NCBI GenBank assembly: GCA_043742785.1 | Contig: JAYTXU010000048.1 | Location: 8,951-72,950 of the forward strand | Direction of reading: 5' to 3' | DNA length: 64,000 nt | From: Candidatus Omnitrophota bacterium | GTDB taxonomy: Bacteria; Omnitrophota; Gorgyraeia; Zapsychrales; Fredricksoniimonadaceae | Shown: piece by piece, positions 1 through 64,000 of the stretch | How the letters are laid out: each line of letters begins with the position of its first letter | How positions within the stretch are numbered: position 1 is the stretch's first letter | Program-made: the position numbers and the translations under genes | The notes under the pieces: model-generated | Seen by the model: only the letters and a program-made list of their open reading frames with translations | What the model was told of the DNA's origin: nothing | The model's database searches: none

Positions 1-32
1 ATACACCTAAAAAAGTATCACCATAAAACGTT

Positions 33-3000
33 ATGAAGCATCGATGGATTATCATTAGCCTATCCGTTATCTTTTTCCTAACCGCTTTAACGTTTTGGGC
101 CAATCGTATCTACTTCCCCACTGTTATTCACAAAATTGCTATTGAAGAAGCTCAAAAATTCCTTAAACGTAAGATCGAAATTGAATCCCTGCGTTTTAAC
201 TGGCTTAAAGGTGTTGTCCTTAATAACGTTAAAGTCTACCAGAAGGAATCTTCAACCGAAGTTCTTGTTGAAGCAGAAAAAGTCTCCATAGGATTGATCT
301 TTATTCCTGGATTTAAACAACACACACTCATTCTCCCCTTTATTAATATTCAATCTCCCTCATTGCATTTAATCCATCAAGCCAATGGGCAATGGAATTT
401 CTCTGATTTATTATCGCCTGCTGCAACAGCCAATGAAAAACCTTCTCCCCTATCAATCTCTGTAGGAAGCATCCACCTCCTCAATGGGAAAATACGTTTA
501 GACGATGTTCAGCCTCAAGGTCTATGGACAGAATTCTTCGATCAAATTAATCTCAAAGTAGGACTTTCATATAAGGGGATCAGCTTTGACGGATCTCTTA
601 CTCTTCCCAAGAAAGATGGCATGCTTTCTGTTAACGGCTCTTATCAACCTCTTAATCAATCTTTAAATTCAGCTCTTATTATTAAAAATATCAAACCCTT
701 GGATTACCTTAAGATTATTCCAGTCCAGCTACCCTTTACTTTAACCAGCGGAACAATCAATGACTTAAACGCTCATTTAGACTATTCCAAAGAAAAAATT
801 AATGTTCAAGGAGCTTGGTCTATTAAAAATATTGATATGAACTTAGCTGATCAAAACATCAAAGCTGATATAGATGCCTTAGGCGCTGATATCTCTTTAG
901 AAAAAGGTAAAACCTTAATTAAAGGAGATTTTTCTTTCGCAAAAACTAAAATTACTACTCCTACCTATTCTATAACCGGAAGTTTTAAAAGCAGCATCGA
1001 TCATTTTGTTATGAATTCTCCAGAAGATATTACAATCAAAGCTTCCCTCCAGACTGACAATATAACTGTCCAATTACCCCATAATCAATCCTTCCAAGGA
1101 CAAATTAACGCCCTGATATCCATGGGGCATTTACAAAAAGACTCCGCTTCTTTAGAAGGAAATTTATCTATCAACCAGACTTTTCTTTCTTTAGGCGACA
1201 AACAAAACATTACCGGTCATTTAACCTTAAATAACATCAAACTTATTAAAGATAAAAACATATATTCCACAACCACCGACTTAAGATTCAACAATTTTAA
1301 TTTACAACTACCGGGACAAATGTTCAAAGGCGAACTCAACGCTTCTAATTTAACAATCCATATGGATGCTAAGAATAATATAAAAATTCAAAGCCCACTT
1401 GAACTGACTAATCTAGGAATCACAACCGATAATGCTACTATTAAAGGTGCCTTACTTTTCAAGAGCATCAAAGCTATGTATGATCAAAACAATCAAACAA
1501 TCGATGCGCAAACTCAAGGAACTTTAGATAAATTCACCATGGATTTAGGCAAACAAGGGACTCTTCATACAAATGCACATTTTGATATGCATATTCTACT
1601 CCCTATCAAAAATCCTTCTGGATTAGACTATAAAGGATCTCTGGCTATTGAAGAAGCTCGTTTTGAAGGACTCCCCTTAGGTACTATTAAAGATATTAAT
1701 TTAACTGCTGACTTATCAACCGATACTGCGAACATACAAAACCTATCTTTCAATCTCTTAGATACTCCTATCAAAGCCAAAGGGAGTATCACTAACTTTC
1801 TAAAGCCTCAGTTAAATATGCAAGCTGAATCTAGTCGATTTGATTTAAACAAAATTAAAGACATCGCCCCTGATCTACTTAAAGCCTATGGGTTGACTAT
1901 CGATGGAGAAAGCTCTTTTAATCTGAAATTTGAAGGTCCCTTAAACGATCCTTTAAACGCTAAAATCAATGCTTTAGCAACTCTTAAAGACGTAAATATC
2001 CAAAGCTCAACACTTAAACAAAGCTTCAATAACATCTCCGCAATACTCAAAGCTGATGGAGATTCCATTTCTTGGCATGATTTCACTGCCACAATTATGG
2101 ACAAACCTTTTGTCTCTACTGGTGATTTAACAAATTTTAAGAATCCTAAAATCAACGCTTCACTTTCTTGGCAGGGAATAGAAATTAAGACGAAAATCTA
2201 TAAAGATGATAACCTGATCAACATCCAAGATTTGGACGGACATTACCAATCCGCCACTTTTTCAGCAAATGGAACAGTTGATCTCTCTAGCAAACTTCCC
2301 CAATTAGACCTAAAAAGTATTCTTAAGATTAAATTAGAAGATTTAACAACAATTCTTCCAAACTTAAAAAAAGATTTAGACCCTCTTAAACTATCCGGTT
2401 TAGTAACCGCGAATACCACCCTGACTGGAAGCGCTTCTGATTGGAAGAATTGGACTTTAAAAACAAGTGCTCTAAGTGAATTAATCACTGTTTATGGGTT
2501 TAAATTTAATAATTTCAATGGTGCCATCAATCAAGAAGAAGGAAAAATAAAAAAGTTCAATATTACCAGCAAGTTTTACGATGGAGATTTAAACATCCTC
2601 ACAACAGCCGACATACGTGACACCTCTATTCCTTTTAATACTGCTCTCCATATTGAAAATGTCAATTTAGAAAAACTGATTAAAGATACCGGGGCTAAAG
2701 ACGAGGACTTACGAGGATTTATTGCACTGACAACTGTTGTCAATGGAACCATTAAAGATATCTTAAATATTAAAGGGAATGGATCACTCAACATCTCACA
2801 GGGATATTTAATGAAAAAAGAATTTTCTTCTCTTTTTGTGATTTCTGAATTAAGCAATCTGATTTTTACAGATGCAACGGCAAATTTTGAAATTGCCAAT
2901 CAAGAAGTATCAACCGATAATTTTATGCTCAAGAGTGAAGGTGCTATTTTAAACGGAAAAGGAACGATTGGATTTAACCACAAGATCCAGTTTGAACTTC

Positions 3001-3224
3001 ATCCTGAATTTAACACAGAAGCAATTTCTCAATCAGATTCATTCAAAAAGGGTCCTTCAGCATTAATCGCCTCGGTTGCTGGGAAATACTTAACTATCAA
3101 TATTAGCGGAACCTTGGATAAACCGCAAATTCACACCATCAAACACCCGACGGAATTTATAAAGAAAACAGGGGAGATAATTACAGAAAATGTGGGTCAA
3201 ATCTTACAGGGAATTTTCCAATAA
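33..3224 (+). CDS. AsmA/TamB-like envelope biogenesis protein
   Basis: 1063-aa ORF. A single N-terminal membrane anchor (WIIISLSVIFFLTALTFWA) is followed by a long Asn/Ser/Thr/Lys-rich beta-strand-like region, the architecture of AsmA/DUF748-type proteins. Pattern recognition only. Confidence 0.55.
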   Translation: MKHRWIIISLSVIFFLTALTFWANRIYFPTVIHKIAIEEAQKFLKRKIEIESLRFNWLKGVVLNNVKVYQKESSTEVLVEAEKVSIGLIFIPGFKQHTLILPFINIQSPSLHLIHQANGQWNFSDLLSPAATANEKPSPLSISVGSIHLLNGKIRLDDVQPQGLWTEFFDQINLKVGLSYKGISFDGSLTLPKKDGMLSVNGSYQPLNQSLNSALIIKNIKPLDYLKIIPVQLPFTLTSGTINDLNAHLDYSKEKINVQGAWSIKNIDMNLADQNIKADIDALGADISLEKGKTLIKGDFSFAKTKITTPTYSITGSFKSSIDHFVMNSPEDITIKASLQTDNITVQLPHNQSFQGQINALISMGHLQKDSASLEGNLSINQTFLSLGDKQNITGHLTLNNIKLIKDKNIYSTTTDLRFNNFNLQLPGQMFKGELNASNLTIHMDAKNNIKIQSPLELTNLGITTDNATIKGALLFKSIKAMYDQNNQTIDAQTQGTLDKFTMDLGKQGTLHTNAHFDMHILLPIKNPSGLDYKGSLAIEEARFEGLPLGTIKDINLTADLSTDTANIQNLSFNLLDTPIKAKGSITNFLKPQLNMQAESSRFDLNKIKDIAPDLLKAYGLTIDGESSFNLKFEGPLNDPLNAKINALATLKDVNIQSSTLKQSFNNISAILKADGDSISWHDFTATIMDKPFVSTGDLTNFKNPKINASLSWQGIEIKTKIYKDDNLINIQDLDGHYQSATFSANGTVDLSSKLPQLDLKSILKIKLEDLTTILPNLKKDLDPLKLSGLVTANTTLTGSASDWKNWTLKTSALSELITVYGFKFNNFNGAINQEEGKIKKFNITSKFYDGDLNILTTADIRDTSIPFNTALHIENVNLEKLIKDTGAKDEDLRGFIALTTVVNGTIKDILNIKGNGSLNISQGYLMKKEFSSLFVISELSNLIFTDATANFEIANQEVSTDNFMLKSEGAILNGKGTIGFNHKIQFELHPEFNTEAISQSDSFKKGPSALIASVAGKYLTINISGTLDKPQIHTIKHPTEFIKKTGEIITENVGQILQGIFQ

Positions 3225-3800
3225 ACGACGAAACTTCGCAAGCGCGCGGGCTCGATGGCTGATCTTAGCTTTGATCGAAGCATCTAATTCACCAAAGGTT
3301 TTGTTATAACGAGGAACAATAAAAAGCGGGTCAAAACCAAACCCATTTTTACCCCGATTTTGAGTGGCCACAAAACCACTGCATGTCCCTTCCACTACAC
3401 CTAACTCTTTACCTTTACCATCAACCAAGGCAACCACACATCGATAACGGCATTGACGCTTGGACATAGGAACATTCTTGAGCAATTGAAATAATTTCTG
3501 ATTCTTTTGACTTTCACTTTTTCCCTCGCCAGCAAAACGAGCGGAATAGATACCTGGTGCATTGCCTAATGCCTTAACTTCAATACCAGAATCATCAGAA
3601 ATAGTCATCTTGCCCGTGAGCTTGGCAATGGTGATTGCTTTCTTAAGAGCGTTGGCTTTGTAAGTCTTTCCATCTTCTACAACATCTGGAAGATTGGGAT
3701 ACTCTAAAATGGAGGTAACTTTGTAAGGAAGATCTGCTAAAAGTTCTTTGATTTCAGAAACCTTGCCCTTGTTGCGCGAAGCTACGATTAATTCTTTCAT
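3204..3800 (-). CDS. rdgB: dITP/XTP pyrophosphatase (RdgB/HAM1 family)
   Basis: 198 aa with SRNKGKVSEIKELL near the N-terminus and FGFDPLF and ISHRARAL motifs. The 3' end overlaps the convergent asmA-like gene by 21 nt. Confidence 0.9.
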   Translation of the reverse strand: MKELIVASRNKGKVSEIKELLADLPYKVTSILEYPNLPDVVEDGKTYKANALKKAITIAKLTGKMTISDDSGIEVKALGNAPGIYSARFAGEGKSESQKNQKLFQLLKNVPMSKRQCRYRCVVALVDGKGKELGVVEGTCSGFVATQNRGKNGFGFDPLFIVPRYNKTFGELDASIKAKISHRARALAKFRRLLENSL

Positions 3801-3903
3801 AAATGAGCACCTGACTTACGGAGCAACAGCGACGTCAAGTCAGCCAGTGCGAATTTATACCGTTTTGGCTGCGACCTAGCAGACAAAATCGGTATTCCAT
3901 AAA

Positions 3904-4620
3904 TTAAAGATCAATACCAACTAAACTCTTCTTCTGAATAGCCAACAATTCTTTAATACCTTTTTTAGCTAATTTAAGTAAGGACGCCATCTGCATTTCC
4001 GAGAACGTCCCACCTTCACCTGTTCCCTGTACTTCCACAAATTGTCCACGACCTACCATCACAATATTCATATCTACATCCGCTTTAGAATCTTCCGCAT
4101 AATTCAAATCAAGTACAGGCGTCCCTTGAAAAATACCAACACTTATGGCGGCTACATAATCTTTAATTAGTAATTTTTGAATCATCCCCTTCTTCTTCAT
4201 CCAAGTAAGTGCCAACGCTAAAGCAATAAACCCTCCAGTAATCGAAGCGGTGCGAGTGCCTCCATCTCCCTCTAACACGTCGCAATCAATGCGAATTGTA
4301 CGCTCACCTAAAAGCGTCATATCTACAATCGATCTGAGTGAACGACCGATCAAACGCTGAATCTCTTCACTGCGTCCTGAAGTCTTTTCACGTCTAATAC
4401 GGCTTCCACAAGAACGCGGCAGCATCCCATACTCTGCCGTTACCCAACCTTTACCGCTTCCTTTTAAAAATGGAGGAACACCCTCTTCAACAGAAGCAGA
4501 ACAAATCACCTTAGTACTCCCAAATTCAATAAGGCAGGAACCCTCAGCATTTCTCATATAATTGTTGGTAACTTTAATCTTACGCATTTGATCTGGCTTA
4601 CGGCCGTCTAGTCTTTTCAT
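3904..4620 (-). CDS. rph: ribonuclease PH
   Basis: 238 aa with [32 protein letters not shown] and [11 protein letters not shown] motifs. Confidence 0.95.
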
Positions 4621-4621
4621 T

Positions 4622-5026
4622 TTATCTTTTACCTTTCAAGAAATATTCAGCGGTCACCGTCGTTGCAATACCTCCACGAGGATTCATCACTACTTCAACT
4701 CTCATCCAGCGAGGTTTGCAGGTTCTCACACAATCATCTAATAATTTATTAACTAAATGCTCATGAAATATACCGACATTACGGTACTCAACTAAATGTA
4801 ACTTTAACGACTTTAATTCCAAACAAACCTTGGCAGGTTTATAACTAATCTTAATAACCGCAAAATCCGGCAAGGCGGTCTTTGGACAAATGCAGGTAAA
4901 TTCAGGAATCATTAAATCGACGATGTAATCTCTATCAGAATATTGATTCTCAAAAGCTTCAATCTCCGGCATCTTAAGTGAACGGATGTTTTTCTGACGA
5001 CCTTCGTAGGAATTGACTTTCTTCAT
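4622..5026 (-). CDS. queF: NADPH-dependent 7-cyano-7-deazaguanine reductase (unimodular QueF)
   Basis: 134 aa with the catalytic Cys segment [14 protein letters not shown] and the QueF motif ELKSLKLHL. It is the last gene of the queDCEF cluster. Confidence 0.9.
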
Positions 5027-5043
5027 TTTTTCCTTTTCTTAAA

Positions 5044-5125
5044 GTCATCCCCCGAATGTTTTAACCTGCCGGCAGGCAGGTCGGGGATCCAGATTCTGGA
5101 TTCCCGCTTTCGCGGGAATGACAAT
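5044..5125. repeat. GC-rich MITE/REP-like element, copy 1 (82 bp), intergenic between queE and queF
   Basis: Near-identical to 7694..7778 in the same orientation. It contains the palindrome CCTGCCGGCAGG and the hairpin ATTCCCGC-TTTC-GCGGGAAT. The ends are imperfect inverted repeats (GTCATCCCCCG / CGCGGGAATGAC). Confidence 0.8.
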
Positions 5126-5130
5126 ATAAA

Positions 5131-5823
5131 TCACCGTAGTTTCATAAATTTGTGAACTTGGGGGAGTATTCTAACGTCTTTGAGAATTTTTGCACATGAT
5201 TTCTGATACCCGACGCACTGTTCAACTATCCCTTTTTTTAAATCTAGATAATTAGGCTGAACAATAAACAAAATCTTAGGATCCACCGATGCCACAAGTT
5301 TTGCAGCTTTTAAAACCTCATCCGCATGCGTCTCTAGCGACACCACCACCTTAATAAACACTTCTTTACTCTTGGCTATCTGCAGAAATTCTTTATGCTC
5401 CTGCCAGTAATTCTTTTGCTTAGTTGACGATGGCAATTTCATATCCATGGCAATAATATCCACATCTTTAATAATGCTTTTTAAAGCAGCGGGCAAGGTG
5501 CCATTGGTATCTAAATAAATTTTCTTTCTTGATATTTTGAGAGCACGACAGAATCCTTTTAAAAAATCCACTTGTATCAAAGGTTCTCCTCCAGTAATGC
5601 TAACTGAATGAACCCCTTCATAAAGCTCCTCAACTTGACTGAGTAAACTTTCTTTTCCTATTTCTTTATACTCACGTTTACCATCCCCGATAGAAGCCGG
5701 AGTATCACACCAAACGCAATGCATATTACACTCAAAGAAACGCACAAAGACTTGGGGGACACCGGCATATTTCCCCTCGCCTTGAATAGATCGAAATATT
5801 TCTAGAATTTTAGCATTCATCAT
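5131..5823 (-). CDS. queE: 7-carboxy-7-deazaguanine synthase (radical SAM)
   Basis: EIFRSIQGEGKYAGVPQVFVRF plus the CNMHCVWCDT cluster motif. The start is moved to the MMNAKILE Met because the upstream 19 codons of the track ORF are translated from a GC-rich palindromic element. Confidence 0.9.
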   Translation of the reverse strand: MMNAKILEIFRSIQGEGKYAGVPQVFVRFFECNMHCVWCDTPASIGDGKREYKEIGKESLLSQVEELYEGVHSVSITGGEPLIQVDFLKGFCRALKISRKKIYLDTNGTLPAALKSIIKDVDIIAMDMKLPSSTKQKNYWQEHKEFLQIAKSKEVFIKVVVSLETHADEVLKAAKLVASVDPKILFIVQPNYLDLKKGIVEQCVGYQKSCAKILKDVRILPQVHKFMKLR

Positions 5824-5835
5824 AATATTCAACCA

Positions 5836-5884
5836 TACGGGCGACCCTCTGTGGCCGCCCTGAGCAGGCACAGGGAACATGCCC
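5836..5884. repeat. GC-rich palindromic element between queC and queE (single copy in this window)
   Basis: It is markedly more GC-rich than its AT-rich flanks. It contains the hairpin GGGCGACC-CTCTGT-GGCCGCCC, and its minus-strand start GTAGGGGCA resembles the element inside leuS. Confidence 0.55.
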
Positions 5885-6544
5885 CTACATTATTAAATCC
5901 TTAACATCTGCTTCTTCAAATCCTTTAGCACGAAACCGGCAGGAATCGCAAACACCACAGGGTTTATTTCCGCCGCTGTAACACGACCATGTCAATTCAA
6001 AAGGAACCTTTAAACTAACCGCTAACTTTACAATCTGCGCCTTAGTCATCCGAATAAGCGGCGTCTGCAAGCGTAAAGCTTTTTTCTCAACACCCGTCTT
6101 TAGACCTTTTGCCAACATAACCTGATAGCTTTTAATAAAATCTGGACGACAATCGGGATAACCAGAATAATCAATAGCGTTGGCACCAATAAATACATCT
6201 CTGGCGCCAATGGCTTCTGCATAAGATGCGGCAAAACTTAGAAAGATAATATTACGTGCAGGCACATAGGTGGCAGGAATTCCCCGTCGAGTCAACGATT
6301 TATTCTTAGGTAAAGAGATATTATCATCTAAAAGCGCCGAACCCTTCCAAGGCAAAGTAATCTTGACCAAAGAATAAGAACATCTTACTTTCTTAGACAA
6401 ACTGACTGCTGATTTTATTTCCCGTAGATGTCGCTGACCATAATCAAAAATAAGACAAGAACACTGATACCCTTTTGCTTTAGCAAAATACAAGGTAGTT
6501 GCAGAATCTAATCCTCCGGATAATAAAACAACGGCTTTATTCAT
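5885..6544 (-). CDS. queC: 7-cyano-7-deazaguanine synthase
   Basis: 219 aa with the PP-loop VVLLSGGLDSATT and the C-terminal Zn-Cys cluster CYSGGNKPCGVCDSCRFR. Confidence 0.95.
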   Translation of the reverse strand: MNKAVVLLSGGLDSATTLYFAKAKGYQCSCLIFDYGQRHLREIKSAVSLSKKVRCSYSLVKITLPWKGSALLDDNISLPKNKSLTRRGIPATYVPARNIIFLSFAASYAEAIGARDVFIGANAIDYSGYPDCRPDFIKSYQVMLAKGLKTGVEKKALRLQTPLIRMTKAQIVKLAVSLKVPFELTWSCYSGGNKPCGVCDSCRFRAKGFEEADVKDLIM

Positions 6545-6899
6545 AATAAATGATACTGGCAGTATCAGATTCCCACACCTGTACGTGCTTCAATTTCAAA
6601 GGAGCTGAAACCTTATTGAGTTCACAATAGATATGGCGAGCCAAATTCTCCGTCGAAGGATTGGTATCTTTAAACGCAGGCAAATCATTCAAGCAGACAT
6701 GATCAATAGGCATTAAAATATCCTTAAGTTTCTTTTTAACAATCTTAAAGTCAGTCAATAAACCCACTTCATCAAGCTTATCTCCTATCATCACAACTTC
6801 AATATTCCAAGTGTGTCCATGGAGATGCTTACATGGGCCATCATAACCATGCAATTGATGAGCAGAAGCAATATGGTCTCTTACAATAATTTCAAACAT
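6537..6899 (-). CDS. queD: 6-carboxy-5,6,7,8-tetrahydropterin synthase
   Basis: 120 aa with CKHLHGHTWNIEV (Cys-His-His catalytic/zinc motif). It overlaps queC by 8 nt. Confidence 0.9.
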   Translation of the reverse strand: MFEIIVRDHIASAHQLHGYDGPCKHLHGHTWNIEVVMIGDKLDEVGLLTDFKIVKKKLKDILMPIDHVCLNDLPAFKDTNPSTENLARHIYCELNKVSAPLKLKHVQVWESDTASIIYYE

Positions 6900-6901
6900 A
6901 C

Positions 6902-7798
6902 TTAAAAACCCACTCTTTTAACATTTATAACATTGGCCCCTAAAAACCGCACCGCGCGATATTTAAATATCTCCGGCTCATCGCTAACTAAATATAAATG
7001 ATGTGGTGCTTGTTTTTGTTGACGAAGCAACCCTTGTGAAGCCAAGATTTCTTTAACTTCCATAGCTACTTCAAAAGCTGAATCAATAAGAGTAACCTTC
7101 TTACCCATCACCCTAGCGATAGTATTCTTTAAAAGAGGATAATGGGTGCATCCTAGAATTAGAGTATCCACTCCTTCTTTTTTAAAATCACTTAAATACT
7201 CTTTAGCTACGCGATAGGTGATGTCATGATCAAACCATCCCTCTTCGACCAATGGCACAAACAACGGACAAGGCTGGCTTAACACCGATACCTTAGGTTC
7301 AAAACTTTGTAGCCGCTTAGCGTACTTACCGCTTTTAACAGTTGACTGAGTGGCAATAATACCAACTTTTTTTGACTTTGTCGATAGTGCTGCTTTACGA
7401 GCTCCAGGATCGATCACTCCTAAAATTGAAACAGGACATTCCTTTTGTAATACATCCAAAGCTAAACTTGAAGCCGTATTACAAGCCACAACGATCATCT
7501 TGACCTTTTTCTTAAGAAGAATATCAACAATCTCACGAGAATAACGAATAATTGTTTCCCTTGATTTAGTACCATAGGGAACACGTGCAGTATCTCCAAA
7601 ATAGACAATATTTTCCTTAGGTAAGACTTTAAAAAGCTCTTTGACAACGGTTAAACCACCTAAACCAGAATCAAAAACACCAATAGGCCTGCTGTCACCC
7701 TCGAATGTTTTAACCTGCCTGCCGGCAGGCAGGTCGGAGGGTCCATTTTTAGATTCCCGCTTTCGCGGGAATGACAATTTTTTAGGATGTTGAGGCAT
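6902..7798 (-). CDS. murI: glutamate racemase
   Basis: VFDSGLGGLTV, ACNTAS and GCTHYP motifs. The first ~35 codons are translated from repeat copy 2, so the true start is uncertain. Confidence 0.88.
   Translation of the reverse strand: MPQHPKKLSFPRKRESKNGPSDLPAGRQVKTFEGDSRPIGVFDSGLGGLTVVKELFKVLPKENIVYFGDTARVPYGTKSRETIIRYSREIVDILLKKKVKMIVVACNTASSLALDVLQKECPVSILGVIDPGARKAALSTKSKKVGIIATQSTVKSGKYAKRLQSFEPKVSVLSQPCPLFVPLVEEGWFDHDITYRVAKEYLSDFKKEGVDTLILGCTHYPLLKNTIARVMGKKVTLIDSAFEVAMEVKEILASQGLLRQQKQAPHHLYLVSDEPEIFKYRAVRFLGANVINVKRVGF
7694..7778. repeat. GC-rich MITE/REP-like element, copy 2 (85 bp), inside the 5' end of the murI ORF
   Basis: Same family and orientation as 5044..5125. It carries a perfect 22-bp palindrome ACCTGCCTGCCGGCAGGCAGGT and the hairpin ATTCCCGC-TTTC-GCGGGAAT. 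Confidence 0.8.
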
Positions 7799-8819
7799 AG
7801 GCTAAAATACTGCGGACAATGGATTCTGCCAATTTCTGACGATAACTTTCAGAATCTAATCTCTTTTCTTCCTGTTTATTAGTTAAATAACCTGTTTCAA
7901 TGAGAACAGCCGGTATCAAAGTATTACGTACTACAAAATATCTGGCATGACGCGCCCCTCGATTAGGAGCATGCACGGCCAAAGAAACATCATGAACCAG
8001 ACGCATCGCTACCTTAGAAGATTCTGATATTTTAAGTTGATACATCATATCCGATACAATGGGACCAACAACACTCAATGAGCTGGCATTCAGATTCCTT
8101 GCAAATATTTTCTCATTTCTTTGTCTTTGTTCTTCATCCAAATCATGCTTCCCACGAGTTTGAACATAATAAACTTCAATACCTTCCGTTCTACGGTCAG
8201 GCATAGAATTTGCATGAATACTCACAAACAAATCTGCATTAGCTTTAGTTGCAATCTCTGTGCGGCCTGGCAAGGTAATAAACTCGTCGCTATCCCTTGT
8301 CATAACAACTTTTAATCCTGCTTCAGATAAAAGCGTTTTTATTCGCTTAGAAATATCAAAAACAATATCTTTTTCTTTAACCCCTGAGTACCCCTTAGCG
8401 CCTGGATCCTTACCTCCATGACCAGGATCGATCACAATAGTATGCACCTTTAAATTTGAAAGATCTCCTTGAAACCCCCATTTAAACTGCGGGGTTCCAA
8501 TAGTTCCAATCACCTTTAATTCAAAATCATCTGGAACATAAATAGAGCTGCTGACTCGTCGTAGAGGAGCCTCTAGAATAATCTTCTCCTGTCCAATCAA
8601 AACAACAGGGCTTCCTATTAATGCTTTGGCTTTATGATTCTTATATTCAAGAAGAACAACCTGAGTCACACTATCCAATTGCCATTGAATATTATACTTT
8701 TTACAGATATCCTGAAGAGAAACACCAGAAATAATGGTCCCTGGAGGAGTTAACGTATGACAACCGCATATCAACGATACTGCAAAAACCCCTATAAAAA
8801 ATCTAGAAATTATTTTCAT
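7782..8819 (-). CDS. N-acetylmuramoyl-L-alanine amidase (Amidase_3 type), lipoprotein
   Basis: Signal peptide with Cys (VSLICGC). The catalytic domain has VIDPGHGGKDPGA, SIHAN and IETGYLTN motifs. Confidence 0.85.
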   Translation of the reverse strand: MKIISRFFIGVFAVSLICGCHTLTPPGTIISGVSLQDICKKYNIQWQLDSVTQVVLLEYKNHKAKALIGSPVVLIGQEKIILEAPLRRVSSSIYVPDDFELKVIGTIGTPQFKWGFQGDLSNLKVHTIVIDPGHGGKDPGAKGYSGVKEKDIVFDISKRIKTLLSEAGLKVVMTRDSDEFITLPGRTEIATKANADLFVSIHANSMPDRRTEGIEVYYVQTRGKHDLDEEQRQRNEKIFARNLNASSLSVVGPIVSDMMYQLKISESSKVAMRLVHDVSLAVHAPNRGARHARYFVVRNTLIPAVLIETGYLTNKQEEKRLDSESYRQKLAESIVRSILAYASTS

Positions 8820-8820
8820 A

Positions 8821-9570
8821 CTATTTTTGTTCTTCGCTAGGAACCTGTACTGTTGTATGCATGGTTAAAAAAATAATAGTCTCTGTCTTCTGCATTAGCT
8901 TGCCTTGCTTACGAAACACCAAGCCTACTAAAGGCAAATCTCCTAAGAGAGGAATTTTACGCGTTTTCTTAATTTCTTCTTCATGCATAAGCCCACCTAT
9001 AACAATCGTCGAATTATCCTTTAAATCAACCTCTGTTTGATTCTTGAGAGTCACAATCATATTAGGTTGAGTGTTGTTTTTTAAAATACCACCTACAATA
9101 GGATCAATTTTTAATTTTTCCATCCCAGCAGGAGAATTAAACCACATCAAATTCAAATTAATAGAAGGCAAGCTATTAGGATCAAAAGAAATATCAAAAA
9201 CCTTTGATTCCTCCTTATTTAAAATAAAAATAGAGAAATCTTTTTGACTAAACCGTCCTACAGTATCAAGAGCATCTAACAAAACCGCATAATCTTCACT
9301 GGAAACCTCCCCCACGCTTAAATTAAACTTCTTATCCTCCCATGACGGATCGCTGTCTTTTCTTAATTGCAGACTATGAAAATCTGAAACAATAGCCTCC
9401 CAATCAACCCCTTGACGATGTTCATCGTTAAGAACAATTTGCACAACCTTGGCTTCCAATCTTACCTTAGATGCTGTTGGTGAAATTGAAGGCACTGGCG
9501 AATCTTCTGCCCAAAGACAAGGGCTTACACAAAAAACTAAAGTGAAGATTAAAATAAAACGCATGACCAT
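8821..9570 (-). CDS. minimal secretin-domain protein (secretin C-domain only)
   Basis: Start taken at MVMRFILIFTLVFCVSPCLWA (signal peptide). The domain opens with VRLEAKVVQIVLNDEHRQGVDW. The C-terminal KIPLLGDLPLVGLVFRKQGKLMQKTETIIFLT matches the conserved secretin tail, and no N0/N1 domains are present. Confidence 0.6.
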   Translation of the reverse strand: MVMRFILIFTLVFCVSPCLWAEDSPVPSISPTASKVRLEAKVVQIVLNDEHRQGVDWEAIVSDFHSLQLRKDSDPSWEDKKFNLSVGEVSSEDYAVLLDALDTVGRFSQKDFSIFILNKEESKVFDISFDPNSLPSINLNLMWFNSPAGMEKLKIDPIVGGILKNNTQPNMIVTLKNQTEVDLKDNSTIVIGGLMHEEEIKKTRKIPLLGDLPLVGLVFRKQGKLMQKTETIIFLTMHTTVQVPSEEQK

Positions 9571-9577
9571 TAGAATA

Positions 9578-10411
9578 TTAAACTTTCTGCCATTTCGCAA
9601 TGAAAAATCCTTCCATTCGTCCATCAGGTATTATCCGCATTTGTGAGCAAAGCCTTAAACCCTCTGCCTTACGTGCCAACCATTCTAGAACTTCTTCATT
9701 TTCTTCATAAGCAAAGGTACATGTACTATACACTAAAATCCCGCCAGGCCTAATTAAACGACTGGCATTGAGTAAAAGTCCTTTTTGTTTATGCGCCATT
9801 TCTTTAATTTTACGCAACGACCAATAGGCATACGTTTTCGGATTGTCCTCTTTAAATCTTCCCTCCGAAGAGCAGGGAGCATCAACAAGCACCCTATCAA
9901 AAAGCTCATCTCTAACTTTATAAATTCGACCATCGATCATGGTCAATTTGGCCACAGCACCCGTTAAACTCAAGACCGCTTTAAGCCTAAAAAATCTTGA
10001 ACGGACAGGTTCATTAGCCACTAAAAGTCCTTGATTGTTCATATGCATCGCAATTTGGCTGGTCTTACTTCCTGGAGCCGCACATAAATCTAATATTCGC
10101 TCCCCTGGCTTAGGATCTAATTCTACAACTGAGCGCATACTTTCTAACCCTTGAATATAAAGAAGTCCTTCCACCACTAAAGATGACTCTTTAACCGCCC
10201 CAGCTTGTGCTGCAGGAACACTAAAAGCATAAGGATACCAATCCACCTTCTCAAAGGAAATTCCTAAATTTCTTAACTGCCTATGAATATCTTCCACCGA
10301 TGCCTTAAGCGTATTCACACGAAAATAAGTGTATTGAGATGGCTTGCCAAAAAACTCTAAAGCCTCTGGCGACAAAGTTTTCTGTATTCGATTTAAAAAT
10401 ATGGGATCCAT
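9578..10411 (-). CDS. RsmB/RsmF-family RNA cytosine-C5 methyltransferase
   Basis: 277 aa with the SAM motif DLCAAPGSKT and the catalytic motifs DAPCSSEG and YSTCT. Confidence 0.85.
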   Translation of the reverse strand: MDPIFLNRIQKTLSPEALEFFGKPSQYTYFRVNTLKASVEDIHRQLRNLGISFEKVDWYPYAFSVPAAQAGAVKESSLVVEGLLYIQGLESMRSVVELDPKPGERILDLCAAPGSKTSQIAMHMNNQGLLVANEPVRSRFFRLKAVLSLTGAVAKLTMIDGRIYKVRDELFDRVLVDAPCSSEGRFKEDNPKTYAYWSLRKIKEMAHKQKGLLLNASRLIRPGGILVYSTCTFAYEENEEVLEWLARKAEGLRLCSQMRIIPDGRMEGFFIAKWQKV

Positions 10412-10501
10412 AACTTTTGAAAATATACCACAAACTTGCTAAGGAGAGGGTAATAATGTATACTTTCATTGTATTCAACGTATTTTGCAATATAAAAAAT
10501 T

Positions 10502-13500
10502 ATGCTTAAAAATAAGGGTCAATCTATTTTTGAATACACCGCTATGGCGATGCTTATCATTGTAGGCGTCATTGTCATGGGACCCTATATTACACGTTCT
10601 TTAGGTGCTCACTTTAAACTTTGGCAAGAATCTGTAGATGATTCTGTCAATGACCGTATGCAAAGCGTTCCAATCAACATCACCCCGGACTGCGTCTGCT
10701 CGGGAGATATTCAAGGTGGCTGCGGCGGCCATTTTCAACGTGAAAATAAAACCTGTGCCCCTAATGAACGTTATCACTCTACTAAATGCAGTCCCCCTGC
10801 TTGCGGATTTGGAGAAGACTTTACTGAAGGATGTACCCCAGATGTTAGTTGTTGTGAAATCTATAATGCCTGTTCTCTCACCACTCCTTTAGCTTCCTGT
10901 TGTGGAACAACACCTTTTCCTGTTCCTGCAGACCCAACAAGAACCAACCCTGATGCTCAAGGATTTCCTCCCATCCCGGGTGCTGATCCTAATTCTCCAG
11001 CAAGTTCTTGTTATTCTGGAGAAGAACTTCTTTACAATCAATGTGATACAACAATAGTCCGTTGTAAACCTAATGCTCAATGCAAGGCCATGTGTACTGG
11101 CAATCTTCCTCATAACCAAAGCGGCGATCTGACAGCAAACCTTTGTCCAGGAGCTGATCAAGGTTTAACTAAAGATACGCCCATTACACTTATAGGAGGG
11201 TGTTCTGTTCCTATATCTACTTGTCCTAAAATAACAGCGCCATCTATTAAAATTCCACAACTATTATCTAGCGGACGGGCCAATCTAACAAAAGTTGCGC
11301 CTTTTTTACTCCCCTTATGCCCAGGAGGTGATAATGGAATTTATCCCACTCAGGCTAATGCTGATCAATTTTGTAAACAGTACTTTAATGCTCCTGATGC
11401 CCAAGCTACAACTTGGCATGGATTTAATTATGATTCTTGTGGAGATAACCCACAAAAAAAAGGAAATGGATCCAGCTGGACATGCACTGTCAATGGTTGC
11501 ACACAAGTAAATAGAGTGCAGTCTATAAAGGATATAACCTGTACCTACTCCAAGTGTTCAACACCCTATACCCTCGTTACTCCCCTCTGTTCAGGGAGTG
11601 AAACAGTTTCCTGTAACAGTGGAGACTCTTTATTTGGCTCTTTAGACACAGGTACAGGGAACAATCATACCATTGCTGTTGATGGCAATACCTGTACAGC
11701 CAGTGAAGGAAATAATAATAATGGTGTCTGTGGTTGTCAAATCACCTGCTCATCTCCTTTTTTAATCACAAAGAAATCTGACTGGAAGGCTCATACCGCT
11801 GTCGGATATGCTTCATCTTATATTTATCTTTCCACACTACCTCCGCAACAATATACCGTTGCAGGACAAGCATTCTCTGTATATGATCCAATCAAGTCAT
11901 ACAGAAATGGTGGAGCCACAGCCATAACAAACCTTAATGCCAACTATCAAACCATTATCCCTTCACTACCTGAAACGCTCATAAAAAACCAAAGTGGGTC
12001 ACGCATAATATTCAATTATGCACAATTAGCTAGTGAATCTCTCGCAACACAACAAGAATTTATTAATAACCTAAAAACCGGTAGTCATGTTATTGCAAAC
12101 CGCTATCTCTGCACTACCAACACCGTAGATGCCCCCGATTGTCATGTCAATAATCGTGGAGCAGATATGCCTGCGTTTGAAATAGACGGACTTTTATATG
12201 ATACCATTCATGATAGCGATACTTATGTCCAATTCGCTGAAGCAGAAACTATAGGGCAATATACCTTATGGGTTGACGGTTGCACAACCTTTAGCACACC
12301 TGGATCAACCAACTGGACAGTTCCTGCTGGAGTAACAAATGCTACTGTTGAAGTTTGGGGCGCTGGCGGCGGTGGTGGTGGTTGGTACGGAGACATTACT
12401 AGCGGTGGTGGTGGTGGTGGTGGTGGTGGTTATTCAAAAGGAACTCTTTCTCTAACCGGCGGAACCACCTACAACATTGTAATAGGCGCTGGAGGACATG
12501 GAGGAGATGCTGTTGCGCCAAGTGATGGTGGAACCAGTTCTTTTAGCCTATCATCCCCCCTACTTCAGGCTAGCGGTGGTCACCATGGTGATTATCAAAG
12601 CTTTGCTATTGGTGATTTTCTTGGAGGTGCTGGTGGTGCAGCTAGTGTAGATAATGCTGTTAGCAATCCTTTTTCCTTATCTGGCTCTCGAGGCAATGAT
12701 GGGATATACGCATGGGGAAATGGCGGTGATGGTGGTAAGGCTGGAGGTTCTGATGGAGGTATTGGCGGAACAGGTGGGCCAGGAGGTGATTTTAATAATG
12801 TTGCTCATGGCGCATACGGTTCTGGTAGTGATGGAACAGCTCCCGGTGGCGGTGGTGGTGGCGGTGGCGGTGATGCAGACATAGGTGGATTAGGTGGCTT
12901 TGGCGCCAATGGAATGGTTAAAATTTGTCCTATTGAAACTCCTGCTCCCTGTACAAACACCTGTCCAGACTATGCTACTGACCCCACAGCGACTAAATGC
13001 GTAGCCAAATGTAACGATGGATATGAAGTAAAAACTGACCTTTCTGGTATTACTTATTGTGCTCCAAGTACTCCAAATGGATGCAATGCTACACCGATAA
13101 CAGCACTAGTGTATCTTTGCGATGACGATTATTACAGTACAGCGTCAGCTTTAGCATCCTTCGGTCATCAATGCATAAGGCCCTCTGACAACGGCGGTAC
13201 TGTGTGCACTTTTGAAGGTAGTCTTTTAGGGAAAGGTGATACAGGAGATACCTGTCCTAATCTTCATAATTTCCCTGTTCCTGTCCAAATAAATGATATC
13301 GTAACCTTAATCAATGGTCTTCAAAATGGTAAGGGAACAGTCATTTTCCGTACCATCAATACCAATATATCTTGTGATATAGCAGCAGGTGAAATTTCTA
13401 TTTCTCTTTCAAAAGGTGTTTTTTCAGGTACTACTGATAGATATAACAGCGCAACACACTCGTTTATAGCCCCATCTAATGGATATCTTATTAATTGTGC

Positions 13501-13990
13501 CTATGATGATAATATCGCAACGACCGTCACTCGCCCAGCTAACTGTAATCCTTCCATCCAATGCAATTACTCTGGAACTTATTATGGTACGATCTACTCT
13601 TCTACTTGTGTTAATAATACACTATCAATAACGTGCTTAAATAATATGGTTAAAGGTTTTTGTGTGGGCTCTTCAGGGACCAGAGGTACCGTTGCAACAG
13701 AAGACTGCACAGGATGTAATTGGTCAGGCAATCGTTACTTTAATACCGATAGGGATACTAATAATTTTACTATGAATTGTTCAAACAATGCAGTCCAAGG
13801 CTTTTGGGCTGGAGATCATCATTCAGATCCACCCGTCACAGGTTGTAACTGGTCAGGTGATCAAGTATTCAGCGATTGTGGTGATGGTAATGATATCTAC
13901 ATAACCTGTACAAACGGAACTATTACGAAAATGAATATGTCTGGGACTGGAAGAAATGGTTGTCAATGGGGTCCTGCTTATTGTGCATGA
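10502..13990 (+). CDS. giant Cys-rich surface protein with Flp/TadE-like prepilin leader, polyglycine (Gly_rich) domain and C-terminal CN[WY]SG repeats
   Basis: 1162-aa ORF. The N-terminus MLKNKG|QSIFEYTAMAMLIIVGVIVMG has Gly at -1 and Glu-Tyr at +5/+6. It has dozens of Cys and the segment WTVPAGVTNATVEVWGAGGGGGG. Confidence 0.75.
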   Translation: MLKNKGQSIFEYTAMAMLIIVGVIVMGPYITRSLGAHFKLWQESVDDSVNDRMQSVPINITPDCVCSGDIQGGCGGHFQRENKTCAPNERYHSTKCSPPACGFGEDFTEGCTPDVSCCEIYNACSLTTPLASCCGTTPFPVPADPTRTNPDAQGFPPIPGADPNSPASSCYSGEELLYNQCDTTIVRCKPNAQCKAMCTGNLPHNQSGDLTANLCPGADQGLTKDTPITLIGGCSVPISTCPKITAPSIKIPQLLSSGRANLTKVAPFLLPLCPGGDNGIYPTQANADQFCKQYFNAPDAQATTWHGFNYDSCGDNPQKKGNGSSWTCTVNGCTQVNRVQSIKDITCTYSKCSTPYTLVTPLCSGSETVSCNSGDSLFGSLDTGTGNNHTIAVDGNTCTASEGNNNNGVCGCQITCSSPFLITKKSDWKAHTAVGYASSYIYLSTLPPQQYTVAGQAFSVYDPIKSYRNGGATAITNLNANYQTIIPSLPETLIKNQSGSRIIFNYAQLASESLATQQEFINNLKTGSHVIANRYLCTTNTVDAPDCHVNNRGADMPAFEIDGLLYDTIHDSDTYVQFAEAETIGQYTLWVDGCTTFSTPGSTNWTVPAGVTNATVEVWGAGGGGGGWYGDITSGGGGGGGGGYSKGTLSLTGGTTYNIVIGAGGHGGDAVAPSDGGTSSFSLSSPLLQASGGHHGDYQSFAIGDFLGGAGGAASVDNAVSNPFSLSGSRGNDGIYAWGNGGDGGKAGGSDGGIGGTGGPGGDFNNVAHGAYGSGSDGTAPGGGGGGGGGDADIGGLGGFGANGMVKICPIETPAPCTNTCPDYATDPTATKCVAKCNDGYEVKTDLSGITYCAPSTPNGCNATPITALVYLCDDDYYSTASALASFGHQCIRPSDNGGTVCTFEGSLLGKGDTGDTCPNLHNFPVPVQINDIVTLINGLQNGKGTVIFRTINTNISCDIAAGEISISLSKGVFSGTTDRYNSATHSFIAPSNGYLINCAYDDNIATTVTRPANCNPSIQCNYSGTYYGTIYSSTCVNNTLSITCLNNMVKGFCVGSSGTRGTVATEDCTGCNWSGNRYFNTDRDTNNFTMNCSNNAVQGFWAGDHHSDPPVTGCNWSGDQVFSDCGDGNDIYITCTNGTITKMNMSGTGRNGCQWGPAYCA
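12404..12430 (+). repeat. perfect (GGT)9 microsatellite inside the giant gene (encodes Gly9)
   Basis: Nine consecutive in-frame GGT codons read directly from the sequence. Confidence 0.95.
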
Positions 13991-14000
13991 TAATTAGGAT

Positions 14001-14021
14001 AATTAGGGACAGACACTAATT
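14001..14021. repeat. left terminal inverted repeat, self-folding (AATTAG-9 nt-CTAATT)
   Basis: Exact reverse complement of 14818..14838. It overlaps the last codons of the transposase ORF. Confidence 0.9.
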
Positions 14022-14695
14022 CTAATTTCCTTTCGTGGTCGGCCTCTTTTTTTATCTTTTAAACTGTAGCCTACTTCTTGTTCTAAATCAGCTATGAAAT
14101 TTTCTGTACCGATGGGGGCACATTTCAAAACACTTCTTCTAAAGTTTTTTGTCATTTGTGGATCATCTTTTTCTAAATAGTCTTTCCAATTTTTTTCGTA
14201 AGCTAGATGTAAGATTGTATCGAAATCGGCTGTTTTTATAATGGGCTTTTTCTCCAATCCTAGATGCTCTCTGGCACTAGACCAAATATATTTACTCAAA
14301 TCGTTCACCATCCCCGCTCGCAGAGGATTCCTTTCGACATAACGGATGGCTCTTAAAAGATGAGTTTCATCCAGCACGTTAGAATAAAACCGGCCTTGCC
14401 AAAGATGACCAGTCTTTGATTGGGTACGGTTTTTATAAAGACTATATTGCATATGGACTATTTTGAATAATTGCGCTAATCCAAAAGAGGTTGTAGGGAT
14501 AACAATAAAATGAACGTGATTATCCATGAGGCAATAGGCTAGGATTCTTACATCATATTTTTGGGAGTACTCCAGCATCCAATAAGAATATTTTTTGAAA
14601 TCACGGGAATCATCAAAGACTTTCTGACGATAATTACCACGTTGAGTAACATGATGTGGAAGACCGGGAATTACTAATCGTGGCTGTCTAGGCAT
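14003..14695 (-). CDS. REP-associated tyrosine transposase (RAYT) / IS200-like Y1 HUH transposase
   Basis: 230 aa with GLPHHVTQRGN, the HUH motif DNHVHFIV, and a catalytic Tyr region AIRYVERNPLRAGM. Confidence 0.85.
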   Translation of the reverse strand: MPRQPRLVIPGLPHHVTQRGNYRQKVFDDSRDFKKYSYWMLEYSQKYDVRILAYCLMDNHVHFIVIPTTSFGLAQLFKIVHMQYSLYKNRTQSKTGHLWQGRFYSNVLDETHLLRAIRYVERNPLRAGMVNDLSKYIWSSAREHLGLEKKPIIKTADFDTILHLAYEKNWKDYLEKDDPQMTKNFRRSVLKCAPIGTENFIADLEQEVGYSLKDKKRGRPRKEIRISVCP

Positions 14696-14698
14696 ATG

Positions 14699-14722
14699 AT
14701 CCCCTTTGAGTTTTTAGGGGAT
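14699..14722 (-). promoter_or_regulatory. stem-loop sequestering the transposase ribosome-binding site
   Basis: ATCCCCT-10 nt-AGGGGAT is a perfect 7-bp stem. On the mRNA strand the 3' arm contains the AAGGGGA Shine-Dalgarno, 3-6 nt from the ATG at 14695. Confidence 0.5.
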
Positions 14723-14817
14723 TTTACAGATGAATGCCATTGAGGAAATGGCCTTAGTTTTTATACTATCTTACTACCTAATGCTTGTCAAATTGTGTTG
14801 GAATTTGGGATGAGAGA

Positions 14818-14838
14818 AATTAGTGTCTGTCCCTAATT
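14818..14838. repeat. right terminal inverted repeat of the RAYT element
   Basis: Exact reverse complement of 14001..14021, ending 6 nt before the permease stop codon (14845-14847). Confidence 0.9.
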
Positions 14839-14844
14839 TAACTA

Positions 14845-16275
14845 TTATCTATTCAATCGGCTATGATGACGGCTATACAAGAAATAAATCACTAAACCAA
14901 TAGCCAGCCATACAATCAACCGCAACCACGTCTCGCTATTTAGCGAACACATCATCGCAAAGCACACAATAATTCCTAGGATTGGAAATATAGGTACGCA
15001 TGGACAACGAAAAGGCCGCGGGGCATTGGGTTGGGTAAAACGCAGAACAATCACTCCCCCGCAAACAATAATGAAAGCCATGAGGGTGCCGATCGAAGTC
15101 ATATGGCCTAATTGGGAAATGGGTAAAAGGCCGGCACAAAGACCAACAATAATCATAAAGATCAAATTGGATTTCCAAGGCGTCTTAAACTTAGGATGAA
15201 TATCAGAAAAAATCTTCGGCAATAACCCGTCCCGTGACATCGAATAAAAAACTCTTGATTGTCCTAGAAGCATCACCAAAATCACCGACGTAAATCCCAT
15301 AATAATCCCAAGCTTAATCATCATTTGAAGCCAGGGATACGGAGTCATATTAATTGCGGTGATGACAGGTGTTATCCCAGCGCCCATCTGCTTATAATTA
15401 ACCATCCCCGTTAAGACATAAGAAAAGGCTAAATAAAGAATCGTGCAGATAACAAGTGAACCTAAAATCCCTATGGGAATATCCCGAGAAGGCTTCTTAG
15501 ATTCTTGAGCCGCTGTCGACACCGAATCAAATCCGATGTAGGCAAAAAAGATGATCCCTGCCGCTCTCATGATCCCGCTTATACCAAATTCCCCAAATTT
15601 TCCGGTGTTAGGTGGAATAAACGGATGATGATTTTCTGGTTTAATATAATGCACGCCAACAGCAATAAACGTTATAACAACCGCCATTTTAATGACCACA
15701 ATGACCGCATTAACATTAGCCGATTCTTTAATACCCAGTATTAAAAGGATTGAAATACCAACAATAATGCCGACCGCGGGAATATTAATAATACCTGGCG
15801 TCGGATCAAAAGGACATGCCGTAAATTGAGACGGCAAGTTGATATTAAAGACCTTCAGGAATTCAGTGACATATCCTGACCACGCAACAGCAACGACAGC
15901 GGAAGCAACGGCATATTCTAAAATAAGGTCCCACCCAATAATCCAAGCAATAAACTCCCCCATCGTTGCGTAGGCATAGGTATAGGCGCTTCCAGCCACC
16001 GGAATCATGGAAGCTAATTCACTGTAACACATGCCGGCAAAGGCGCAGCCAATCCCAGCTACAACAAACGAAAGCACAACCGCAGGGCCGGCATTTTGAG
16101 CAGCCGCAATACCCGTTAGAGAAAAAAGACCTGCTCCAATAATAGCTCCAATCCCTAAGGCAATCAGACTTTTAGGACCTAACGTCTTCTTTAAAGTATG
16201 CTCTCCATCTTCAGATTCATTGACAATTCGATTAATGGGCTTACACACGAATAGATTCATCGGGTAACCTTTCAT
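14845..16275 (-). CDS. APC-family amino acid permease (cationic amino acid transporter-like)
   Basis: 476 aa, polytopic with about 12-14 hydrophobic helices, and a typical APC N-terminal segment LGPKSLIALGIGAIIGAGLF. Confidence 0.9.
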   Translation of the reverse strand: MKGYPMNLFVCKPINRIVNESEDGEHTLKKTLGPKSLIALGIGAIIGAGLFSLTGIAAAQNAGPAVVLSFVVAGIGCAFAGMCYSELASMIPVAGSAYTYAYATMGEFIAWIIGWDLILEYAVASAVVAVAWSGYVTEFLKVFNINLPSQFTACPFDPTPGIINIPAVGIIVGISILLILGIKESANVNAVIVVIKMAVVITFIAVGVHYIKPENHHPFIPPNTGKFGEFGISGIMRAAGIIFFAYIGFDSVSTAAQESKKPSRDIPIGILGSLVICTILYLAFSYVLTGMVNYKQMGAGITPVITAINMTPYPWLQMMIKLGIIMGFTSVILVMLLGQSRVFYSMSRDGLLPKIFSDIHPKFKTPWKSNLIFMIIVGLCAGLLPISQLGHMTSIGTLMAFIIVCGGVIVLRFTQPNAPRPFRCPCVPIFPILGIIVCFAMMCSLNSETWLRLIVWLAIGLVIYFLYSRHHSRLNR

Positions 16276-16350
16276 TGATGGGTTAGAACAATTAAATCAT
16301 TTCTATTGTATCTGTAGGAATTTGGTTGGGAATAGTAAAATGGAGAAGTT

Positions 16351-16728
16351 TTAAATCTGACTCAATCTTAAAACTTCTTGAATCTTAGCTACTAAATCAG
16401 GAGGATTAAAAGGTTTAAGTATCACGTGTTTAACCCTACACATTTTAAGCATCAGTACATGTTCTTTTTCAGTAAAATATCCTGTAATCGCAATAATAGG
16501 AATTGCTGAAGTCATATAAGAATTTTGCAATTCATTAGAAATCTGAAAACCATTCTTGGGTTTCATCCTTAAATCCAAAAGAACAATATCTGGCTTAAAT
16601 TGACAAGCCGTTTCAAAAGCTAATGCACTATTAGCAACCAATTCAACCTCATAACTGTAAGAAGATAACACATCTTTTAACTCCTCAAGCATTTGCACAT
16701 CATCATCAACAACCAAAATCTTGACCAT
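16351..16728 (-). CDS. stand-alone response-regulator receiver (CheY-like)
   Basis: Start moved to MVKILVVDD, which is preceded by AGGAGG. Receiver Asp pocket DD...DIVLLDLRMP and the conserved Lys are present. Confidence 0.85.
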   Translation of the reverse strand: MVKILVVDDDVQMLEELKDVLSSYSYEVELVANSALAFETACQFKPDIVLLDLRMKPKNGFQISNELQNSYMTSAIPIIAITGYFTEKEHVLMLKMCRVKHVILKPFNPPDLVAKIQEVLRLSQI

Positions 16729-16848
16729 AGAGTTTTTCTTTCCTCCTTGATGCTGCTCTTGAAATTCCTTCTGATATTTAGTCAAAATAACCATGCTTTA
16801 AGTATACACAATTCAATGACTTACACCATGACCAAACTCCCATTTATT

Positions 16849-19257
16849 CTAACTTTTTTCTACCTTGAACTGGATCTGCTTGATAGGAAGAACAATAGTA
16901 ACCTCTGTGCCCTCGCCTTTAGAACTTTGCACTTCTAGTCGTCCACGATGTAAATTAATAATTTCATTAGAAATCGTCAAACCAAGTCCCGTCCCCTTAG
17001 ACTTAGTCGTAAAGAATGGACGAAAAATTTTTTCCAAATCTTCTTTATCAATCCCTACTCCGTTATCTTTAACCTTTACCTTGATCATTTGTTCTTGTTC
17101 TTGAACCTCAAGAACAATGTTTTCTCCCGTTGCAAGTGCCGATTGATAAGCATTATTAAGCACATTAACCAACACTTCTCTGATCTGATTACTATCAGCT
17201 TCAATCATAAAATCTTCTTGTACCTTATAAGCTTTCTCAATCACTATATTTGATTCATAAAACTGAGCACTAAGATTATTCACACATTCATCCAATAAAT
17301 CTAAAATCCTGAAAGATTCAAGAATAGGCATTTTAATATGAGAATAGCTTAAGAGATTATCAATAATTCGATCCCCCTCCCAGACTTTCTTTTGGATATT
17401 TTCAATATGATGATCATTGGCCAATTCTTTATGTTTATTCTTCAAGTTATGAGCTGCCATTTGAATAACTCCAAGCGGCGTACGTAATTCATGAGCTACA
17501 ATAGCCGCTAATGTCCCTATGTCTGCCAAACGAGTTGCTTGTACTAATTCATTCTTTAACATATCTTCTGCTTTCTTTCGTTCTGTAATATCAACAGCCA
17601 CACCTAAAACACAAGGCAAATCGCTTCCAATTTCCTGAAATGGAATTTTAATTGTTGTCAGATATCTCTCATGACCTTTTGAATCTGTAATAACTTCTTC
17701 GGGAATAAATTTAGGTTCCCCCGAACGTATAACCTCTAGGTCATCTTTAAGAAAATGTTCCACCTCTTCCTTACTTTTGTTAAAATCAGCATCCGTCTTT
17801 CCAATAATATCTTGAATAGTTGTCCCATAAGCTTCTGCTATTGCTTGATTCACCAAAACAAAACGACCTAAAACATCTTTAGCAAAAATAAAATTAGGAA
17901 CTAAATCAATAATTTGTCTTAATCGCTGCTCACTAATTTGAATCAGCTGTTCTGTATTATTGCGCTCCGTTACATCCCGATAATTAACAACAATCGCTCT
18001 AATTGCCGAATCTAATAATAAATTCTTGCCGGAACCCTCAACCATACGCCACATGCCGTCCTTATGCTTAGTGCGTATTTTAAAATCAACATTTTTCCTT
18101 GGATGGCTTAAAACATTAAGAAATTCCTGTCTCCCGTAAGAAATATCGTCTGGGTGAACAAGCTCAAATATATTGCGCCCTTCATATTCATGCTTTTGAT
18201 ATCCGAGCACTTTCTCAACAGCAGGGCTGCTGTATAAAACAATCCCCTCCATATTCAATAAAACAATCATCTCCAAACTATTTTCCACCAAGGCTTTAAA
18301 ATGCTCATGAGAACGCTCTAATTCTTGTTGAGCAAATTTACGTTCAGCTGTTAAAGCTAAGAAAACCATCCCTGAAATAGAAACAACAATCGTAAAAATC
18401 TGAAGTAAAATGAAAGATGTTTTTAGATCATACTCATTACTAATAAATGGCCCGCCACCATTAACAGTTCCCCATATTGTAAAAATAAAAATTAAGAGAT
18501 TAGCAACAACGTATGTTCTCGGAGAAAAACGATACGCCGCCCAGATAACAAACGGTACAATAAGAAAAGCTACCGGCATATGCGCTCTGCTAATAGACGA
18601 AGAAGGACTAAAAATAATAAAATGAGAAATCCCTAATAACACAAAGAACACTGACGCTTCGAACCGTCTAGGAGAATACTTTAATTTTCGTATTTTAGAG
18701 ATAAAAGGAATAATACAAGGAGTGATAATAAATATCCCCCCCACATTTGCAAACCACCAGCTTAACCAAAGCTGATGATATAAATGAAATGGAGTCAAAT
18801 GATTAAGAACTAACACAGCTACCCCAACAGTTGCACTAATCGCAGAAGCGAAAGCAGCTATAGCTAGAAATATTGGTATATGTTTAATATGATTAAAGAA
18901 TTCATCCCATTTAACAAAACGTTTAATCAAGAGACTAGCCACTACTCCTTCTAAGAACATCCCCCCGGCCACAGCAGCGCTAGCCAGAAGAATCATCGGC
19001 CACGATAAAGGAGAATGAATAAAAAATGTAATCTCTAATAAAAAAGCTCCCAACCAAATTCCTGGAAAAATATATTCACCCAAAAACAAGAATCCAGCTA
19101 ATGCAATCCCTGAGGGAATCCAGATGGGACAAACATTGGTTCCTTTAAAAGCCAGCTGCAAGGTCAACAGGGCGCTTAAATAAAAAACCAAAGGCACCCC
19201 AAGGACTATAACGCCCTTTTGGAAGAACCATTTGAAATCACGCTTTGAATTACGCAT
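16849..19257 (-). CDS. sensor histidine kinase: MASE1-like membrane domain, two PAS domains, HisKA, HATPase
   Basis: 802 aa. The ~300-aa polytopic N-terminus resembles MASE1. H-box VAHELRTPL, and N/G boxes NNAYQS, DNGVGI, GTGLGL. Confidence 0.85.
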   Translation of the reverse strand: MRNSKRDFKWFFQKGVIVLGVPLVFYLSALLTLQLAFKGTNVCPIWIPSGIALAGFLFLGEYIFPGIWLGAFLLEITFFIHSPLSWPMILLASAAVAGGMFLEGVVASLLIKRFVKWDEFFNHIKHIPIFLAIAAFASAISATVGVAVLVLNHLTPFHLYHQLWLSWWFANVGGIFIITPCIIPFISKIRKLKYSPRRFEASVFFVLLGISHFIIFSPSSSISRAHMPVAFLIVPFVIWAAYRFSPRTYVVANLLIFIFTIWGTVNGGGPFISNEYDLKTSFILLQIFTIVVSISGMVFLALTAERKFAQQELERSHEHFKALVENSLEMIVLLNMEGIVLYSSPAVEKVLGYQKHEYEGRNIFELVHPDDISYGRQEFLNVLSHPRKNVDFKIRTKHKDGMWRMVEGSGKNLLLDSAIRAIVVNYRDVTERNNTEQLIQISEQRLRQIIDLVPNFIFAKDVLGRFVLVNQAIAEAYGTTIQDIIGKTDADFNKSKEEVEHFLKDDLEVIRSGEPKFIPEEVITDSKGHERYLTTIKIPFQEIGSDLPCVLGVAVDITERKKAEDMLKNELVQATRLADIGTLAAIVAHELRTPLGVIQMAAHNLKNKHKELANDHHIENIQKKVWEGDRIIDNLLSYSHIKMPILESFRILDLLDECVNNLSAQFYESNIVIEKAYKVQEDFMIEADSNQIREVLVNVLNNAYQSALATGENIVLEVQEQEQMIKVKVKDNGVGIDKEDLEKIFRPFFTTKSKGTGLGLTISNEIINLHRGRLEVQSSKGEGTEVTIVLPIKQIQFKVEKS

Positions 19258-19960
19258 ACTTATCTCGGTATTCCTTAGGAGTTAATCCCTTAATACGTTT
19301 AAAAACACGAACAAATGATTCCAAATTTTCATACCCAAATTTATTAGATAATTCACTAATACTAAAATCAGTTTGAATAAGAAGCTTACTTGCTTCCTTA
19401 ATTTTTATCTTAAGGCGATATTCGTTAAATCCTTGGCCTGTTTTTTCTTTAAATATACGACTGAAATACTTAGGACTTAAACAAATTTGATTAGCCACAT
19501 CCTCAAGAGTTATTTTCTTATCAAAATTACGTTCAATAAATGCTTGAGCGAGTTTAATTTTTGCCTCAACACCATGGGGATTTTTAAAACTTCTAAGAGT
19601 TTTTGAAGAAAGTATCGTTCGAACTGTTTCTAAGAATTGGTTAACATCAAATGGTTTTTCTATGTAATCATCCGCGTGCGCTTTGAGGGCTTCAATGGCT
19701 ATATCTTTAGAACTTTTACCGGTGAGAATAATGATACTAAGAGCAGGTTTGAGTGTTTTGATCTGTCGCAATACATCAAGGCCTGACATATTAGGCATCA
19801 TCACATCCAAAACAACCAAATCAATCGCGTTAGGCTTCTTTAAAATACTCAACGCCTCAAACCCATTGGCCGCTTCGATCACTTGATAATCAAAAAGACA
19901 TTCACGCATCTCTTGGCGAAATTCTGAATCATCATCAACGATCAAAATTTGATAAGCCAT
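19250..19960 (-). CDS. response regulator with AraC-type HTH output
   Basis: Receiver (ILIVDDD...LVVLDVMMP) plus C-terminal AraC HTH (KYFSRIFKEKTG...GYENLESFVRVFKRIKGLTPKEYR). It overlaps the kinase gene by 8 nt. Confidence 0.85.
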   Translation of the reverse strand: MAYQILIVDDDSEFRQEMRECLFDYQVIEAANGFEALSILKKPNAIDLVVLDVMMPNMSGLDVLRQIKTLKPALSIIILTGKSSKDIAIEALKAHADDYIEKPFDVNQFLETVRTILSSKTLRSFKNPHGVEAKIKLAQAFIERNFDKKITLEDVANQICLSPKYFSRIFKEKTGQGFNEYRLKIKIKEASKLLIQTDFSISELSNKFGYENLESFVRVFKRIKGLTPKEYRDKYA

Positions 19961-20025
19961 TTCTTACAAGATCCTTTTGAGCTTTAAAGAAGTATTTTAA
20001 TACTTTTAGTATACACCTAAGCTAA

Positions 20026-20604
20026 TTAAGAATCCAACTTCTCAGAATAGAGGAAACAATCCTTGGTATGATCATTAACCATGCCTACAGCCTGCATAAA
20101 AGCATATATAATCGTAGACCCGACAAAATTGAAACCTCTTTTTTTAAAATCTATGCTAATTTGATCGGATAGTGGGATGTGGGCAGGCAAATCTTTGAAA
20201 TGTTTAAAACTTCTTTTTATGGGTTTACCCTTCACATAGTCCCAAATATAACTGTCAAAAGAACCAAACTCCTTTTGAACTTCTAAAAAAGCCTTAGCAT
20301 TACGAATGGCTGATGCGATCTTCAAACGATTACGAATAATACCTTCATTAGACAAAAGCCCTGCTATCTTCTTTTGATCATAGCGAGATACTTTTCGAAC
20401 ATCAAAATTATCAAAAGCCTTGCGATAATTTTCTCTCTTCTTTAAAACAGTCAGCCAGCTTAAACCTGCCTGAGCTCCTTCCAAAATCAAGAATTCAAAA
20501 AGCAGGCGATCATCATGAACAGGCCTTCCCCACTCTTGATCGTGATATTGAATATAAATAGCGTCTTGTGTGCACCACCCGCAACGGTTTATTTCTTTAT
20601 TCAT
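20026..20604 (-). CDS. tag: DNA-3-methyladenine glycosylase I
   Basis: 192 aa with CGWC...YHDQEWGRPVHDDRLLFEFLILEGAQAGLSW, characteristic of Tag. Confidence 0.9.
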   Translation of the reverse strand: MNKEINRCGWCTQDAIYIQYHDQEWGRPVHDDRLLFEFLILEGAQAGLSWLTVLKKRENYRKAFDNFDVRKVSRYDQKKIAGLLSNEGIIRNRLKIASAIRNAKAFLEVQKEFGSFDSYIWDYVKGKPIKRSFKHFKDLPAHIPLSDQISIDFKKRGFNFVGSTIIYAFMQAVGMVNDHTKDCFLYSEKLDS

Positions 20605-20631
20605 AAATACTCCTTCTTACTCTCTCTACTT

Positions 20632-20672
20632 TAAAGAAAAGGGCAGATAGCTTGATTCAACTATCCGCCCTT
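20632..20672 (-). terminator. Rho-independent terminator after the DUF3332 gene
   Basis: On the minus strand AAGGGCGGATAG-10 nt loop-CTATCTGCCCTT forms a 12-bp stem with one G-U, followed by TTTTCTTT. Confidence 0.7.
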
Positions 20673-20691
20673 TATGATGAATTCTAAACGA

Positions 20692-21195
20692 TTATTTCTT
20701 TAAATACTTTTCTTTCAATAAAGCGATTTGACCAGCAGGATACTCTTTAATGAGTTTACCTTCGCCGTTATAAATAGCCACATCACCGCTGTTATTTTGA
20801 ACAGAAGAATACAAAACCTTTCCACTTTCACTCTTAGCAACAACACTAGTGTTTGAGCGTTCAAAAATAACACCATGATTACCTGCAGAAGCTACATGCA
20901 CCTGCTCAGTCTTAGAATTATAACTAATCGCAACACCGCTCTGTTTTTGAGCTGCGGACATCTCAACAGGATTCTTCCCTGTCCAGAATTCGATCGAATT
21001 AAAAACAATAGCATCTGCAAATGTTGCTAAACCATAAATAGGCGTAATAGCCACCAACAAAAAGCAAAGTTCATCCGCCCACTTATCTGTTTGAGAACGA
21101 TGCCAATTATAAACCTTGTGTGTAAGATTAAAAGGACCTGTACATCCAACAGCTAGAAATGCAAAGACCATTAATGAAGCTACGATTTTCTTCAT
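20692..21195 (-). CDS. DUF3332-type lipoprotein
   Basis: Lipobox LAVGC. NLTHKVYNWHRS...FADAIVFNSIEFWTGKNP resembles the DUF3332 family as I recall it. Confidence 0.65.
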   Translation of the reverse strand: MKKIVASLMVFAFLAVGCTGPFNLTHKVYNWHRSQTDKWADELCFLLVAITPIYGLATFADAIVFNSIEFWTGKNPVEMSAAQKQSGVAISYNSKTEQVHVASAGNHGVIFERSNTSVVAKSESGKVLYSSVQNNSGDVAIYNGEGKLIKEYPAGQIALLKEKYLKK

Positions 21196-21270
21196 ACACT
21201 CTCCTTATTATCCCTCTGACCTGGGATTTCCTACTGGTTTTGGTTAACCTTCTTTTAAATTCTAAAAAGA

Positions 21271-22059
21271 CTAAACTAATATCTCTTGGACATGGTCATT
21301 AAAATGCTGTAAAAAAGTAAACCGATTAAAATTACCAATAAACTTAGCCCCTCCTGTTTCTTTACAAACCCGGGATTCATTATCGATAATTTGCCAATGA
21401 GCGTCGCCATTTACCAAATCCATAGGCGATAAATAAACATAGGTTAAAATTTTTATATTATGAAGACAATGAAAACATCTCAACGCCCCAACAATCTCTT
21501 TTGTCTGGGCCCTATCACTCATTCTTAAATCTAATAAAATAATATGAGGAGACATTAAAAAAGCTTTTTGAAGAGTATCCAAAGAATTATCAGCCATAGA
21601 AACCAAATATTTCTTAGCTATTAGAATATTGCTCATTTGTTCTACTACCAACCGATTATTCCCACTGATTAAAACTTTGATATACTCTTTCTTTTGCAAG
21701 TCTATATTAATATTTTTTATTTTCTCTACTAAGAGATTAATATCATCCGTTTTATCTATGAAATGCTCAACACCCAGTGCAAAAAAGGCATCTTTAAATA
21801 ATTGTTTATCCGTAATAATAATAACAGGAATGCGACGGGTATCTTCTCTCTTCTTTAAAGCATCATAAAGGTCAACTCCATCCATATGGGGCATGACCAC
21901 ATCTGTTATAATCAAATGAACAGGGTGCTGCTCAACAATCTTTAACGCCTCAATACCGTTACCTGCCAATAAAACATGATACCCTCTCTTTTGGAGAGTC
22001 CTTTGGACTAAAAGAGAGCTTCCTCTATCATCTTCCACTAGTAAGATTGTACGAATCAT
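21271..22059 (-). CDS. response regulator with N-terminal receiver and a second degenerate receiver-like domain, no DNA-binding output
   Basis: ILLVEDD...LIITDVVMPHMDG...PVIIITDK, and a second half with IILLDLRMS. Confidence 0.75.
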   Translation of the reverse strand: MIRTILLVEDDRGSSLLVQRTLQKRGYHVLLAGNGIEALKIVEQHPVHLIITDVVMPHMDGVDLYDALKKREDTRRIPVIIITDKQLFKDAFFALGVEHFIDKTDDINLLVEKIKNINIDLQKKEYIKVLISGNNRLVVEQMSNILIAKKYLVSMADNSLDTLQKAFLMSPHIILLDLRMSDRAQTKEIVGALRCFHCLHNIKILTYVYLSPMDLVNGDAHWQIIDNESRVCKETGGAKFIGNFNRFTFLQHFNDHVQEILV

Positions 22060-22086
22060 ATCTTCCTTAAGAGGTGTTAAATTGTT

Positions 22087-23631
22087 CTATGGTTTTGAGG
22101 CGGCGTTTTTTGGAATGACTAAGTATACTATTATAATAACGCCATAGTAAAGAAAAACATAAAATAATGTCCAATTATGAATATAAATATGCCCTCCTGG
22201 AATTTGAGCAAACCAAGAAATTAGAATAAGCATAAAGTTAAAAACGGCTTTCAAAGCACCTGCAAAGGCAGGTGCCGCAATAGGACAACAAAGTCCTAAA
22301 CCCACCACTCCCAAACCTAGAACAATAACTGAATCAGCTAAAATGACTACGGGAATATTAGCAATAATAGCAATGAATGAAACAATTTCAAACTCATACG
22401 CAATCATAGCGCTGATACCTATCCAAGCGATAAGTGAGATGAAGAATGCCTGAGCCAAATATTTTAGAATAGGGAATTTAATATATTCTTTTATCAATAA
22501 TTGAATAATTGGATTAAAGAGAACTATAATAGCTACACAGATAAAAGAGAGTTGGAATCCTACATCAAAAAGATTTAAAGGATTAAGTAAGAATAAAATT
22601 AAAGCTGCTACCCCTAAAGAATTAACAGCATCCGCTTCATGTTCTAAACAGAAACTACTTAAAATAACAATCGCCATTAAAACAGACCGAACAACCGATG
22701 CGCTCCAACCGCTTATCAATGCATAAACTAACAAAAAGACACCTGTCAAAATGAATTGCAAAACCCTAGGAAAACGGAGAACTTTTAGAATAAATAAAAC
22801 AATAGCACTGATGATAGCCATATTCATTCCGCTAATTGCTAAAATATGAGAAGTCCCTGTTTTGCTAAAAAGCGCATACATATCTTTAGTGAGGAACGAA
22901 CGGTCTCCTAACACCATAGCTTGAATCATTCCCGCTTCTTGAACCTCCAAATACTGCGCTAATACAGCTTTAAATTTATGTTTAATTTTAAACGACAAAT
23001 CTACAAACCATTGCCCTTGATGACGAGAAACAATTATAACCTTTTTATATTTACCAACGCTTAAATTTAGAAATATCCCGTGATCCTCCAAATACTGCTG
23101 ATAAGAAAACTTGACTGAAGAACCAGTAAACGCCTTATATAAAGACCCCTCTACTATTAGATGATCCCCGTAATTTAAAAAAACCGTTCCAAAGAAATTA
23201 ACCAGAATTCGCCCTGTTGCTACTTGCCAATGCCCCTTTAAATTTATTCTAGAGACTTTTAACTCAAAAACCTTTTTACTGCCAAAAGTTGTTGTTTTTG
23301 TCTGTACATCAGAATCAATAACCCCTTCAACAGCGCTTAATTTTTTTTGATCCTGATAGGAGAGAAAGCTAACATGATTAGAAGGAAAGAGATAAAAACT
23401 TTGAAAATTAAAAGCCCCCAAAGATAAGACAGCTAAATATAAAAAAAATATAAAATACTTATTTCTTACAAGACTTAAAATAATAAAGACACCACTCAAA
23501 ATACTCCATAGTGGCCAACTCCATGAACCATATCGCCCCAAATAAATACCTAAGCCCATGGCTAAAGCCAAATAAAAACATGGTCGATGGGTAAATTGTT
23601 TAAATTTTAAAATATTGGATAAGACGTTCAT
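22087..23631 (-). CDS. comEC: ComEC/Rec2-family DNA uptake channel (no metallo-beta-lactamase domain)
   Basis: 514 aa with an N-terminal OB-like region plus a polytopic competence domain (GTSHILAISGMNM motif). It is adjacent to comEA. Confidence 0.8.
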   Translation of the reverse strand: MNVLSNILKFKQFTHRPCFYLALAMGLGIYLGRYGSWSWPLWSILSGVFIILSLVRNKYFIFFLYLAVLSLGAFNFQSFYLFPSNHVSFLSYQDQKKLSAVEGVIDSDVQTKTTTFGSKKVFELKVSRINLKGHWQVATGRILVNFFGTVFLNYGDHLIVEGSLYKAFTGSSVKFSYQQYLEDHGIFLNLSVGKYKKVIIVSRHQGQWFVDLSFKIKHKFKAVLAQYLEVQEAGMIQAMVLGDRSFLTKDMYALFSKTGTSHILAISGMNMAIISAIVLFILKVLRFPRVLQFILTGVFLLVYALISGWSASVVRSVLMAIVILSSFCLEHEADAVNSLGVAALILFLLNPLNLFDVGFQLSFICVAIIVLFNPIIQLLIKEYIKFPILKYLAQAFFISLIAWIGISAMIAYEFEIVSFIAIIANIPVVILADSVIVLGLGVVGLGLCCPIAAPAFAGALKAVFNFMLILISWFAQIPGGHIYIHNWTLFYVFLYYGVIIIVYLVIPKNAASKP

Positions 23632-23935
23632 ATCTTTGTGGTGACATTCCTCTCGCCTGCTTTAACGGCTCAAGACTGGTAAAAACACCCTTACTATGTC
23701 GATATTTTAGAATAAACTCCGCTGTCTTAGGACCAATGCCTGGAACCTTCAGCAAATCTTCTACACTAGCTTGATTAATATTAATAGCAGTAACCAAAGA
23801 CTTCTTTTGAGTGCTGTGAAGCCAATCAAAAGCCCTTAAGTTCTTTTGCAAGCCAATATTGACCATACTGCCAACAAAAACAATCACACAAATACCCAAA
23901 ACAACAGCCTTCTCTTGAGGAGTTAAATGAAACAC
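23600..23935 (-). CDS. comEA: ComEA-family helix-hairpin-helix DNA-binding protein
   Basis: N-terminal anchor and HhH motifs ININQASVEDLLKVPGIGPKTAEFILKYR. The start codon is GTG. Confidence 0.8.
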   Translation of the reverse strand: MFHLTPQEKAVVLGICVIVFVGSMVNIGLQKNLRAFDWLHSTQKKSLVTAININQASVEDLLKVPGIGPKTAEFILKYRHSKGVFTSLEPLKQARGMSPQRYERLIQYFKI

Positions 23936-24052
23936 AATCTATCATTTCTTAAATTTGGGGAGTTATTAAATAAAAGCCATGGGGAATGGCCTAAAAAACA
24001 CTCTCATCTTACCAAAAAATCTTAGCAATTCAATCTCAACTCAAAGCTTATC

Positions 24053-24949
24053 CTAACTAACGGCAGGCTCAATATGAACCAATACATCCGCAACGCCTAA
24101 GGACGATGCCATTAAAACATTTTTAACGCAATGGGCAACATCATGAGCATCAATAACTGACATCCCTCCGTCAACCTCCACATGAATATCCACAAACAAT
24201 TGCAATCCACTTTTACGAATACGGCATTTTTCAATAGCAACCACTCTTGGAACTTGACCAGCAATTGCGCGCAGAGATTCTTCAATTTCAGGACGAGGAG
24301 CCTGATCCATAATTTCAGCAACGGCATTCTTAAGCAAATGAACTCCATTAAATATAATGATACCGCTAGCAACTAAAGCAGCCCAATTGTCCGCATTCTC
24401 ATATCCCTTACCACCTATTAAGGCAATCGATATCCCTATAAAAGCTGCAACAGACGTCAACGCATCGGACCTATGATGCCATGCATCTGTCTCAACTGAA
24501 ATACTATTTGTTTCTTTACCAACAGAAAAAATAAATCGAAATAATGTTTCTTTAATAAAAACAACAGCGATTAAAACGAGCAAGGTAAAAGCAGCAGGAG
24601 CAGGATGAGGACGAGACAACCCTTTGATGCTTTCTATAGCAATCTCTACTCCTACTGCTAAAAGAGCCAAAGACACAATCATTGCCGCTAAAGACTCTGC
24701 CTTGCCATGACCATAAGGATGATTATGATCGGCTGGTCTTGAACCAATCTTAATGCCTCCTAAAACAATTACCGATGAAATAATATCCATAATCGATTCG
24801 ATTCCATCCGCAATCAAAGCATACGAATTTCCCACAATGCCAACAACCGTCTTTATAATCGCTAGAAAAACATTACAAATAAGTCCAACGGAAACACTGC
24901 GCAAGCTGAGGGAAAAGCGGTCTGCTGATTTAGGAGTTGTTGATAACAT
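24053..24949 (-). CDS. cation diffusion facilitator (CDF) metal efflux transporter
   Basis: 298 aa with six TM helices, HHRSD and HxxxD metal-site motifs, and a C-terminal cytoplasmic domain. Confidence 0.9.
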   Translation of the reverse strand: MLSTTPKSADRFSLSLRSVSVGLICNVFLAIIKTVVGIVGNSYALIADGIESIMDIISSVIVLGGIKIGSRPADHNHPYGHGKAESLAAMIVSLALLAVGVEIAIESIKGLSRPHPAPAAFTLLVLIAVVFIKETLFRFIFSVGKETNSISVETDAWHHRSDALTSVAAFIGISIALIGGKGYENADNWAALVASGIIIFNGVHLLKNAVAEIMDQAPRPEIEESLRAIAGQVPRVVAIEKCRIRKSGLQLFVDIHVEVDGGMSVIDAHDVAHCVKNVLMASSLGVADVLVHIEPAVS

Positions 24950-24969
24950 AATATTATTTTAGAACTATT

Positions 24970-27441
24970 CTAAATAACTATGCTAACAAGTTTATTAGGA
25001 ACGACAATAAATTTCTTAATCGTAGCCCCTTCTAAATAACGAGCAACATTAGTATCTAAAAGGCAAAGCTCTTTAAGTTGTTCTTGTGTAGCAGAAACAG
25101 GGGCAATAAATTGTCCGCGAACCTTCCCATTAATCTGGACGGCGTAATTGACTTCGGATTGTTTAAGAGCTGCTTCATCAAAGGATGGCCAATTAACCTT
25201 ACTGACAGTCGCATCTTTCTTTCCCATCATCTGCCAAAGCTCTTCACTTAAGTGAGGAGTAAAGGGCGCTAATAAAAGCACCAAGGTTTCAATGGCTTGA
25301 TTAAGACTCTTAGTCGATTCTTGCTTATACCTATCGATAGCATTCGCCAAGACCATCATGTGACTGATGGCCGTATTAAACTTCAAACCTTCCTCAAAAT
25401 TCTGAGTAATCTTCTTTATAGCGCTGTTACGTTCACGCTCAAGAGTTTGATCACCACCATCAATTGCCGGCGTTTTCACATAACGCTTCTCAATCATTTG
25501 ATAAATACGATTTAAGAATTTCCAAGCACCTTCCAACCCATCGCTATTCCATTCCAACTGATCTTCAGGAGGGGCAGCAAACAAAATAAATAAACGCAAG
25601 GTATCAGCACCGTATTTACTTAAAACCTCATCCGGATCGACTGTATTACCACGGGATTTAGACATCACTTCCCCATCTTTAAGCACCATTCCTTGAGTAA
25701 GTAAATTCTTAAATGGTTCAGAGAAATCAATCAATCCTAAATCTTTAAAGAACTTAGTAAAAAATCTCGAATACAATAAATGCAAGATAGCATGCTCAAT
25801 CCCACCGATATACTGATCCACTGGCATCCAATATTTCGCATCTGATTTGCTAAAAACTTCTTTAGGGTTATGAGCAGAACAAAATCTTAAAAAATACCAA
25901 GACGAATCAAAAAAAGTAGCCATGGTATCTGTCTCACGACGTGCAGGCTTGAAACATTTTGGACATTTTACATTCACAAATTCAGCCACACGGTTTAATG
26001 GGCTTCCACCCTGGCCGGTGATTTCTACATTCTTAGGAAGCTCTACGGGTAGCTGTTCCATCGGCACTGGCACAACGCCGCAGGCGTCACAATAAATCAT
26101 AGGAATTGGAGCTCCCCAGTAACGCTGACGGGAAATCAACCAATCGCGTAGGCGCCAATGCGTGCTGACCTTACCTATGCCTTCTTTAGACATCCATTGA
26201 GAAATCTTTTCTTTGGCTTCTTCATTAGGCAGTCCATCAAATTGATTAGAATTAACCAAAACCCCTGCATCTTCGTAAGCTTCCGTCATATCATTACCGG
26301 AAATTACAGGATTCTTTGGGTCACTTATAACAATATGTAAGGCAAGCTTATACTGCTTAGCAAATTCAAAATCACGTTGATCATGCGTTGGTACGGCCAT
26401 AATAGCGCCTGTTCCATACTCCATCAGCACATAATCTCCGATATAGATAGGAATCAGCCAACCATTAACCGGATTCACACAGTAGCAGCCTATAAAGACA
26501 CCTTCTTTACGGGCATCACCTGACATGCGCATACTCTTACTTTTGTTGGCAGATTTCTCTACAAATTCTAAAACAGCCTTTTCCTGAGGAGTTCCAGCTG
26601 TTATTTTTCTAACTAAAGGATGTTCGGGAGCTAAAACCACATAGGTAGCGCCAAAAATGGTGTCAGGACGAGTCGTGAAAACCGTAATCACTTCATCTGT
26701 ACGGGAGGGTTTCAAACCCTCCCCTACCTTGACCTTAAAATAAATCTCCACCCCAAAACTTTTCCCAATCCAATTTTCCTGCATGGAACGCACACGAGAG
26801 GGCCAATGATCTAGAAGCTTCAAATCTTCCAAAAGCGCATCCGCATATTGGGTAATCTTCAAATACCATTGATCTAAATCTTTTTGTAAAACTTCTGTTT
26901 TGCAACGCCAACAAGCGCCATCAATAACTTCTTCATTTGCTAAAGTCGTCTGACAACTAGGACACCAATTAACCGAAGAAGCTTTCTTATAGGCCAGCCC
27001 CTGCTCAAACATCTTGATAAAAATCCACTGATTCCATTTATAGTATTCGCTATCGCAGGTTGAGATCTCACGATCCCAATCGTAGGAAAAACCCATCTTC
27101 TTTAATTCATCATGCATCTGTTCAATACAGCGATAGGTCCAATCCGCAGGATTTGTTTTATGTTTAATAGCGGCGTTTTCTGCAGGCTGACCAAAGGCAT
27201 CGTAACCAATTGGATGCAGAACATTAAATCCCTGCATCATCTTGTAACGGGCGATCACATCGCCAATAGTGTAATTACGCACATGGCCCATGTGAATCTT
27301 GCCTGAAGGATAGGGAAACATTTCCAAAACATAATATTTCTTTTTGGAAGAATCCGCTTGGACCTTAAAAGTTTTTTGCGTATCCCAATACTTCTGCCAC
27401 TTGGCTTCAATTTGTTTTATGTCGTTGGTTGTGTAAGGCAT
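24970..27441 (-). CDS. leuS: leucine--tRNA ligase
   Basis: 823 aa with HIGH (HMGHVRNY), the editing-domain motif TTRPDT and KMSKS (VMSKSRGN). Confidence 0.97.
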   Translation of the reverse strand: MPYTTNDIKQIEAKWQKYWDTQKTFKVQADSSKKKYYVLEMFPYPSGKIHMGHVRNYTIGDVIARYKMMQGFNVLHPIGYDAFGQPAENAAIKHKTNPADWTYRCIEQMHDELKKMGFSYDWDREISTCDSEYYKWNQWIFIKMFEQGLAYKKASSVNWCPSCQTTLANEEVIDGACWRCKTEVLQKDLDQWYLKITQYADALLEDLKLLDHWPSRVRSMQENWIGKSFGVEIYFKVKVGEGLKPSRTDEVITVFTTRPDTIFGATYVVLAPEHPLVRKITAGTPQEKAVLEFVEKSANKSKSMRMSGDARKEGVFIGCYCVNPVNGWLIPIYIGDYVLMEYGTGAIMAVPTHDQRDFEFAKQYKLALHIVISDPKNPVISGNDMTEAYEDAGVLVNSNQFDGLPNEEAKEKISQWMSKEGIGKVSTHWRLRDWLISRQRYWGAPIPMIYCDACGVVPVPMEQLPVELPKNVEITGQGGSPLNRVAEFVNVKCPKCFKPARRETDTMATFFDSSWYFLRFCSAHNPKEVFSKSDAKYWMPVDQYIGGIEHAILHLLYSRFFTKFFKDLGLIDFSEPFKNLLTQGMVLKDGEVMSKSRGNTVDPDEVLSKYGADTLRLFILFAAPPEDQLEWNSDGLEGAWKFLNRIYQMIEKRYVKTPAIDGGDQTLERERNSAIKKITQNFEEGLKFNTAISHMMVLANAIDRYKQESTKSLNQAIETLVLLLAPFTPHLSEELWQMMGKKDATVSKVNWPSFDEAALKQSEVNYAVQINGKVRGQFIAPVSATQEQLKELCLLDTNVARYLEGATIKKFIVVPNKLVSIVI
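26699..26727. repeat. 29-bp GC-rich near-perfect palindrome embedded in frame in leuS
   Basis: The minus strand reads GTAGGGGAGGGTTTGAAACCCTCCCGTAC (13 of 14 arm positions pair) and encodes VGEGLKPSR just upstream of TTRPDT. Confidence 0.75.
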
Positions 27442-27449
27442 TTTGAATT

Positions 27450-27483
27450 AAAAAGGGGATTAGTTTTAGACCAATCCCCTTTT
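27450..27483 (-). terminator. terminator-like hairpin between speH and leuS
   Basis: AAAAGGGGATT-11 nt-AATCCCCTTTT forms a perfect 11-bp stem. Only 8 nt (AATTCAAA) separate it from the leuS ATG, so it may act as an attenuator or processing signal rather than a full stop. Confidence 0.45.
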
Positions 27484-27509
27484 ATATTTCTCCTCTATTA
27501 AAGCAGGAT

Positions 27510-27932
27510 TTATTTATGAACTAATTCTTTTTGAGCTGCTGCACTGTTAGACGAATAATATTTCATTCCGCGTTCAACAAATTGTGCTTCCACCTGCTTA
27601 GGAGCAAAGAACTTACGGCAAAAATCTTCTGCCTTCTTTTTATCAAAAGCGCGGCAGCAATAGATGTCTACCGTAATGAAATCCTTAGGGGTCAAAGTAT
27701 GGATAACAATGGAACTTTCAATAAGAGGAACCCATCCTGAAAGTCCAGCTTTATCCGGAAAACGAGTCGCGTCACTACGAAAAATCGATGGCGGCGCTTG
27801 CTTTTCCATTCCAAGAAATCCTACGATCTCATCCAGGAAATTATAGCAAAGGGTTAAATCATCACACGCACCGGGCTTGCAATTATAGAGGTCTACCAAT
27901 AATTCATACCCGAAGACCGAGGTCTTACTCAT
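27510..27932 (-). CDS. speH: S-adenosylmethionine decarboxylase proenzyme (small bacterial type)
   Basis: 140 aa with YGYELLVDLYNC and the self-cleavage region LIESSIVIHT (Glu-Ser pyruvoyl site). AAGGAG Shine-Dalgarno. Confidence 0.85.
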   Translation of the reverse strand: MSKTSVFGYELLVDLYNCKPGACDDLTLCYNFLDEIVGFLGMEKQAPPSIFRSDATRFPDKAGLSGWVPLIESSIVIHTLTPKDFITVDIYCCRAFDKKKAEDFCRKFFAPKQVEAQFVERGMKYYSSNSAAAQKELVHK

Positions 27933-28191
27933 TCCTACTCCTTATGCCAGCCTCACTCTGGCGAACAAACCTTTCATAGGCCTGTTGCTTGTTAACTGCA
28001 TCCCAATGACGTTCGACACTCAGACGCAGTGGTGAGTGAGCCGAATTAAAAACAAGAAATGTATTATACAAAAATGTGTTCAAAAGAAAAGATTTTTTAT
28101 CAGGAACATAACCAACTGAACTCGTGTATTTTATAACAAATAATTCCCTACAAATCATTTATTTTTAAAAATTTGTCCCTTTATGTGACAT

Positions 28192-28220
28192 TTGATTTTT
28201 TAAAACAAATAGCATAGAAT
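28192..28220 (+). promoter_or_regulatory. candidate sigma70-type promoter of thiSGHF
   Basis: TTGATT (28192-28197), 17-nt spacer, TAGAAT (28215-28220). It lies about 35 nt upstream of the thiS ATG, with AAGGAA as Shine-Dalgarno. Confidence 0.5.
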
Positions 28221-28254
28221 GAAGGCTCTTTAAAAGGATTGTCATAAAAAAGGA

Positions 28255-28461
28255 ATGATCATGAAGGTCACAATTAACGGAACAGTAAAAGAGTTAACAA
28301 ACAGTTCTCTTCTATCCGACATCGTTACTCAATTCTGTAAAGAATCTAAACACATCATCACCGAAGTTAATGGCCAGATTATTCCATCCAACAATTGGAA
28401 GAACACAACTATTAAAAATAATGATGTGATTGAACTAGTTGCCTTTGTGGGAGGTGGCTAA
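28255..28461 (+). CDS. thiS: sulfur carrier protein ThiS
   Basis: 68 aa with a ubiquitin-like fold pattern and C-terminal VGGG. It immediately precedes thiG. Confidence 0.85.
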
Positions 28462-29249
28462 TGTCATCTTCCCCTCTAGTCATTGCTGGGAAGGAATTCA
28501 AAAGCCGTTTCTTCTTAGGTACTGGCAAATTTAAGAATAAAAAAGATCTAGCTGATTCCATTAAATCGTCAGGAACGGAAATTGTCACAGTAGCCCTTCG
28601 CCGCATTGATCTAGAGCGACACGCTGATAATATCTTAGAATACATCCCCAAACATGTCACCCTATTGACCAATACTTCAGGTGCAAGGAATGCAGAAGAA
28701 GCTGTACGCATTGCCCGTTTAGCTAAAGCCTCCGGCTGTGGCAATTGGGTGAAGATTGAAGTCATCAATGATAGCAAGTACCTACTGCCAGATAATAATG
28801 AAACAATCAAGGCGACTGAAATCTTAGCTGCCGAAGGTTTTGTCGTTCTTCCCTATATGTATCCTGATCTTTATGCGGCACGCGCATTAGTCAAAGCTGG
28901 AGCTGCAACAGTAATGCCCCTAGGAAGCCTGATTGGAAGTAATCAAGGAATGAAGACCCGTGACTTTATTAAAATACTCATCGATGAAATTGATTTACCC
29001 ATTATTGTCGATGCTGGGATCGGTACACCCTCACAAGCGGCTGAAGCTATGGAACTAGGAGCAGCTGCTGTCTTGGCTAACACAGCTGTGGCTACCGCTG
29101 GGCAGCCTGCCCTTCTTGCCAAAGCTTTTGCCCAAGCGGTCGAAGCTGGACGCATGGCTTATTTGAGTCAGTTGCCCCAACAAAAACCTTTAGCCAATGC
29201 CTCTTCCCCACTGACGGGGTTTTTGTATGATTCCCTTACAAAAAATTAA
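28461..29249 (+). CDS. thiG: thiazole synthase
   Basis: 262 aa with [35 protein letters not shown] and [28 protein letters not shown]. Confidence 0.95.
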
Positions 29250-30246
29250 CAATATCTTAAAAGAAACGCGTCCTGAAGCTCTTGAAGAATTAGCCCAGGA
29301 AGCTTCCCGTGTGACCCGTCAATATTTTGGCCGTGCCATTGGTCTCTATACGCCTTTGTATCTATCCAATTACTGCAGCAGCCATTGCACCTATTGCGGA
29401 TTTCATAGTCAAAATAAAGTTCAACGCATGAAACTTTCTCCCGAAGAGTACGTCCAAGAAATGAAAATTATTTATGATCAAGGCATTCGCAATATCCTGA
29501 TGTTGACCGGAGAATCCTATAAGCACACTCCTCTGGAATATTTAAAAGAAGCCTCCATGATTGCTGCCGAGTATTTTCAAGGAATTGCTTTGGAAGTTCA
29601 TCCCATGCAAACCGATGAATACCGTGAACTATTTACAGCAGGTGTAGATGGTATCGCTGTTTATCAAGAAACCTATGACCATAAGCGCTACGCTGAAGTT
29701 CATTTATCTGGTTTCAAAAAAGATTACGATTTCCGCCGTGGCACTCCGGCACGTGCAGCTGAAGGTGGAATAAGACAAATCTCTTTAGGCATTCTCTTAG
29801 GATTAAGCGATCCTGCTCTTGATCTATTAGCTCTCTACGAACATCTACACGAAATGGAAAAATCTTATCCAGGAGTAGAATACAGCGTCTCCTTCCCTCG
29901 CATGAGAACCATTAAAGAAAAAGAATTTGCTCAATGCGATGTAGATGATATTGCTTATACTAAAATCTTAAGCCTTACCCGCATTCTCTTTCCTCGGGTG
30001 GGAATTAATCTTTCAACGCGCGAATCATCAAAGCTGCGGGATCATCTTTTGGAAATTGCGGTTACTCGTATCTCAGCTGGTTCTAACACCTCTGTTGGCG
30101 GTTACTCTCTTCTGTCCGAAGAAGAGCAAGATCCTCAATTTGATATTAAAGATGAACGTTCGATTGCTGATATCATCTCTCTACTAAAAAACAAAAACTT
30201 CGATCCCGTCTTTACCGACTGGCGTAAAATTGAAAATATCTTATGA
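29227..30246 (+). CDS. thiH: 2-iminoacetate synthase (radical SAM tyrosine lyase)
   Basis: 339 aa with the cluster motif [15 protein letters not shown]. Position between thiG and thiF. Confidence 0.85.
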
Positions 30247-30854
30247 ATATCTTAGAACAAGGCCTTCTCAAATATCTTAAACCCGAACAGCTCTCTCTCA
30301 TTCAATCTAAGAAAATAGGTATCGGTGGGGCCGGCGGTTTGGGTTCTAACTGTGCGCTGATGCTCGTGCGTACAGGATTCAAACATTTAGAAATCATCGA
30401 TCAAGATATTGTTGATGCCTCTAATTTAAACCGTCAGCAATACTTTGCCAATGAAGTAGGCTTGGTAAAGGTGGAGGTCACTAAGAAGCGTCTTTTAGAT
30501 ATTAACCCTGATGCCACTATCATCCCCCATAAACTGCAGTGGAATGAAACTAACGCTAATCAATTCTTTAAAGGCTTTGATTTTATTGTAGAAGCATTTG
30601 ATGTGGCGGACTGGAAGTATCGTTTCGTAGAGTATTATGCCCCTCGCTTTCCTGTTGTCGTTAGTGGTGTTGGTATGGCAGGTTTAACCCAGAAGGAACC
30701 AATGACGATTAAAAAGATCGGAAATGTGTACATCTGCGGAGACCGCAGCACCAACAGCAACGACGGAAACCCACCCATGGCACCCCGTGTCACCGCCTGC
30801 GCCGCTATGATGGCTGAAGTTATTCTCGATTTAACTCTTGGGATTAAAAAATAA
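30243..30854 (+). CDS. thiF: ThiS adenylyltransferase (short ThiF/MoeB-family E1-like enzyme)
   Basis: 203 aa with the nucleotide-binding motif IGIGGAGGLGSNCALMLVRTG and DQDIVDASNLNRQ. Confidence 0.8.
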   Translation: MNILEQGLLKYLKPEQLSLIQSKKIGIGGAGGLGSNCALMLVRTGFKHLEIIDQDIVDASNLNRQQYFANEVGLVKVEVTKKRLLDINPDATIIPHKLQWNETNANQFFKGFDFIVEAFDVADWKYRFVEYYAPRFPVVVSGVGMAGLTQKEPMTIKKIGNVYICGDRSTNSNDGNPPMAPRVTACAAMMAEVILDLTLGIKK

Positions 30855-31256
30855 TCACCGCTGAGGAGGTTTCATGACAAACAGAGGCAGAGAGCCTTCT
30901 TTTCTTCCATCGATGGCTAAGTCAATCGAATATTCACCATAGGTCTCAAGCTTGACCATTTGCATATTTAAAATGGAATGTGCGGAAGCTGATCTTTGCC
31001 CTTCTTGGAATTGAACATTAATCACACCGTTCGCTGGTGGCAGAATATGCTTACCATCAAAATCGACAAAATTAAATGAAACCTTATGTTCACCTGTTTC
31101 AATATTTTCAAATCGAACCCTTAAAGCAATGGAGAATTGAGGATAGGCAACTGGCAAATTAGCTGCCCAAATTGTATCAAAAGCTCCCAAAATATTTAAT
31201 TTCCCTCCAACATCAACAGTAGCGGCATCACACAATGAAAACACTTCGATATGCAT
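30855..31256 (-). CDS. hypothetical small beta-rich protein
   Basis: 133-aa ORF filling the gap exactly between thiF and the pirin gene. No motif recognised with confidence. Confidence 0.45.
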   Translation of the reverse strand: MHIEVFSLCDAATVDVGGKLNILGAFDTIWAANLPVAYPQFSIALRVRFENIETGEHKVSFNFVDFDGKHILPPANGVINVQFQEGQRSASAHSILNMQMVKLETYGEYSIDLAIDGRKEGSLPLFVMKPPQR

Positions 31257-31268
31257 ATCAATCTCCTT

Positions 31269-31967
31269 TTACTGTAAATCAAACAAAATAAATTCAGAAT
31301 CCTTATTGGATTTAATCTTCAGTGCCTTTTCATTACTGGCTGATAATCCATCTCCCGCAGTAATCTTACGGCCATTAATATCCACTTCCCCTTTTATCAT
31401 CTGCACCCAGACATGACGATTAGGACGAATAGAAAAATCTAAATCCTGTGAAGATTTTAATTTTCCAATATACATATCCGCATCCTGATTAATGCCTATC
31501 GATCCCTGACGATGATCCTTCGATGCCACTAAAACAAAGTTCTTATTCTTAAAATCTTCTTTAAATGATTTCTGGCCATATTGAGGAGATATGGCTTTCT
31601 TCTCTGTTAAAATCCAAATCTGAAGCAAATGTGTTTCTTGATCTTTGAAATGATTAAACTCTGAATGCTCCACACCACTGCCAGCACTCATATGCTGAAC
31701 TTCATCTGGTAAAATAACCGCCGTGTTGCCCATAGAATCTTTATGCTCTAAGGCGCCGCTCACCACATAGGTAATGATTTCCATATCCTTGTGAGGATGG
31801 GTACCAAAGCCCATACCGCCTGCAACGAAATCTTCATTAATGACCCTGAGCGTACTAAAGGACATATGCTTTAGATCATAATACTCTGCAAAAGAAAATG
31901 TATGGAAGGATTTTAACCATCCATGATCAACAAAACCTCTATCCTTGGATTTTCGTATGCTTAACAT
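31269..31967 (-). CDS. pirin-family bicupin protein
   Basis: 232 aa with the metal-site motif GFGTHPHKDMEIITYVVSGALEHKDSMGN. Confidence 0.9.
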   Translation of the reverse strand: MLSIRKSKDRGFVDHGWLKSFHTFSFAEYYDLKHMSFSTLRVINEDFVAGGMGFGTHPHKDMEIITYVVSGALEHKDSMGNTAVILPDEVQHMSAGSGVEHSEFNHFKDQETHLLQIWILTEKKAISPQYGQKSFKEDFKNKNFVLVASKDHRQGSIGINQDADMYIGKLKSSQDLDFSIRPNRHVWVQMIKGEVDINGRKITAGDGLSASNEKALKIKSNKDSEFILFDLQ

Positions 31968-31970
31968 TCT

Positions 31971-34900
31971 TTACTCCTTGATTCCCTGTCCACCCACTGC
32001 TTTAATAAGATTCACCGCAGCAATTAATCTCTGACTTTGAGACTCAATCACTTGAAGTTGCGATTCCAAACGGGAACGCTCGGCATCCACCACATCAATA
32101 AAACTCACCAAACCCTGACGGTAACGCTCATAGGACATATTCTTAGTCGATAAAGCTGAATCAAAAAGCCTCTTTTGAGCTTGATAGCCTTCTTTACGCA
32201 TCTGAACATCCACAAGAGCATTCTCCACTTCTTCAAACGCCTTTAAAATTGTCTGACTATATTCAGCTAGTGTCTTCTCATATTCTGCTCGAGCTGCATT
32301 AAGCCTAGCCTGATTACCTCCTGCATTAAACAAGGGCACAACAATGCTGGGACCTACCGTCCACATTCCGCTGGCAGATTGAAAGAGTTTAGCGGCATCC
32401 ATGCTTTGAAATCCAGCCGCTGCATTCAAGGTGATCGATGGAAAGAAATCAGCTTTAGCCATTCCCACCTTCGCATTGGCAGACGCCATTAAATCTTCAG
32501 ACTCAGCAACATCAGGACGATTACGTAGAATATCTGAAGGAATTCCTGCATCTAACAAAGGAACTTTTAGATTTTCAATAATAACTTCACCTACATGAAA
32601 ACCTGTTGCAGGCTCTCCGCATAATAAAGACAAAGCATTTTCTGCACGAGCACGCAAACGCTTAGCATCAATAATTTGAGTTTCCACGCGAGCAACTTCT
32701 GTGTTTGCTTGAGATAAATCTAATTGACTAGATAATCCAGCGCTTACGCGTTGCTGTAAAATCTTAACGACTTCTTTACGAAGATTGACCGTTTCATTAA
32801 GCGCTTTAATTTGAGCATCTAATTGACCAATTAAAAAATACTGATTCGCCACATCACTATTTAAAGTGAGAAGCACCGTATCATAAGCATACTTCTTTGC
32901 AAAAGCTTCATAACGTCCTGATTCAAAAAACCTGCGAACCTTACCCCATAGATCAATTTCATAACTAAAATCTAAAGGAATAGTAAATTGATTTGTTGTT
33001 CGACTTTTACTAAACACAGAGGTTGAATTCTTACTCGTACGACTGCGTTTAGCTGAAGGATTAAAACCAGCTGTTGGGTACAAATCTGCTTCTGCTATCC
33101 TTGCCACCGCACGAGCTTTATCAACTGCACTCATAGCTGCTTTTAAATCTTGATTGTTAGTTAAAGCCCTCTGTTCTAAATCATTAAGCTTTTCATCACT
33201 AAAAATCTTCCACCATTGAACAGTTAAATGAGAAAAATCCTCCTTAATGGGACTCTTCCACTTAGAAGGCATATCCATCTTAGGACGAGAATAATCTTTG
33301 CTCACTGCACATCCATTACATAAAACTCCGCAAAAGACAATGACTAATATGGAAGGAACCACTTTAGAACAACTTTTAAACATCTTACTAAACCACACAT
33401 AAACAATAGGAATAACAAATAACGTTAAAAAAGTAGATGTAATCATCCCTCCCACAGCGGCAACCCCCATAGGCCGACGAGCTTCCCCGCCTGCTCCAAA
33501 TCCAATAGCAATAGGCAATATCCCCGCAACCGTTGCACAGGCCGTCATTAAAATAGGACGTAACCGAATTGCCCCCGCAGCCTTCATAGCCTCTGTAGCA
33601 TCTTTACCTTTTGCGATTTGTTGATTAGCAAAATCCACCAACATAATGGCATTCTTTGTAACTATCCCAAAAAGTAAAATAATTCCAATTTGGCTATAAA
33701 GATTAACTCCCATAGAAGGAAGTTTAAATAATGAGCAAACAAAAAGAGAGCCAAATGCGCCAAAGGCAGCCAAAGGAAGAGTTATCATAACCGTGATAGG
33801 ATGGATAAGACTTTCAAACTGCATCGCTAAAACCATATAAACAATCAATAGAGCTAAAATTAAAACAAAATAAATGCCCTGAGAAGATTCGATAAGCTCC
33901 TTAGCTTCCCCTTTCCATTCATAATGAAAACCAGAAGGAAGATCTTTCTTTAATATTTCTTCAACCTTAGTAATCGCTGTTCCTATGGGCATTCCCATAG
34001 GAGTTCCTTCGATCACAGCGCTTCGAAAACGATTGTAATGATTAATAGCTGAAGGTCCCGCACCTGTTTCATAGGTTAATAAATTACTTAACTGCACCAA
34101 CTCTCCCTTATTATTACGAATAAAAAGAATATCTAAATCTTTGGGTAAAAGACGTTGTTGGCGGAGTAATTGAGCTATGACATCATATTGTTTTCCATCA
34201 ATATTCACCTTGCTAATATCAAGACCACCGAAAGCTATTTGCAAAGTCTTGGCAATATCCCCCACAGAAACCCCTAATTGCGCTGCACGCTCACGATCAA
34301 CAGACAGACGTAATTCTGGTTTATTAAGTTCGAAATTAGACCGTACATTAATCAAAAATCCTGCCGCACGCAATTTATTAACAAGACTTGCCGCATAGTT
34401 ATTAAGCTTAATTAAATCCTGAGACTGAAGGACTAATTCAAATGGCTGAGTAAAACCACCACCAAAAGATTTAGGCATAATGGGAATTGCAAAAGCCCCT
34501 TGCACTTGCGTAAATAATTGAGCCCCAACTCCCTTTGCACCACCGATAATGTCACGTAAATTACGCTTACGATCATCCTTTAAACGAATAAAAGCTAGTC
34601 CTTGAGCAGGATTTCCTGGAGAGCCGCCCCTTGACAAAGCAACTGCAGAGAAATATTCTTGGGTTTCTGGAATCTTAGAAACAACTCCTTCTAATTTCTT
34701 AACCATACGATCTGTATATTCACTGGTCGATCCAACCGGAGCCAAAGCAAAAACCAAGAAACGCCCCTTATCCTCCAAGGGAACAAATTCATGATCTAAA
34801 CTAAAATAAAAAAATACAGAAGCTAGAACAGAAGCGGTAGCAATTATAGAAATAATCAACGGGTGACGTAAGGCCCAAGCTAAATGCCTTGCATACGTCT

Positions 34901-36440
34901 TATCCAAAGCAGCAAAAAATCTTTCAAAGGCTGCTAAGATTCCCTTATGCTTATGATCATCATGAATCGGTTTTACAATACGTGCCGTTAAAGTAGGTGT
35001 TAAGGTCAAAGCTACAAAAGCTGAAATTAATACAGAAAAAGAAATCGCCACTGCAAATTCAATAAAAAAACGTCCCGTAACACTTGTTTGAAAAGCCATT
35101 GGCATAAACACACAAATCAAGGTTAAGGTGGTTGCAATAACAACAAAGCCAATTTCGCGCATCCCTTGAATAGCAGCCTCCATAGGCTTCATTCCATCTT
35201 CGATATGCCGATAAATATTTTCTAAAACAATAATCGCATCATCAACAACAAGACCAATGGCTAAAATCAACCCCAACATTGTTACAATATTAATAGAGAA
35301 TCCAAACCCATAAAGCACCCCAAAGGTGGCAATGATGGATACAGGAATAACAATGGCAGGAACAAAAGTGGAACGTATATTACGTAGGAAAATAAAAATT
35401 GTTAATACAACCAATAAAAAAGCAATCCCCAATGTTTCCCATACTTCAACAATTGATTTCTTAACGTAAATAGATTCATCATAAGGAAAAGACGTAACAA
35501 CTCCCTGTGGTAAAGAAGGTGCGATACGGGCAACTTCCTTCTTGATTCCCTCAACAACCGCAATTGTATTAGCCTTGGATTGTTTAATAACTCCAATCCC
35601 AAGAGCAGGCTTCGAATTAAAACGAGCGACCGAATGTTCATCTTCAACACCAATAACAGCTTGACCAATATCACTAAAACGAATAACCATACTGCCGACT
35701 CTTTTGATTACCAAGTTATTATATTCTTGAGGAGTTTTCATCTGTCCTTTTGTTTCAATAGATAAAGACCGATCTAAACTCTCTGCCGACCCACTTGGTA
35801 ATTCAATATTTTCTCGCTTTAAAACATTATCAATATCTAAGACACTAACTCCCCGACTTGCCATCTTCTGCGCATCTAAACGCAGACGAATAGCAAAGCG
35901 TTTCTGACCTCCAAAAATAACTGAACTAACCCCCTGAACAGTTTGTAGACGATCCTTGAATAAATCTTCTGCCATCTTAGTTAATTGAAGCGTTGAGTAA
36001 CGATCTGAATATAAGGCTACCCAAAGAATAGGTGAAGCATCGGCTTCCTGCTTGGCTACAATAGGCTCTTCAATATCTTTAGGAAGTTTTCCCCTTACAC
36101 GAGATACACGATCCCTCACATCTTGAGCGACCACTTCAATAGGACGACTTAAATTGAATTCAATAGTAATTGAACTCACTTGCTCGCGCGATTCACTGGT
36201 AATAGTGCGGATACCATCAATACTCATCATCTCTGCTTCAATGAGTTCAGAAACTTGTGTTTCCATAACAGCCGCAGAGGCTCCTTGATAAACCGTCTGC
36301 ACATTAATAATAGGAGGATCAATATCTGGAAGTTCACGAACTGGAAGGCGATTTAAACCAATAATGCCAACGACCACTAAGCCCAAACTCATCATGCTGG
36401 CAAAGATAGGACGTCTTATTGAGAATTCTGAAATCTTCAT
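31971..36440 (-). CDS. fused RND efflux permease (aa 1-1019) and NodT/OprM-type outer-membrane factor lipoprotein (aa 1020-1489)
   Basis: Single uninterrupted 1489-aa frame. The AcrB-like N-terminus is MKISEFSIRRPIFASMM. The junction is VWFSK-MFKSCSKVVPSILVIVFCGVLCNGC-AVSKDYSRPKMDMPSKW, and OMF-type coiled repeats follow. Confidence 0.85.
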   Translation of the reverse strand: MKISEFSIRRPIFASMMSLGLVVVGIIGLNRLPVRELPDIDPPIINVQTVYQGASAAVMETQVSELIEAEMMSIDGIRTITSESREQVSSITIEFNLSRPIEVVAQDVRDRVSRVRGKLPKDIEEPIVAKQEADASPILWVALYSDRYSTLQLTKMAEDLFKDRLQTVQGVSSVIFGGQKRFAIRLRLDAQKMASRGVSVLDIDNVLKRENIELPSGSAESLDRSLSIETKGQMKTPQEYNNLVIKRVGSMVIRFSDIGQAVIGVEDEHSVARFNSKPALGIGVIKQSKANTIAVVEGIKKEVARIAPSLPQGVVTSFPYDESIYVKKSIVEVWETLGIAFLLVVLTIFIFLRNIRSTFVPAIVIPVSIIATFGVLYGFGFSINIVTMLGLILAIGLVVDDAIIVLENIYRHIEDGMKPMEAAIQGMREIGFVVIATTLTLICVFMPMAFQTSVTGRFFIEFAVAISFSVLISAFVALTLTPTLTARIVKPIHDDHKHKGILAAFERFFAALDKTYARHLAWALRHPLIISIIATASVLASVFFYFSLDHEFVPLEDKGRFLVFALAPVGSTSEYTDRMVKKLEGVVSKIPETQEYFSAVALSRGGSPGNPAQGLAFIRLKDDRKRNLRDIIGGAKGVGAQLFTQVQGAFAIPIMPKSFGGGFTQPFELVLQSQDLIKLNNYAASLVNKLRAAGFLINVRSNFELNKPELRLSVDRERAAQLGVSVGDIAKTLQIAFGGLDISKVNIDGKQYDVIAQLLRQQRLLPKDLDILFIRNNKGELVQLSNLLTYETGAGPSAINHYNRFRSAVIEGTPMGMPIGTAITKVEEILKKDLPSGFHYEWKGEAKELIESSQGIYFVLILALLIVYMVLAMQFESLIHPITVMITLPLAAFGAFGSLFVCSLFKLPSMGVNLYSQIGIILLFGIVTKNAIMLVDFANQQIAKGKDATEAMKAAGAIRLRPILMTACATVAGILPIAIGFGAGGEARRPMGVAAVGGMITSTFLTLFVIPIVYVWFSKMFKSCSKVVPSILVIVFCGVLCNGCAVSKDYSRPKMDMPSKWKSPIKEDFSHLTVQWWKIFSDEKLNDLEQRALTNNQDLKAAMSAVDKARAVARIAEADLYPTAGFNPSAKRSRTSKNSTSVFSKSRTTNQFTIPLDFSYEIDLWGKVRRFFESGRYEAFAKKYAYDTVLLTLNSDVANQYFLIGQLDAQIKALNETVNLRKEVVKILQQRVSAGLSSQLDLSQANTEVARVETQIIDAKRLRARAENALSLLCGEPATGFHVGEVIIENLKVPLLDAGIPSDILRNRPDVAESEDLMASANAKVGMAKADFFPSITLNAAAGFQSMDAAKLFQSASGMWTVGPSIVVPLFNAGGNQARLNAARAEYEKTLAEYSQTILKAFEEVENALVDVQMRKEGYQAQKRLFDSALSTKNMSYERYRQGLVSFIDVVDAERSRLESQLQVIESQSQRLIAAVNLIKAVGGQGIKE

Positions 36441-37513
36441 TTATTGTTCTCTGGTTTCTTTTCTTTACCATCATCTGGAGGTGTCACCATGACTAGAGCT
36501 CCTGGCCCAATCTTCTGGTAACCTTCAGTAATAACTGTATCCCCTTCACTTAACCCTGAAATAATCTCAACTTGTCCTGCCTGTCTTAAACCAACCTTCA
36601 CTAAAACCATCTGAGCTTTACTATCTTTATCCGCTGTGAAAACAAAGACTTCCTCTGCTTTAGGTATCAACGCTGTTTCAGGGATCATTAACGCTTGAGG
36701 CTTACGATCAACAACTAAATCCAGTTGAGCAAACATACCCCGACGAAGCTTAGAATCAGGATTGACCACCTTCGCTTTAACTAGAAATGTACGGGAAGAT
36801 TCATCAACTTGAGGATCAATAAAATAAACCTCTCCTTTAAAAACCTCTTTAGGATAGGCTGCTACAACAAGCTCTACTTCCTGCTCCTTAGCAACACGGG
36901 ACATATACCGTTCTGGAATATGGAAATCCACCTTCATCGGGTTTTCATCAATTATTACAGTTAGAAGTTTATCTTTACCAATCACCTGTCCTAAGCTAAC
37001 TTGACGCTCCCCGATAACACCATCAAAAGGAGCTGTAATCACAGTATCCGTCAACTGCGCTGCAATCAAATCCACTTGAGCTTTCTTTCCAGCAAGATCA
37101 GATTGAGCCTGATCAAACTCCTGCTTAGAAACAGCTCCTTGATCAACTAAAGATTTCATACGATTAAAAGTTGATTGAGCAATATCTAAATTTGCTTTAG
37201 CTTGAGCAGAGGTCGCCTCTAATTTTTCACGATCTAAAACAAGAAGAGTATCTCCTTTAGTAATTTTCTGTCCTTCCTCAAAATGTATTTCTGTGACCTT
37301 ACTCTCTATCTGACTTTTAACTTCCACCGATTCATTAGCCGCTAAAGACCCCACCACAGAAACTTTCTCAGATATTTCTTGAGGAGTAACCTTGACTCCA
37401 ACCACAGGAGTAGGAAAACCTCCCATAGGTTTACCAGAAGATTGACCTTTGGATGAATTAGAGCATCCATAAAACATAACGATTACTACTAAACTTAGAA
37501 CAAATATTCTCAT
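36437..37513 (-). CDS. RND efflux periplasmic adaptor (membrane fusion protein), lipoprotein
   Basis: Start moved to MRIFVLSLVVIVMFYGC (GAGGA Shine-Dalgarno). It has the coiled-coil hairpin and beta-barrel pattern of the AcrA/HlyD family and a 4-nt overlap with the RND gene. Confidence 0.85.
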   Translation of the reverse strand: MRIFVLSLVVIVMFYGCSNSSKGQSSGKPMGGFPTPVVGVKVTPQEISEKVSVVGSLAANESVEVKSQIESKVTEIHFEEGQKITKGDTLLVLDREKLEATSAQAKANLDIAQSTFNRMKSLVDQGAVSKQEFDQAQSDLAGKKAQVDLIAAQLTDTVITAPFDGVIGERQVSLGQVIGKDKLLTVIIDENPMKVDFHIPERYMSRVAKEQEVELVVAAYPKEVFKGEVYFIDPQVDESSRTFLVKAKVVNPDSKLRRGMFAQLDLVVDRKPQALMIPETALIPKAEEVFVFTADKDSKAQMVLVKVGLRQAGQVEIISGLSEGDTVITEGYQKIGPGALVMVTPPDDGKEKKPENNK

Positions 37514-37520
37514 ACATCCT

Positions 37521-38009
37521 CTATCTTTTTTTATTCGTTGCAGAAGCAACGATTAGTTTCTGTTGAATATCCAATACATTGACATAGATCTTACATAAAA
37601 CATTCATACATAATTTCATATCCTGAGCGCTAATGCCTGCTTCTGCCTGTTCTAAGGTTTTCTCAACAATGATCATTAGTTTTTTCTGTAAGATTTTTCC
37701 TTTATTGGTCAGGTAAATAAATTTCTGGCGCTTATCTTGCTTGTCTGGAATACGCACCACCAAATCTCGCTTTTCCATACCATCAATCAGACGAGCCATG
37801 CTTGTTTTATCCTTGCAGGAATTTTGAGCTAAATCCTGTTGCGTTTGACCATTTTTCTGGACTAAATTAAATAACACAGACCATTGCTCACAAGTCACAT
37901 CAAATCCACTAATAGCCATATTACGGTTAAGTAAACCGCCAACCGAACGTGCGGCGCGACCAATAATATAACCTAGAGAATCTTCTAAGATGAATTTTTG
38001 TTTAGACAT
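37521..38009 (-). CDS. MarR-family transcriptional regulator
   Basis: 162 aa with a winged HTH (QTQQDLAQNSCKDKTSMARLIDGMEKRDLVVRIPD). It is the first gene of the efflux operon. Confidence 0.85.
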   Translation of the reverse strand: MSKQKFILEDSLGYIIGRAARSVGGLLNRNMAISGFDVTCEQWSVLFNLVQKNGQTQQDLAQNSCKDKTSMARLIDGMEKRDLVVRIPDKQDKRQKFIYLTNKGKILQKKLMIIVEKTLEQAEAGISAQDMKLCMNVLCKIYVNVLDIQQKLIVASATNKKR

Positions 38010-38040
38010 AAATAATTAGTTGTACCTGCAACTTTTATCA

Positions 38041-38069
38041 AGTTTACCTGATAATTTTGAATTTGTCAA
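38041..38069 (-). promoter_or_regulatory. candidate promoter of the marR-efflux operon
   Basis: On the minus strand: TTGACA (38069-38064), 17 nt, TAAACT (38046-38041). A downstream AGTTG-6 nt-CAACT inverted repeat (38019..38036) is a possible MarR box. Confidence 0.5.
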
Positions 38070-38078
38070 ATCGAAGAT

Positions 38079-38114
38079 AAAAAAACCCGTGCTCCTTTTA
38101 AAAAGAACACGGGG
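38079..38114 (-). terminator. Rho-independent terminator of cysK
   Basis: On the minus strand CCCGTGTTC-10 nt-GAGCACGGG is followed by seven T. Confidence 0.75.
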
Positions 38115-38141
38115 TTTGTATTTCTATAAACTTAACTTAAA

Positions 38142-39074
38142 CTAACTTCTATATTCCGCAAATAAATCAGTCGATAAATAGCGTTCGCCAGTGGAAGGAA
38201 TAATCGCCACAATCAGCTTTCCCTTATTCTCTGGACGCTTGCCCACTTCAATAGCAGCTTGGATAGCAGCACCAGAAGAAATGCCGCAGAGAATTCCTTC
38301 TTCTTTAATCAAACGCTTAGCCATAGCAAAGGCTTGATCATTATCAATTTGGATCACTTCATCAATTAATTTGGTATCTAAAATACTTGGCACGAAACCA
38401 GCACCGATCCCCTGAATCTTATGAGGCCCTGGTTGACCACCGGAAAGCACTGGAGAATTCTTAGGTTCAACGGCAATCGCCTTAAAAGAAGGATTACGTT
38501 GTTTGATTACTTGAGCAACACCGGTCAAGGTCCCGCCAGTACCGATTCCTGAAATTAATATATCCACCTTACCATCGGTATCACGCCAAATCTCTTCAGC
38601 AGTTGTTAAACGATGGATCTCTGGATTAGCTGGATTATCAAATTGCTGAGGCATGAAATATTTAGGGTCGCTGTCCGCTAATTCCTTAGCTTTCTTGATA
38701 GCCCCTTTCATCCCTTCCGGACCAGGCGTTAGAATCAATTCCGCGCCTAAAGCTTTCAATAAAGCACGACGCTCTAAAGACATCGTCTCAGGCATGGTTA
38801 AAAGCAATTTATACCCCTTTACTGCGCAAACAAAAGCCAAAGCAATCCCTGTATTACCAGAGGTTGGCTCGACAATAACAGTATCTTTCTTGATCTTACC
38901 AGCCTTCTCAGCGGACTTAATCATATTAAAACCAATGCGGTCCTTAACAGAGCCTAATGGATTAAAAAATTCCAGCTTGCCAACAATGGTCGCATGGCAA
39001 CCATCAGTCACTTTATTAATTTTAACTAAAGGTGTGTTTCCAATTAACTCTGTGATGTCATTTGCTATTTTCAT
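38142..39074 (-). CDS. cysK: cysteine synthase A (O-acetylserine sulfhydrylase)
   Basis: 310 aa with the PLP lysine motif GSVKDRIG, the TSGNTG loop and [10 protein letters not shown]. Confidence 0.92.
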
Positions 39075-39086
39075 AAGCTCTCTCCC

Positions 39087-40961
39087 TTATTGTTTTACAG
39101 ATTCTTTCCATTTCTTCAAATAAATCATCATCAATGTAATCGCCGCTGGGGTAACCCCAGAAATACGATTGGCTTGGCCTAAGGTTGTTGGTGAGAATCT
39201 TTTAAATTTCTCACAAATTTCTTTTGAAAGACCAGGAATCTTATCAAAATCCATATTAGATGGAATGCGAATATATTCAATATGCTTAAACTTCTCTACA
39301 TCCTTGTTCTGACGGCTGATAAATCCTTCATATTTAATTTCATATTCCACCTGAGCAATCACCGCAAGCCCTTGATCCTTTAGAGTTCCATCAAAAGAAG
39401 AAATCATCTCATAGCTCACCTGTGGTCTTTTTAAAAGATCATAAAGACTCATCGGTTGATTCAAAGCAGTTGTACCATTGTCTTTCAAGATCTTATCCAT
39501 CTCTGTTCCAGGATTAATCTTAATCGAGCGCAGATGATCAATCTCCTTATCAATCATTTCATATTTCTTAACAACATTCTGGTAGTCCTCTTCAGGCAAA
39601 ATTCCTAATTGGCAACCTAATGCAGACAATCGTTTGTCTGCATTATCTTCACGTACAATCAAACGATACTCCACACGTGAAGTAAACATCCGATATGGCT
39701 CTTCAGTCCCCTTAGTCACTAAATCATCAATCAAAACACCAATGTAAGATTGTCGTCCTAAAATAAATGGTTCTTTATCTTGAGACAATAATGCAGCATT
39801 GATGCCTGCAATTAATCCTTGGGCACCAGCCTCTTCATAACCAGTTGTTCCATTAATCTGACCTGCCATAAATAAACCTACAATATTCTTTGTTTCAAGA
39901 GTTGGTTTTAAATCCGTAGCATCAACAACCCCGTGCTCAATCGAATATCCAGGACGAACAATAATCGCTTTTTCCAAACCAGGGATAGAATGAACCATTT
40001 CTTCCTGCACGTGCAAAGGAAGCCCTGTGGAAATACCATTAGGATAATATTCGGCAGTATCTAACCCTTCTGGTTCCAGAAAGACATGATGCGTCTCTTT
40101 ATCAGCAAATTTTTTTAATTTATCTTCTATAGAAGGACAATAGCGAACTCCAGTGGCCTGAATTTGTCCAGAATACATGGGTGATAAATGAAAATTAGCT
40201 CGAATAATATCATGAGTTTTCTGAGATGTACGCGTAATATGGCACGGAAGAAGTTCTTGTTCTTTAGGAATAAACGGTGTGCGAAATGAAAATGGCACCG
40301 GAGGATTATCAGAATCCTGACGTTCTAAATTTGTAAAATCTATAGTGCGACCATCTAATCGCGGGGGAGTACCTGTTTTAAACATACGTACTGAAAGACC
40401 TAGATCACGAATGGAATCTGCTAGACGGTTGGAGGCCACTTCACCAATGCGTCCGCCAGAGGTAATTTGTGTTCCCACATGCATACGACCATTTAAAAAC
40501 GTTCCAGTTGTAATGACTAGCGTTTTTGTAGCAATAGTACTTCCATCAGCTGTCTTAATACCTGTAATGCGTCCCCCTTCAACTAAAATCTCACGTACCT
40601 TATCTTCTTTAACAGTAAGATTCGCCTGAGCTTTGACAACCGACTGGATATAAAGCTTATAAAGTTTGCGGTCGCTTTGACAGCGGGAAGATCGTACAGC
40701 CTGGCCCTTTGAGGCATTGAGCTGACGAAACTGAATTCCTGTGCGGTCAGCTGCAAGACCCATTTCTCCGCCTAAGGCATCGATCTCTTTAACCAATTGC
40801 CCCTTACCCACCCCACCGATAGCTGGATTACAGCTCATCTGTCCTATGGTATCAGCAGATAAGGTCACCATGAGCGTTTTACAGCCCATACGAGCACTCG
40901 CCAAAGCTGCTTCAACTCCAGCGTGTCCACCACCTATAACGATGCAATCAAATGAATTCAT
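39087..40961 (-). CDS. mnmG: tRNA uridine-5-carboxymethylaminomethyl modification enzyme MnmG (GidA)
   Basis: 624 aa with the FAD motif VIGGGHAGVEAA, SCNPAIGG, and the conserved C-terminal GQANRISGVTPAA. Confidence 0.95.
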   Translation of the reverse strand: MNSFDCIVIGGGHAGVEAALASARMGCKTLMVTLSADTIGQMSCNPAIGGVGKGQLVKEIDALGGEMGLAADRTGIQFRQLNASKGQAVRSSRCQSDRKLYKLYIQSVVKAQANLTVKEDKVREILVEGGRITGIKTADGSTIATKTLVITTGTFLNGRMHVGTQITSGGRIGEVASNRLADSIRDLGLSVRMFKTGTPPRLDGRTIDFTNLERQDSDNPPVPFSFRTPFIPKEQELLPCHITRTSQKTHDIIRANFHLSPMYSGQIQATGVRYCPSIEDKLKKFADKETHHVFLEPEGLDTAEYYPNGISTGLPLHVQEEMVHSIPGLEKAIIVRPGYSIEHGVVDATDLKPTLETKNIVGLFMAGQINGTTGYEEAGAQGLIAGINAALLSQDKEPFILGRQSYIGVLIDDLVTKGTEEPYRMFTSRVEYRLIVREDNADKRLSALGCQLGILPEEDYQNVVKKYEMIDKEIDHLRSIKINPGTEMDKILKDNGTTALNQPMSLYDLLKRPQVSYEMISSFDGTLKDQGLAVIAQVEYEIKYEGFISRQNKDVEKFKHIEYIRIPSNMDFDKIPGLSKEICEKFKRFSPTTLGQANRISGVTPAAITLMMIYLKKWKESVKQ

Positions 40962-40970
40962 AGAGGTTAA

Positions 40971-40999
40971 AATTTACATCGAAAGCCTTGAATTGTCAA
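40971..40999 (-). promoter_or_regulatory. candidate mnmG promoter placed 9 nt from the ATG
   Basis: On the minus strand: TTGACA (40999-40994), 17 nt, TAAATT (40976-40971), 9 nt, ATG (40961). No Shine-Dalgarno. Confidence 0.55.
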
Positions 41000-41003
41000 C
41001 TAC

Positions 41004-42014
41004 TTATGAAGATGGAGGGGCGCAAGATTCGCGGACGATTAAATCAGGTTCAAGCACTTTACGTACAAGGCCCTCTTGTTTGCCTTGCATAATGTTATTA
41101 ATAATTCGCACCGATTCCTCGCCCATGGCAAACAAAGGTTGTTTGATGGTTGTCAACGCTACAGAACCAAAAAGACCGGCAGGATTGTCATCGAAGCCAA
41201 TAACAGAGATATCTTCTGGAACCTTAATACCGTTTTCATTAGCCACTGAAATAATTTCTAAAGCCATATCATCACTTGCTGCAAAAATAGCCGTGGGAGG
41301 GTTGTCTAAGGAAAAAAAATGCAGCGCTGCATCACGGGCAGAACGTCTAGAATAATCCCCTTTAAAAAAATATTCTGGTTCAAACTCGATGCCTTGTTTC
41401 ATCAAAGTTTTTTGAAAACCTTCATATCGATCCATCCCTGCTTGCGTTTGCATATTACCAGTAACAGTAGCAATACGCTTGTGGCCCAAGGTAATTAAAT
41501 ATTCGGCCGCCATCATCCCACCTTTAACATTATCAACAGCCAAATAACTAACATCTAAATCTTTAACCAAATGATTAATAACCAAAGCAGGAATTCCATC
41601 CGCTAGTGCATCTTCCACTTGAGAACGATTTTCAATAATATCTGCAAAAATAAGCCCTCCTGAATAACTAGAACGTAGAGGATTTTTACCATCTGTAATA
41701 TGAAAAACTAAATCTAAACGCAACGTCTCACAACCATGACCAATGCCGCGCATCAATTCAACCGCATAAAACGAATGAAATACTCCAGGGAAACCAGGAA
41801 TAACAAAACCAACAGCCGTCCCCATCCCCCCTCTAGCTAAACGCTGAGCAGTAGGATTAGGTCTAAATTTTAACGCAACAATAGCTTCTTCGACTCTAAT
41901 GGCTATTTGTTTATCTACGGTAAGAACTTTATTAATAACGCGGGAAACTGTAGTAATAGATACATTTGCTTTTCTAGCTACATCTGTAATACTAACTTTT
42001 TTAAGTGATTTCAT
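41004..42014 (-). CDS. LacI-family transcriptional regulator
   Basis: 336 aa with the N-terminal HTH ITDVARKANVSITTVSRVIN and a periplasmic-binding-protein-like sugar domain. ATGA overlap with the upstream gene. Confidence 0.9.
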   Translation of the reverse strand: MKSLKKVSITDVARKANVSITTVSRVINKVLTVDKQIAIRVEEAIVALKFRPNPTAQRLARGGMGTAVGFVIPGFPGVFHSFYAVELMRGIGHGCETLRLDLVFHITDGKNPLRSSYSGGLIFADIIENRSQVEDALADGIPALVINHLVKDLDVSYLAVDNVKGGMMAAEYLITLGHKRIATVTGNMQTQAGMDRYEGFQKTLMKQGIEFEPEYFFKGDYSRRSARDAALHFFSLDNPPTAIFAASDDMALEIISVANENGIKVPEDISVIGFDDNPAGLFGSVALTTIKQPLFAMGEESVRIINNIMQGKQEGLVRKVLEPDLIVRESCAPPSS

Positions 42015-43399
42015 CTAACCTGATCACCAACCTGTAAATTGGTCTTTTGATCCTTAATATCAGCTGCAGAAATCTCATGACGAACCTGAATAACTTCAAG
42101 CGTAGCAATCTCTTTATTGTTACGATATACTTTTAAAACCCGTCCAATCATACTCCCTTGGATCTCGCCATAATCAACAATAACAAAATTATTCTTTGAA
42201 TTAATGCTTATGATTTTATGATCTGTTTCTTGAATTTCAGGTGAAGAAGTTATCGATGACTTTTCTGTGACAGGCATAAGTGTGGAAGAAACGCTCCCAC
42301 TGTTTCCATTAACAACTATAGGAGGAAGCTCCACTTCTTTATCAGACTTGGCTTGATTAATTTGTCCTATCTTTTGATCAAGAGTTTGCTTAATCTGCCA
42401 AATTTCATTAATACGATCCTGAATAACACCTTCAGTATCTGCAAGACGTCTACCCATATCATTCTTTTCTTGAGTCAAGCGTGCTGTTGTTTTTTCTAAA
42501 GCAACCTTTGTTGACGACAATTGCTTAATTTCCGATTGCATCTGAGCATTGTCCCCTTTAATCTTAGAGCCAAAATCATTAGCAAATTTCTGATCCCCTC
42601 TTGCACGAGCAGCTTCCATTGATAAATTGCTAGCTAAATTTTCTCCATCTCTAATCTTGCGCTGTAATTCTTGCTTCTCACGAGAATAATTATCTTGCAA
42701 TTGTTTTTTCTCGTTAGTAAGACGACGTTCAATATCAACCTTATCATTGTTTAAATCTTTTATCTGTAACTGTAATTCAGAATTTTGTTTTCTTAAATCA
42801 GCAACCTGCAAAGCAGTACTATCTAAATCCGCCATAGCTTTATCTAACTCAACTTGTAATTGAGATTTTTGTTTTAGCACCTTAGCCCAATACTCATCCC
42901 CTTCAGGATTGCCCACTACAAGATTAGATTGATCTGAGTTTCCATCGACATCAGCCGTTTTATCTTTATTAACAACTTTCTCAGGCGGATGTTGTAATTT
43001 CTCCATCAGAGTATCTCTCTCTTTACGAATAGTCTCTAAACGAGATTTCCAATCATCACGATCTTTATTAGCTTGATCAAGCTGACCCTGATAATCTGAT
43101 TCTTTAGATTTCAGTTCATCTATCGAGCCTTGTAATAGTTCTTTTTCTTTTTCTTTAGTTGATAAACGCTTGTTAGTATTTGAGTTCTCTTCTTGTAGTT
43201 TTTGAACTTGTTGTTGAAGGCTTTTGGATTCGGCGAGAGCTTTTTCTTGTTTGGATTTGGTATCTATAAGCTCATCTTGTAAGCTTTGATTCTGTTTAGT
43301 TAAACTCTGATTATTTAATGCAAGTAAAACAGCACCGCCAGCAATAGCAACTAAAATAACCGACAGAACTATTATACTGCGTTGAATTGCTTGGGACAT
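42011..43399 (-). CDS. membrane-anchored long coiled-coil protein with small C-terminal beta-barrel-like domain
   Basis: Start moved to the ATG preceded by GGAGG. It has an N-terminal TM (IIVLSVILVAIAGGAVLLAL), about 330 aa of heptad-like Q/E/K-rich sequence, and a C-terminal NFVIVDYGEIQGSMIGRVLKVYR...LQVGDQV. Confidence 0.6.
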   Translation of the reverse strand: MSQAIQRSIIVLSVILVAIAGGAVLLALNNQSLTKQNQSLQDELIDTKSKQEKALAESKSLQQQVQKLQEENSNTNKRLSTKEKEKELLQGSIDELKSKESDYQGQLDQANKDRDDWKSRLETIRKERDTLMEKLQHPPEKVVNKDKTADVDGNSDQSNLVVGNPEGDEYWAKVLKQKSQLQVELDKAMADLDSTALQVADLRKQNSELQLQIKDLNNDKVDIERRLTNEKKQLQDNYSREKQELQRKIRDGENLASNLSMEAARARGDQKFANDFGSKIKGDNAQMQSEIKQLSSTKVALEKTTARLTQEKNDMGRRLADTEGVIQDRINEIWQIKQTLDQKIGQINQAKSDKEVELPPIVVNGNSGSVSSTLMPVTEKSSITSSPEIQETDHKIISINSKNNFVIVDYGEIQGSMIGRVLKVYRNNKEIATLEVIQVRHEISAADIKDQKTNLQVGDQVR

Positions 43400-43485
43400 A
43401 ACTTCCTCCAAAAAGGTATTTAATTAATACGAATATAACAAAGGGGAAGAAGCAACACAAGCAATTTTATTGATATTTCACAAGA

Positions 43486-44088
43486 TTATTCAAAATGAAC
43501 ATCATCGAGGAAGAAAACACATGAATTTGGATTAGCATCCACATTAGCAGCCCAAGCAAAACCTCCGCTGATTAAAGATAAGTCTTTGTCACGCAAGTCG
43601 ATAGAATATTCTTTCCATTCTTTAGAAAGAATCACAGGACCAATAGCTGCTGTATCTGAATCAGGATACTCGCGATTATAGCCTATCCCACCCATTTTAA
43701 ATTCAGATACTTGCTCGCCGCCTTTTTCTCCTTTGGCCCAAAAAACTAATTTTTTTGCTCCGATTAAATTATAACCACCCTTCTTATCCCCCCAATTATC
43801 AGGAGGATTAAGCCAATAAATACCAGCCCAACGGCGACTCTTAGCGGAACAAGCTACATCATAAATAACTTTAATACAGGTTTTACCTTCCTGACAATCT
43901 TGCTGCCAACCATCATCCATCTTAAGACACTCACCTGTTGGCATGTAACCTGATGGTGTATAACGATTATGGGAGTGTTTATCCTGATAAACAATAAACT
44001 TCGGAAAAGGCTTACTTGGGCCATTTTGAGCCCGAGCTAACGATGAAAATATAACAAAACTAAGAAGAATAAAACAAAAAATTTTCAT
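43486..44088 (-). CDS. secreted protein, possible carbohydrate-binding beta-sandwich
   Basis: 200 aa with a signal peptide (SSLARA|QN). The Trp/Gly-rich pattern WAGIYWLNPPDNWGD...LVFWAKGEKGG...EWKEYSIDL is reminiscent of CBM-like modules. Weak call. Confidence 0.45.
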   Translation of the reverse strand: MKIFCFILLSFVIFSSLARAQNGPSKPFPKFIVYQDKHSHNRYTPSGYMPTGECLKMDDGWQQDCQEGKTCIKVIYDVACSAKSRRWAGIYWLNPPDNWGDKKGGYNLIGAKKLVFWAKGEKGGEQVSEFKMGGIGYNREYPDSDTAAIGPVILSKEWKEYSIDLRDKDLSLISGGFAWAANVDANPNSCVFFLDDVHFE

Positions 44089-44148
44089 AAATAACGAGCG
44101 GGATAAAGAAGGTTCTTAAATCCTCCATTATCCCGCTTCAATTTTAGT

Positions 44149-45108
44149 TTATGCGTTATCCATTTCGCCTATTTTTTTCTCAGCAGCTTCTGCAGGTTTC
44201 CAGAACCAACCTTGAGGATCCCAAGTTTGAGCATACGAATACTCATCAACAATCTTCTTATACGCATGAGCAGCTTCTTCTTTTTTACCAGCTGTACGAT
44301 ACGCTTCACCTAAGATAAACAAGGCTGTGCCAACATCATTAAGAGCCCAATATTTAAAAATCTCATCATTGGTCCCTGTTGCATAATCTTTAAGACTTGT
44401 CTGCATATCCTTTGCCTTTACAGCATAAAGCTCAGTTGTCTTATTAACGTAAGCTACTACCGTATTAACATCATTAGCTGCTAACGCTGCCCAAGCTTTG
44501 GCTACTAAGTGACTAGAAGAATAATCGCCAAAATCCAAACTAAGACCAGATTGTAACATAGCTAACTTTTCCTTAGCTGCATCAGCAGGTTTCCAAAACC
44601 AGCCTTTTGTATCCCAGCATTGACCAAAAGAAAAATCACTAACAACCTTACTAAAGGCTTCCTTACTTTCGTCTTTCATGTTTGCTTGACGATAAGATTC
44701 ACCTTGAATATAATAACTAGTAGCCACATCATTCAGAGCCCAGAATTTGAATATATCATCATTACTTCCAACTGGATAATCCTTGAGAGAAGCTTGCATT
44801 TCTTTAGCTTTAGCTGCATAAAGTTCAATACATTTATTAGTATACGCCAACACCGCCTCAATATCATTTTTAGCCATAGCTGCCCACGCCTTGGAAACAA
44901 AAGTTGTAGAGCGAAAATCACCAAAATTATACGCCATAGGTTTAGGAATAACAGGAGCGGTTGGTGCTTGAACGACCGCTGGAGCTGCCGCCACCGTTCC
45001 TTCAACTGACTTAGCTGTCTGAGTATCTGTAACCGTTTGCGCCATTGCTTGAACATAACCTGTACAAACCATCAAAACAACACAACAAATTCTTAACAAC
45101 TTTCTCAT
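44149..45108 (-). CDS. secreted protein made of two tandem ~125-aa helical (TPR-like) repeats of an unrecognised domain
   Basis: Start moved to MRKLLRICCVVLMVCTGYVQAMA (AGGGAGG Shine-Dalgarno at 45113-45119). There are two internal copies of KAWAA..ND...V.AY.NK..ELYA.KAK.MQ.SLKDY..G.ND.IFK.WALNDV...GE.YR...WD..GWFWKPA.AA. Confidence 0.6.
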   Translation of the reverse strand: MRKLLRICCVVLMVCTGYVQAMAQTVTDTQTAKSVEGTVAAAPAVVQAPTAPVIPKPMAYNFGDFRSTTFVSKAWAAMAKNDIEAVLAYTNKCIELYAAKAKEMQASLKDYPVGSNDDIFKFWALNDVATSYYIQGESYRQANMKDESKEAFSKVVSDFSFGQCWDTKGWFWKPADAAKEKLAMLQSGLSLDFGDYSSSHLVAKAWAALAANDVNTVVAYVNKTTELYAVKAKDMQTSLKDYATGTNDEIFKYWALNDVGTALFILGEAYRTAGKKEEAAHAYKKIVDEYSYAQTWDPQGWFWKPAEAAEKKIGEMDNA

Positions 45109-45254
45109 ACCAACCTCCCTAATAGAACTTAGTGTTAAATAAATAGGTTTATTCCCTGTGAAAGAAATAGACACTTCTTTAAAAAAACAAAGAATATTAT
45201 AAGTATACACTACCTTACCATCAAAATGCAAATTTGACACTGGCTCTCCTTGTG

Positions 45255-47555
45255 CTAATTCCACAAGCTCTTATAAATGTCATAAACTTTTCTTTGTTCA
45301 CGCATCAAAGGACTATGCTTCCCATCTCCTTGCCCTAAAATACCAAACCATTCCTCATAATAGTAACCGCCAGGAAAAGGCCCTACAACATCCGCCTTAG
45401 TATCATGAATCGATGGTTCATAGTTCTTCCACCATTCATCCACCCACTCAAAAGCAACTCCTCCAATAGCGTTCCCCTCTCCATCCTCAAAAGCTGCACT
45501 ATTATAAAATATGTCCAACCAATTACCCTTATGATAATCGGCTTGAGCATCTTCGGCCTCTTGTGCAGTCAAACCAGGCCCACTATACGCTGGTGCTCCA
45601 TATTCAGTAATAAAAGCTGGCTTACCTGTGACCTCAGCAATCTGCTGCCAATAAGAACCAAAGCCATAGTCTCCACGATAAACATTAGCCCCATAAGCAT
45701 CAACATCCGGCGCTGCCTTGCCAAATTTATCCAGAAATAATATATCCCCGTTACAAAGGGCCACTGGATGATTAGGATCCATCAATTTAATTGTTTTAGC
45801 TACTTCATTAACAAATTTATAATAACTTTCAGGTTTTTTATCGGCATTAGATGCTACCCCATAATTATTTTCATTACCTAAGAGCCACATCAAAACATAA
45901 GGTTCATCTTTAAACTTCGCAACCATCTGTCTGACAGATTCCATCATATTCTTCTGATGCTCCGGATTATCATAATCTGTACCATCAGACCAAGCAGCCC
46001 CGGAACCAACAGCATACTTCCCCAACAAATTCCCCATAATCACCATAAAACCATAATCCTGATACATTTTCTTTAGAAAGTCTTTATTAATGGGTCTTTG
46101 TGGGTGATCGTATACTCTAAGGGTATTAACTCCCATTTTTTTCATCAATGAAAAATCCCCTTCATTGGGCTCATCACTATCTTGTTGATTATTCCCATTC
46201 TTATCCAACCATGCTTGATAAGCAGCACTAGATTCATCCTCCATCCAATTGGTCAAGGTTCCATTATCTGGGCTTTGTCCAATCTTCGTTGGAGAGTACG
46301 TAATTCCTTTAATCATAAACGGTTTATTATTAACTAGAAGCTGCCAATGCTTATTCGCATATTGAACAAAATGAACATACCCTTGCCCCAAATTCTTAAC
46401 AGGCTCTCCTAGGTAAACCTTCTTTTTTTCAATCCCTAAAATATTCTTCGCCTGATCAACAATATCTAATTGTCGAAGAACTCCTGGTTTTATAATCGTC
46501 ACATCATTGGTAGGATCATTATCGAAAGAATTTAAAATTTGGATCTTAACACCTTTAAATTCTAATTTCAATTCTGGATGCATACGAAGAATATGCTGAA
46601 TCTTAGCAATAGCCGCCTGTGAGGGATACCATGGCGTATGCCAATACGTCCAAGCTAACGTCTCTGGATAATGAACAATGATCGCGTAGTAACATTTAAT
46701 AGCTTCATAATACATTTGAGCTTTCTCTAATATAATCCCCATATAAAACAAATTCACACCTGGAGCTTCCGTAGAAGTTGCCCATTTATAAAAAGCTGCC
46801 TGTAAATCAGGAGTATTAATAAAATCCCATTGACTACCATCTAAACGGCCTTCTTTAAGAGCTTTTTTATATTGAGGGTCTTTATAGATATCCGCTATGT
46901 CAGGATAAACTCCCTCCCCAACAGCAGCAATCAAACCTTTACGATTTGTCACTTGATAATGATATTTTTTTGTTCCTGGATTAAGGAAATTACCATATTT
47001 ATGATAATCAACAATCTTTTCTGTTCCAGGAAATCTCAAAGTTGGCCTAGTCTTCGGTCCTTGCTTGACAACAACAGTTTCCTTAGGCAATATTCCTTCC
47101 ATCACATTGATACTACCCTGCGCCTTCTCTTTAACAGACCAATATGACCCGCGAGAAGGATCCCAACTTTGCGACCATGGATACCACTGAATAATAAAAT
47201 TAAAAATATCCTTAGATTGGTCATTTTTACCTTGATGCATAAGTGCTTCACCCTGAATAAATAAACAAGTCGCCACATCATTCATAGTTTTGAAATTATC
47301 AACTAAATCACGGGCAGGAAAATTGGTTAACTGACCAGCTTGAGTTTTGGCTGTCTTTTCGTAATTAATCAATACTTCTTTAATTAAATCATCCAGAGTC
47401 TTAAAATCGCCCTCGTGAGAGGCTTTCCAAGCTTGATTGACAATCTCGCTAGAAGAACGTTGAACCTCAGGTAAGGAGGAAGATTCAGCATAAGATACTC
47501 TAGATGCCAGAAGTATTGCAAAAATAAGAAGAATATTCTTAAAAAGAAATTTCAT
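45255..47555 (-). CDS. secreted clan GH-A-like (beta/alpha)8 glycoside hydrolase with N-terminal copy of the same ~125-aa domain
   Basis: 766 aa with a signal peptide. The candidate acid/base motif is LLGNENNYG and the candidate nucleophile motif is FITEYGAP. The GH family cannot be assigned by eye. Confidence 0.65.
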   Translation of the reverse strand: MKFLFKNILLIFAILLASRVSYAESSSLPEVQRSSSEIVNQAWKASHEGDFKTLDDLIKEVLINYEKTAKTQAGQLTNFPARDLVDNFKTMNDVATCLFIQGEALMHQGKNDQSKDIFNFIIQWYPWSQSWDPSRGSYWSVKEKAQGSINVMEGILPKETVVVKQGPKTRPTLRFPGTEKIVDYHKYGNFLNPGTKKYHYQVTNRKGLIAAVGEGVYPDIADIYKDPQYKKALKEGRLDGSQWDFINTPDLQAAFYKWATSTEAPGVNLFYMGIILEKAQMYYEAIKCYYAIIVHYPETLAWTYWHTPWYPSQAAIAKIQHILRMHPELKLEFKGVKIQILNSFDNDPTNDVTIIKPGVLRQLDIVDQAKNILGIEKKKVYLGEPVKNLGQGYVHFVQYANKHWQLLVNNKPFMIKGITYSPTKIGQSPDNGTLTNWMEDESSAAYQAWLDKNGNNQQDSDEPNEGDFSLMKKMGVNTLRVYDHPQRPINKDFLKKMYQDYGFMVIMGNLLGKYAVGSGAAWSDGTDYDNPEHQKNMMESVRQMVAKFKDEPYVLMWLLGNENNYGVASNADKKPESYYKFVNEVAKTIKLMDPNHPVALCNGDILFLDKFGKAAPDVDAYGANVYRGDYGFGSYWQQIAEVTGKPAFITEYGAPAYSGPGLTAQEAEDAQADYHKGNWLDIFYNSAAFEDGEGNAIGGVAFEWVDEWWKNYEPSIHDTKADVVGPFPGGYYYEEWFGILGQGDGKHSPLMREQRKVYDIYKSLWN

Positions 47556-48400
47556 TATCCAACCACAGCTCCTGAAGACAGTCCTTTAATAATATGTTTC
47601 TGCATAGCTAAATATACCATAAGAATGGGTACAGCTGCCATTGTCAACCCTGCCATCAGAACCGGATAATCTGTACTATTGGCGCCTTGAAAGACCATGA
47701 GTCCTCTTTGTAACGGCATCAACCTTGAATCTCCCAAGAGTAAAAAAGCTAAGATATATTCGTTCCATACAGTCAATGAATTAAAGATAACGATAACAGC
47801 AATAGCCGGACGAGCTAAAGGCAAAGCTACAAGCCACCAAATACCAATTTTGCTACAACCATCAATACGCGCCGCATCCTCTAAATCCTTAGGCACCTTA
47901 TCAAAAAATGTCTTAAGCAACAAAATACTCATGGAAAGCCCAACGTTAATCATGCACAAAATATATCCAAAACGAGTATTAACCAAACCTAAATTTTTCA
48001 TAATCTGAAACAAAGCCACAAAAGAACCCGGTAAAGGTACCATCATCGCAGCTACAAACATATAGAAAATAATATTCTTACCAGGGAACTCTAGACGAGA
48101 AAAAGCATAAGCTGCCAATGAAGAAATAAGAACAATCCCCCCCACTACACAAGCGGTATAAATAATGCTATTTAGAAAGTAAACCGCAAAATTACCCTTA
48201 GTCCAGGCAATAGCAAAATTACCAAAATTCAAATGATGTGGAATTAGCCCCTTGTCGACAAAAACAGTTGCATTGGTCATAAAAGCACAACGCAACATCC
48301 AAAATATAGGAAACAGACAGGTTAAAGCAAAAATCATCAAAAAGATATGAATCAATGTTGATTTGGTCATCCCCCAGAGAACATGTCTGTTTGTCTTCAT
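47555..48400 (-). CDS. carbohydrate ABC transporter permease (MalG-like)
   Basis: 281 aa with six TM helices and the EAA loop DLEDAARIDGCSKIGIWWLVALPLARP. Confidence 0.9.
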   Translation of the reverse strand: MKTNRHVLWGMTKSTLIHIFLMIFALTCLFPIFWMLRCAFMTNATVFVDKGLIPHHLNFGNFAIAWTKGNFAVYFLNSIIYTACVVGGIVLISSLAAYAFSRLEFPGKNIIFYMFVAAMMVPLPGSFVALFQIMKNLGLVNTRFGYILCMINVGLSMSILLLKTFFDKVPKDLEDAARIDGCSKIGIWWLVALPLARPAIAVIVIFNSLTVWNEYILAFLLLGDSRLMPLQRGLMVFQGANSTDYPVLMAGLTMAAVPILMVYLAMQKHIIKGLSSGAVVG

Positions 48401-48419
48401 CTTGATTACTTTCGTCTGC

Positions 48420-49334
48420 TCATACTTGTTTTACCTTATCCGATAATTTTTTTGTAATAAACGAAATACAAACCAAGATAATCCCAAAAATTATCGCCTG
48501 GGCACAGGCATAACCAAAACGGTTGGTACCCGTCATAGCCAATAAAATACGAGTAACCGGCACATCTGTATGATTAACCAAGCCTTGATTAACCATACTG
48601 AGGATTAAAACGAAAACTTGCATACATCCTAAAATCGTTAATATTACCACTACCAAAATCACCGGTAGCATCATAGGGATAGTAACATTTGTAAAAGTTT
48701 TCCAAGTACTTGCCCCATCAATTTTGGCAGCCTCATATAATTGTTTATCAATCGTTTGAAGTCCTGCCACCATAATAATAAAGCCCCATCCAAAACCTTT
48801 CCAGCTATTAACAATAGCAATAGTCGTAAGCGCTGTTTTAGGGTCTCCCAACCAATTATGCACCAGCTGAGGAAACCCCGAGCTATACAAAAGATGATTT
48901 AAGAAACCAATATACTGACCATTCTGCATTTGAGGATTCAAGATCCAGTTCCAAATAAGACCTACAACAACTTCTGAAAGCACCGGTGGAAGAAAAAAAA
49001 CTACGCGATAAAAACGTTTCATGCGAATTTCACGATCACAAGCCAAAGCCAATGCAAAAGCTAAAACATTTTGAAAAGTCAAAGCAATCAGAGTAATATA
49101 CCCCGCATGTCCGATGGAATCCCACCAAAGATTATCACCAATTAATTCTCTGTAATTTTCCAAACCAACAAAATGCATAGGACCTATGCCCTTCCATTCA
49201 TGAAAGGAAAGAAAGATCATATTCAAAAAAGGATAGATATAAAAAACACAAAAAATAGCAAAAGCAGGAAGAACAAAAAAGAAATTCTGTAAATTATCCT
49301 TTAAAATTGCTGCAGCTTTAATCTTCGAACTCAT
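48420..49334 (-). CDS. carbohydrate ABC transporter permease (MalF-like)
   Basis: Start moved to MSSKIKAAA, 1 nt after the SBP stop. EAA loop YEAAKIDGASTWKTFTNVTIPMM. Confidence 0.9.
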   Translation of the reverse strand: MSSKIKAAAILKDNLQNFFFVLPAFAIFCVFYIYPFLNMIFLSFHEWKGIGPMHFVGLENYRELIGDNLWWDSIGHAGYITLIALTFQNVLAFALALACDREIRMKRFYRVVFFLPPVLSEVVVGLIWNWILNPQMQNGQYIGFLNHLLYSSGFPQLVHNWLGDPKTALTTIAIVNSWKGFGWGFIIMVAGLQTIDKQLYEAAKIDGASTWKTFTNVTIPMMLPVILVVVILTILGCMQVFVLILSMVNQGLVNHTDVPVTRILLAMTGTNRFGYACAQAIIFGIILVCISFITKKLSDKVKQV

Positions 49335-49335
49335 C

Positions 49336-50625
49336 CTAATAATTCCTTTTGGCCATCCGACGATCTTTAGCAATTTGAACATCTTGGGCCACCTGTTGAG
49401 GTGTTTTCTCACCAATAATTATAGCCTGAATCCCTTTATCAAAGACTTCTAAGACTAATGGATCTTCATTAATAGGCCATATCGTAGGATGTGTGGAATT
49501 CTCCATACCCTTGGCAAACTGTTCTTGAATAAACGGTATACCAGCCATCGCTTCCTTATTAGATGGCAAGTTATTAGTATCTTTTGCCAAAACTATTTGC
49601 TGATCTTTAGCTGTTAACCATTTTAAGAAAGCAATAGCCTTATCCTTGTTAGGTGATTGAGCATTGACTACAAACGAAGATCCTGCTCCTCCCCATATCT
49701 TTAAAGGATAGTCCTTAGAAATAGCTGGTGGTAGCATAACTCCGTATTCTAAATTAGGATTCATATTTTGATAAACATTAACACACCATGAGCCGTTAAA
49801 AGTAAATGCTGCACGTTCAAGAGCAAAATCTTGTTCAGCATACTTATTACCTTTAGTCACAATACCATCAATTAAAGCCCCCTTATCACGCAAATCAACA
49901 AAGACATTCAATACCTTAATCCAGTCAGAATCGGTATATTTAACCTCTCCTCTAAAGGTATCCAATACCTTTTTTTCTCCCATAATGTTAAAAGCATAGT
50001 TAAATGCAAAACTATCGGCTAGCCATAATTCACCCCAACCAGAGACAAAAGGTACTATACCTACTTTCTTGAGTTTCTTAACATCCAAAATAAATTCATC
50101 ATAAGTTTCTGGAGGACTGCTAATACCCGCTTTAGCCAATAGTTTCTTGTTATAAAGCATTTGAATGTTAGTAACGTCAATAGGAACACCATAAATACCA
50201 GGTTTAATTCCATAAATATTGCCAACTTCAAACTTGTTAACAAATAAGGCTTTATCAAAAATGCTTGACCCCCAAGCGCTATCATTAGCACTCATAGGAG
50301 CGGTCAAATCTTCTACTAGACCAGCTTTTATAAAATCAGCCATAATTGATTTTTTATCTAGAACACCATAAATATCAGGAAGCACATTAGCCTGAGCAGC
50401 AGCGATTACTTTTTGCGAATAGGCATCTGAAGGAGCAAAAAGCTGAAGATCTACTTCAATACCTGTTTGAGATTTAAATTCTTCGGTGAGCTTCTTAAGA
50501 GCATTATCACGATCTGTCATCCAATGCCAAACAGTGATTTTGTTAGAAGGAGTTTTCGTTTGTCCACATCCAGAAACTAAGACAATGATCAAAATCACGC
50601 TTAAAAACGTAAAAAATCTTCTCAT
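49336..50625 (-). CDS. ABC transporter extracellular sugar-binding lipoprotein (family 1 SBP)
   Basis: Start moved to MRRFFTFLSVILIIVLVSGC (AGGGAG Shine-Dalgarno). Lipobox VSGC. Confidence 0.9.
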   Translation of the reverse strand: MRRFFTFLSVILIIVLVSGCGQTKTPSNKITVWHWMTDRDNALKKLTEEFKSQTGIEVDLQLFAPSDAYSQKVIAAAQANVLPDIYGVLDKKSIMADFIKAGLVEDLTAPMSANDSAWGSSIFDKALFVNKFEVGNIYGIKPGIYGVPIDVTNIQMLYNKKLLAKAGISSPPETYDEFILDVKKLKKVGIVPFVSGWGELWLADSFAFNYAFNIMGEKKVLDTFRGEVKYTDSDWIKVLNVFVDLRDKGALIDGIVTKGNKYAEQDFALERAAFTFNGSWCVNVYQNMNPNLEYGVMLPPAISKDYPLKIWGGAGSSFVVNAQSPNKDKAIAFLKWLTAKDQQIVLAKDTNNLPSNKEAMAGIPFIQEQFAKGMENSTHPTIWPINEDPLVLEVFDKGIQAIIIGEKTPQQVAQDVQIAKDRRMAKRNY

Positions 50626-50710
50626 TACAACTCCCTTTATATGCAACTCTTTAAAAGTAGAATTTTAAAACTTAACATGCTAATGAAATGAGGTCAAGGA
50701 GCTTGTCTCC

Positions 50711-52150
50711 CTACGCTTTCCCTCGTCTTTCTTCCAGCTTCTTACGAATTTCATATGCCTTATCTTCTGTAACCTCAAATCTCATAATAATAAGAATCGC
50801 AATCACAGAGGTCACGATTGGAATACCTACATCACAGATCCTCATATACAACAAAGTATGAGCTGTTTGATTCAGTCCTAAGGTCACATTAAAACCCGTT
50901 AAATTCAGTAGGATTCCTGAAATCAACGATGCCGCTGCCTGTCCAAGCTTGATCATCCACCAATAAATAGCACCAAAGGTTCCTTCTCTGCGATTACCAT
51001 TTTCAAGTTCATCGAGGTCACAAACATCGGCCAACATAGAACTAACTATAATAAAAATTGACATTAAACCAAATGAGATAAATGGGGCAGCGATTAGAAG
51101 CAAGTAAGGATGCGACTGGCTATACCCTACCCATTTAAGAGTATACCCAACAAGAGAAACTGGAATAGTAATCAGCAGAGTATTGCGCTTTCCGATTTTT
51201 GTTCCTACCCAAGTGATCAAGGGGGCAACGATAAGAAAACTAGAGAGTGCGGACACTGTACCAAACCAACCAAGCAATATCCCTCCTTTTGAATAAGCGA
51301 CATCCATTGAACCAGAGCCACCATACACATAGAAGAAAATAACATAGGTTGTAAAAGCAGATGCCAACATAAAACCGTTGAAAATTAGAAAGGTGATGAT
51401 GCAAAGTTTGACGAAAGGACGATTTTTAAAAGTGATCGCACAACCACTAAAGAAATCCTTAATCACATTCTTTTGAGGAGGCTTAGGCAATTTAGTAAAA
51501 TATTCTTTGTTAAAAATAGCTGGCAGTATCCCCCCAATAATAATAAAAACACCGAAAATAACAGCGAGAATGTGAACTCCCTGCACAAGATTCTTATTTG
51601 AGTACATGAATGCAAATAACCAAGGAGAAATAAGCCAGGCAATCTGACCAATACTATTACCCCACCCCTGCAAACGTGTTCGTTCGTGATAATCAGGGGA
51701 CATTTCAAAACCTAAAGCGATAAATGGAATGGCAAAAAAAGCAAATGCAACCACAAATAGACATTGGATTATTAAAAAATACCAAAAATTATACATTTCA
51801 GTATTTTCTTTATGAAGTTGGAATAGTAGGATAAATAAAATTCCCGAAACTATAGCTCCCCAGAAAATAAAAGGCCGTCGACGGCCAAAACGGGTATGAC
51901 TATTATCTGAAGTGTAGCCGATAAGAGGGTCGGTGAAAGCATCAATAAGGCGGGGGACGGTACCAACTAACCCCACCAAGGCTGGATTCATACCTAAACC
52001 TAAATTCAAAACAACAACCATAGCACCGATCGCAGCCGCTTGCATCTGATTAACAAGGGCACCTACGCTATAAATTGCTTTTTGAAAAATAGGAATACGA
52101 TCTTCTGGGGCCGTCGTATGACGATGTGAGTGCTCTACTACTGGATCCAT
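50711..52150 (-). CDS. MFS transporter of the glycoside-pentoside-hexuronide (MelB-like) type
   Basis: 479 aa with 12 TM helices and the GPH-like motif DPLIGYTSDNSHTRFGRRRPF. Confidence 0.85.
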   Translation of the reverse strand: MDPVVEHSHRHTTAPEDRIPIFQKAIYSVGALVNQMQAAAIGAMVVVLNLGLGMNPALVGLVGTVPRLIDAFTDPLIGYTSDNSHTRFGRRRPFIFWGAIVSGILFILLFQLHKENTEMYNFWYFLIIQCLFVVAFAFFAIPFIALGFEMSPDYHERTRLQGWGNSIGQIAWLISPWLFAFMYSNKNLVQGVHILAVIFGVFIIIGGILPAIFNKEYFTKLPKPPQKNVIKDFFSGCAITFKNRPFVKLCIITFLIFNGFMLASAFTTYVIFFYVYGGSGSMDVAYSKGGILLGWFGTVSALSSFLIVAPLITWVGTKIGKRNTLLITIPVSLVGYTLKWVGYSQSHPYLLLIAAPFISFGLMSIFIIVSSMLADVCDLDELENGNRREGTFGAIYWWMIKLGQAAASLISGILLNLTGFNVTLGLNQTAHTLLYMRICDVGIPIVTSVIAILIIMRFEVTEDKAYEIRKKLEERRGKA

Positions 52151-52229
52151 TAACTACCTCCGTATTAATAAAAAGACACCCAAGGCAACGAATCGAGATT
52201 GTTATTTATTTTTCCGATACAAGTTTGGC

Positions 52230-52258
52230 ATTATAACAAAGCAATCTAGCGTGTCCAA
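52230..52258 (-). promoter_or_regulatory. candidate promoter of the sugar-utilisation operon
   Basis: On the minus strand: TTGGAC (52258-52253), 17 nt, TGtTATAAT (52238-52230). An ~70-nt leader ends in a GGAGG Shine-Dalgarno. Confidence 0.6.
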
Positions 52259-52308
52259 ACATATTTATCACAAGTTTCTCTAATAAAGCGCCCTCAAATG
52301 CTACACAA

Positions 52309-53553
52309 TCATTTTGCAAAAACATTCTGATTTCTTAGTTTTCTATGGTAGGTAATTGCAAAACGATGCGCTTCATCCCTTACTCTTTGAAGGAGTTTCA
52401 ATCCTAATGAATCTTTAGATAACACGATTGGATTACGCTTGGTAGGTAAGAAAACCTCTTCCTCCCGCTTAGCTAAAGAAATAATGGGTATTTGAATCCC
52501 TAATCCTTTTAAAACGTCACAAGCGGCTGCCAATTGCCCCTTACCCCCATCAATCATAATCAAATCAGGGTAAGGCAGTCCTTCTTTTTTCAAACGGGTG
52601 TACCTACGCATAACTATTTCAGCAATGCTTTTAAAATCATCAATCCCCTGCACTGTTTTAATCTTAAATCTTTGATAATTACTCTTATCCGGTCTACCGT
52701 TAACAAAAGAAACCATCGATCCTACCGATTGATTACCCATAATATTAGATATATCAAAACATTCGATACGTTCCGGGGCATGATCTAAACCCAAAGCCCT
52801 CTCTAGCTGTTCAGCTTCTTTAAAATAATTGATATCCTTAGTTCCTGAATACAGCGCACCTATAGCACGCAATTGATCTCTCACCTTAATAGCAGCTTCA
52901 AAATCTTTTTGCTGAGATAGTTCTTCCATCTCCCCTTGAAGATTCTTATAAAGATCATCTTTCTTGCCTTCCAGAATCAAACGCACATGCCTAATATTGC
53001 GCAAATACTCCTGTTTAGAGATATTTTTAATACAGGGCGCATCACATAGACCAATGTGATAATCCAAGCATGGTTTATTAGGCAAGGATTCACAGCTACG
53101 AAAATGAAATATCTTACGAATAATCACTAAAGCTTCCCTGATTAAGGAAGGATTCACGTAAGGACCAAAAAAATCCGCTTTGATTTCTTTATTTTTTCGT
53201 GTATTTAAACGAATCACTGAAACAAGAGGAAAGTCTTCTTTAGTAATCTGAATATACGGATAAGTTTTACCATCTTTAAGTTCAACATTGTACTTAGGTT
53301 GATGCTGCTTGATAAGGCTGGCCTCTAAAATCAACGCCTCTGCTTCGCTATGGGTCAAAATAAAATCAATATCATCAATATGTTCCACTAAAATATTTGT
53401 TTTAAGACTTTGATGATTACTACGAAAATATGATCCCACCCTACGGCGTAAGGACACCGCTTTACCGATATATATAATTCTCTCATCCTTATCCTTAAAG
53501 AGATATACCCCACTCGTTAAAGGCAGCATTTTGATTTTAGATTGTATATCCAT
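52309..53553 (-). CDS. uvrC: excinuclease ABC subunit C, short form lacking the C-terminal (HhH)2 domain
   Basis: 414 aa with GIY-YIG (GVYLFKD...IIYIGKA), a UVR motif (FEAAIKVRDQLRAI) and an endonuclease domain ending RDEAHRFAITYHRK. Confidence 0.85.
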   Translation of the reverse strand: MDIQSKIKMLPLTSGVYLFKDKDERIIYIGKAVSLRRRVGSYFRSNHQSLKTNILVEHIDDIDFILTHSEAEALILEASLIKQHQPKYNVELKDGKTYPYIQITKEDFPLVSVIRLNTRKNKEIKADFFGPYVNPSLIREALVIIRKIFHFRSCESLPNKPCLDYHIGLCDAPCIKNISKQEYLRNIRHVRLILEGKKDDLYKNLQGEMEELSQQKDFEAAIKVRDQLRAIGALYSGTKDINYFKEAEQLERALGLDHAPERIECFDISNIMGNQSVGSMVSFVNGRPDKSNYQRFKIKTVQGIDDFKSIAEIVMRRYTRLKKEGLPYPDLIMIDGGKGQLAAACDVLKGLGIQIPIISLAKREEEVFLPTKRNPIVLSKDSLGLKLLQRVRDEAHRFAITYHRKLRNQNVFAK

Positions 53554-53580
53554 AGGAAAGAATGGTTTTGTAACGACGAG

Positions 53581-55164
53581 TTACTTGAGGTAGGTTAATA
53601 ACTTTTTCTTAATGACCTTCCATATCGGTCTAAATTCTGGAACCCTCGTAAAATGACAACAAAATAAAAATGAAGTCCAACCGGCCATGCTCATGACAAG
53701 AAGTTTAATAATCCCGTTTTTCATCGGAATAAACATTAAAAGCATAAACAGAACAAAAGCCATTAAGAATAAAGAAGGAATTAACTGTAAGAAGAATCTC
53801 TTAAGAACCCCCTTAGAACCGCCTAGACGAGTTTTCATCGTCATATAAAGCAAAATAAAATTAGTCAAACCTGAAATACTGCTGGCTAAGGCAATACCTC
53901 CTATTCCTAAAGGAAATATTAAAATAAAATTGAGAACCCCGTTAATCAAAAGACAAATCGTGGCAATTCTCACAGACGTTTGGGTATCTTGAAATGCATA
54001 AAAACCAGATACTAAAATACGGCTAGCGCCAAAAAAAGGTAATCCTAAACTTAAAAATATCAAAGCCTTCGTAGTTATATCTGCGGAATGCTGATCAAAA
54101 GCACCATGTTGGAAAATAATCTGTACTAAAAATGGCGAAAGAACAAAAAGAAATACCGCGCATGGTAAAAGTACAAATAAAAGATTTTTCAAAGAGAACA
54201 TCAATGTCTCTTTAAAGGCAACATAATCCTTATCACTAGCCGATGACGATAAAGACGGCAACGAAGCATTGCTCAAGGCATAAGCAAAAACCCCTAAAGG
54301 AAATTGGACTAAACGATTAGCAAAATAAATGGCAGCAATACCCCCTGGTCCAACAATAACTAAGGAAGCAAATATGGTGTCCACAAAGATATTCATCTGA
54401 TAAACTGCTGAACCCCATAAGCGAGGTAAAAGAAGCTTAGCTATCTTAACCATTCCCTCATGACGCAATTTTCTTGGCCAAGACCAAACAATACCGTGCT
54501 TAGCCAAAGCTCTCCGCTGCAACAATAACTGTAGAATTCCTCCCACCAAAACCCCTGAAGCCAAAATATAAGCAGCCCCCCAAGAAAAGAAAGACGCAAT
54601 CCATATACTAATAATCATCGCAACGTTTAAAAGACAAGATGAAAAAGCCGGAGCACCAAAAGAATTAAGCGTATAAAGAACCCCCATCTGCAAAGCCGTT
54701 AAAGCAATCAAAATCAGATAAGGAAACATAATTCTGGTTAAATCAACAGTTAAATGATATTTGACCGCATCACCAATGAAGCCGGGAGCCATAATCCTAA
54801 CAATAAAAGGAGCAAAAATTAATCCAAAAACGGTTAGTACTCCTAAAGCAATAGCGCTCCATGCTAAAAGCACATTAATAAACTGACGCCACTGTTCTTT
54901 TGTTTTTGTTCTTTGATATTCAACTAAAACAGGAACAATAGCAGCACTTGCTGCTCCTTCGCCAACTAAATCTCTCAATAAATTAGGAATGCGCTGCGCT
55001 ACAAAGAACGCTTCGGCTACCATCCCTGTCCCTAGAAGATTAGCTAGAACCACATCACGAATAAAACCTAAAAAACGTGAAAAAAGGATTCCTGTAGAAA
55101 TGATAGAAGTTGATTTAACTAAACTTGTTCTAGAATGAGGAGGTTGTGATTTATCTATTGACAT
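53581..55164 (-). CDS. murJ: lipid II flippase MurJ
   Basis: 527 aa, polytopic, with the MviN/MurJ N-terminal signature LGFIRDVVLANLLGTGMVAEAFFVAQRIPNLLRDLVGEGA. Confidence 0.9.
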   Translation of the reverse strand: MSIDKSQPPHSRTSLVKSTSIISTGILFSRFLGFIRDVVLANLLGTGMVAEAFFVAQRIPNLLRDLVGEGAASAAIVPVLVEYQRTKTKEQWRQFINVLLAWSAIALGVLTVFGLIFAPFIVRIMAPGFIGDAVKYHLTVDLTRIMFPYLILIALTALQMGVLYTLNSFGAPAFSSCLLNVAMIISIWIASFFSWGAAYILASGVLVGGILQLLLQRRALAKHGIVWSWPRKLRHEGMVKIAKLLLPRLWGSAVYQMNIFVDTIFASLVIVGPGGIAAIYFANRLVQFPLGVFAYALSNASLPSLSSSASDKDYVAFKETLMFSLKNLLFVLLPCAVFLFVLSPFLVQIIFQHGAFDQHSADITTKALIFLSLGLPFFGASRILVSGFYAFQDTQTSVRIATICLLINGVLNFILIFPLGIGGIALASSISGLTNFILLYMTMKTRLGGSKGVLKRFFLQLIPSLFLMAFVLFMLLMFIPMKNGIIKLLVMSMAGWTSFLFCCHFTRVPEFRPIWKVIKKKLLTYLK

Positions 55165-55186
55165 AAAAAATGCTCTTTGGTATATT
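55158..55186 (+). promoter_or_regulatory. candidate rpsT promoter
   Basis: TTGACA (55158-55163), 17 nt, TGgTATATT (55178-55186). The -35 box overlaps the divergent murJ start codon. Confidence 0.65.
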
Positions 55187-55253
55187 ATCGACCTTGTTTG
55201 TTAATCTTTAACCTTGAGTTTTATTTCAAAGGTTATTTACGGAGAACTTAAAA

Positions 55254-55514
55254 ATGCCACAACGTCGTACTGCTATTAAAGACTTACGCAAAAATCATAC
55301 TCGTCGTATGCGAAATTTAGATATAAAAACTGATCTTAAAAAAACTGTCAAATCCTTCGTCTCTGTTGCTTCCAAAGACAAAAATAAAGCCAAAGACCTT
55401 TTAAAAGAACTTTATAAAAAGATGGATAAAGCTGCCAAACGTAATGTGTTGCATAAGAAAACTGCAGCCCGTCGTAAGTCTCGCTTTGCCAAACTTCTAG
55501 CTGCGTCTAAATAA
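55254..55514 (+). CDS. rpsT: 30S ribosomal protein S20
   Basis: 86 aa, highly basic, with AIKDLRKNHTRRMRN...VLHKKTAARRKSR typical of S20. Confidence 0.95.
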   Translation: MPQRRTAIKDLRKNHTRRMRNLDIKTDLKKTVKSFVSVASKDKNKAKDLLKELYKKMDKAAKRNVLHKKTAARRKSRFAKLLAASK

Positions 55515-55518
55515 TTAT

Positions 55519-56163
55519 TCATCGTTGTAATTCCACCAATTCTACAACAAGCTTTTCTAGCGCATGCTCTGGCAATAAACGGCTGCGTTTAATATTTAAA
55601 TCAGCTTCTTCTAAAGCTTTTAATCCTTTTTCAAACTTTAAAGCTCCCAAAACTCTTCCCTCTTTACCCCAATACCAAACCAAAGCTCCCATCATCTGTA
55701 ATGGGAACATTCCTTGATTATAAAACTCATGCATTATCTTCAAAGCTTCCGTTGTTTTCTTAAGAGACATGAACTTCGTCATATCAAAAATATTAAGCTG
55801 CGTCTTAACACCAAAAGTAAAAACCTTAACATGAAAAACAATCTCTTTTAGAGGGCTTTTAAGTTCACCAGTAGACTCTAAGATCACTTCACAATAATCA
55901 GCAGGAGAAACAGCAAAAGATACAAGCAAGAGAGCTGGGTCATTTTTTAGTTTCTCGACATGACGAATTAAAACGACTCTCTTGGAAGAAAAAGATGGTA
56001 GTGCTAATAATGATTTCTTAAGGCTGGTGGACGTTAAATACTGTGCATCTAACGATTCGAAATCAAAGAAAAGAGCCTCTGGCTGAGTTAATACTGCTGA
56101 TTTAAGTTCAAATATTTTTTTATCTTTTGTGAGAGGATCCTCACCTAGAAGAAGATAAACCAT
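55519..56163 (-). CDS. holA: DNA polymerase III delta subunit (compact HolA-like)
   Basis: 214 aa with an N-terminal YLLLGEDPLTKDK typical of HolA. The conserved position downstream of lptE supports the call. It is shorter than the usual ~330 aa. Confidence 0.55.
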   Translation of the reverse strand: MVYLLLGEDPLTKDKKIFELKSAVLTQPEALFFDFESLDAQYLTSTSLKKSLLALPSFSSKRVVLIRHVEKLKNDPALLLVSFAVSPADYCEVILESTGELKSPLKEIVFHVKVFTFGVKTQLNIFDMTKFMSLKKTTEALKIMHEFYNQGMFPLQMMGALVWYWGKEGRVLGALKFEKGLKALEEADLNIKRSRLLPEHALEKLVVELVELQR

Positions 56164-56181
56164 AAAAACCCTTCAATGGTT

Positions 56182-56709
56182 CTACCAATTTTCTATGGTT
56201 CTCTCAACAATACGACGAGAAAGATCCGCCAAAGTATCGTTTAAGGCTTGACTTTCGCTCTTAGCCTGAGAACCACTGGTAAAATAGGTTGCTTCACCAG
56301 AAAAAGAAGGTTCGCTAAAGAAAACTTGACCAGTTGTATTGTCCATCATCGTCAAAGCAACAGTCACACGCAAACGATACTCTTGAACATTTTGACTATC
56401 ATCTGTTCTTAAGTCGTCTCTTTCAAATCCCGTCAGCATTCCTTTTAAAACTAAATCACTTTTATCCGAATCACTTAAACGTAAATGTCCATCTAACTGA
56501 AAACGCTCAATAACAGCCGAGCGGATCTTAGTTTCCAAGAGAGGAACATAAAGACCACGAACATTCTCACTCACAAATTCTACTTTATTTTCAAAAGGTT
56601 CTACATGAAGAGTACGATAATTAGAAGGTAAAAGAGAACCTGTAGTATAGCCACAACCAGATAAAGTAACTACGGAAAGAATTGACGCTAAAAGAAAGCG
56701 ACGTGTCAT
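56182..56709 (-). CDS. lptE: LPS-assembly lipoprotein LptE
   Basis: 175 aa with lipobox LSGCGY, size and beta-rich pattern of LptE, and a position between bamD and holA. Confidence 0.65.
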   Translation of the reverse strand: MTRRFLLASILSVVTLSGCGYTTGSLLPSNYRTLHVEPFENKVEFVSENVRGLYVPLLETKIRSAVIERFQLDGHLRLSDSDKSDLVLKGMLTGFERDDLRTDDSQNVQEYRLRVTVALTMMDNTTGQVFFSEPSFSGEATYFTSGSQAKSESQALNDTLADLSRRIVERTIENW

Positions 56710-57653
56710 TTGTCTCCAATAACTCTAAGACGCATGAGCGCTTTAGATCCCCATGCTGTATCTGCGTATTTGTTCACAATGTCATTGTAATAAATACGTG
56801 CCGCTTTATAATTCTTTTGTTTTTCGTAATATTGAGCTACCACAAAACCATTTTCCGCCTCTTTACCTCGTAAATTAGAAATCTGGCTCTTCGCTTCCTG
56901 CGTCAATTCACTTTCAGGATGACTTTTAACAAATTCTTTAAAACCGTCAATAGCTATCTGCGTAGTTTTTTGTTCATGCTGGGCATTAGCGGAACGCTTG
57001 GTATCTGCCATGGCAATCTGAAATTGCGCAGCTTTAGCCCATTCACTCGTTGGATAATCATTAAGAGTTTTCTCAAATTCATCACGAGCTTCATCATAAA
57101 GACCCTTTTCCTTTAAATAAAGACCAATCTTATACTGAGAAATAGCTGCTAACTTCCCATAAGGAGCATTCTTGATGACGGTACGAAAGATTTCAATAAC
57201 CCTATCATCCCCTCCAATAAACACTTCTGCAATTTTGCCGTGCTTATTGCGTCCCTCTAAAAGCTGATTACCTATTTGATACTCAATTTCAACAATCTCT
57301 GCTGCTCTTTCACTAAAAGGGTATTTATCAATAACCACCTGATACGCTTTATAAGCTTCAAAAGGCTTATTAATCGTTTCTTGAACCTTCCCTAAATAAT
57401 ATTGAGCTTCAGGAGCTTCTTTAGAGCGGGGATAATGCTTAATAAGCTTTCTCAATTCGCTAATCGCTTCGTTATACTTCCTGCCCTCTAAAAAAGCCAT
57501 ACTGTATTCAAGCTGTTCTTTGGGAGTAGATTTAACCGACCATTTAGGATTAATGAACTTACCTGTTTGAGGAGTCCAGATCCAAACGGCATGAGCTTGG
57601 GACAAACAAACGAAGGTAAAAAACAAAATTAGTAAGACTCGTCGAAATATCAT
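56706..57653 (-). CDS. bamD: outer membrane protein assembly factor BamD-like TPR protein
   Basis: 315 aa with a signal peptide and tandem TPR-like helices (EAQYYLGKVQ..., YKIGLYLKEKGLYDEA..., AQYYEKQKNYKAARIYY). 4-nt overlap with lptE. Confidence 0.7.
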   Translation of the reverse strand: MIFRRVLLILFFTFVCLSQAHAVWIWTPQTGKFINPKWSVKSTPKEQLEYSMAFLEGRKYNEAISELRKLIKHYPRSKEAPEAQYYLGKVQETINKPFEAYKAYQVVIDKYPFSERAAEIVEIEYQIGNQLLEGRNKHGKIAEVFIGGDDRVIEIFRTVIKNAPYGKLAAISQYKIGLYLKEKGLYDEARDEFEKTLNDYPTSEWAKAAQFQIAMADTKRSANAQHEQKTTQIAIDGFKEFVKSHPESELTQEAKSQISNLRGKEAENGFVVAQYYEKQKNYKAARIYYNDIVNKYADTAWGSKALMRLRVIGDK

Positions 57654-57659
57654 TGCGTC

Positions 57660-57688
57660 AATGTAACATAGATGCTTTATTTTGTCAA
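57660..57688 (-). promoter_or_regulatory. candidate bamD promoter ending 6 nt from the ATG (leaderless mRNA)
   Basis: On the minus strand: TTGACA (57688-57683), 17 nt, TGtTACATT (57668-57660), 6 nt, ATG (57653). Confidence 0.6.
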
Positions 57689-57694
57689 TTTTAG

Positions 57695-57976
57695 TTAACC
57701 CAATTGTATTCTTAATTTACCCCCTAAAGCTAAAGCAACTCTTTCAAGGGTTAAAAGTGTCACTGAAACATTTGCTGGTTCCAGCAAACGGTCTAAGGCT
57801 GAACGGCTAGTCCCCATTTGGGCAGCTAATCGAGATTTATTGATCTTCTTCTTATTCATAATCTGCTGAATTTGAAAAGCAAGAGCACGTTTCGCTGCAG
57901 CCGCTTCTGTTTGAGCTAACAAACCCTCTTCCTTTAAATAATTATCAAAATTACTACCGATATATTTATTCTTCAT
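57695..57976 (-). CDS. XRE-type HTH antitoxin (HigA-like)
   Basis: 93 aa with the HTH KSRLAAQMGTSRSALDRLL. It lies downstream of the toxin gene and overlaps it by 11 nt. Confidence 0.75.
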   Translation of the reverse strand: MKNKYIGSNFDNYLKEEGLLAQTEAAAAKRALAFQIQQIMNKKKINKSRLAAQMGTSRSALDRLLEPANVSVTLLTLERVALALGGKLRIQLG

Positions 57977-58301
57977 ACTTGCTCTCCTCTTTTAAATCAT
58001 TTAATCTCTGCCTAGCCACCAATAAATCCTCTTGAGATGTTTTCTGCGACTTCTTTATAAAACCATGCAATAAAATAATATATTCTTCTGCCACAGTAAA
58101 AATGACTCTTGAAATCTTATTCCTTAATCTCGTCCTAACTTCCCACAAACCAGGCTCTATCTTCTTGATCAACGGCATTCCTAAAGGCCAGCCAAATTGC
58201 ACCGTCTTAATATCTTCACCAATTGCTTCACGCTCTTGAACGTTTAAGCTTTTCAACCATTCTCGTACCGGCTCATTGCCACTTTGTGTACGGAAAAACA
58301 C
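57966..58301 (-). CDS. RelE/ParE-superfamily toxin (phage Gp49/HigB-like)
   Basis: GNEPVREWLKSL...GLWEVRTRL...RVIFTV...IILLHGFIKKSQKT pattern. I propose the GTG start at 58301 because the track start (TTG at 58358) lies inside a promoter/operator palindrome. The start is uncertain. Confidence 0.7.
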   Translation of the reverse strand: MFFRTQSGNEPVREWLKSLNVQEREAIGEDIKTVQFGWPLGMPLIKKIEPGLWEVRTRLRNKISRVIFTVAEEYIILLHGFIKKSQKTSQEDLLVARQRLNDLKEESKYEE

Positions 58302-58337
58302 ACCACAGAAAAATATCTTCGTTCCATGGCTATTTAT

Positions 58338-58366
58338 AATGTACCATATTTGGTACAATCTTTCAA
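58338..58366 (-). promoter_or_regulatory. candidate TA promoter with overlapping perfect palindromic operator
   Basis: On the minus strand: TTGAAA (58366-58361), 17 nt, TACATT (58343-58338). The palindrome TGTACCA-4 nt-TGGTACA at 58340..58357 spans the spacer and the -10 box. Confidence 0.5.
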
Positions 58367-58476
58367 GTTTGGGGAATTAAATTTTGATTGAAGCTGCCAA
58401 CTACAGACTTAGGGGATAAATCTGCTTGTGCCGGTAATTCTAACGATTTACGGAAAATTTACAAGGAACCAGATGC

Positions 58477-58917
58477 TTACATACCAGCAAAATGATTTGT
58501 CATCAAACCAATTGAAACCTTACTCTTTGAAGGTGTAAGAACTTTAATGCGAAGAGTGCCCTTGGTTTTATGTTCTCTAATTCTAAAGCCTTCTATAAGG
58601 CAATGATTCACTAGACTCAAATCTACTTCTTTTTCTTTTTGAACCATTATGCCTTCTTGAGGAATTGCCAATTCATAATAAATCTTAAGCTTCTCTTCAG
58701 AATGACAATCCTCTCTTGAAGCGACAATCTCATAATCATCACTAGGAAGAATAAAATCAGATTGCCCCTCTTTTTGTTGCGAAGCATCTATCAAGGGATA
58801 TATTCCAATTGTATGCTTTGGCGAATGCCAATCAACAATGCCCCATATAAAAACCCCCACTAAAACTACCACTGCCAATAAAGAAAACTTAATAATTTTT
58901 AATATCATACCTTTCAC
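58477..58917 (-). CDS. hypothetical membrane-anchored protein
   Basis: 146-aa ORF with one N-terminal TM (FSLLAVVVLVGVFIWGIV). No recognisable motif. Confidence 0.45.
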   Translation of the reverse strand: MKGMILKIIKFSLLAVVVLVGVFIWGIVDWHSPKHTIGIYPLIDASQQKEGQSDFILPSDDYEIVASREDCHSEEKLKIYYELAIPQEGIMVQKEKEVDLSLVNHCLIEGFRIREHKTKGTLRIKVLTPSKSKVSIGLMTNHFAGM

Positions 58918-58931
58918 CTCTTTGAAAAATT

Positions 58932-60149
58932 CTATTCTAAAATCCCCGTTTTACAAACCTGGGCATAATTTCTAGCGCTTTGGCGAACCGTTCTCTTCTG
59001 CGTAACGTAATCGATCTCAATTAAACCGAATCTTGGGGTAAAGCCTTGGGCCCATTCAAAATTATCCATAAGAGACCAGTACAGATACCCTGCTACATTA
59101 GCGCCTTGGGCTATCGCTTGATGAACAGCTCTCAAGTGAGACTGCAAGAATTCCCAACGCTGATTGTCATCCTGCGTACAGATGCCGTTTTCCGTGATCA
59201 CAACCGGCACCTTATACTTCTTAAGCTTTAGAAGCACCTGACAAAGGCCTTGCGGATAAATATCCCATCCTAAGGAATTCTTAGTACAGGGATCATGATT
59301 ATTCTTACAAACATCAAAAATCATTGCGCCGATATCCCACGTTTCCAAATCCACCAGCTGGCGTGAATAATAATTAAGCCCTATAAAATCCATGGCTTTA
59401 TGCCGCGCAATGGTATCAAAAATACCGTAGTGAAAGAATTTCTTCCTTATGTAAACAGCTAATTTATTTCTTAAGCTTTGAGTACAGGGGATAATATCTT
59501 GAATATGTTGAGCTACGCCAATCGCAGGCTTTGGAATATTTAATTCTTTATAAATCTTATGGATCTGATGATAAACCTTAATATACGCCCAAATCATATT
59601 GTCATAAACAGCCTTTGTTTTTAGAAATGACTTTGTCTGCGGAGGCCATTGCCCAAAGATATAGGAATGGGAAGCATAGATACTGGGCTCATTAATCGTG
59701 ATCCAATAATGAACATGTTTTGCTAAGGCACGGGTGACAACATCGCAATAACGAAAGAACCTTTCGGTGGATCGTTTATTCTCCCAGGCGCCAGATTGGC
59801 TAAACCAAATTGGATTGGTGAAATGATGCAGGGTCACCATCGGTTCGATATTACGGGCGCGTAAAGCTAGAATAACATCAATATAATGTTGAATTTCTTT
59901 TTGAGAGAATTCTCCTTCGCGAGGCTCAATGCGCGCCCATTCAATTGAAAGCCTGTGCGCATTGTGATTTAAGTCGCGCACCAAATCAAAGTCCTGTTCA
60001 TACAATTGATAGTGACGACAAGCGGCACCTGAATTCTCCTTACCTACCGCCTTCTCCCAGGGCCACCAATCGGAATTAGAATTATCCCCTTCCACTTGAT
60101 AAGAAGATGTCGCAGATCCCCATAAGAAATCTTTTGGAAATTGAATCAT
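58932..60149 (-). CDS. GH1 beta-glucosidase
   Basis: Start moved to MIQFPKDFLWGSATSSYQVEG. The acid/base motif is TINEP and the nucleophile motif is ITENG. Confidence 0.9.
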   Translation of the reverse strand: MIQFPKDFLWGSATSSYQVEGDNSNSDWWPWEKAVGKENSGAACRHYQLYEQDFDLVRDLNHNAHRLSIEWARIEPREGEFSQKEIQHYIDVILALRARNIEPMVTLHHFTNPIWFSQSGAWENKRSTERFFRYCDVVTRALAKHVHYWITINEPSIYASHSYIFGQWPPQTKSFLKTKAVYDNMIWAYIKVYHQIHKIYKELNIPKPAIGVAQHIQDIIPCTQSLRNKLAVYIRKKFFHYGIFDTIARHKAMDFIGLNYYSRQLVDLETWDIGAMIFDVCKNNHDPCTKNSLGWDIYPQGLCQVLLKLKKYKVPVVITENGICTQDDNQRWEFLQSHLRAVHQAIAQGANVAGYLYWSLMDNFEWAQGFTPRFGLIEIDYVTQKRTVRQSARNYAQVCKTGILE

Positions 60150-60156
60150 AAAAAAA

Positions 60157-60165
60157 ATTATATCA
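60157..60165 (-). promoter_or_regulatory. extended -10 element 7 nt upstream of the GH1 ATG
   Basis: On the minus strand TGaTATAAT is followed by TTTTTTT and then the ATG at 60149. No Shine-Dalgarno. Confidence 0.5.
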
Positions 60166-60192
60166 CTAGAAGAACATTTACTTAACAAATTA

Positions 60193-60201
60193 TGTTAAAT
60201 T
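60193..60201 (+). promoter_or_regulatory. extended -10 element 6 nt upstream of the flippase ATG
   Basis: TGtTAAATT is followed by AAACTC and then the ATG at 60208. No Shine-Dalgarno. Confidence 0.45.
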
Positions 60202-60207
60202 AAACTC

Positions 60208-61494
60208 ATGCGAGCTTTAATCAAACGTATTAAGAAGACTTACAACATGATCAGCCCTCTAGAGGGCAAAATCGTTCTCAACAATGTTGTTTCTCTTTCT
60301 TGGCTTCAAGCTATCACCTACATTCTTCCCCTAATCATTTTGCCTTATATTTTCAGAGTGATCGGACCAGAGAAATTTGGTCTCATTGCATTTGCACAGG
60401 CTTTTGTTCAATACTTCATCATCTTGACCGATTATGGTTTTAGTGTCAGTGCCACTAAAGAAATTTCTTTGTGCCCGGATGACAACAAAAAAATCGCCAA
60501 GGTTTTCTCAGCCGTCATGACGATTAAAACAGCCATGCTCCTTTTAAGTCTTTTAATTCTGTGGATTATTGTTCGCTTTATTCCGAAATTCGAAAATGAC
60601 TGGATGATCTACACGCTTAGCTTTGGTGTTGTGATCGGCAATACTTTATTCCCTTCTTGGTTCTTTCAAGGAACAGAATCTATGAAATATATTGCTAAAC
60701 TCAACATTTTTGGTGAATTTATTTACGCATTCTTAATTTTCTACTTTATTAAAAACCCGAATGACTACCTACTCATTCCCCTGATCACCTCCTGCTCTTC
60801 TTTCATCACAGGCCTTATGGGGCAATACATTGTCTTAAAGAGATTTAATATCCCCTTCCAATTACCAAGCGGCCAAGAGATTATTAAACAACTCCAAATA
60901 GGGTGGAATATTTTCATATCCATCGTAGCAATTAATACCTACACAACCACGCGTATTTTTGCCGTTGGACTTCTAACAAACAACACTCTTACAGGATTTT
61001 ATTCCATTGCAGAGAAAATTGCTAATGTAGCCCAAACCTTCCCCCTCTCTTCTTTCTCTCAAGCCATTTTCCCAAGGCTTAGTAAAATTTTCCATAAAAA
61101 TAAAACTAAAGCTTTTGAGATGATGGAACAAATCCAGTTGATCACCATTTACATTTCTTTAATCTGTTTACCTATTATCTTTATATTGTCTCCTTCGATA
61201 ATCCGTCTTGTCTGCGGTGGAGAATACCCAGCAGCAGTTACTTCTTTAAAGCTCTTGCTCATATCTGTATTATTTGTTGCCTCTAATGCATTTCGAGTAC
61301 AATTTCTTTTAGTTTGTGGAAAAACAGATACTTACTCTAAAATACATATCACAATGGCCGTTATCGGCCTTCCTCTTATTCTTATCTTAATCCATTCTTT
61401 CTCTTATATAGGAGCAGCACTGGCAACAGTAGCTATTGAGGGCGGGATACTAGCGATTACTTATTTTAAAGTCAAAAAATTTAAACTATCCTAA
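60208..61494 (+). CDS. Wzx-like oligosaccharide flippase (MOP superfamily)
   Basis: 428 aa with about 12 TM helices and a polysaccharide-biosynthesis-protein N-terminal pattern (LSWLQAITYILPLIILPYIFRVIGPEKFGLIAFAQA). Confidence 0.8.
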   Translation: MRALIKRIKKTYNMISPLEGKIVLNNVVSLSWLQAITYILPLIILPYIFRVIGPEKFGLIAFAQAFVQYFIILTDYGFSVSATKEISLCPDDNKKIAKVFSAVMTIKTAMLLLSLLILWIIVRFIPKFENDWMIYTLSFGVVIGNTLFPSWFFQGTESMKYIAKLNIFGEFIYAFLIFYFIKNPNDYLLIPLITSCSSFITGLMGQYIVLKRFNIPFQLPSGQEIIKQLQIGWNIFISIVAINTYTTTRIFAVGLLTNNTLTGFYSIAEKIANVAQTFPLSSFSQAIFPRLSKIFHKNKTKAFEMMEQIQLITIYISLICLPIIFILSPSIIRLVCGGEYPAAVTSLKLLLISVLFVASNAFRVQFLLVCGKTDTYSKIHITMAVIGLPLILILIHSFSYIGAALATVAIEGGILAITYFKVKKFKLS

Positions 61495-63147
61495 AAACTC
61501 TTTCGCGCGCTTAATGGCACTATCAATATCTTTAAAAATATTCTCCGTACCTATCACATTAATAAATTCGGATTTCTCAAAAACCATATACGGCTGGGTG
61601 TGAATACCCGAAATAATAAAAGGAATTCCTTTTTTAAGTGAATTCTTGTGCTGTTCACGAAGAGCATTAAGACCTGTCGCATCCAAGGAAAGAACATGGC
61701 GCATGTGAATAATTCTGACCCTTGGCACTCTTCCTGTTGAATTCATCGCCTCCATAAATTTATAAGAAGCACCAAAGAAAAAAGGTCCTTTGATTTCGTA
61801 AACTTCAACACCTTTAGGAACCTGTTTACTTTCAATAGAATTAAGCTCCTCATAGGGGTCTTCTTTATCTTCTAATTCATCACTAATCACACGCACATTG
61901 GTGACTAGAGACATTTGACGCATAAATAAAAACGCTGAGAGAATAACCCCCGCTTGAATAGCTACCGATAAATCAACAATCACGGTCATTAAAAATGTTG
62001 TCCCCAAAACAAGAACATCGCTGCGGGGTCCTTTAAGCAGCATCATAAATGAACGCCACTCACTCATATTATAAGCTACCACCACTAAAATTCCCGCCAG
62101 GCAGGAAAGAGGAATATAAACAACCCACTTGCCTAAAAAAAGCATAATCAGCAACAAAACAATGGCATGCACAATACCTGCAATCGGTGTTCTTCCTCCA
62201 CTATTAATATTAGTGGCTGTACGCGCAATCGCACCGGTCACGGGGATCCCTCCAAAAAGAGGAGTAATCATATTGGCCATCCCTTGAGCAATCAATTCCA
62301 TATTAGACCTGTGCCTGCCCCCCACCATACCGTCAGCCACAACAGCAGAAAGCAAGGATTCAATACCTCCTAAAAGAGTAATCGCAATAATCGGTGATGA
62401 TAACTGTTTGATTGTTTCTAAACTAATATGCGGGAAGCTTGGTTTAGGAAAATTATGAGGAATACTTCCAAAATGACTGCCGATGGTTTCTACAGGCCAT
62501 TTAAAAACCGCTACGATAATAGTCCATAAGATTAACGCAGCCAAAGCCCCTGGCACTTGTTTGATCAATCGTCCCCAAAATATAATAAGGAGAATTGTTG
62601 TTACTGAAATTACTAACGCATAGATATTAAGAGTATTGATATTCAGCCAAAATTGAATCCATTTATAAAAAAAATTAGACGGAACATCTCCCATCTGCAA
62701 ACCTAAGAAATCTTTAATTTCTGAAGAAAAAATAATGACCGCAATCCCGCTGGTGAAACCAACAATCACAGGATACGGCATAAATTTAATCATGGATCCG
62801 ATACGCGCTAAACCTAAAACAATCAGAAAAACCCCTGCTAAAATTGTTGAAACATAAAGACCCTCCATACCGTATTTCTGAACAATTCCATAAATAATAA
62901 CGATAAAGGCTCCGGTAGGTCCTGCAATTTGAACTCGACTTCCACCTAAAACTGCTACAACAAGCCCTCCAATAATAGCTGTAATCAAACCTTTTTCCGG
63001 AGAAACTCCCGAAGCAATAGCAAAAGCAATCGCCAAAGGCAGAGCCACAACACCCACAATGACGCCTGCACCGCAATCTGCAATTAATTGAGATAATGAA
63101 TATTCTTTAAGATTTTCCAGTAAAGAAAAAAACTTAGGCTTAAGCAC
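61486..63147 (-). CDS. SulP-family anion transporter with C-terminal STAS domain
   Basis: I propose the GTG start at 63147 (V/MLKPKFFSLLENLKEYS...AGVIVGVVALPLAIAFAIASGV matches usual SulP N-termini). This removes an 80-nt overlap with the malic enzyme gene. A STAS domain is at the C-terminus. Confidence 0.88.
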   Translation of the reverse strand: MLKPKFFSLLENLKEYSLSQLIADCGAGVIVGVVALPLAIAFAIASGVSPEKGLITAIIGGLVVAVLGGSRVQIAGPTGAFIVIIYGIVQKYGMEGLYVSTILAGVFLIVLGLARIGSMIKFMPYPVIVGFTSGIAVIIFSSEIKDFLGLQMGDVPSNFFYKWIQFWLNINTLNIYALVISVTTILLIIFWGRLIKQVPGALAALILWTIIVAVFKWPVETIGSHFGSIPHNFPKPSFPHISLETIKQLSSPIIAITLLGGIESLLSAVVADGMVGGRHRSNMELIAQGMANMITPLFGGIPVTGAIARTATNINSGGRTPIAGIVHAIVLLLIMLFLGKWVVYIPLSCLAGILVVVAYNMSEWRSFMMLLKGPRSDVLVLGTTFLMTVIVDLSVAIQAGVILSAFLFMRQMSLVTNVRVISDELEDKEDPYEELNSIESKQVPKGVEVYEIKGPFFFGASYKFMEAMNSTGRVPRVRIIHMRHVLSLDATGLNALREQHKNSLKKGIPFIISGIHTQPYMVFEKSEFINVIGTENIFKDIDSAIKRAKEFLG

Positions 63148-63148
63148 G

Positions 63149-64000
63149 TTAATAGAGATCCTTCTCCAAATTTTGATTATCAAATATCTTTTTCTGAGCA
63201 ACCTTAGTTTTATAGGCTGCTTCCTCAACGGCCTTAGTCACTGCTGGAACAACCCTACTGTCAAAGATACTAGGTAATATATATTCTTCACTAAGCTGTT
63301 TACTAGAAATTAAATTTGCCAATGCCTTGGAAGCGGCCAGCTTCATCTCATCATTAATAACCTTAGCACGTACATTTAAAGCTCCTCTAAAAATTCCAGG
63401 AAAAGCCAACGCATTATTGATTTGATTAGGAAAATCAGAACGACCTGTAGCAAAAATCCGGCACAATTTAAAAGCTTCCTGAGGATTAATTTCCGGATCA
63501 GGATTAGCCATAGCAAAAACAATGCAATCCTTTTTCATTTTCTTAATATCTTTGCCAGTCAAGATATTACCTGCTGAAACTCCAATAAAAACATCTGCCC
63601 CGCGTAAGGCCTCTTTCAATGTCGTACTCGATGTTTCCGTCTTCACCGAAAATAAATCTTTGCGTGCTTGGGCTGCATTCTTAGGATCAACAACCACCAC
63701 CGCGCCTTTTGTATTACACCCAATAAGATGCTCAACCCCTGCAGTCAAAAGAATTCGACAGCAAGCAGCTCCTGCAGCACCCAATCCATTAACAACCACT
63801 CGAATTTTCTTAATATCTTTTTTAACAATCTTTAAAGAATTCTGTAATGCTGCCAAAGCAACTATAGCTGTCCCATGCTGATCATCATGCATCACAGGAA
63901 TACCAAGCGTTTGCAATCTTTTCTCAATTTCAAAACAGCGAGGAGCGCTAATATCTTCCAAATTAATTCCTCCAAAGGCAGGAGCTATATGCTGAACTGT
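63149..64000 (-). CDS. NAD(P)-dependent malic enzyme, 5' end outside the window
   Basis: The frame is open to the window edge. FGGINLEDISAPRCFEIE, MHDDQHGTAIV and the Rossmann motif VVNGLGAAGAA are present. The track Met at 63961 is an internal TTG-encoded Leu. Confidence 0.9.
   Translation of the reverse strand, partial: TVQHIAPAFGGINLEDISAPRCFEIEKRLQTLGIPVMHDDQHGTAIVALAALQNSLKIVKKDIKKIRVVVNGLGAAGAACCRILLTAGVEHLIGCNTKGAVVVVDPKNAAQARKDLFSVKTETSSTTLKEALRGADVFIGVSAGNILTGKDIKKMKKDCIVFAMANPDPEINPQEAFKLCRIFATGRSDFPNQINNALAFPGIFRGALNVRAKVINDEMKLAASKALANLISSKQLSEEYILPSIFDSRVVPAVTKAVEEAAYKTKVAQKKIFDNQNLEKDLY

Follow-up and report, generated by a model that had tools for sequence, protein, structure and literature searches.

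Organization of the element and its genomic site

The DNA analysed here, called the window, is a 64-kb stretch from an Omnitrophota bacterium. It contains an element of 838 nt (14001-14838) that is composed of one HUH/tyrosine transposase gene framed by identical inverted hairpin repeats (Table 1). The element is located between two convergent genes. The gene for a 1162-aa protein ends at 13990, and the element starts 10 nt beyond its stop codon; on the other side, the element ends 6 nt short of the stop codon of a permease gene (14845-14847). These ORF coordinates agree with the placement and spacings given in a preliminary description of this DNA. From the point of view of annotation, this is an ordinary small insertion element between two genes. 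Neither the window nor the element gives a match in Rfam (E <= 1).

Table 1. Positions in the window of the element's features.
Feature	Position	Strand	Details
Gap between the convergent genes	13991..14844	.	854 nt = 838 nt element + 10 nt + 6 nt flanks
Extended left-end hairpin and outer-edge stutter	13988..14027	.	-5.4 kcal/mol, z -2.8
Left terminal inverted repeat, gene 3' side	14001..14021	.	AATTAG 14001-14006, loop GGACAGACA 14007-14015, CTAATT 14016-14021
Probable TIRYT gene (Y1 HUH nuclease/transposase, 230 aa)	14003..14695	-	ORF, Pfam, alignment, model
mRNA leader Shine-Dalgarno hairpin, 7 bp	14699..14722	-	Arms 14699-14705 and 14716-14722, 7 perfect pairs
Leader hairpin 1	14736..14752	-	GCCAUU - UCCUC - AAUGGC
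Internal sigma-70-like promoter	14763..14791	-	TTGACA - 17 nt - TAGTAT, 10/12; pattern match only
Right terminal inverted repeat, gene 5' side	14817..14839	.	AAATTAG - TGTCTGTCC - CTAATTT

The transposase

The ORF encodes a protein with the three motifs, HHVTQRGN, NHVHFIV and RYVERNP, by which it had initially been recognized as a HUH/Y1 transposase, and it matches the Pfam family Y1_Tnp (PF01797; E 7.5e-14, 52.3 bits versus a gathering score of 23). NHVH occupies residues 59-62 (H60-V-H62), the WQ pair is W99-Q100, and YVERNP, which contains the catalytic Tyr119, extends from 119 to 124. A conserved GRP (AT-hook-like) tail is present at 218-220. The HUH, WQ, Tyr-x3-NP and GRP motifs are invariant across 31 homologues (H60, H62, Y119, N123-P124).

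A search of the PDB with the single sequence gives no match, and the first match of a profile search is 4ER8, the E. coli TnpA_REP. The AF2 model of the protein (pLDDT 87) also finds its best structural match in 4er8_A (E 7e-8, TMt 0.75), with IS608 TnpA behind. The NCBIfam RAYT model (NF047646) scores 65.7 bits and the transpos_IS200 model (NF033573) 23 bits, both under the curated cut-offs, which are 80 and 55, respectively. Comparison with RAYT and IS200 proteins had been proposed as a check on the classification, and it places the transposase on the RAYT side rather than on the IS200 side, by its Y-x3-NP motif, by 4ER8 as the best structure and by the difference between both NCBIfam scores.

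These data bear directly on whether the element could be an ordinary IS of the IS200 group (IS200/IS605, with TnpA only), moving by single-strand peel-and-paste with subterminal hairpins. The element shares with IS200/IS608 the Y1 HUH catalytic core, which the PF01797 match reflects, as well as hairpin ends, a small size (about 0.8 kb, one gene) and the lack of a target-site duplication; a stem-loop over the ribosome binding site, present here, reportedly covers that of IS200 tnpA too. However, the Y motif of TnpA_IS200 (subclass 1.1) is Y-x3-Q (Y[IV]ENQ; PMC6006769, Table 1) and that of the window protein is Y-x3-NP (RYVERNP). Moreover, the protein is larger by about 80 aa and its C-terminal region is conserved, it falls well short of the IS200 model cut-off, and its closest structure is TnpA_REP. 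The ends of the element are perfect 21-nt inverted repeats, unlike the subterminal hairpins without terminal repeats of IS200/IS605. An IS200-group identity is, for these reasons, very improbable.

The published class that best accommodates the protein is subclass 2.1, defined by NHVH, W[EQ], Y[IV]xxNP and a length of about 238 aa (Quentin et al. 2018; PMC6006769, Table 1). NHVH, WQ and YVERNP are all present in the window protein, which has 230 aa and a C-terminal extension. For subclass 2.1, an HTH-like C-terminal domain has been reported. The C-terminal region is helical in the AF2 model (residues 158-208), but neither the window protein nor 30 homologues give a Pfam hit (E <= 1) to such a domain (Bac_DnaA_C, HTH_23, HTH_28).

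Terminal repeats and hairpins

The left repeat is AATTAGGGACAGACACTAATT (14001-14021), and its exact reverse complement (21/21 nt) is found at 14818-14838. Allowing up to 3 mismatches, the 64-kb window has no further match, and none is expected in shuffles. That the repeats are perfect and without another copy in the window had been noticed at first. It had also been claimed that the left repeat encodes the end of the protein, and the stop codon TAA does fall within it.

An origin of these repeats by coincidence, or as two transcription terminators around the remnant of a decayed transposase, has a negligible probability. Terminator hairpins are expected between converging genes, and the orthologous gap of one relative (L147) contains a terminator-like hairpin, but the number of 21/21 repeats expected by chance is 0, the ORF is intact with all its catalytic residues, dozens of unrelated loci show the same repeat-gene-repeat layout, and the hairpins have neither G+C-rich stems nor T tracts.

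Each repeat can fold on itself as predicted, AATTAG pairing with CTAATT around the 9-nt loop GGACAGACA; at the right end the stem reaches 7 bp. Single repeats fold weakly as ssDNA (-2.6 to -5.4 kcal/mol, z -1.9 to -3.5). In the left repeat, the family core GGGACAGACAC occupies 14006-14016. Both repeats carry in the hairpin loop the family-wide GGGAC(A)G, the core of the published motif GGGGWSAS, with which the window repeat agrees at 7/8 positions (AGGGACAG).

The hairpin stems covary across the family. In 27 stem variants, the arms of the same hairpin pair over 5.05 bp versus 4.11 +/- 0.15 bp for permuted arms. Likewise, the similarity between ends is 0.81 within one element versus 0.65 between ends of different elements. 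The tetranucleotide comparable with the 5' GT[AG]G foot that REPs have at the base of the hairpin is located here inside the stem, beside the loop; it is TTAG in the window and GTAG in the 70%-identical relatives; in the wider family it is ATAG or AAGG.

At the left end, the repeat core is adjoined by two tandem units, TGATAATTA (13988-13996) and GGATAATTA (13997-14005), which correspond to the near-tandem duplication first described as TAATTAGGA/TAATTAGGG. They allow an outer helix between AATTAG (13992-13997) and CTAATT (14022-14027), in which a GAT bulge remains. A similar duplication is present at 25 of the 153 hairpins of the family, versus 3.3 +/- 1.7 at random positions.

Leader of the transposase gene

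The preliminary description proposed that a perfect 7-bp stem sequesters the ribosome binding site. This stem is indeed present in the window copy: its 3' arm on the mRNA is the Shine-Dalgarno AGGGGA, its 5' arm is a conserved UCCCC motif, and the leader folds with a z of -2.7. It is strong only in this copy. The relatives conserve UCCCC(C) but pair just 3-4 bp with the Shine-Dalgarno, and RNAalifold on six leaders gives no support to the helix as a conserved structure.

In leader hairpin 1, compensatory changes affect 4/6 pairs of the stem across 6 sequences, and the loop, UCCYC, is conserved among the relatives with long leaders. A terminator function was considered for this hairpin and discarded, since it is terminator-like on the antisense strand of the window copy only and not in the relatives. 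Farther upstream, the elements of 70% identity have TTGACA..TATAAT at the place corresponding to the promoter-like pattern of the window. By analogy with IS200, transcription from the putative internal promoter through a structured leader, whose C-rich motif pairs with the Shine-Dalgarno, would probably result in low expression.

Relatives and dispersed hairpins

The same architecture recurs elsewhere. Among 80 metagenome relatives (38-71% identity), 64 have the gene between inverted repeats that measure 11 nt or more, and the core (A/G)GGGACAG... is present in the repeat at 49/66 family loci, a set formed by these 64 relatives, the window and one further locus (L004). Plasmids of P. aeruginosa and R. 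rubrum carry full-length homologues (32-35%) with perfect repeats, AAAGGGGACAGA... and AAAAGGGGTCAGACCCC. The published motif GGGGWSAS is matched at 8/8 positions (GGGGACAG or GGGGTCAG) in many relatives and in these plasmid homologues (motif from PMC3733652). Viral contigs contain one hairpin match plus distant (31-44%) partial relatives only; therefore, there is no sign of carriage by phages.

The hairpin also occurs apart from the gene. It had been considered that the 21-mer might exist nowhere else, but at least 10 further assemblies contain exact copies, among them other Omnitrophota, a Legionella isolate and MAGs labelled as other phyla. In a search of genome contigs, 60 matching loci were obtained, about 35 of which are "+ then -" doublets, and a homologous gene lies nearby at only one. 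Most of the dispersed hairpins form head-to-head doublets, which have the same polarity as the two ends of the element and fold to -23 to -27 kcal/mol. Dispersed pairs of inverted hairpins that form one long fold, as in REPINs, are found, for instance, in JACQJO01, CAVYLG01 and MHGF01; none was seen within the 64-kb window. Assemblies contain from about 4 to 26 hairpins, these figures being lower bounds. To judge from their sequences, the doublets seem to be derivatives that lack the gene, similar to REPINs or MITEs. In Legionella drozanskii, a 230-aa ORF adjoins a solo hairpin; its length and geometry suggested a homologue, but it has no similarity to the transposase.

Mobility of the whole unit

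The comparison with empty sites that had been suggested at the outset shows the site to be empty in relatives. The transposase gene is missing from the orthologous loci of relatives whose permease is 84-93% identical, where the gaps measure 16 nt (permease 93% identical; known from gene coordinates only), 20 nt (87%) and 87 nt (84%). A search for a truncated converging gene on the contig with the 93% identical permease, for which the last 149 aa of the 1162-aa neighbour served as query, gave no match. Since these loci are without the gene, it is not a fixed, syntenic, domesticated copy, which was the outcome that the preliminary description had regarded as contrary to its proposal.

Homology shared among the window and two related loci (L002 and L004) begins and ends at the hairpins. 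In two pairs of closely related copies, L068/L069 (98.8%) and L110/L120 (95%), the flanks beyond the repeats are unrelated. As far as sequence comparison can indicate, the whole unit, gene plus repeats, is mobile, because orthologous loci exist without it and near-identical copies lie in unrelated flanks.

This mobility argues against a classical REPtron, in which a domesticated RAYT gene would spread the hairpins as REPs and would itself no longer move. The RAYT-like motif and fold of the protein, the REPIN-like doublets dispersed in other genomes and the single copy in the 64-kb window would all suit such a gene, as would one relative (L008) in which several doublets flank the gene, as in the E. 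coli REPtron. However, vertical inheritance as a single copy at a fixed locus, by which canonical RAYTs are recognized, is not what is found here: loci with 84-93% identical neighbours lack the gene, and units of gene and repeats that are nearly identical have boundaries at the repeat edges. In addition, the score of the protein is below the RAYT cut-off, and of the groups that were kept as RAYTs, group 1 has, with group 6, the most IS-like statistics (PMC5581495). An immobile REPtron is thus unlikely, although less so than an IS200-group element.

Relationship to known systems

The element is quite probably a TIRtron, that is, one TIRYT gene (subclass 2.1, group 1 of Bertels) between inverted hairpins, an assignment made by motifs, length and repeats. 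The first proposal, a compact HUH element of RAYT/IS200-like type whose terminal repeats fold on themselves, is supported, and TIRYT/TIRtron is the more exact name for it. Because the family has already been described, the element is a clean example of a little-studied family and not a new system.

TIRtrons and TIRYTs were defined by GGGGWSAS inverted repeats (Di Nocera, De Gregorio & Rocco 2013, BMC Genomics 14:522; PMC3733652). They consist of a RAYT-like gene between terminal inverted repeats that are not canonical GTAG REPs. Self-complementarity is seen in some of the repeats, the one downstream may extend over the 3' end of the gene, and dimers or clusters of repeats lie at other sites of the genome. 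All these features, together with the GGGGWSAS motif, are shared by the element and its relatives. The differences from those systems are the host, since the Omnitrophota were an unsampled lineage in 2013, and the repeat itself, here a very short hairpin with an AT stem and a loop of 9 nt. The present data add the outer-edge stutter and the movement of the unit as a whole, neither of them found in the passages of that article consulted.

The low genomic copy number and the patchy taxonomic distribution of subclass 2.1/group 1 are also seen in this family. In contrast, REP-like sequences are reported to be absent from subclass 2.1 (PMC6006769), whereas here hairpins flank the gene and are dispersed as REPIN-like doublets.

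With the REPtron and RAYT-REPIN systems (E. coli TnpA_REP, PDB 4ER8; Pseudomonas REPINs, Bertels & Rainey 2011), the element shares the closest solved fold, inverted hairpins at both sides of the gene, doublets that fold into one long hairpin and copies that are mostly extragenic. It differs from them in the RAYT score below the curated cut-off, in the apparent absence of a conserved 5' GT[AG]G foot outside the stem, in the number of hairpins per assembly, which is not in the hundreds, and in a gene that appears to move together with its repeats.

Possible mechanism and significance

By analogy with IS608 TnpA and E. coli TnpA_REP, the transposase would bind the hairpin on single-stranded DNA and cut the adjacent DNA by forming a 5'-phosphotyrosine bond at Tyr119, the metal being held by His60 and His62. 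Strand rejoining would then excise and insert the unit without target duplication, and the doublets might also be processed by the enzyme in trans. On any one strand, however, the two ends of the element show complementary loops, which does not fit directly with a single-strand mechanism strictly like that of IS608.

Group 1/subclass 2.1 is the largest class of RAYT-like HUH proteins and has no experimentally defined substrate or activity; two surveys differ on its linkage to repeats. The locus and its relatives, for which the evidence of recent movement of the whole unit is clear, constitute a compact and testable system: a protein of 230 aa, a 21-nt hairpin whose loop is conserved and whose stem covaries, and natural doublets without the gene. 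Such a system could settle how HUH elements with inverted ends are processed, and it may serve for single-stranded-DNA tools.

A broader reading is speculative and rather doubtful. Group 1 RAYTs, usually listed as domesticated and without REPs, could be active autonomous hairpin-gene-hairpin elements, in Omnitrophota and beyond, that spawn REPIN-like doublets and cross phyla, and the outer-arm duplication, which ends in ...TAG|GGGAC, could be a footprint of strand transfer. If so, the duplication would point to integration with the outer arm supplied or copied at the target, unlike in IS608. A similar duplication is present at 25 of the 153 hairpins of the family, versus 3.3 +/- 1.7 at random positions.

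Classification of the transposase

The gene between the terminal repeats of the 838-bp element encodes a 230-aa protein that the preliminary description took for an HUH/Y1 transposase. Pfam assigns it to Y1_Tnp (E 7.5e-14), and among 31 aligned homologues (48-70% identity) the HUH histidines H60 and H62 and the tyrosine Y119 are invariant, as are W99-Q100, N123-P124 and G218; V61, R219 and P220 are nearly invariant. Databases hold more than 7000 related proteins, and those with names come from Omnitrophota. The NCBIfam RAYT model scores higher (65.7 bits, cut-off 80) than the IS200 model (23 bits, cut-off 55), both scores being under their cut-offs. The profile of the 31-homologue alignment finds Escherichia coli TnpA_REP (4ER8, E 1.2e-5) before an archaeal IS200 transposase, and the best match of the AlphaFold model (pLDDT 87, pTM 0.85) is 4er8_A (E 7e-8, TM 0.75 on the target), followed by the TnpA proteins of IS608 and ISDra2.

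The protein shares the motif set NHVH / WQ / Y[IV]xxNP, and a fitting length, with subclass 2.1 as given in Table 1 of Quentin et al. 2018 (PMC6006769), which is the same as group 1 in Bertels et al. 2017 (PMC5581495). However, the HTH-like C-terminal domain reported for this subclass (PMC6006769) is undetected by Pfam in the window protein. The element is real and had been read correctly; its precise name is TIRtron or TIRYT, a RAYT-like tyrosine transposase gene with terminal inverted repeats (subclass 2.1, group 1 RAYT). It is a further member of this known kind in a poorly studied phylum and not a new type of system. Together with its relatives, it provides extra evidence of whole-unit mobility, of REPIN-like doublets and of a tandem duplication at the outer edge of the repeats.

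Features of the element, its surroundings and related loci (window coordinates unless a record is named; L-numbers are loci from other genomes or metagenomes)
Feature	Record	Position	Strand	Details
Left repeat AATTAGGGACAGACACTAATT	window	14001-14021		exact reverse complement at 14818-14838
Transposase ORF	window	14003-14695	minus	intact, 230 aa, between the repeats; HHVTQRGN, NHVHFIV, RYVERNP
Left-flank duplication	window	13988-14005		near-tandem
Second helix at left repeat	window	13992-13997 / 14022-14027		
SD stem	window	14699-14705 / 14716-14722		7 bp; AGGGGA, 4 nt before ATG, in 3' arm
Second UCCCC(C) motif	window	14716-14722	minus	invariant, 12-20 nt before SD
First leader hairpin	window	14736-14752	minus	UCCYC loop conserved; compensatory changes in 4 of 6 stem pairs, six relatives
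Promoter match	window	14791-14763		TTGACA-17-TAGTAT, inside the element
1162-aa gene	window	10502-13990	plus	Cys- and Gly-rich; Gly_rich_2 domain
Secretin gene	window	8821-9624		near the 1162-aa gene
Palindrome CCTGCCTGCCGGCAGGCAGG	window	5066-5081; 7713-7734		G+C-rich
Perfect 32-nt inverted repeat starting AAAGGGGACAGA	Pseudomonas aeruginosa plasmid NZ_CP116719.1 (L159)	1421-1452 / 2184-2215		34%-identical full-length homologue
Exact solo 21-mer	Legionella drozanskii LLAP-1, NZ_LNXY01000020.1 (L049)	7266-7286		junction of two converging ORFs; isolate genome, other phylum
Tandem array	Vulcanimicrobiota MAG JAIORV010000068.1 (L051)	2738-3169		173-nt unit, 2.5 copies, 94% matches
REPIN-like doublet	L018	87-133		
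REPIN-like doublet	L045 (JACQJO010000064.1)	1775-1827		

Terminal repeats

As initially described, the 21-bp terminal inverted repeats are perfect and each of them can fold on itself (AATTAG, the 9-nt loop GGACAGACA and CTAATT). The right hairpin has seven pairs (14817-14839), and the left one gains a second helix, which is the structural counterpart of the flank duplication already noticed. Computed folding gives weak hairpins as single-stranded DNA (-2.6 to -5.4 kcal/mol). The overlap with the coding end also holds, since the TAA stop lies inside the left repeat, and so does the placement between two convergent genes: the element starts 10 nt past the stop of a gene for a 1162-aa protein and ends 6 nt before that of an amino-acid permease gene. 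The window shows no target duplication at the element.

The terminal repeats are characteristic of the family and no local accident. Two 70%-identical homologues, in unrelated gene neighbourhoods, have the same hairpin on either side; its loop is identical and its stem compensated (AAGTAG...CTACTT versus AATTAG...CTAATT in the window), and homology among the three aligned elements starts and stops at the hairpins. Inverted repeats of at least 11 nt flank the gene in 64 of 80 further metagenome relatives (38-71% identity), the rest being mostly without flank sequence. The core (A/G)GGGACAG[CG/AC]xC, with AT-rich arms on either side, is present at 49 of the 66 family loci examined (these 64, the window and L004). 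The stems, of 27 different types, covary: the own arms of a repeat pair over 5.05 bp, versus 4.11 ± 0.15 bp when arms are swapped between repeats (300 permutations, maximum 4.56 bp). The resemblance of ends is 0.81 within one element versus 0.65 between different elements.

Plasmids of P. aeruginosa and Rhodospirillum rubrum carry full-length homologues (32-35% identity), annotated just as 'transposase', between perfect repeats of 32 nt (AAAGGGGACAGATTT...) and 19 nt (TTAAAAGGGGTCAGACCCC), respectively; three matching places lie in the P. aeruginosa record. Di Nocera et al. 2013 (PMC3733652) described RAYT-like genes with GGGGWSAS terminal inverted repeats, named TIRtrons or TIRYTs. Self-complementarity, overlap with the 3' end of the gene and occurrence in dimers were noted there for some of the repeats. 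The plasmid repeats match the GGGGWSAS given there, and the window repeat (AGGGACAG) does so in 7 of 8 positions.

Mobility of the whole unit

The gene and its repeats move as one unit. Two pairs of near-identical elements (gene identity 98.8% and 95%) stand in unrelated flanks, and in both pairs the limits of homology lie no more than a few bases from the outer repeat edges. On three contigs with permease orthologues (93, 87 and 84% identity) upstream synteny is kept and the converging gene follows after 16, 20 and 87 nt, respectively, with no transposase gene between the two at any of these loci. In the 84% relative, the first 250 residues encoded by the converging gene are shared with the 1162-aa protein (42% identity). 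Subtracting the 838-nt element from the 854-nt gap of the window leaves 16 nt, as in the closest relative (93%), an equality that is suggestive only, being known from gene coordinates alone.

The near-tandem duplication reported at the left flank is likewise recurrent. With a period of 7-16, at most one mismatch and an end 0-5 nt into the core, such duplications occur in the outer arm of 25 of 153 family hairpins (3.3 ± 1.7 at random positions of the same loci); an independent count gave 28 of 92 versus 9-10 ± 2.5. They are found at element ends as well as at doublets, for instance in the window, L121, L081, L069, L009, L114 and L108, and most commonly end exactly at ...TAG|GGGAC. They may be a trace of the strand-transfer junction or of slippage stimulated by the hairpin.

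Dispersed hairpins in other genomes

As previously noted, the window has no other copy of the 21-mer: the rest of its 64 kb holds no further match with up to three mismatches, and shuffles expect none. This says little, because densities elsewhere are about one site per 100 kb or more. The exact 21-mer is present in at least 10 other assemblies (less than one chance match expected over the whole collection), with solo copies in the L. drozanskii isolate, where no homologous transposase lies within 8 kb, and in MAGs labelled Desulfobacca, Acididesulfobacter and Vulcanimicrobiota.

When one genome per species was scanned with AKTAGGGACAGACACTAMT, 60 loci matched (uniform composition would give about 17 by chance). 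About 35 of them are doublets, a '+ then -' pair 25-45 nt apart, with the polarity of the two ends of a full element; these near-perfect palindromes fold to -23 to -27 kcal/mol. A homologous gene is within reach only at L008, where several doublets surround it. Single assemblies contain at least 4-13 sites (JACQJO01, CAVYLG01, CAYGEE01, MHGF01, CAIVOB01 and JADFXX01), and most hairpins (100 of 122) are situated outside long open frames. Although subclass 2.1 was reported to lack REPs (PMC6006769), REPIN-like doublets are found here for it.

Each unit of the L051 array has three copies of the hairpin core in mixed orientation. The L018 and L045 doublets lie within stop-free frames spanning the full 8-kb locus, one reading frame through the doublet being open; possibly they were inserted in frame into a giant gene.

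Proposed mechanism

Beside the established features (protein family and fold, conservation of the catalytic residues, covariation of the hairpin ends around a conserved loop, whole-unit movement and gene-less doublets elsewhere), a mechanism can be proposed from IS608 TnpA and TnpA_REP. The hairpin would be recognised on single-stranded DNA and the strand cleaved beside it through Tyr119, with the metal held by His60 and His62; strands would be exchanged without target duplication, and the protein could act in trans on doublets. Because the ends are inverted, a single strand reads GGGACAGACAC at one of them and the complement at the other. Processing might thus use a different strand for each end; alternatively, the ends might base-pair in single-stranded DNA, which has been proposed for REPINs.

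Expression signals and neighbouring genes

The promoter match sits where the 70% relatives have TTGACA...TATAAT, and the folding of the 73-nt leader beats all but 2 of 200 shuffles. The hairpin proposed to sequester the Shine-Dalgarno (SD) sequence is present in the window, but the helix between UCCCC(C) and the SD is long (7 bp) only there; it has 3-4 bp in relatives, and RNAalifold does not retain it. Translational masking is therefore plausible, the structure being seen in the window copy alone. Two UCCCC motifs are conserved in a long-leader subfamily (window, L067, L004, L071, L073 and L107), the opposite strand of the leader hairpin loop reads GGGGA, resembling the repeat core, and Rfam gives no match. 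In most other family members the upstream repeat lies 35-45 nt before the ATG with TTGACA directly after it (L092, L096, L108, L109, L115 and about 40 other metagenome loci), so that the leader would be very short or missing.

Orthologues of the 1162-aa protein have only the first ~250 residues in common and vary widely in length (L147: 715 aa). Its N-terminus (KGQSIFEY and a hydrophobic helix) presumably resembles a Flp-type pilin leader. The palindrome found at two places of the window may be a terminator or belong to a different small repeat.

Follow-up and report, generated by a model that had tools for sequence, protein, structure and literature searches.

A REP-type palindrome within the coding frame of leuS in an Omnitrophota bacterium

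Introduction

Intragenic REPs of the GTAG and CGTC types have been described by Di Nocera, De Gregorio and Rocco (2013, BMC Genomics 14:522, PMC3733652) as tagged palindromes that lie in frame in functional genes, singly or as dimers, and code for 7-30 residues. They are commonest in Opitutus terrae, a species of the PVC superphylum, and frequent in UvrD/Rep helicases, and genes for tRNA synthetases (GlyRS beta, IleRS) carry them as well. The GTAG foot provides TAG stop codons, and recB of two Xanthomonas species contains REPs that differ from each other but occupy nearly the same position (PMC3733652).

Double-foot GTAG REPs have been tied to subclass 2.4 of TnpA_REP (RAYT), which equals RAYT group 4 of Bertels, by Quentin, Siguier, Chandler and Fichant (Quentin 2018, BMC Genomics 19:475, PMC6006769). 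In that survey, REPs flank the transposase gene, tnpA_REP, or sit inside it, and subclass 2.4 is already described as spread patchily over many phyla. Subclass 2.4 RAYTs are HUH-tyrosine transposases associated with double-foot REPs.

The Rickettsia palindromic elements (RPEs) are the classical example of "selfish DNA in protein-coding genes". RPE-1, at about 100-150 bp, is far longer than the 29-nt palindrome that is the subject of this study, and we know of no association of RPEs with RAYTs. RPEs (Ogata et al. 2000, cited in PMC3733652) are typically surface-exposed and share with our palindrome that a palindromic repeat is tolerated in frame in an essential gene. RPE-4 and RPE-6, short intragenic repeats of Rickettsia, have been classed as CGTC-type (PMC3733652), whereas the palindrome studied here is of GTAG type, apparently unrelated in sequence and from another host lineage. 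RPEs are treated here as an analogue only. A literature search on RPEs in aminoacyl-tRNA synthetases returned nothing specific, and searches with the raw DNA or peptide strings of the element gave irrelevant human or viral matches only.

The palindrome lies in leuS of a bacterium from the little studied phylum Omnitrophota. Like the REPs of Di Nocera et al., it is short, tagged and in frame in a functional gene; unlike them, it is in LeuRS and in Omnitrophota, neither of which is named in PMC3733652. The likeness to the REPs of PMC6006769 extends to the 5' GTAG, the stem base of three G-C pairs, a 3' reverse-complement foot (here one base degenerate), the occurrence of singles and inverted doublets in relatives, and the patchy spread over many phyla. 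It differs from them in being intragenic in leuS, in a window without RAYT, and in a phylum that apparently lies outside that survey. By "window" we mean the whole 64-kb stretch of DNA that was analysed.

Results

The host gene leuS (24970..27441, minus strand) is a single, intact ORF for a leucyl-tRNA synthetase of 823 aa, which has all residues that are invariant over 48 aligned LeuRS; M593-S596, in the MSKS loop, are among these. The palindrome occupies positions 26699..26727, also on the minus strand. It reads GTAGGGGAGGGTTTGAAACCCTCCCGTAC on the mRNA strand, the reverse complement of the plus-strand sequence GTACGGGAGGGTTTCAAACCCTCCCCTAC, and codes in frame for V239-R247 (VGEGLKPSR) and two bases of T248. 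A repeat search delimits arms of 14 nt each (26699-26712 and 26714-26727) that are 93% complementary, or palindromic at 13 of the 14 positions, with a 1-nt spacer. An earlier interpretation of the window, here called the sequence-only reading, had given this location, sequence, symmetry and reading frame, all of which proved exact on re-reading. It had also spoken of a GC-rich element in an AT-rich gene and of a strong hairpin in the mRNA; both descriptions hold, as the palindrome has 59% GC versus 41% for leuS, and the mRNA around it is predicted to fold at -23.9 kcal/mol (z = -4.0).

The 29 nucleotides can be divided into GTAG / GGGAGGGTTTGAAACCCTCCC / GTAC, the layout of a double-foot GTAG REP. 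The 5' foot, GTAG directly before GGGAGGG on the mRNA strand, agrees with the GT[AG]G motif, and the stem starts from three G-C pairs in a row and has a short loop (GGGAGGGTTT / AAACCCTCCC). A perfect GC-rich core of 7 bp (GGGAGGG/CCCTCCC) extends by three A-T pairs to a perfect 10-bp stem around a single central base. The 3' foot is GTAC, not CTAC, and is thus one substitution away from the strict C[TC]AC motif; this substitution is the sole mismatch in the 14-nt arms. Despite the GTAC foot, the sequence features suggest a decayed member of the double-foot GTAG REPs, not a non-member. Among 100 dinucleotide shuffles of the window, none gave a match within 3 mismatches, which together with the family matches reported below leads us to reject a chance palindrome. 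No Rfam family was found in the whole window at gathering thresholds.

In an AlphaFold2 model of the host LeuRS, the region encoded by 26674..26763 (minus strand; residues 227-256) forms the first beta-hairpin of the CP1 editing domain, with strands 227-239 and 246-256. The peptide encoded by the palindrome makes up the tip (loop 240-245), and confidence there is lower than on either side (pLDDT is 68 for block 241-250 and reaches 85 and 87 in the blocks next to it). The mapping onto a structure that had been proposed in the sequence-only reading therefore places the insert at a beta-hairpin tip. Its statement that the element immediately precedes TTRPDT needs correction, since the distance is 8 residues.

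About 100 of 120 Omnitrophota LeuRS have no insert and a short linker, FKV-K-D-xxE-T, at this site. They include the close relatives P0002, P0003 and P0005, at 82-86% identity, and T. thermophilus LeuRS (1H3N) is likewise 8 residues shorter than the host LeuRS at the insert site. As most Omnitrophota orthologues do without the segment, we reject the idea of an ancestral conserved part of LeuRS, and the orthologue alignment that the sequence-only reading had proposed as a check supports an inserted element. The same reading had named protein-level conservation of VGEGLKPSR without palindromic DNA as evidence against an inserted element; the similar peptides of the orthologues P0070 and P0074 are also encoded by palindromic DNA, so that this was not what we found. 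Its count of nine extra codons, matching the length of the palindrome, was too high. The net gain over the orthologues is 8 codons (24 nt), against a palindrome of 29 nt. These lengths exclude a simple clean insertion and require the loss or replacement of about 5 nt (or two codons). The case agrees with the definition of intragenic REPs of Di Nocera et al. (2013), as the element is in frame in a real protein of >120 aa and missing from shorter homologues.

At the DNA level, the same leuS loop holds single hairpins in L004, L005 and L006, whereas L001 and L002 have doublets there (59 and 56 nt) with GTAGGGG...CCCCTAC as their boundaries. The closest relative has an unrelated palindrome at this loop, TCCGCCAAAGGCGGA. 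In this relative, a short palindromic sequence, TCCGCC-AAA-GGCGGA, surrounds an AAA codon at the place where other orthologues have the linker lysine. Since REP singles, doublets or an unrelated palindrome occupy it in several related lineages, the beta-hairpin turn is a preferred permissive site for palindromes in LeuRS.

Palindromic inserts in the 120 LeuRS orthologues were counted by motif search and visual inspection. About 12 of about 15 are at this one loop, where they belong to two unrelated palindrome families, occur in at least four clades, range from 15 to 59 nt and encode different peptides. A second leuS site also has an in-frame REP copy in L004 and L005. Clustering of the inserts at one loop could reflect something besides tolerance.

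The leuS palindrome is identical at 28 of 29 positions to a family 29-mer, GTAGGGGNGGGTTTNAAACCCNCCCCTAC, a pattern that we found in at least 120 matching stretches from more than 10 phyla, both in intergenic DNA and in frame in real genes. The taxa include Chloroflexota, Nitrospirota, Desulfobacterota, Actinomycetota, Patescibacteria, Planctomycetota, Alpha-, Beta- and Gammaproteobacteria, Acidobacteriota, Omnitrophota and others. A variant one base from the leuS palindrome, GTAGGGGAGGGTTTGAAACCCTCCCCTAC, occurs exactly in L008, L009, L047 and L102; the copy in L004 has the exact CTAC foot and is otherwise identical to the leuS palindrome; and the A/T variant of the window 29-mer has exact occurrences in Omnitrophota and elsewhere. 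L004 also has intergenic family copies at 4365, 7875 and 15930, and the UvrD helicase genes of L001 and L002 have in-frame copies. In other phyla, bona fide genes with in-frame copies code for a UvrD-like helicase, MMPL, Mur ligase, CheB, His_Phos_1 and DUF1015. The search for related palindromes elsewhere that the sequence-only reading had put forward as a check was thus positive, with one further element in the window and several, intergenic as well as in frame, within 10-20 kb of each relative. No target-site duplication was found around 128 family copies, and their flanks show a preference for Y(-1)/R(+1). Judged from sequence, this combination is compatible with HUH/Y1-type transposition.

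A link to RAYTs is visible in relatives. L002 has a RAYT-like gene immediately downstream of leuS (Pfam Y1_Tnp, 31.6 bits at a cutoff of 23; NCBIfam REP_Tyr_transpos, 67 bits), with an in-frame REP doublet after the HUH motif and a second doublet at its 3' end. RAYT-like matches were obtained in 5 of 120 sampled 29-mer loci. The genes at L083, L104, L119 and L124 are near full length and contain the 29-mer in frame, and L121 has a RAYT-like fragment beside the 29-mer. A VGAGSKPA...AGLEPAPT loop is present in at least 105 of the best 120 RAYT homologues. We considered a REP inside a RAYT gene, and the identity of the 29-mer between phyla, as possible novelties; the first of these was dropped, as such REPs are described for subclass 2.4 in PMC6006769. 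A tblastn search of the 64-kb window found no RAYT homologue.

The window has two GTAG-type copies only, each with a degenerate foot, versus 2-6 per 10-22 kb in the relatives. The second copy, at 5835..5888 (minus strand), is a decayed two-hairpin doublet between queC and queE, composed of GGGCATG../..GCCTGC and GGGCGGCC/GGTCGCCC, with a GTAG foot and a degenerate GTAT foot. The pair of hairpins and their order are those of the L001 doublet at the leuS loop, and queC ends on a TAG stop (5885-5887) that comes from the GTAG foot of this second copy. The resemblance of the palindrome to this element (given as 5836-5884 in the sequence-only reading) holds at the level of the superfamily, but is not closer. 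The bare heptamer GTAGGGG occurs 3 times in the window, against 3.4 expected, and shows no enrichment. One match, at 12557, is ordinary coding sequence and was rejected as a REP copy.

Discussion

Together, our data suggest, with a probability that we put at roughly 80%, that the 29-mer is a slightly decayed double-foot GTAG REP of the RAYT subclass 2.4 type, which became lodged in a beta-hairpin turn of the LeuRS editing domain and persists there as a relic. In the model that we favor, the starting point would be a double-foot REP with 5' GTAG, a stem beginning with three G-C pairs, and 3' CTAC. Judging from the literature, a RAYT would process its hairpin as single-stranded DNA and insert it at a new site, where no target-site duplication would arise. 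A single copy, or a doublet subsequently shortened by a central deletion, may then have entered the turn of the first beta-hairpin in the LeuRS editing domain. The insert would have survived because its frame, read as GTA-GGG..., does not place the TAG as a stop and because the turn is exposed, so that the 8-residue extension (VGEGLKPSR) could persist in an otherwise intact essential enzyme, with the stable hairpin in the leuS mRNA as a probable by-product. In its source genome the palindrome is probably an immobile relic, given its mutated foot, the small number of related copies and the lack of a RAYT within 64 kb. The proposal of a palindromic element tolerated as a surface-loop insertion thus agrees with its absence in orthologues, the family elsewhere and the hairpin tip; that it is "selfish", or was "mobile", we infer.

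A single ancient insertion at the loop, followed by turnover in situ and repeated precise loss, would involve the same element with another history. Turnover could have proceeded by gene conversion via the shared GTAGGGG/CCCCTAC feet, or by central deletions from doublet to single. The identical right junction in the window, L001, L002, L005 and L006 (CCCCTAC, then a purine, then GAx) would fit such a course, as would the three different fillings of the loop within one clade (P0004, P0006, P0007). However, many independent precise in-frame losses would be required, each restoring K-D-xxE-T, the insert-bearing lineages are scattered on the tree, and the sister of the window protein has a different palindrome family. 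We therefore regard a single insertion as unlikely.

It is also rather improbable that the insert is a selected feature, be it an mRNA hairpin at a domain boundary, acting as a translational pause before folding of the editing domain or in protection against RNases, or a beta-hairpin tip with a role in tRNA binding or editing. The concentration of inserts from two unrelated families at one loop and the stability of the hairpin speak for selection. Yet the insert-free majority of orthologues, along with T. thermophilus and close relatives at 82-83% identity, manages without it, the same elements are found in unrelated loops of many unrelated proteins and in intergenic DNA, the inserts at the loop differ in length and peptide, and the window copy is decaying at one foot. 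In the favored model, the insertion would be neutral.

A bolder version, to which we give little credence, makes the loop a true insertion hot spot that draws hairpin elements, or a place where the extension or the mRNA hairpin was repeatedly selected. In the first case, at least two unrelated hairpin-forming families would be drawn to some local property of the DNA or of its replication; in the second, the insert would tune LeuRS expression or editing. If this is true, REPs would have been put to functional use convergently in an essential enzyme of translation. Finally, an origin of the palindrome by local template switching or quasi-palindrome correction, with REP likeness by chance, could be suggested for the closest relative by TCCGCC-AAA-GGCGGA around its AAA codon, but is effectively refuted for the window element, which matches at all but one base a sequence present verbatim in many genomes and phyla, a match unexpected by chance according to the shuffles.

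Read as a REP relic, the leuS palindrome illustrates a known phenomenon well and leaves knowledge of REPs and RAYTs unchanged. Its value lies in being a clear, well-controlled case of a REP-type palindrome tolerated in an essential aminoacyl-tRNA synthetase, with a series of empty and filled sites across relatives. Only the repeated occupation of one LeuRS loop is mildly new. With at least two palindrome families in several lineages, it is a stronger case of site recurrence than the recB example of PMC3733652. One structural position, the tip of the beta-hairpin through which the editing domain is entered, takes up most such insertions. In annotation, VGxGxKPxPT or SAxGG segments should not be mistaken for lineage-specific functional motifs. 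The turn itself offers a natural permissive site for protein engineering, and the insert an evolutionary marker.

Results

The forward strand at 26699-26727 reads GTACGGGAGGGTTTCAAACCCTCCCCTAC, and the leuS mRNA strand, its reverse complement, reads GTAGGGGAGGGTTTGAAACCCTCCCGTAC, a 29-nt palindrome with two 14-nt arms that are 93% complementary and flank one central base. As the sequence-only reading had claimed, it lies in frame inside leuS, a single ORF (24970..27441, minus strand) encoding a full-length bacterial leucyl-tRNA synthetase (LeuRS) of 823 aa, in which it specifies V239-R247 (VGEGLKPSR). The nearest named relatives of this protein are from Candidatus Omnitrophota MAGs, and its best solved relative is the T. 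thermophilus enzyme (1H3N). The contrast of a GC-rich element in an AT-rich gene also holds, with 59% GC in the 29-mer versus 41% in leuS. Dinucleotide shuffles of the window gave 0 matches to the 29-mer at up to 3 mismatches, and the local mRNA fold at the site reaches -23.9 kcal/mol (z = -4.0).

In the best 120 LeuRS homologues (68-100% identical), we examined the linker that connects the conserved motifs FK(V/I) and (I/V)xVFTTRPDT. About 100 of them have a 6-residue turn, typically K-D-S-x-E-T, and lack the palindrome-encoded segment, as does T. thermophilus LeuRS, which is 8 residues shorter than the window protein here (FPVE---GK-----EVRIPVFTTRPDT). The window linker, KVGEGLKPSRTDEV, shows a net gain of 8 residues over this turn. 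At the DNA level, an empty site in a relative (L003) reads TTT AAG GTG AAG GAT TCA TCG GAA ACG, and the filled site in the window TTT AAG GTC AAG [29-mer] A GAT GAA GTG. The earlier idea that the extra length equals the palindrome is thus right about a lengthened linker, but not about the match: the gain is 24 nt and the palindrome has 29 nt, so the original turn must have had some 5 nt (two codons) lost or replaced. The turn is too variable for the original insertion junction to be reconstructed exactly.

An AlphaFold2 model of the window protein, built on 48 aligned LeuRS sequences (mean pLDDT 79.8), has antiparallel strands at 227-239 and 246-256 joined by a turn at 240-245 (GEGLKP), which places the insert, in the model, as a tip extension of the first beta-hairpin of the CP1 editing domain. 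The pLDDT of block 241-250 is 68, below the 85 and 87 on either side. The insert is indeed upstream of the TTRPDT editing motif, but 8 residues away from it rather than immediately before it, as had been proposed. Elsewhere in the protein, the residues shared by all 48 aligned sequences are retained, M593-S596 of the MSKS loop among them.

Other inserts occupy precisely this loop in several orthologues, and all are palindromic wherever the DNA could be read. In stretches around leuS of relatives, these are GCAGGGGAGGGTTTAAAACCCTCCCCTAC (L004), GTAGGGGCGGGTTTAAAACCCTCCCCTAC (L005), GTAGGGGCAGGTTCCAAACCTGCCAGTAC (L006), a 59-nt two-hairpin doublet, GTAGGGGCGACCCCCCGTGGTCGCCC-TCAAGAA-GGGCAGGCACAGGGGCCTGCCCCTAC (L001), and a 56-nt doublet (L002). 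The closest relative (protein P0002, 86% identity; stretch L127, 814-828) has a different 15-nt palindrome, TCCGCCAAAGGCGGA, which encodes SAKGG. It belongs to a TCCGCC-NNN-GGCGGA family (encoding SAxGG), and its loop AAA coincides with the linker lysine codon of the orthologues; akin to it, SAKGGSASGGK-type inserts occupy the same loop in the orthologues P0016, P0040, P0044 and P0071. In a rough neighbour-joining tree, GTAG-type inserts at this loop fall into at least four separate clades (P0001, the window lineage; P0004/P0006/P0007; P0070/P0074; P0060).

By motif scan and visual inspection of alignments, about 12 of the roughly 15 palindromic inserts anywhere in the best 120 LeuRS sit in this loop. 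The others are in two variable regions. Near residue 660, a second in-frame REP (repetitive extragenic palindrome; L004 11963-11991, L005 6075-6103) lies in a linker of the C-terminal half, RFD-[A/VS]GAG(V/F)KP(A/S)PT, only in the P0070/P0074 clade; near residue 780, close to the 3' end of leuS of P0006, there is a tandem TCCGCC-NNN-GGCGGA pair (L002 12239-12268). That two unrelated palindrome families are concentrated in a single loop is most readily explained by a tolerance filter. Genuine targeting of the site, or selection for a function of the hairpin or its peptide, could give the same pattern, but we consider this improbable.

Singles and doublets of the form GTAGGGG...CCCCTAC recur within 10-22 kb around leuS of relatives, both between genes (L004 4365-4393, 7875-7903 and 15930 onward) and in frame. 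UvrD-family helicase genes repeatedly carry such in-frame copies in Omnitrophota relatives and one Nitrospirota MAG (L001 15016-15067; L002 15140-15200 and 15668-15722; L106 4810-4838), a pattern that echoes the published finding that UvrD and other repair genes are enriched for intragenic REPs (Di Nocera et al. 2013, PMC3733652).

Scanning one genome per species with the pattern GTAGGGGNGGGTTTNAAACCCNCCCCTAC matched at least 120 stretches, with a nearly identical 29-nt palindrome in more than 10 phyla. The matches listed include Chloroflexota, Nitrospirota, Desulfobacterota, Rubrobacter, Binatia, Patescibacteria, Alpha-, Beta- and Gammaproteobacteria, Planctomycetota, Acidobacteriota, Gemmatimonadota, Cyanobacteria, Bacteroidales and Omnitrophota. 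Among them, C/G dominates at the variable stem pair, where the window has A/T; the A/T form with CTAC occurs verbatim in several genomes, Omnitrophota included (L048, L097, L102), so that the window copy is one substitution from an exact family member. Across 128 copies we found no target-site duplication; a pyrimidine precedes the element at -1 in 77% and a purine follows it at +1 in 82%. In other phyla the 29-mer is also in frame in bona fide genes, for a UvrD-like helicase, an MMPL transporter, a Mur ligase, a histidine phosphatase, a DUF1015 protein and the inter-domain linker of CheB.

Directly downstream of leuS in L002 lies a gene (12596-13160) for a RAYT-like (REP-associated) HUH-tyrosine transposase resembling TnpA_REP subclass 2.4. 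It matches Pfam Y1_Tnp with 31.6 bits (cutoff 23) and the NCBIfam REP-associated tyrosine transposase with 67 bits over two stretches, a split that leaves the score under the cutoff of 80. An in-frame REP doublet (12842-12903) comes right after its HIH motif, and the 3' end of the gene overlaps with a further doublet (13098-13160). At the position after HUH, at least 105 of the best 120 homologues have a length-variable loop of the VGAGSKPA...AGLEPAPT type. Among the matches listed, 5 of the 120 randomly sampled 29-mer loci have a RAYT-like match. In four (L083, L104, L119, L124) a near-full-length gene carries the 29-mer at this same place behind HUH, and in one (L121) a fragment lies next to the 29-mer. 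Within the 64-kb window there is no RAYT homologue.

Discussion

TnpA_REP subclass 2.4, which is RAYT group 4 of Bertels, is patchily distributed over many phyla, and its REPs have three G-C pairs at the stem bottom (Quentin et al. 2018, PMC6006769). In its "double-foot" REPs a 5' GT[AG]G is combined with a 3' C[TC]AC, an arrangement that, according to the authors, can arise from an inverted dimer by central deletion (PMC6006769). Apart from a single base change in the second foot, the window element conforms in sequence to a double-foot GTAG REP. REPs in frame within the transposase gene, between HuH and Y, are a hallmark of the subclass, and the kind of loop seen in the L002 gene and its homologues has already been described (PMC6006769). 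A catalogue of intragenic REPs covers the GTAG and CGTC types, which occur as singles and dimers that encode 7-30 residues, with examples in the genes of GlyRS beta and IleRS and the greatest abundance in the PVC bacterium Opitutus terrae (PMC3733652). The element class, RAYT-internal REPs and intragenic REPs in synthetase genes are therefore described biology, and the classic parallel to the leuS case is provided by the Rickettsia palindromic elements.

Most likely, a REP of RAYT subclass 2.4 type inserted into a permissive hairpin turn in LeuRS and is now decaying. A RAYT acting on single-stranded hairpins would have mobilised it, and the insert would have survived because no stop codon arises in its GTA-GGG frame and the turn accommodates extra residues. 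The empty/filled series and the family matches support the earlier notion of a selfish palindromic element tolerated as a loop insertion; what we infer is its mobilisation by a RAYT, its neutrality and how many independent insertions took place. Co-transfer with a RAYT that carries the 29-mer internally is one possible reason for its identity across phyla. The value of the case is modest: an essential synthetase offers a clean empty/filled series, and one loop is used repeatedly.

The element between queC and queE, to which the 29-mer had been likened, shares the GTAG foot but is a decayed two-hairpin doublet of the L001 type (5835-5888). GTAG feet of intragenic REPs often supply TAG stop codons (PMC3733652), and the TAG stop of queC (5885-5887) is the GTAG foot of this doublet. 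Since 19 codons of the longest queE ORF (start 5880) run through this doublet (MFPVPAQGGHRGSPVWLNI...), translation probably begins at the Met pair near 5823. Another, unrelated repeat family has two copies (about 5044-5130 and 7693-7780, some 84% identical), one downstream of queE and the other overlapping the 5' end of ORF 6902..7798. Each contains two GC-rich hairpins, CCTGCC(TGCC)GGCAGG and TTCCCGCTTTCGCGGGAATGAC, the latter similar to Coxiella REPs of the CGTC type, whose translation gives "IPAxAGMT" peptides (Di Nocera Additional file 3, PMC3733652).

Follow-up and report, generated by a model that had tools for sequence, protein, structure and literature searches.

The 64,000-nt stretch of Omnitrophota DNA analysed here (the window) carries a gene whose product is probably a polyprotein: in an ordinary tripartite RND efflux pump, it would be the common precursor of two of the three components. 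Judging by its sequence, the precursor would be processed by Lgt and Lsp at an internal lipobox, leaving the pump with a 13th transmembrane helix; we attach a probability of about 0.8 to this explanation as a whole. The pump is ordinary, and what is new is its proposed biogenesis. What is directly seen is how the sequence is built, how far it is conserved, and that internal start codons are not conserved.

A single ATG-started open reading frame (31971-36440, minus strand) is translated without an internal stop into 1489 residues. A complete RND permease (residues 1-1019) is followed by a signal-like segment of 24 residues (1020-1043) and then, from Cys1044, by an equally complete NodT-family outer-membrane factor, so that the junction reads ...IPIVYVWFSK-M(1020)FKSCSK-VVPSILVIVFCGVLCNG-C(1044)AVSKDYSRPKMDMPSKW. 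The earlier note had placed pump and duct on one 1489-aa polypeptide, with an internal ATG at 33383-33381 and a Cys codon at 33311-33309; reading frame, domain matches and uninterrupted translation confirm the former, and both positions are correct.

The fused gene belongs to an operon whose first gene encodes a MarR-family regulator (Table 1). The adaptor likely starts at the ATG at 37513 rather than at the TTG at 37549, and there is a 4-nt overlap between its stop and the RND start. Its N-terminus, MRIFVLSLVVIVMFYGC followed by SNSS, contains a canonical N-terminal lipobox (FYGC before S), and the adaptor itself is thus a predicted lipoprotein. No terminator-like site was seen between the fused gene and the Pirin-like gene, which is possibly co-transcribed with it; the latter is context and is not needed by the polyprotein explanation.

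Table 1. Features of the operon and of the fused gene (positions in the window).
Feature	Position	Strand	Basis or remark
Terminator-like hairpin of the preceding gene	38113-38086		consensus match only
Promoter-like TTGACA-17-TAAACT, upstream of the MarR gene	38069-38041		consensus match only
MarR-family regulator, first gene of the operon	37521..38009	-	Pfam MarR, 8e-13
Periplasmic adaptor (membrane fusion protein)	36437..37513	-	TIGR01730 RND_mfp, 272 bits vs cut-off 95
RND permease domain, residues 1-1019	33384..36440	-	ACR_tran, NF033617, matches to solved chains
Putative internal lipoprotein signal, residues 1020-1043	33312..33383	-	alignment with 71 other fusions and an unfused homologue
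Cys1044, predicted diacylglyceryl-modified +1 residue	33309..33311	-	codon TGT; conserved as Cys in all 72 class-1 fusions
Mature NodT-family outer-membrane factor, residues 1044-1489 and stop codon	31971..33311	-	TIGR01845
Pirin-like gene, 3 nt downstream of the fused gene	31269..31967	-	Pfam Pirin and Pirin_C_2

The permease half was previously described as a complete AcrB-like protein, and the near-full coverage of Pfam ACR_tran (PF00873; residues 3-1017, model positions 1-1020 of 1021, 957 bits) agrees with this. It aligns over its full length with the solved chains of MexB, AcrB and MdtB. NF033617 matches residues 5-1018 at 980 bits, which lies under the strict naming cut-off of 1250 bits, implying that the permease is a divergent member of this MdtB/MdtC-like subfamily, with 12 predicted transmembrane helices. 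The translation contains GLVVDDAIIV (the Asp-Asp of TM4), VTKNAI (the Lys of TM10) and IRLRPILMT (the Arg of TM11), which we take, by eye and against D407/D408, K940 and R971 of AcrB, to be the proton relay. The canonical short cytoplasmic tail after TM12 is absent, and the chain runs on for 470 residues.

These 470 residues had been read as a NodT/OprM-family factor with a lipoprotein signal, in agreement with the lipobox and with the NCBIfam model TIGR01845 (outer_NodT), which matches residues 1037-1484 at 384 bits against a cut-off of 210. Pfam places two OEP repeats after the permease domain, and the duct part matches OprM and CusC, each at 3e-62. An AlphaFold2 model covering this part (mean pLDDT 80, mostly at least 90 in helices) was compared by Foldseek with CusC (2e-27, TM 0.86) and OprM (9e-27, TM 0.81; both target-normalised). 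The model suggests the TolC/OprM fold, to which each protomer contributes four beta-strands and long helical hairpins. Cys1044 lines up with the first residue of the mature chain in CusC (3pik), OprN (5iuy), OprJ (5azs) and MtrE (4mt0), and palmitoylated OprM is named in the title of PDB entry 4y1k.

By every sequence criterion the linker appears to be a lipoprotein signal, although it is internal and lies 1019 residues into the chain. S1018-K1019 and the start of the segment form a positively charged loop, SKMFKSCSK (K1019, K1022 and K1026), predicted to be cytoplasmic; it is followed by the uncharged VVPSILVIVFCGVLCNG, with a run of 17 uncharged residues, ending in C-N-G before Cys1044. The predicted Lsp cut falls between Gly1043 and Cys1044. 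The Cys at position -3 is atypical, this position being Leu or Phe in relatives. In alignments, n-region, h-region and L-x-G-C of 71 other fusions correspond to this segment, as does the N-terminal signal MKSILMSFMVFLFLTGC of an unfused homologue. All 72 close fusions have a charged stretch (mean net charge +4.4), an uncharged stretch of about 15 residues and a lipobox, mostly L-[STNA]-G-C (LSGC, LTGC, LNGC and LAGC among others), with an invariant Cys (C85 of the fragment). Distant fusions also have the lipobox Cys. Apart from the Cys, the linker varies in sequence and length and is always in frame. Position +2 is A, S or T, never Asp. The spectrum of lipoboxes (LSGC, LTGC, LAGC etc.) is common to the fusions and to 103 stand-alone homologous ducts, and the uncharged run averages 15.3 residues in the former vs 13.6 in the latter. 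In their signal statistics the two sets do not differ in kind. TolC-type fusions (P0090, P0180 and ten more) lack the Cys that marks the lipobox of NodT-type fusions and have AxA-like sites instead (ARA/ED, AQA/AE and AKA/ES). The type of signal co-varies with the cargo: a lipobox for the NodT-type duct and an AxA signal-peptidase-I site for the TolC-type.

These features suggest the following route. The RND permease would insert co-translationally, with its 12th helix ending in the cytoplasm. The Lys-rich loop and the uncharged segment, formerly the signal peptide of a duct gene, would then act as an N-in/C-out start-transfer signal and drive SecYEG export of the 446-residue factor, as happens with the pump's own two large periplasmic loops. 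Lgt would add diacylglycerol at Cys1044, signal peptidase II (Lsp) would cut between Gly1043 and Cys1044, and the freed lipoprotein would be N-acylated, sorted to the outer membrane and trimerised as the exit duct. The pump would retain the signal segment for good, as its 13th transmembrane helix. Pump and duct would be made in equimolar amounts, fitting the 3:3 ratio of the two trimers, and only the adaptor has its own cistron. Release by signal peptidase II, one of the options raised beforehand, is supported by the Cys in 72/72 fusions, by its alignment with Cys1 of mature ducts and by the exchange for AxA in TolC-type fusions. The host probably makes lipoproteins, outer-membrane ones included: N-terminal lipoboxes occur in LptE (LSGC before G), the adaptor and three other reading frames of the window, and a BamD-like gene is present. 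None of lgt, lspA, lnt and lol was found in the scanned part of the 64-kb window, that is, all but six small reading frames. If the proposal is true, the 13th helix, slightly longer than the signals of stand-alone ducts, might have gained a separate function, in the manner of AcrZ and YajC, the single-helix partners of AcrB.

The same segment could instead tether an uncleaved chain that spans both membranes. The reading frame is indeed continuous and conserved, and AlphaFold2 places the segment as a helix (1028-1041, at a modest pLDDT of 56-73) packed after the TM12 helix (986-1023). However, the conserved (G)PxYxRP motif at the start of the duct fold lies only ~3-5 residues from Cys1044, while the geometry of AcrAB-TolC and MexAB-OprM implies that tens of residues would be required to reach it from the inner membrane. 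In solved homologues such as OprM and CusC, the Cys at this position is the lipidated N-terminus, by which the protein is anchored in the outer membrane. Moreover, the invariant Cys with Gly at -1, and AxA in TolC-type fusions, are signatures of cleavage sites and not of a tether. We therefore consider an uncleaved chain very improbable.

Another explanation is that translation starting independently inside the long frame, at Met1020 or Val1027, supplies most of the duct as an ordinary prolipoprotein, and that the fused read-through product is a tolerated by-product. In the window, the in-frame ATG is followed seven codons on by a GTG; both precede Lys residues and the uncharged stretch, and split relatives use overlapping, translationally coupled genes. 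The earlier note observed that no Shine-Dalgarno sequence precedes the ATG, which is correct and uninformative: Shine-Dalgarno use is weak in this genome, its absence is no argument against initiation, and anti-Shine-Dalgarno pairing at the junction (-2.7 kcal/mol) is near the medians of both the window's gene starts (-2.9) and internal ATGs (-2.4). By itself, the invariant Cys cannot tell cleavage from internal initiation; the distinction depends on start codons not being conserved. Met is absent from the charged stretch in 61 of 72 close fusions, Met, Val and Leu are all absent in nine, and the DNA of four loci (L007, 81% identical, L008, L010 and L012) has no in-frame ATG, GTG or TTG there. 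Indels in the linker leave the frame intact over the whole span of 27-81% identity, and the full-length chain, which no stop codon interrupts, is produced regardless and must be dealt with. Internal initiation as the main source of the duct is thus unlikely. The suggestion stands to the extent that, because this genome has an in-frame ATG and GTG, some duct could also be made in this way here; as a general explanation it has against it that the start codons are not conserved.

A third option raised at the outset was a sequencing, assembly or frameshift error that removed the stop between two ordinary genes. The window comes from a metagenome-type assembly, and no more than a single frame shift, within an 8-nt overlap, may set unfused relatives apart. 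On the other hand, exactly the same protein is called on an independently built Logan contig (run SRR22198267), and a search for the fusion in related genomes, proposed as a check, revealed more than 80 distinct fused homologues in independent assemblies, from unrelated samples and assemblers and mostly labelled Omnitrophota. Full-length fusions make up 84 of the best 120 database hits (1398-1562 aa, 45-81% identity; assemblies from NCBI, JGI, ENA and Logan). Among 1.84 billion cluster representatives searched, there are at least 17 further full-length fused representatives at 27-46% identity, together with junction-spanning fragments. At 27-33% identity, more remote fusions are found in Acidobacteriota, Muribaculaceae, Sphingobacterium and Kiritimatiellota, including a RefSeq entry (Sphingobacterium sp. 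SYP-B4668, WP_270090608.1) and the complete 4.43-Mb isolate genome of Kiritimatiellota bacterium B12222. Linkers of differing length all stay in frame. An artefact is refuted by these many independent homologues, one in a complete genome, and its probability is close to nil. The recurrence of this arrangement across many bacterial lineages shows that the fusion is real; it is also old. Fusion has taken place in two or more RND subfamilies (NF033617, NF000282), and, in a rough neighbour-joining tree of a limited sample, fused forms are mixed with split ones. The earlier note knew of no described RND-OMF fusion, and the literature searched yielded no description of one. In sequence databases such fusions are common, annotated merely as RND permease or outer-membrane subunit.

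Split relatives suggest the precursor state. Two of them, L002 (GCA_020632515.1, Omnitrophota) and L015, share the MarR-MFP-RND-OMF operon and ~60% identity in the RND part with the window. In L002 the RND gene is followed, after 17 nt, by an OMF gene whose product starts MKSILMSFMVFLFLTGC followed by A; in L015 there is an 8-nt overlap between the OMF ATG, which is in the +1 frame, and the RND stop. The order MarR-MFP-RND is also that of a TolC-type fusion (L004). The signals of the split ducts (FLFLTGC before A, SLSLPGC before L) resemble the linker of the window and lead into GxxYxRP...W. Unlike in the window, there are two genes, and the RND protein ends as a short charged tail without a hydrophobic segment. 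A single step would suffice to produce the fusion where RND and OMF genes are adjacent or overlap, as they usually do, and it would be tolerated and could become fixed because the signal still works internally.

MexAB-OprM, AcrAB-TolC, CusCBA and MdtABC have the same three components in the order regulator-adaptor-RND-OMF, and AcrA and MexA are lipoprotein adaptors, as the adaptor of the window is predicted to be. The window differs from these canonical operons in that RND coding sequence runs into OMF coding sequence with neither stop nor start codon, the signal peptide of the duct is internal, and the pump would end in an extra helix. A precedent is reportedly provided by FbcH of Bradyrhizobium japonicum, a cytochrome b-c1 polyprotein said to be cleaved at an internal signal sequence (work attributed to Thony-Meyer and colleagues, around 1989-1991). 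In FbcH, too, the inner-membrane protein is polytopic, has its C-terminus in the cytoplasm and is joined to a periplasm-facing partner via the retained signal sequence of that partner, and the parts are separated after translocation, as proposed here. However, the site of FbcH is of the signal-peptidase-I type and both products stay in the inner membrane, whereas the window has a lipobox and its product would leave for the outer membrane. TolC-type fusions (P0090 and relatives) are therefore the closer analogue of FbcH and, if the proposal is true, a parallel signal-peptidase-I counterpart of the lipobox fusions. Engineered, internalised prolipoprotein signals were reportedly modified and processed, to go by the title of an article by Hayashi et al. 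in J Biol Chem in 1985. In those constructs, too, a lipoprotein signal reportedly sits inside a longer polypeptide, but they were artificial, with soluble N-terminal extensions, whereas the extension in the window is a natural, conserved 12-helix transporter of 1019 residues. Fusions among RND-superfamily and pump components include Thermus thermophilus SecDF and the NBD-permease of MacB (PMC8277102), and the parts of that review consulted make no mention of a transporter-OMF fusion. SecDF and MacB also join fixed-stoichiometry partners by gene fusion, but their parts share one membrane and stay uncleaved, whereas those of the window are proposed to be cleaved and to reside in two membranes. 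The fusions described here are quite likely the first natural, widely conserved polyproteins in which Lgt and Lsp act internally, after a 12-helix transporter, with the signal peptide kept as its 13th helix.

The pump and the outer-membrane duct lie in a single reading frame, as the earlier note had described. A single ORF of 1489 codons occupies window 31971-36440 on the minus strand; it has an ATG start and zero internal stops, and an identical protein was also called on a separately assembled Logan contig (run SRR22198267). Pfam ACR_tran spans residues 3-1017, nearly the entire 1021-position model, and is followed by two OEP repeats; by NCBIfam, residues 5-1018 belong to the RND_permease_2 subfamily and residues 1037-1484 to the NodT outer-membrane-factor family (384 bits; cut-off 210). 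The junction reads ...IPIVYVWFSK M1020 FKSCSK VVPSILVIVFCGVLCNG C1044 AVSKDYSRPKMDMPSKW, and the positions previously assigned to the internal ATG and the Cys codon match exactly (table). In an AlphaFold2 model of residues 960-1489 (mean pLDDT 80), the TM12 helix (986-1023) is followed by a helix over the uncharged stretch (1028-1041), a coil across the lipobox and then the duct protomer, which superposes on CusC (TM 0.86) and OprM (TM 0.81).

When the same fusion was sought in other genomes, as the earlier note had suggested, the best 120 matches among 5.8 billion proteins included the query and 83 more full-length fusions (1398-1562 aa, 45-81% identity) from NCBI, JGI, ENA and Logan assemblies, the named ones being mostly Candidatus Omnitrophica/Omnitrophota. 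A filter-free HMMER search with residues 800-1489 against 1.84 billion cluster representatives gave at least 17 further full-length fused representatives at just 27-46% identity, and about nine truncated proteins that span the junction too. Members of the distant fusion clusters come from Acidobacteriota/Bryobacteraceae and Muribaculaceae; Sphingobacterium sp. SYP-B4668 is also a carrier (RefSeq WP_270090608.1), and the fusion of Kiritimatiellota bacterium B12222 (WFB35000.1) is situated on a complete chromosome of 4.43 Mb. An adaptor gene immediately precedes the fused gene in this Kiritimatiellota genome and on a Sphingobacterium-like contig, and no separate duct gene was found near it in either. 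A sequencing or assembly error, one of the readings proposed for the joined frame, is refuted by this conservation, because fusions recur in many assemblies and in one complete genome. A scan of a genome collection that lacks the window's own genome gave a best match at 81% identity. For the closest relatives (loci L007-L013 and L015) the NCBI labels conflict, namely 'uncultured Planctomycetales', 'Candidatus Omnitrophota' and 'Actinomycetes bacterium', and the phylum of the window is therefore taken as Omnitrophota or the PVC group just loosely.

All 84 fusions from the best 120 matches (the query and the 83 others) were aligned at the junction, and 72 of them, the window protein included, combine a lipobox with a NodT-type duct (class 1). 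Four elements make up their linker: a Lys/Arg-rich stretch after TM12 (mean net charge +4.4), an uncharged run, a lipobox (most commonly LSGC, LTGC, LNGC or LAGC), and the Cys with the NodT N-terminal motif (G)PxYxRP...W within a few residues of it. The Cys is kept in 72/72 (alignment column C85); outside it, linker sequence and length vary freely and the reading frame is always retained. The window lipobox is slightly atypical in having Cys, not Leu, at position -3. The internal signals and those of 103 stand-alone homologous ducts share one lipobox spectrum, and in both sets the +2 residue is A, S or T and never Asp; the uncharged run measures 15.3 residues in the internal signals versus 13.6 in the stand-alone ducts, figures that ignore kinship among the sequences. 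In alignments with PDB structures, Cys1044 (residue 25 counted from Met1020) falls on the first residue of the mature CusC (3pik), OprN (5iuy), OprJ (5azs) and MtrE (4mt0) chains.

These features point to cleavage at the internal lipoprotein signal as the best-supported mechanism, to which we give a probability of roughly four in five. By homology with AcrB and MexB and their established topology, the C-terminus of TM12 is placed in the cytoplasm; since a short positive loop and then the hydrophobic segment follow, the segment would be oriented N-in/C-out. It would start translocation of the next 446 residues, the role that TM1 and TM7 have for the large periplasmic loops of the pump. Cys1044 would next be the target of Lgt and Lsp; the duct lipoprotein so released would be sorted to the outer membrane, and the signal segment would stay on the pump as a 13th helix. 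An uncleaved chain anchored in both membranes would need a far longer tether to bridge from the inner membrane, given the geometry of AcrAB-TolC. Such a chain is implausible and was discarded because of the linker length and the signatures of a cleavage site: Cys1044 lies no more than a few residues from the folded duct, and the equivalent Cys in solved homologues is an acylated outer-membrane anchor (PDB alignment; title of PDB 4y1k).

Separate initiation of the duct inside the ORF is possible in the window, where an in-frame ATG (Met1020) and a GTG (Val1027) lie upstream of the hydrophobic stretch, but such a start is not conserved. The charged stretch has no Met in 61 of the 72 class 1 fusions and no Met, Val or Leu in nine, and the DNA of four related loci (L007, at 81% identity, L008, L010 and L012) has no in-frame ATG, GTG or TTG there. 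The anti-Shine-Dalgarno score at the junction is -2.7 kcal/mol, against medians of -2.9 at gene starts and -2.4 at internal ATGs of the window; because gene starts barely differ from internal ATGs, the Shine-Dalgarno argument is unusable either way in this genome. Release by signal peptidase II, also put forward in the earlier note, thus appears best supported, by the invariant lipobox Cys and the unconserved starts.

A second kind of junction lacks the Cys, in the other 12 of the 84 fusions from the best 120 matches and in the fused protein P0180 from the HMMER search (table). Here an Arg-rich stretch and a hydrophobic stretch lead to an AxA-like site and then acidic residues (for example ARA/ED, AQA/AE, ASA/EE and AKA/ES), and for the C-terminal halves the top-scoring model is TIGR01844 (TolC), not NodT. 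TolC-type ducts are not lipoproteins. Each kind of duct thus retained its own kind of signal on fusion, as expected if the segments are working cleavage sites. The operon order of these fusions is likewise MarR-adaptor-fusion. One TolC-type member was found on contigs of up to 4.39 Mb.

The adaptor gene of the window operon was called mechanically from a TTG; the downstream ATG is likely the true start, and the N-terminus read from it is a canonical lipoprotein signal (table). The organism clearly makes lipoproteins, since the ORFs for the adaptor, LptE, an amidase, a solute-binding protein and a DUF3332 protein bear N-terminal lipoboxes. None of lgt, lspA, lnt and lol turned up in the Pfam annotation of the 64-kb window; LptE and a BamD-like gene did, and these markers of outer-membrane biogenesis show a diderm organism.

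Features of the window and of the TolC-type fusions, with their locations
Feature	Location	Strand	Remarks
Internal ATG (Met1020)	33383-33381	-	
Cys1044 codon, TGT	33311-33309	-	
Adaptor start	37511-37549	-	mechanical ORF from TTG 37549 has 29-nt overlap with marR; ATG 37513 gives MRIFVLSLVVIVMFYGC/S
BamD/YfiO-like TPR lipoprotein, LptE (LSGC/G) and DNA polymerase III delta-like genes, in a row	55519-57653	-	
Queuosine-precursor cluster, compact	4622-6899	-	QueF-like, radical-SAM, QueC, PTPS/QueD-like
267-aa ORF, short	8821-9624	-	only C-terminal part of secretin domain; adjoins lipoprotein amidase (7782-8819)
1162-aa ORF	10502-13990	+	sole Pfam match a glycine-rich domain
IS200-like Y1 transposase ORF	14003-14695	-	adjoins 1162-aa ORF
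Thiamine cluster	28461-30854	+	ThiG, radical-SAM/BATS, ThiF-like
Two adjoining ORFs, 466 and 200 aa	42011-44088	-	between LacI-type regulator and TPR protein; no Pfam match at E <= 1e-5
TolC-type fusions (proteins P0080-P0118 and P0180)	loci L004-L006 (gene L004:6001-10581)		signal-peptidase-I AxA site instead of lipobox

Unfused relatives suggest how the joined frame may have arisen. Locus L002, from an Omnitrophica MAG, shows the identical MarR-adaptor-RND order, but its duct gene is separate: the RND protein of 1040 aa ends in ...VYVLLNKRKRKNK before the stop, and the duct gene starts 17 nt past that stop with MKSILMSFMVFLFLTGC/ALVGDDYTRPEVRLPKNW. At locus L015 the start ATG of the duct gene and the RND stop overlap by 8 nt (ATGCATAA), with the duct in the +1 frame, and a single-base indel would join the two genes. 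The split RNDs terminate in short, charged tails that lack a hydrophobic segment. In a rough neighbour-joining tree built on the RND part, the window falls in one large, wholly fused clade, and several mixed clades have fused beside split forms, which suggests repeated fusion or fission within the limits of method and sampling. The distant lipobox fusions P0125 (Acidobacteriota), P0159 (Kiritimatiellota) and P0185 (Sphingobacterium) fall in RND subfamily NF000282, not NF033617, and the occurrence of lipobox fusions in both subfamilies implies that fusion arose more than once. At five loci of Variovorax, Zoogloeaceae and Xenophilus (L036, L037, L045, L048 and L055), tblastn matches of query residues 1-1484 extend across about 5.8 kb; this exceeds the size of a fusion, and at these loci the RND and duct genes are probably separate, with something lying between the two.

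In the textbook view, the signal of a lipoprotein is N-terminal and each pump component has its own cistron. If the proposed cleavage is true, Lgt and Lsp recognise their site in vivo even behind a large polytopic protein, pump and duct are inherently synthesised at 1:1, and 13-helix RND pumps exist, which is relevant to structural work. There is also a practical caution for annotation: pipelines label the fused proteins 'RND permease' or 'outer membrane subunit', naming one component only, so that genomes seem short of the other, and signal-peptide predictors restricted to N-termini overlook the internal lipoprotein. Such genes occur in two cultured strains, Sphingobacterium sp. SYP-B4668 and Kiritimatiellota bacterium B12222, in which the question can be tested directly.

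Neither a natural fusion of transporter and duct nor an internal lipobox was found described in the literature, in which subscription journals were thinly covered, or in the accessible text of the principal review on tripartite pumps, from 2021; this agrees with the earlier remark that no RND-OMF fusion had been described. The pump itself is an ordinary MarR-regulated tripartite RND system; what is unusual is its biogenesis. Among natural systems known to us, the closest analogue is FbcH of Bradyrhizobium, reportedly a cytochrome b-c1 polyprotein that is cut at an internal signal, and the nearest experimental analogue is a 1985 study that, going by its title, deals with internalised prolipoprotein signals.
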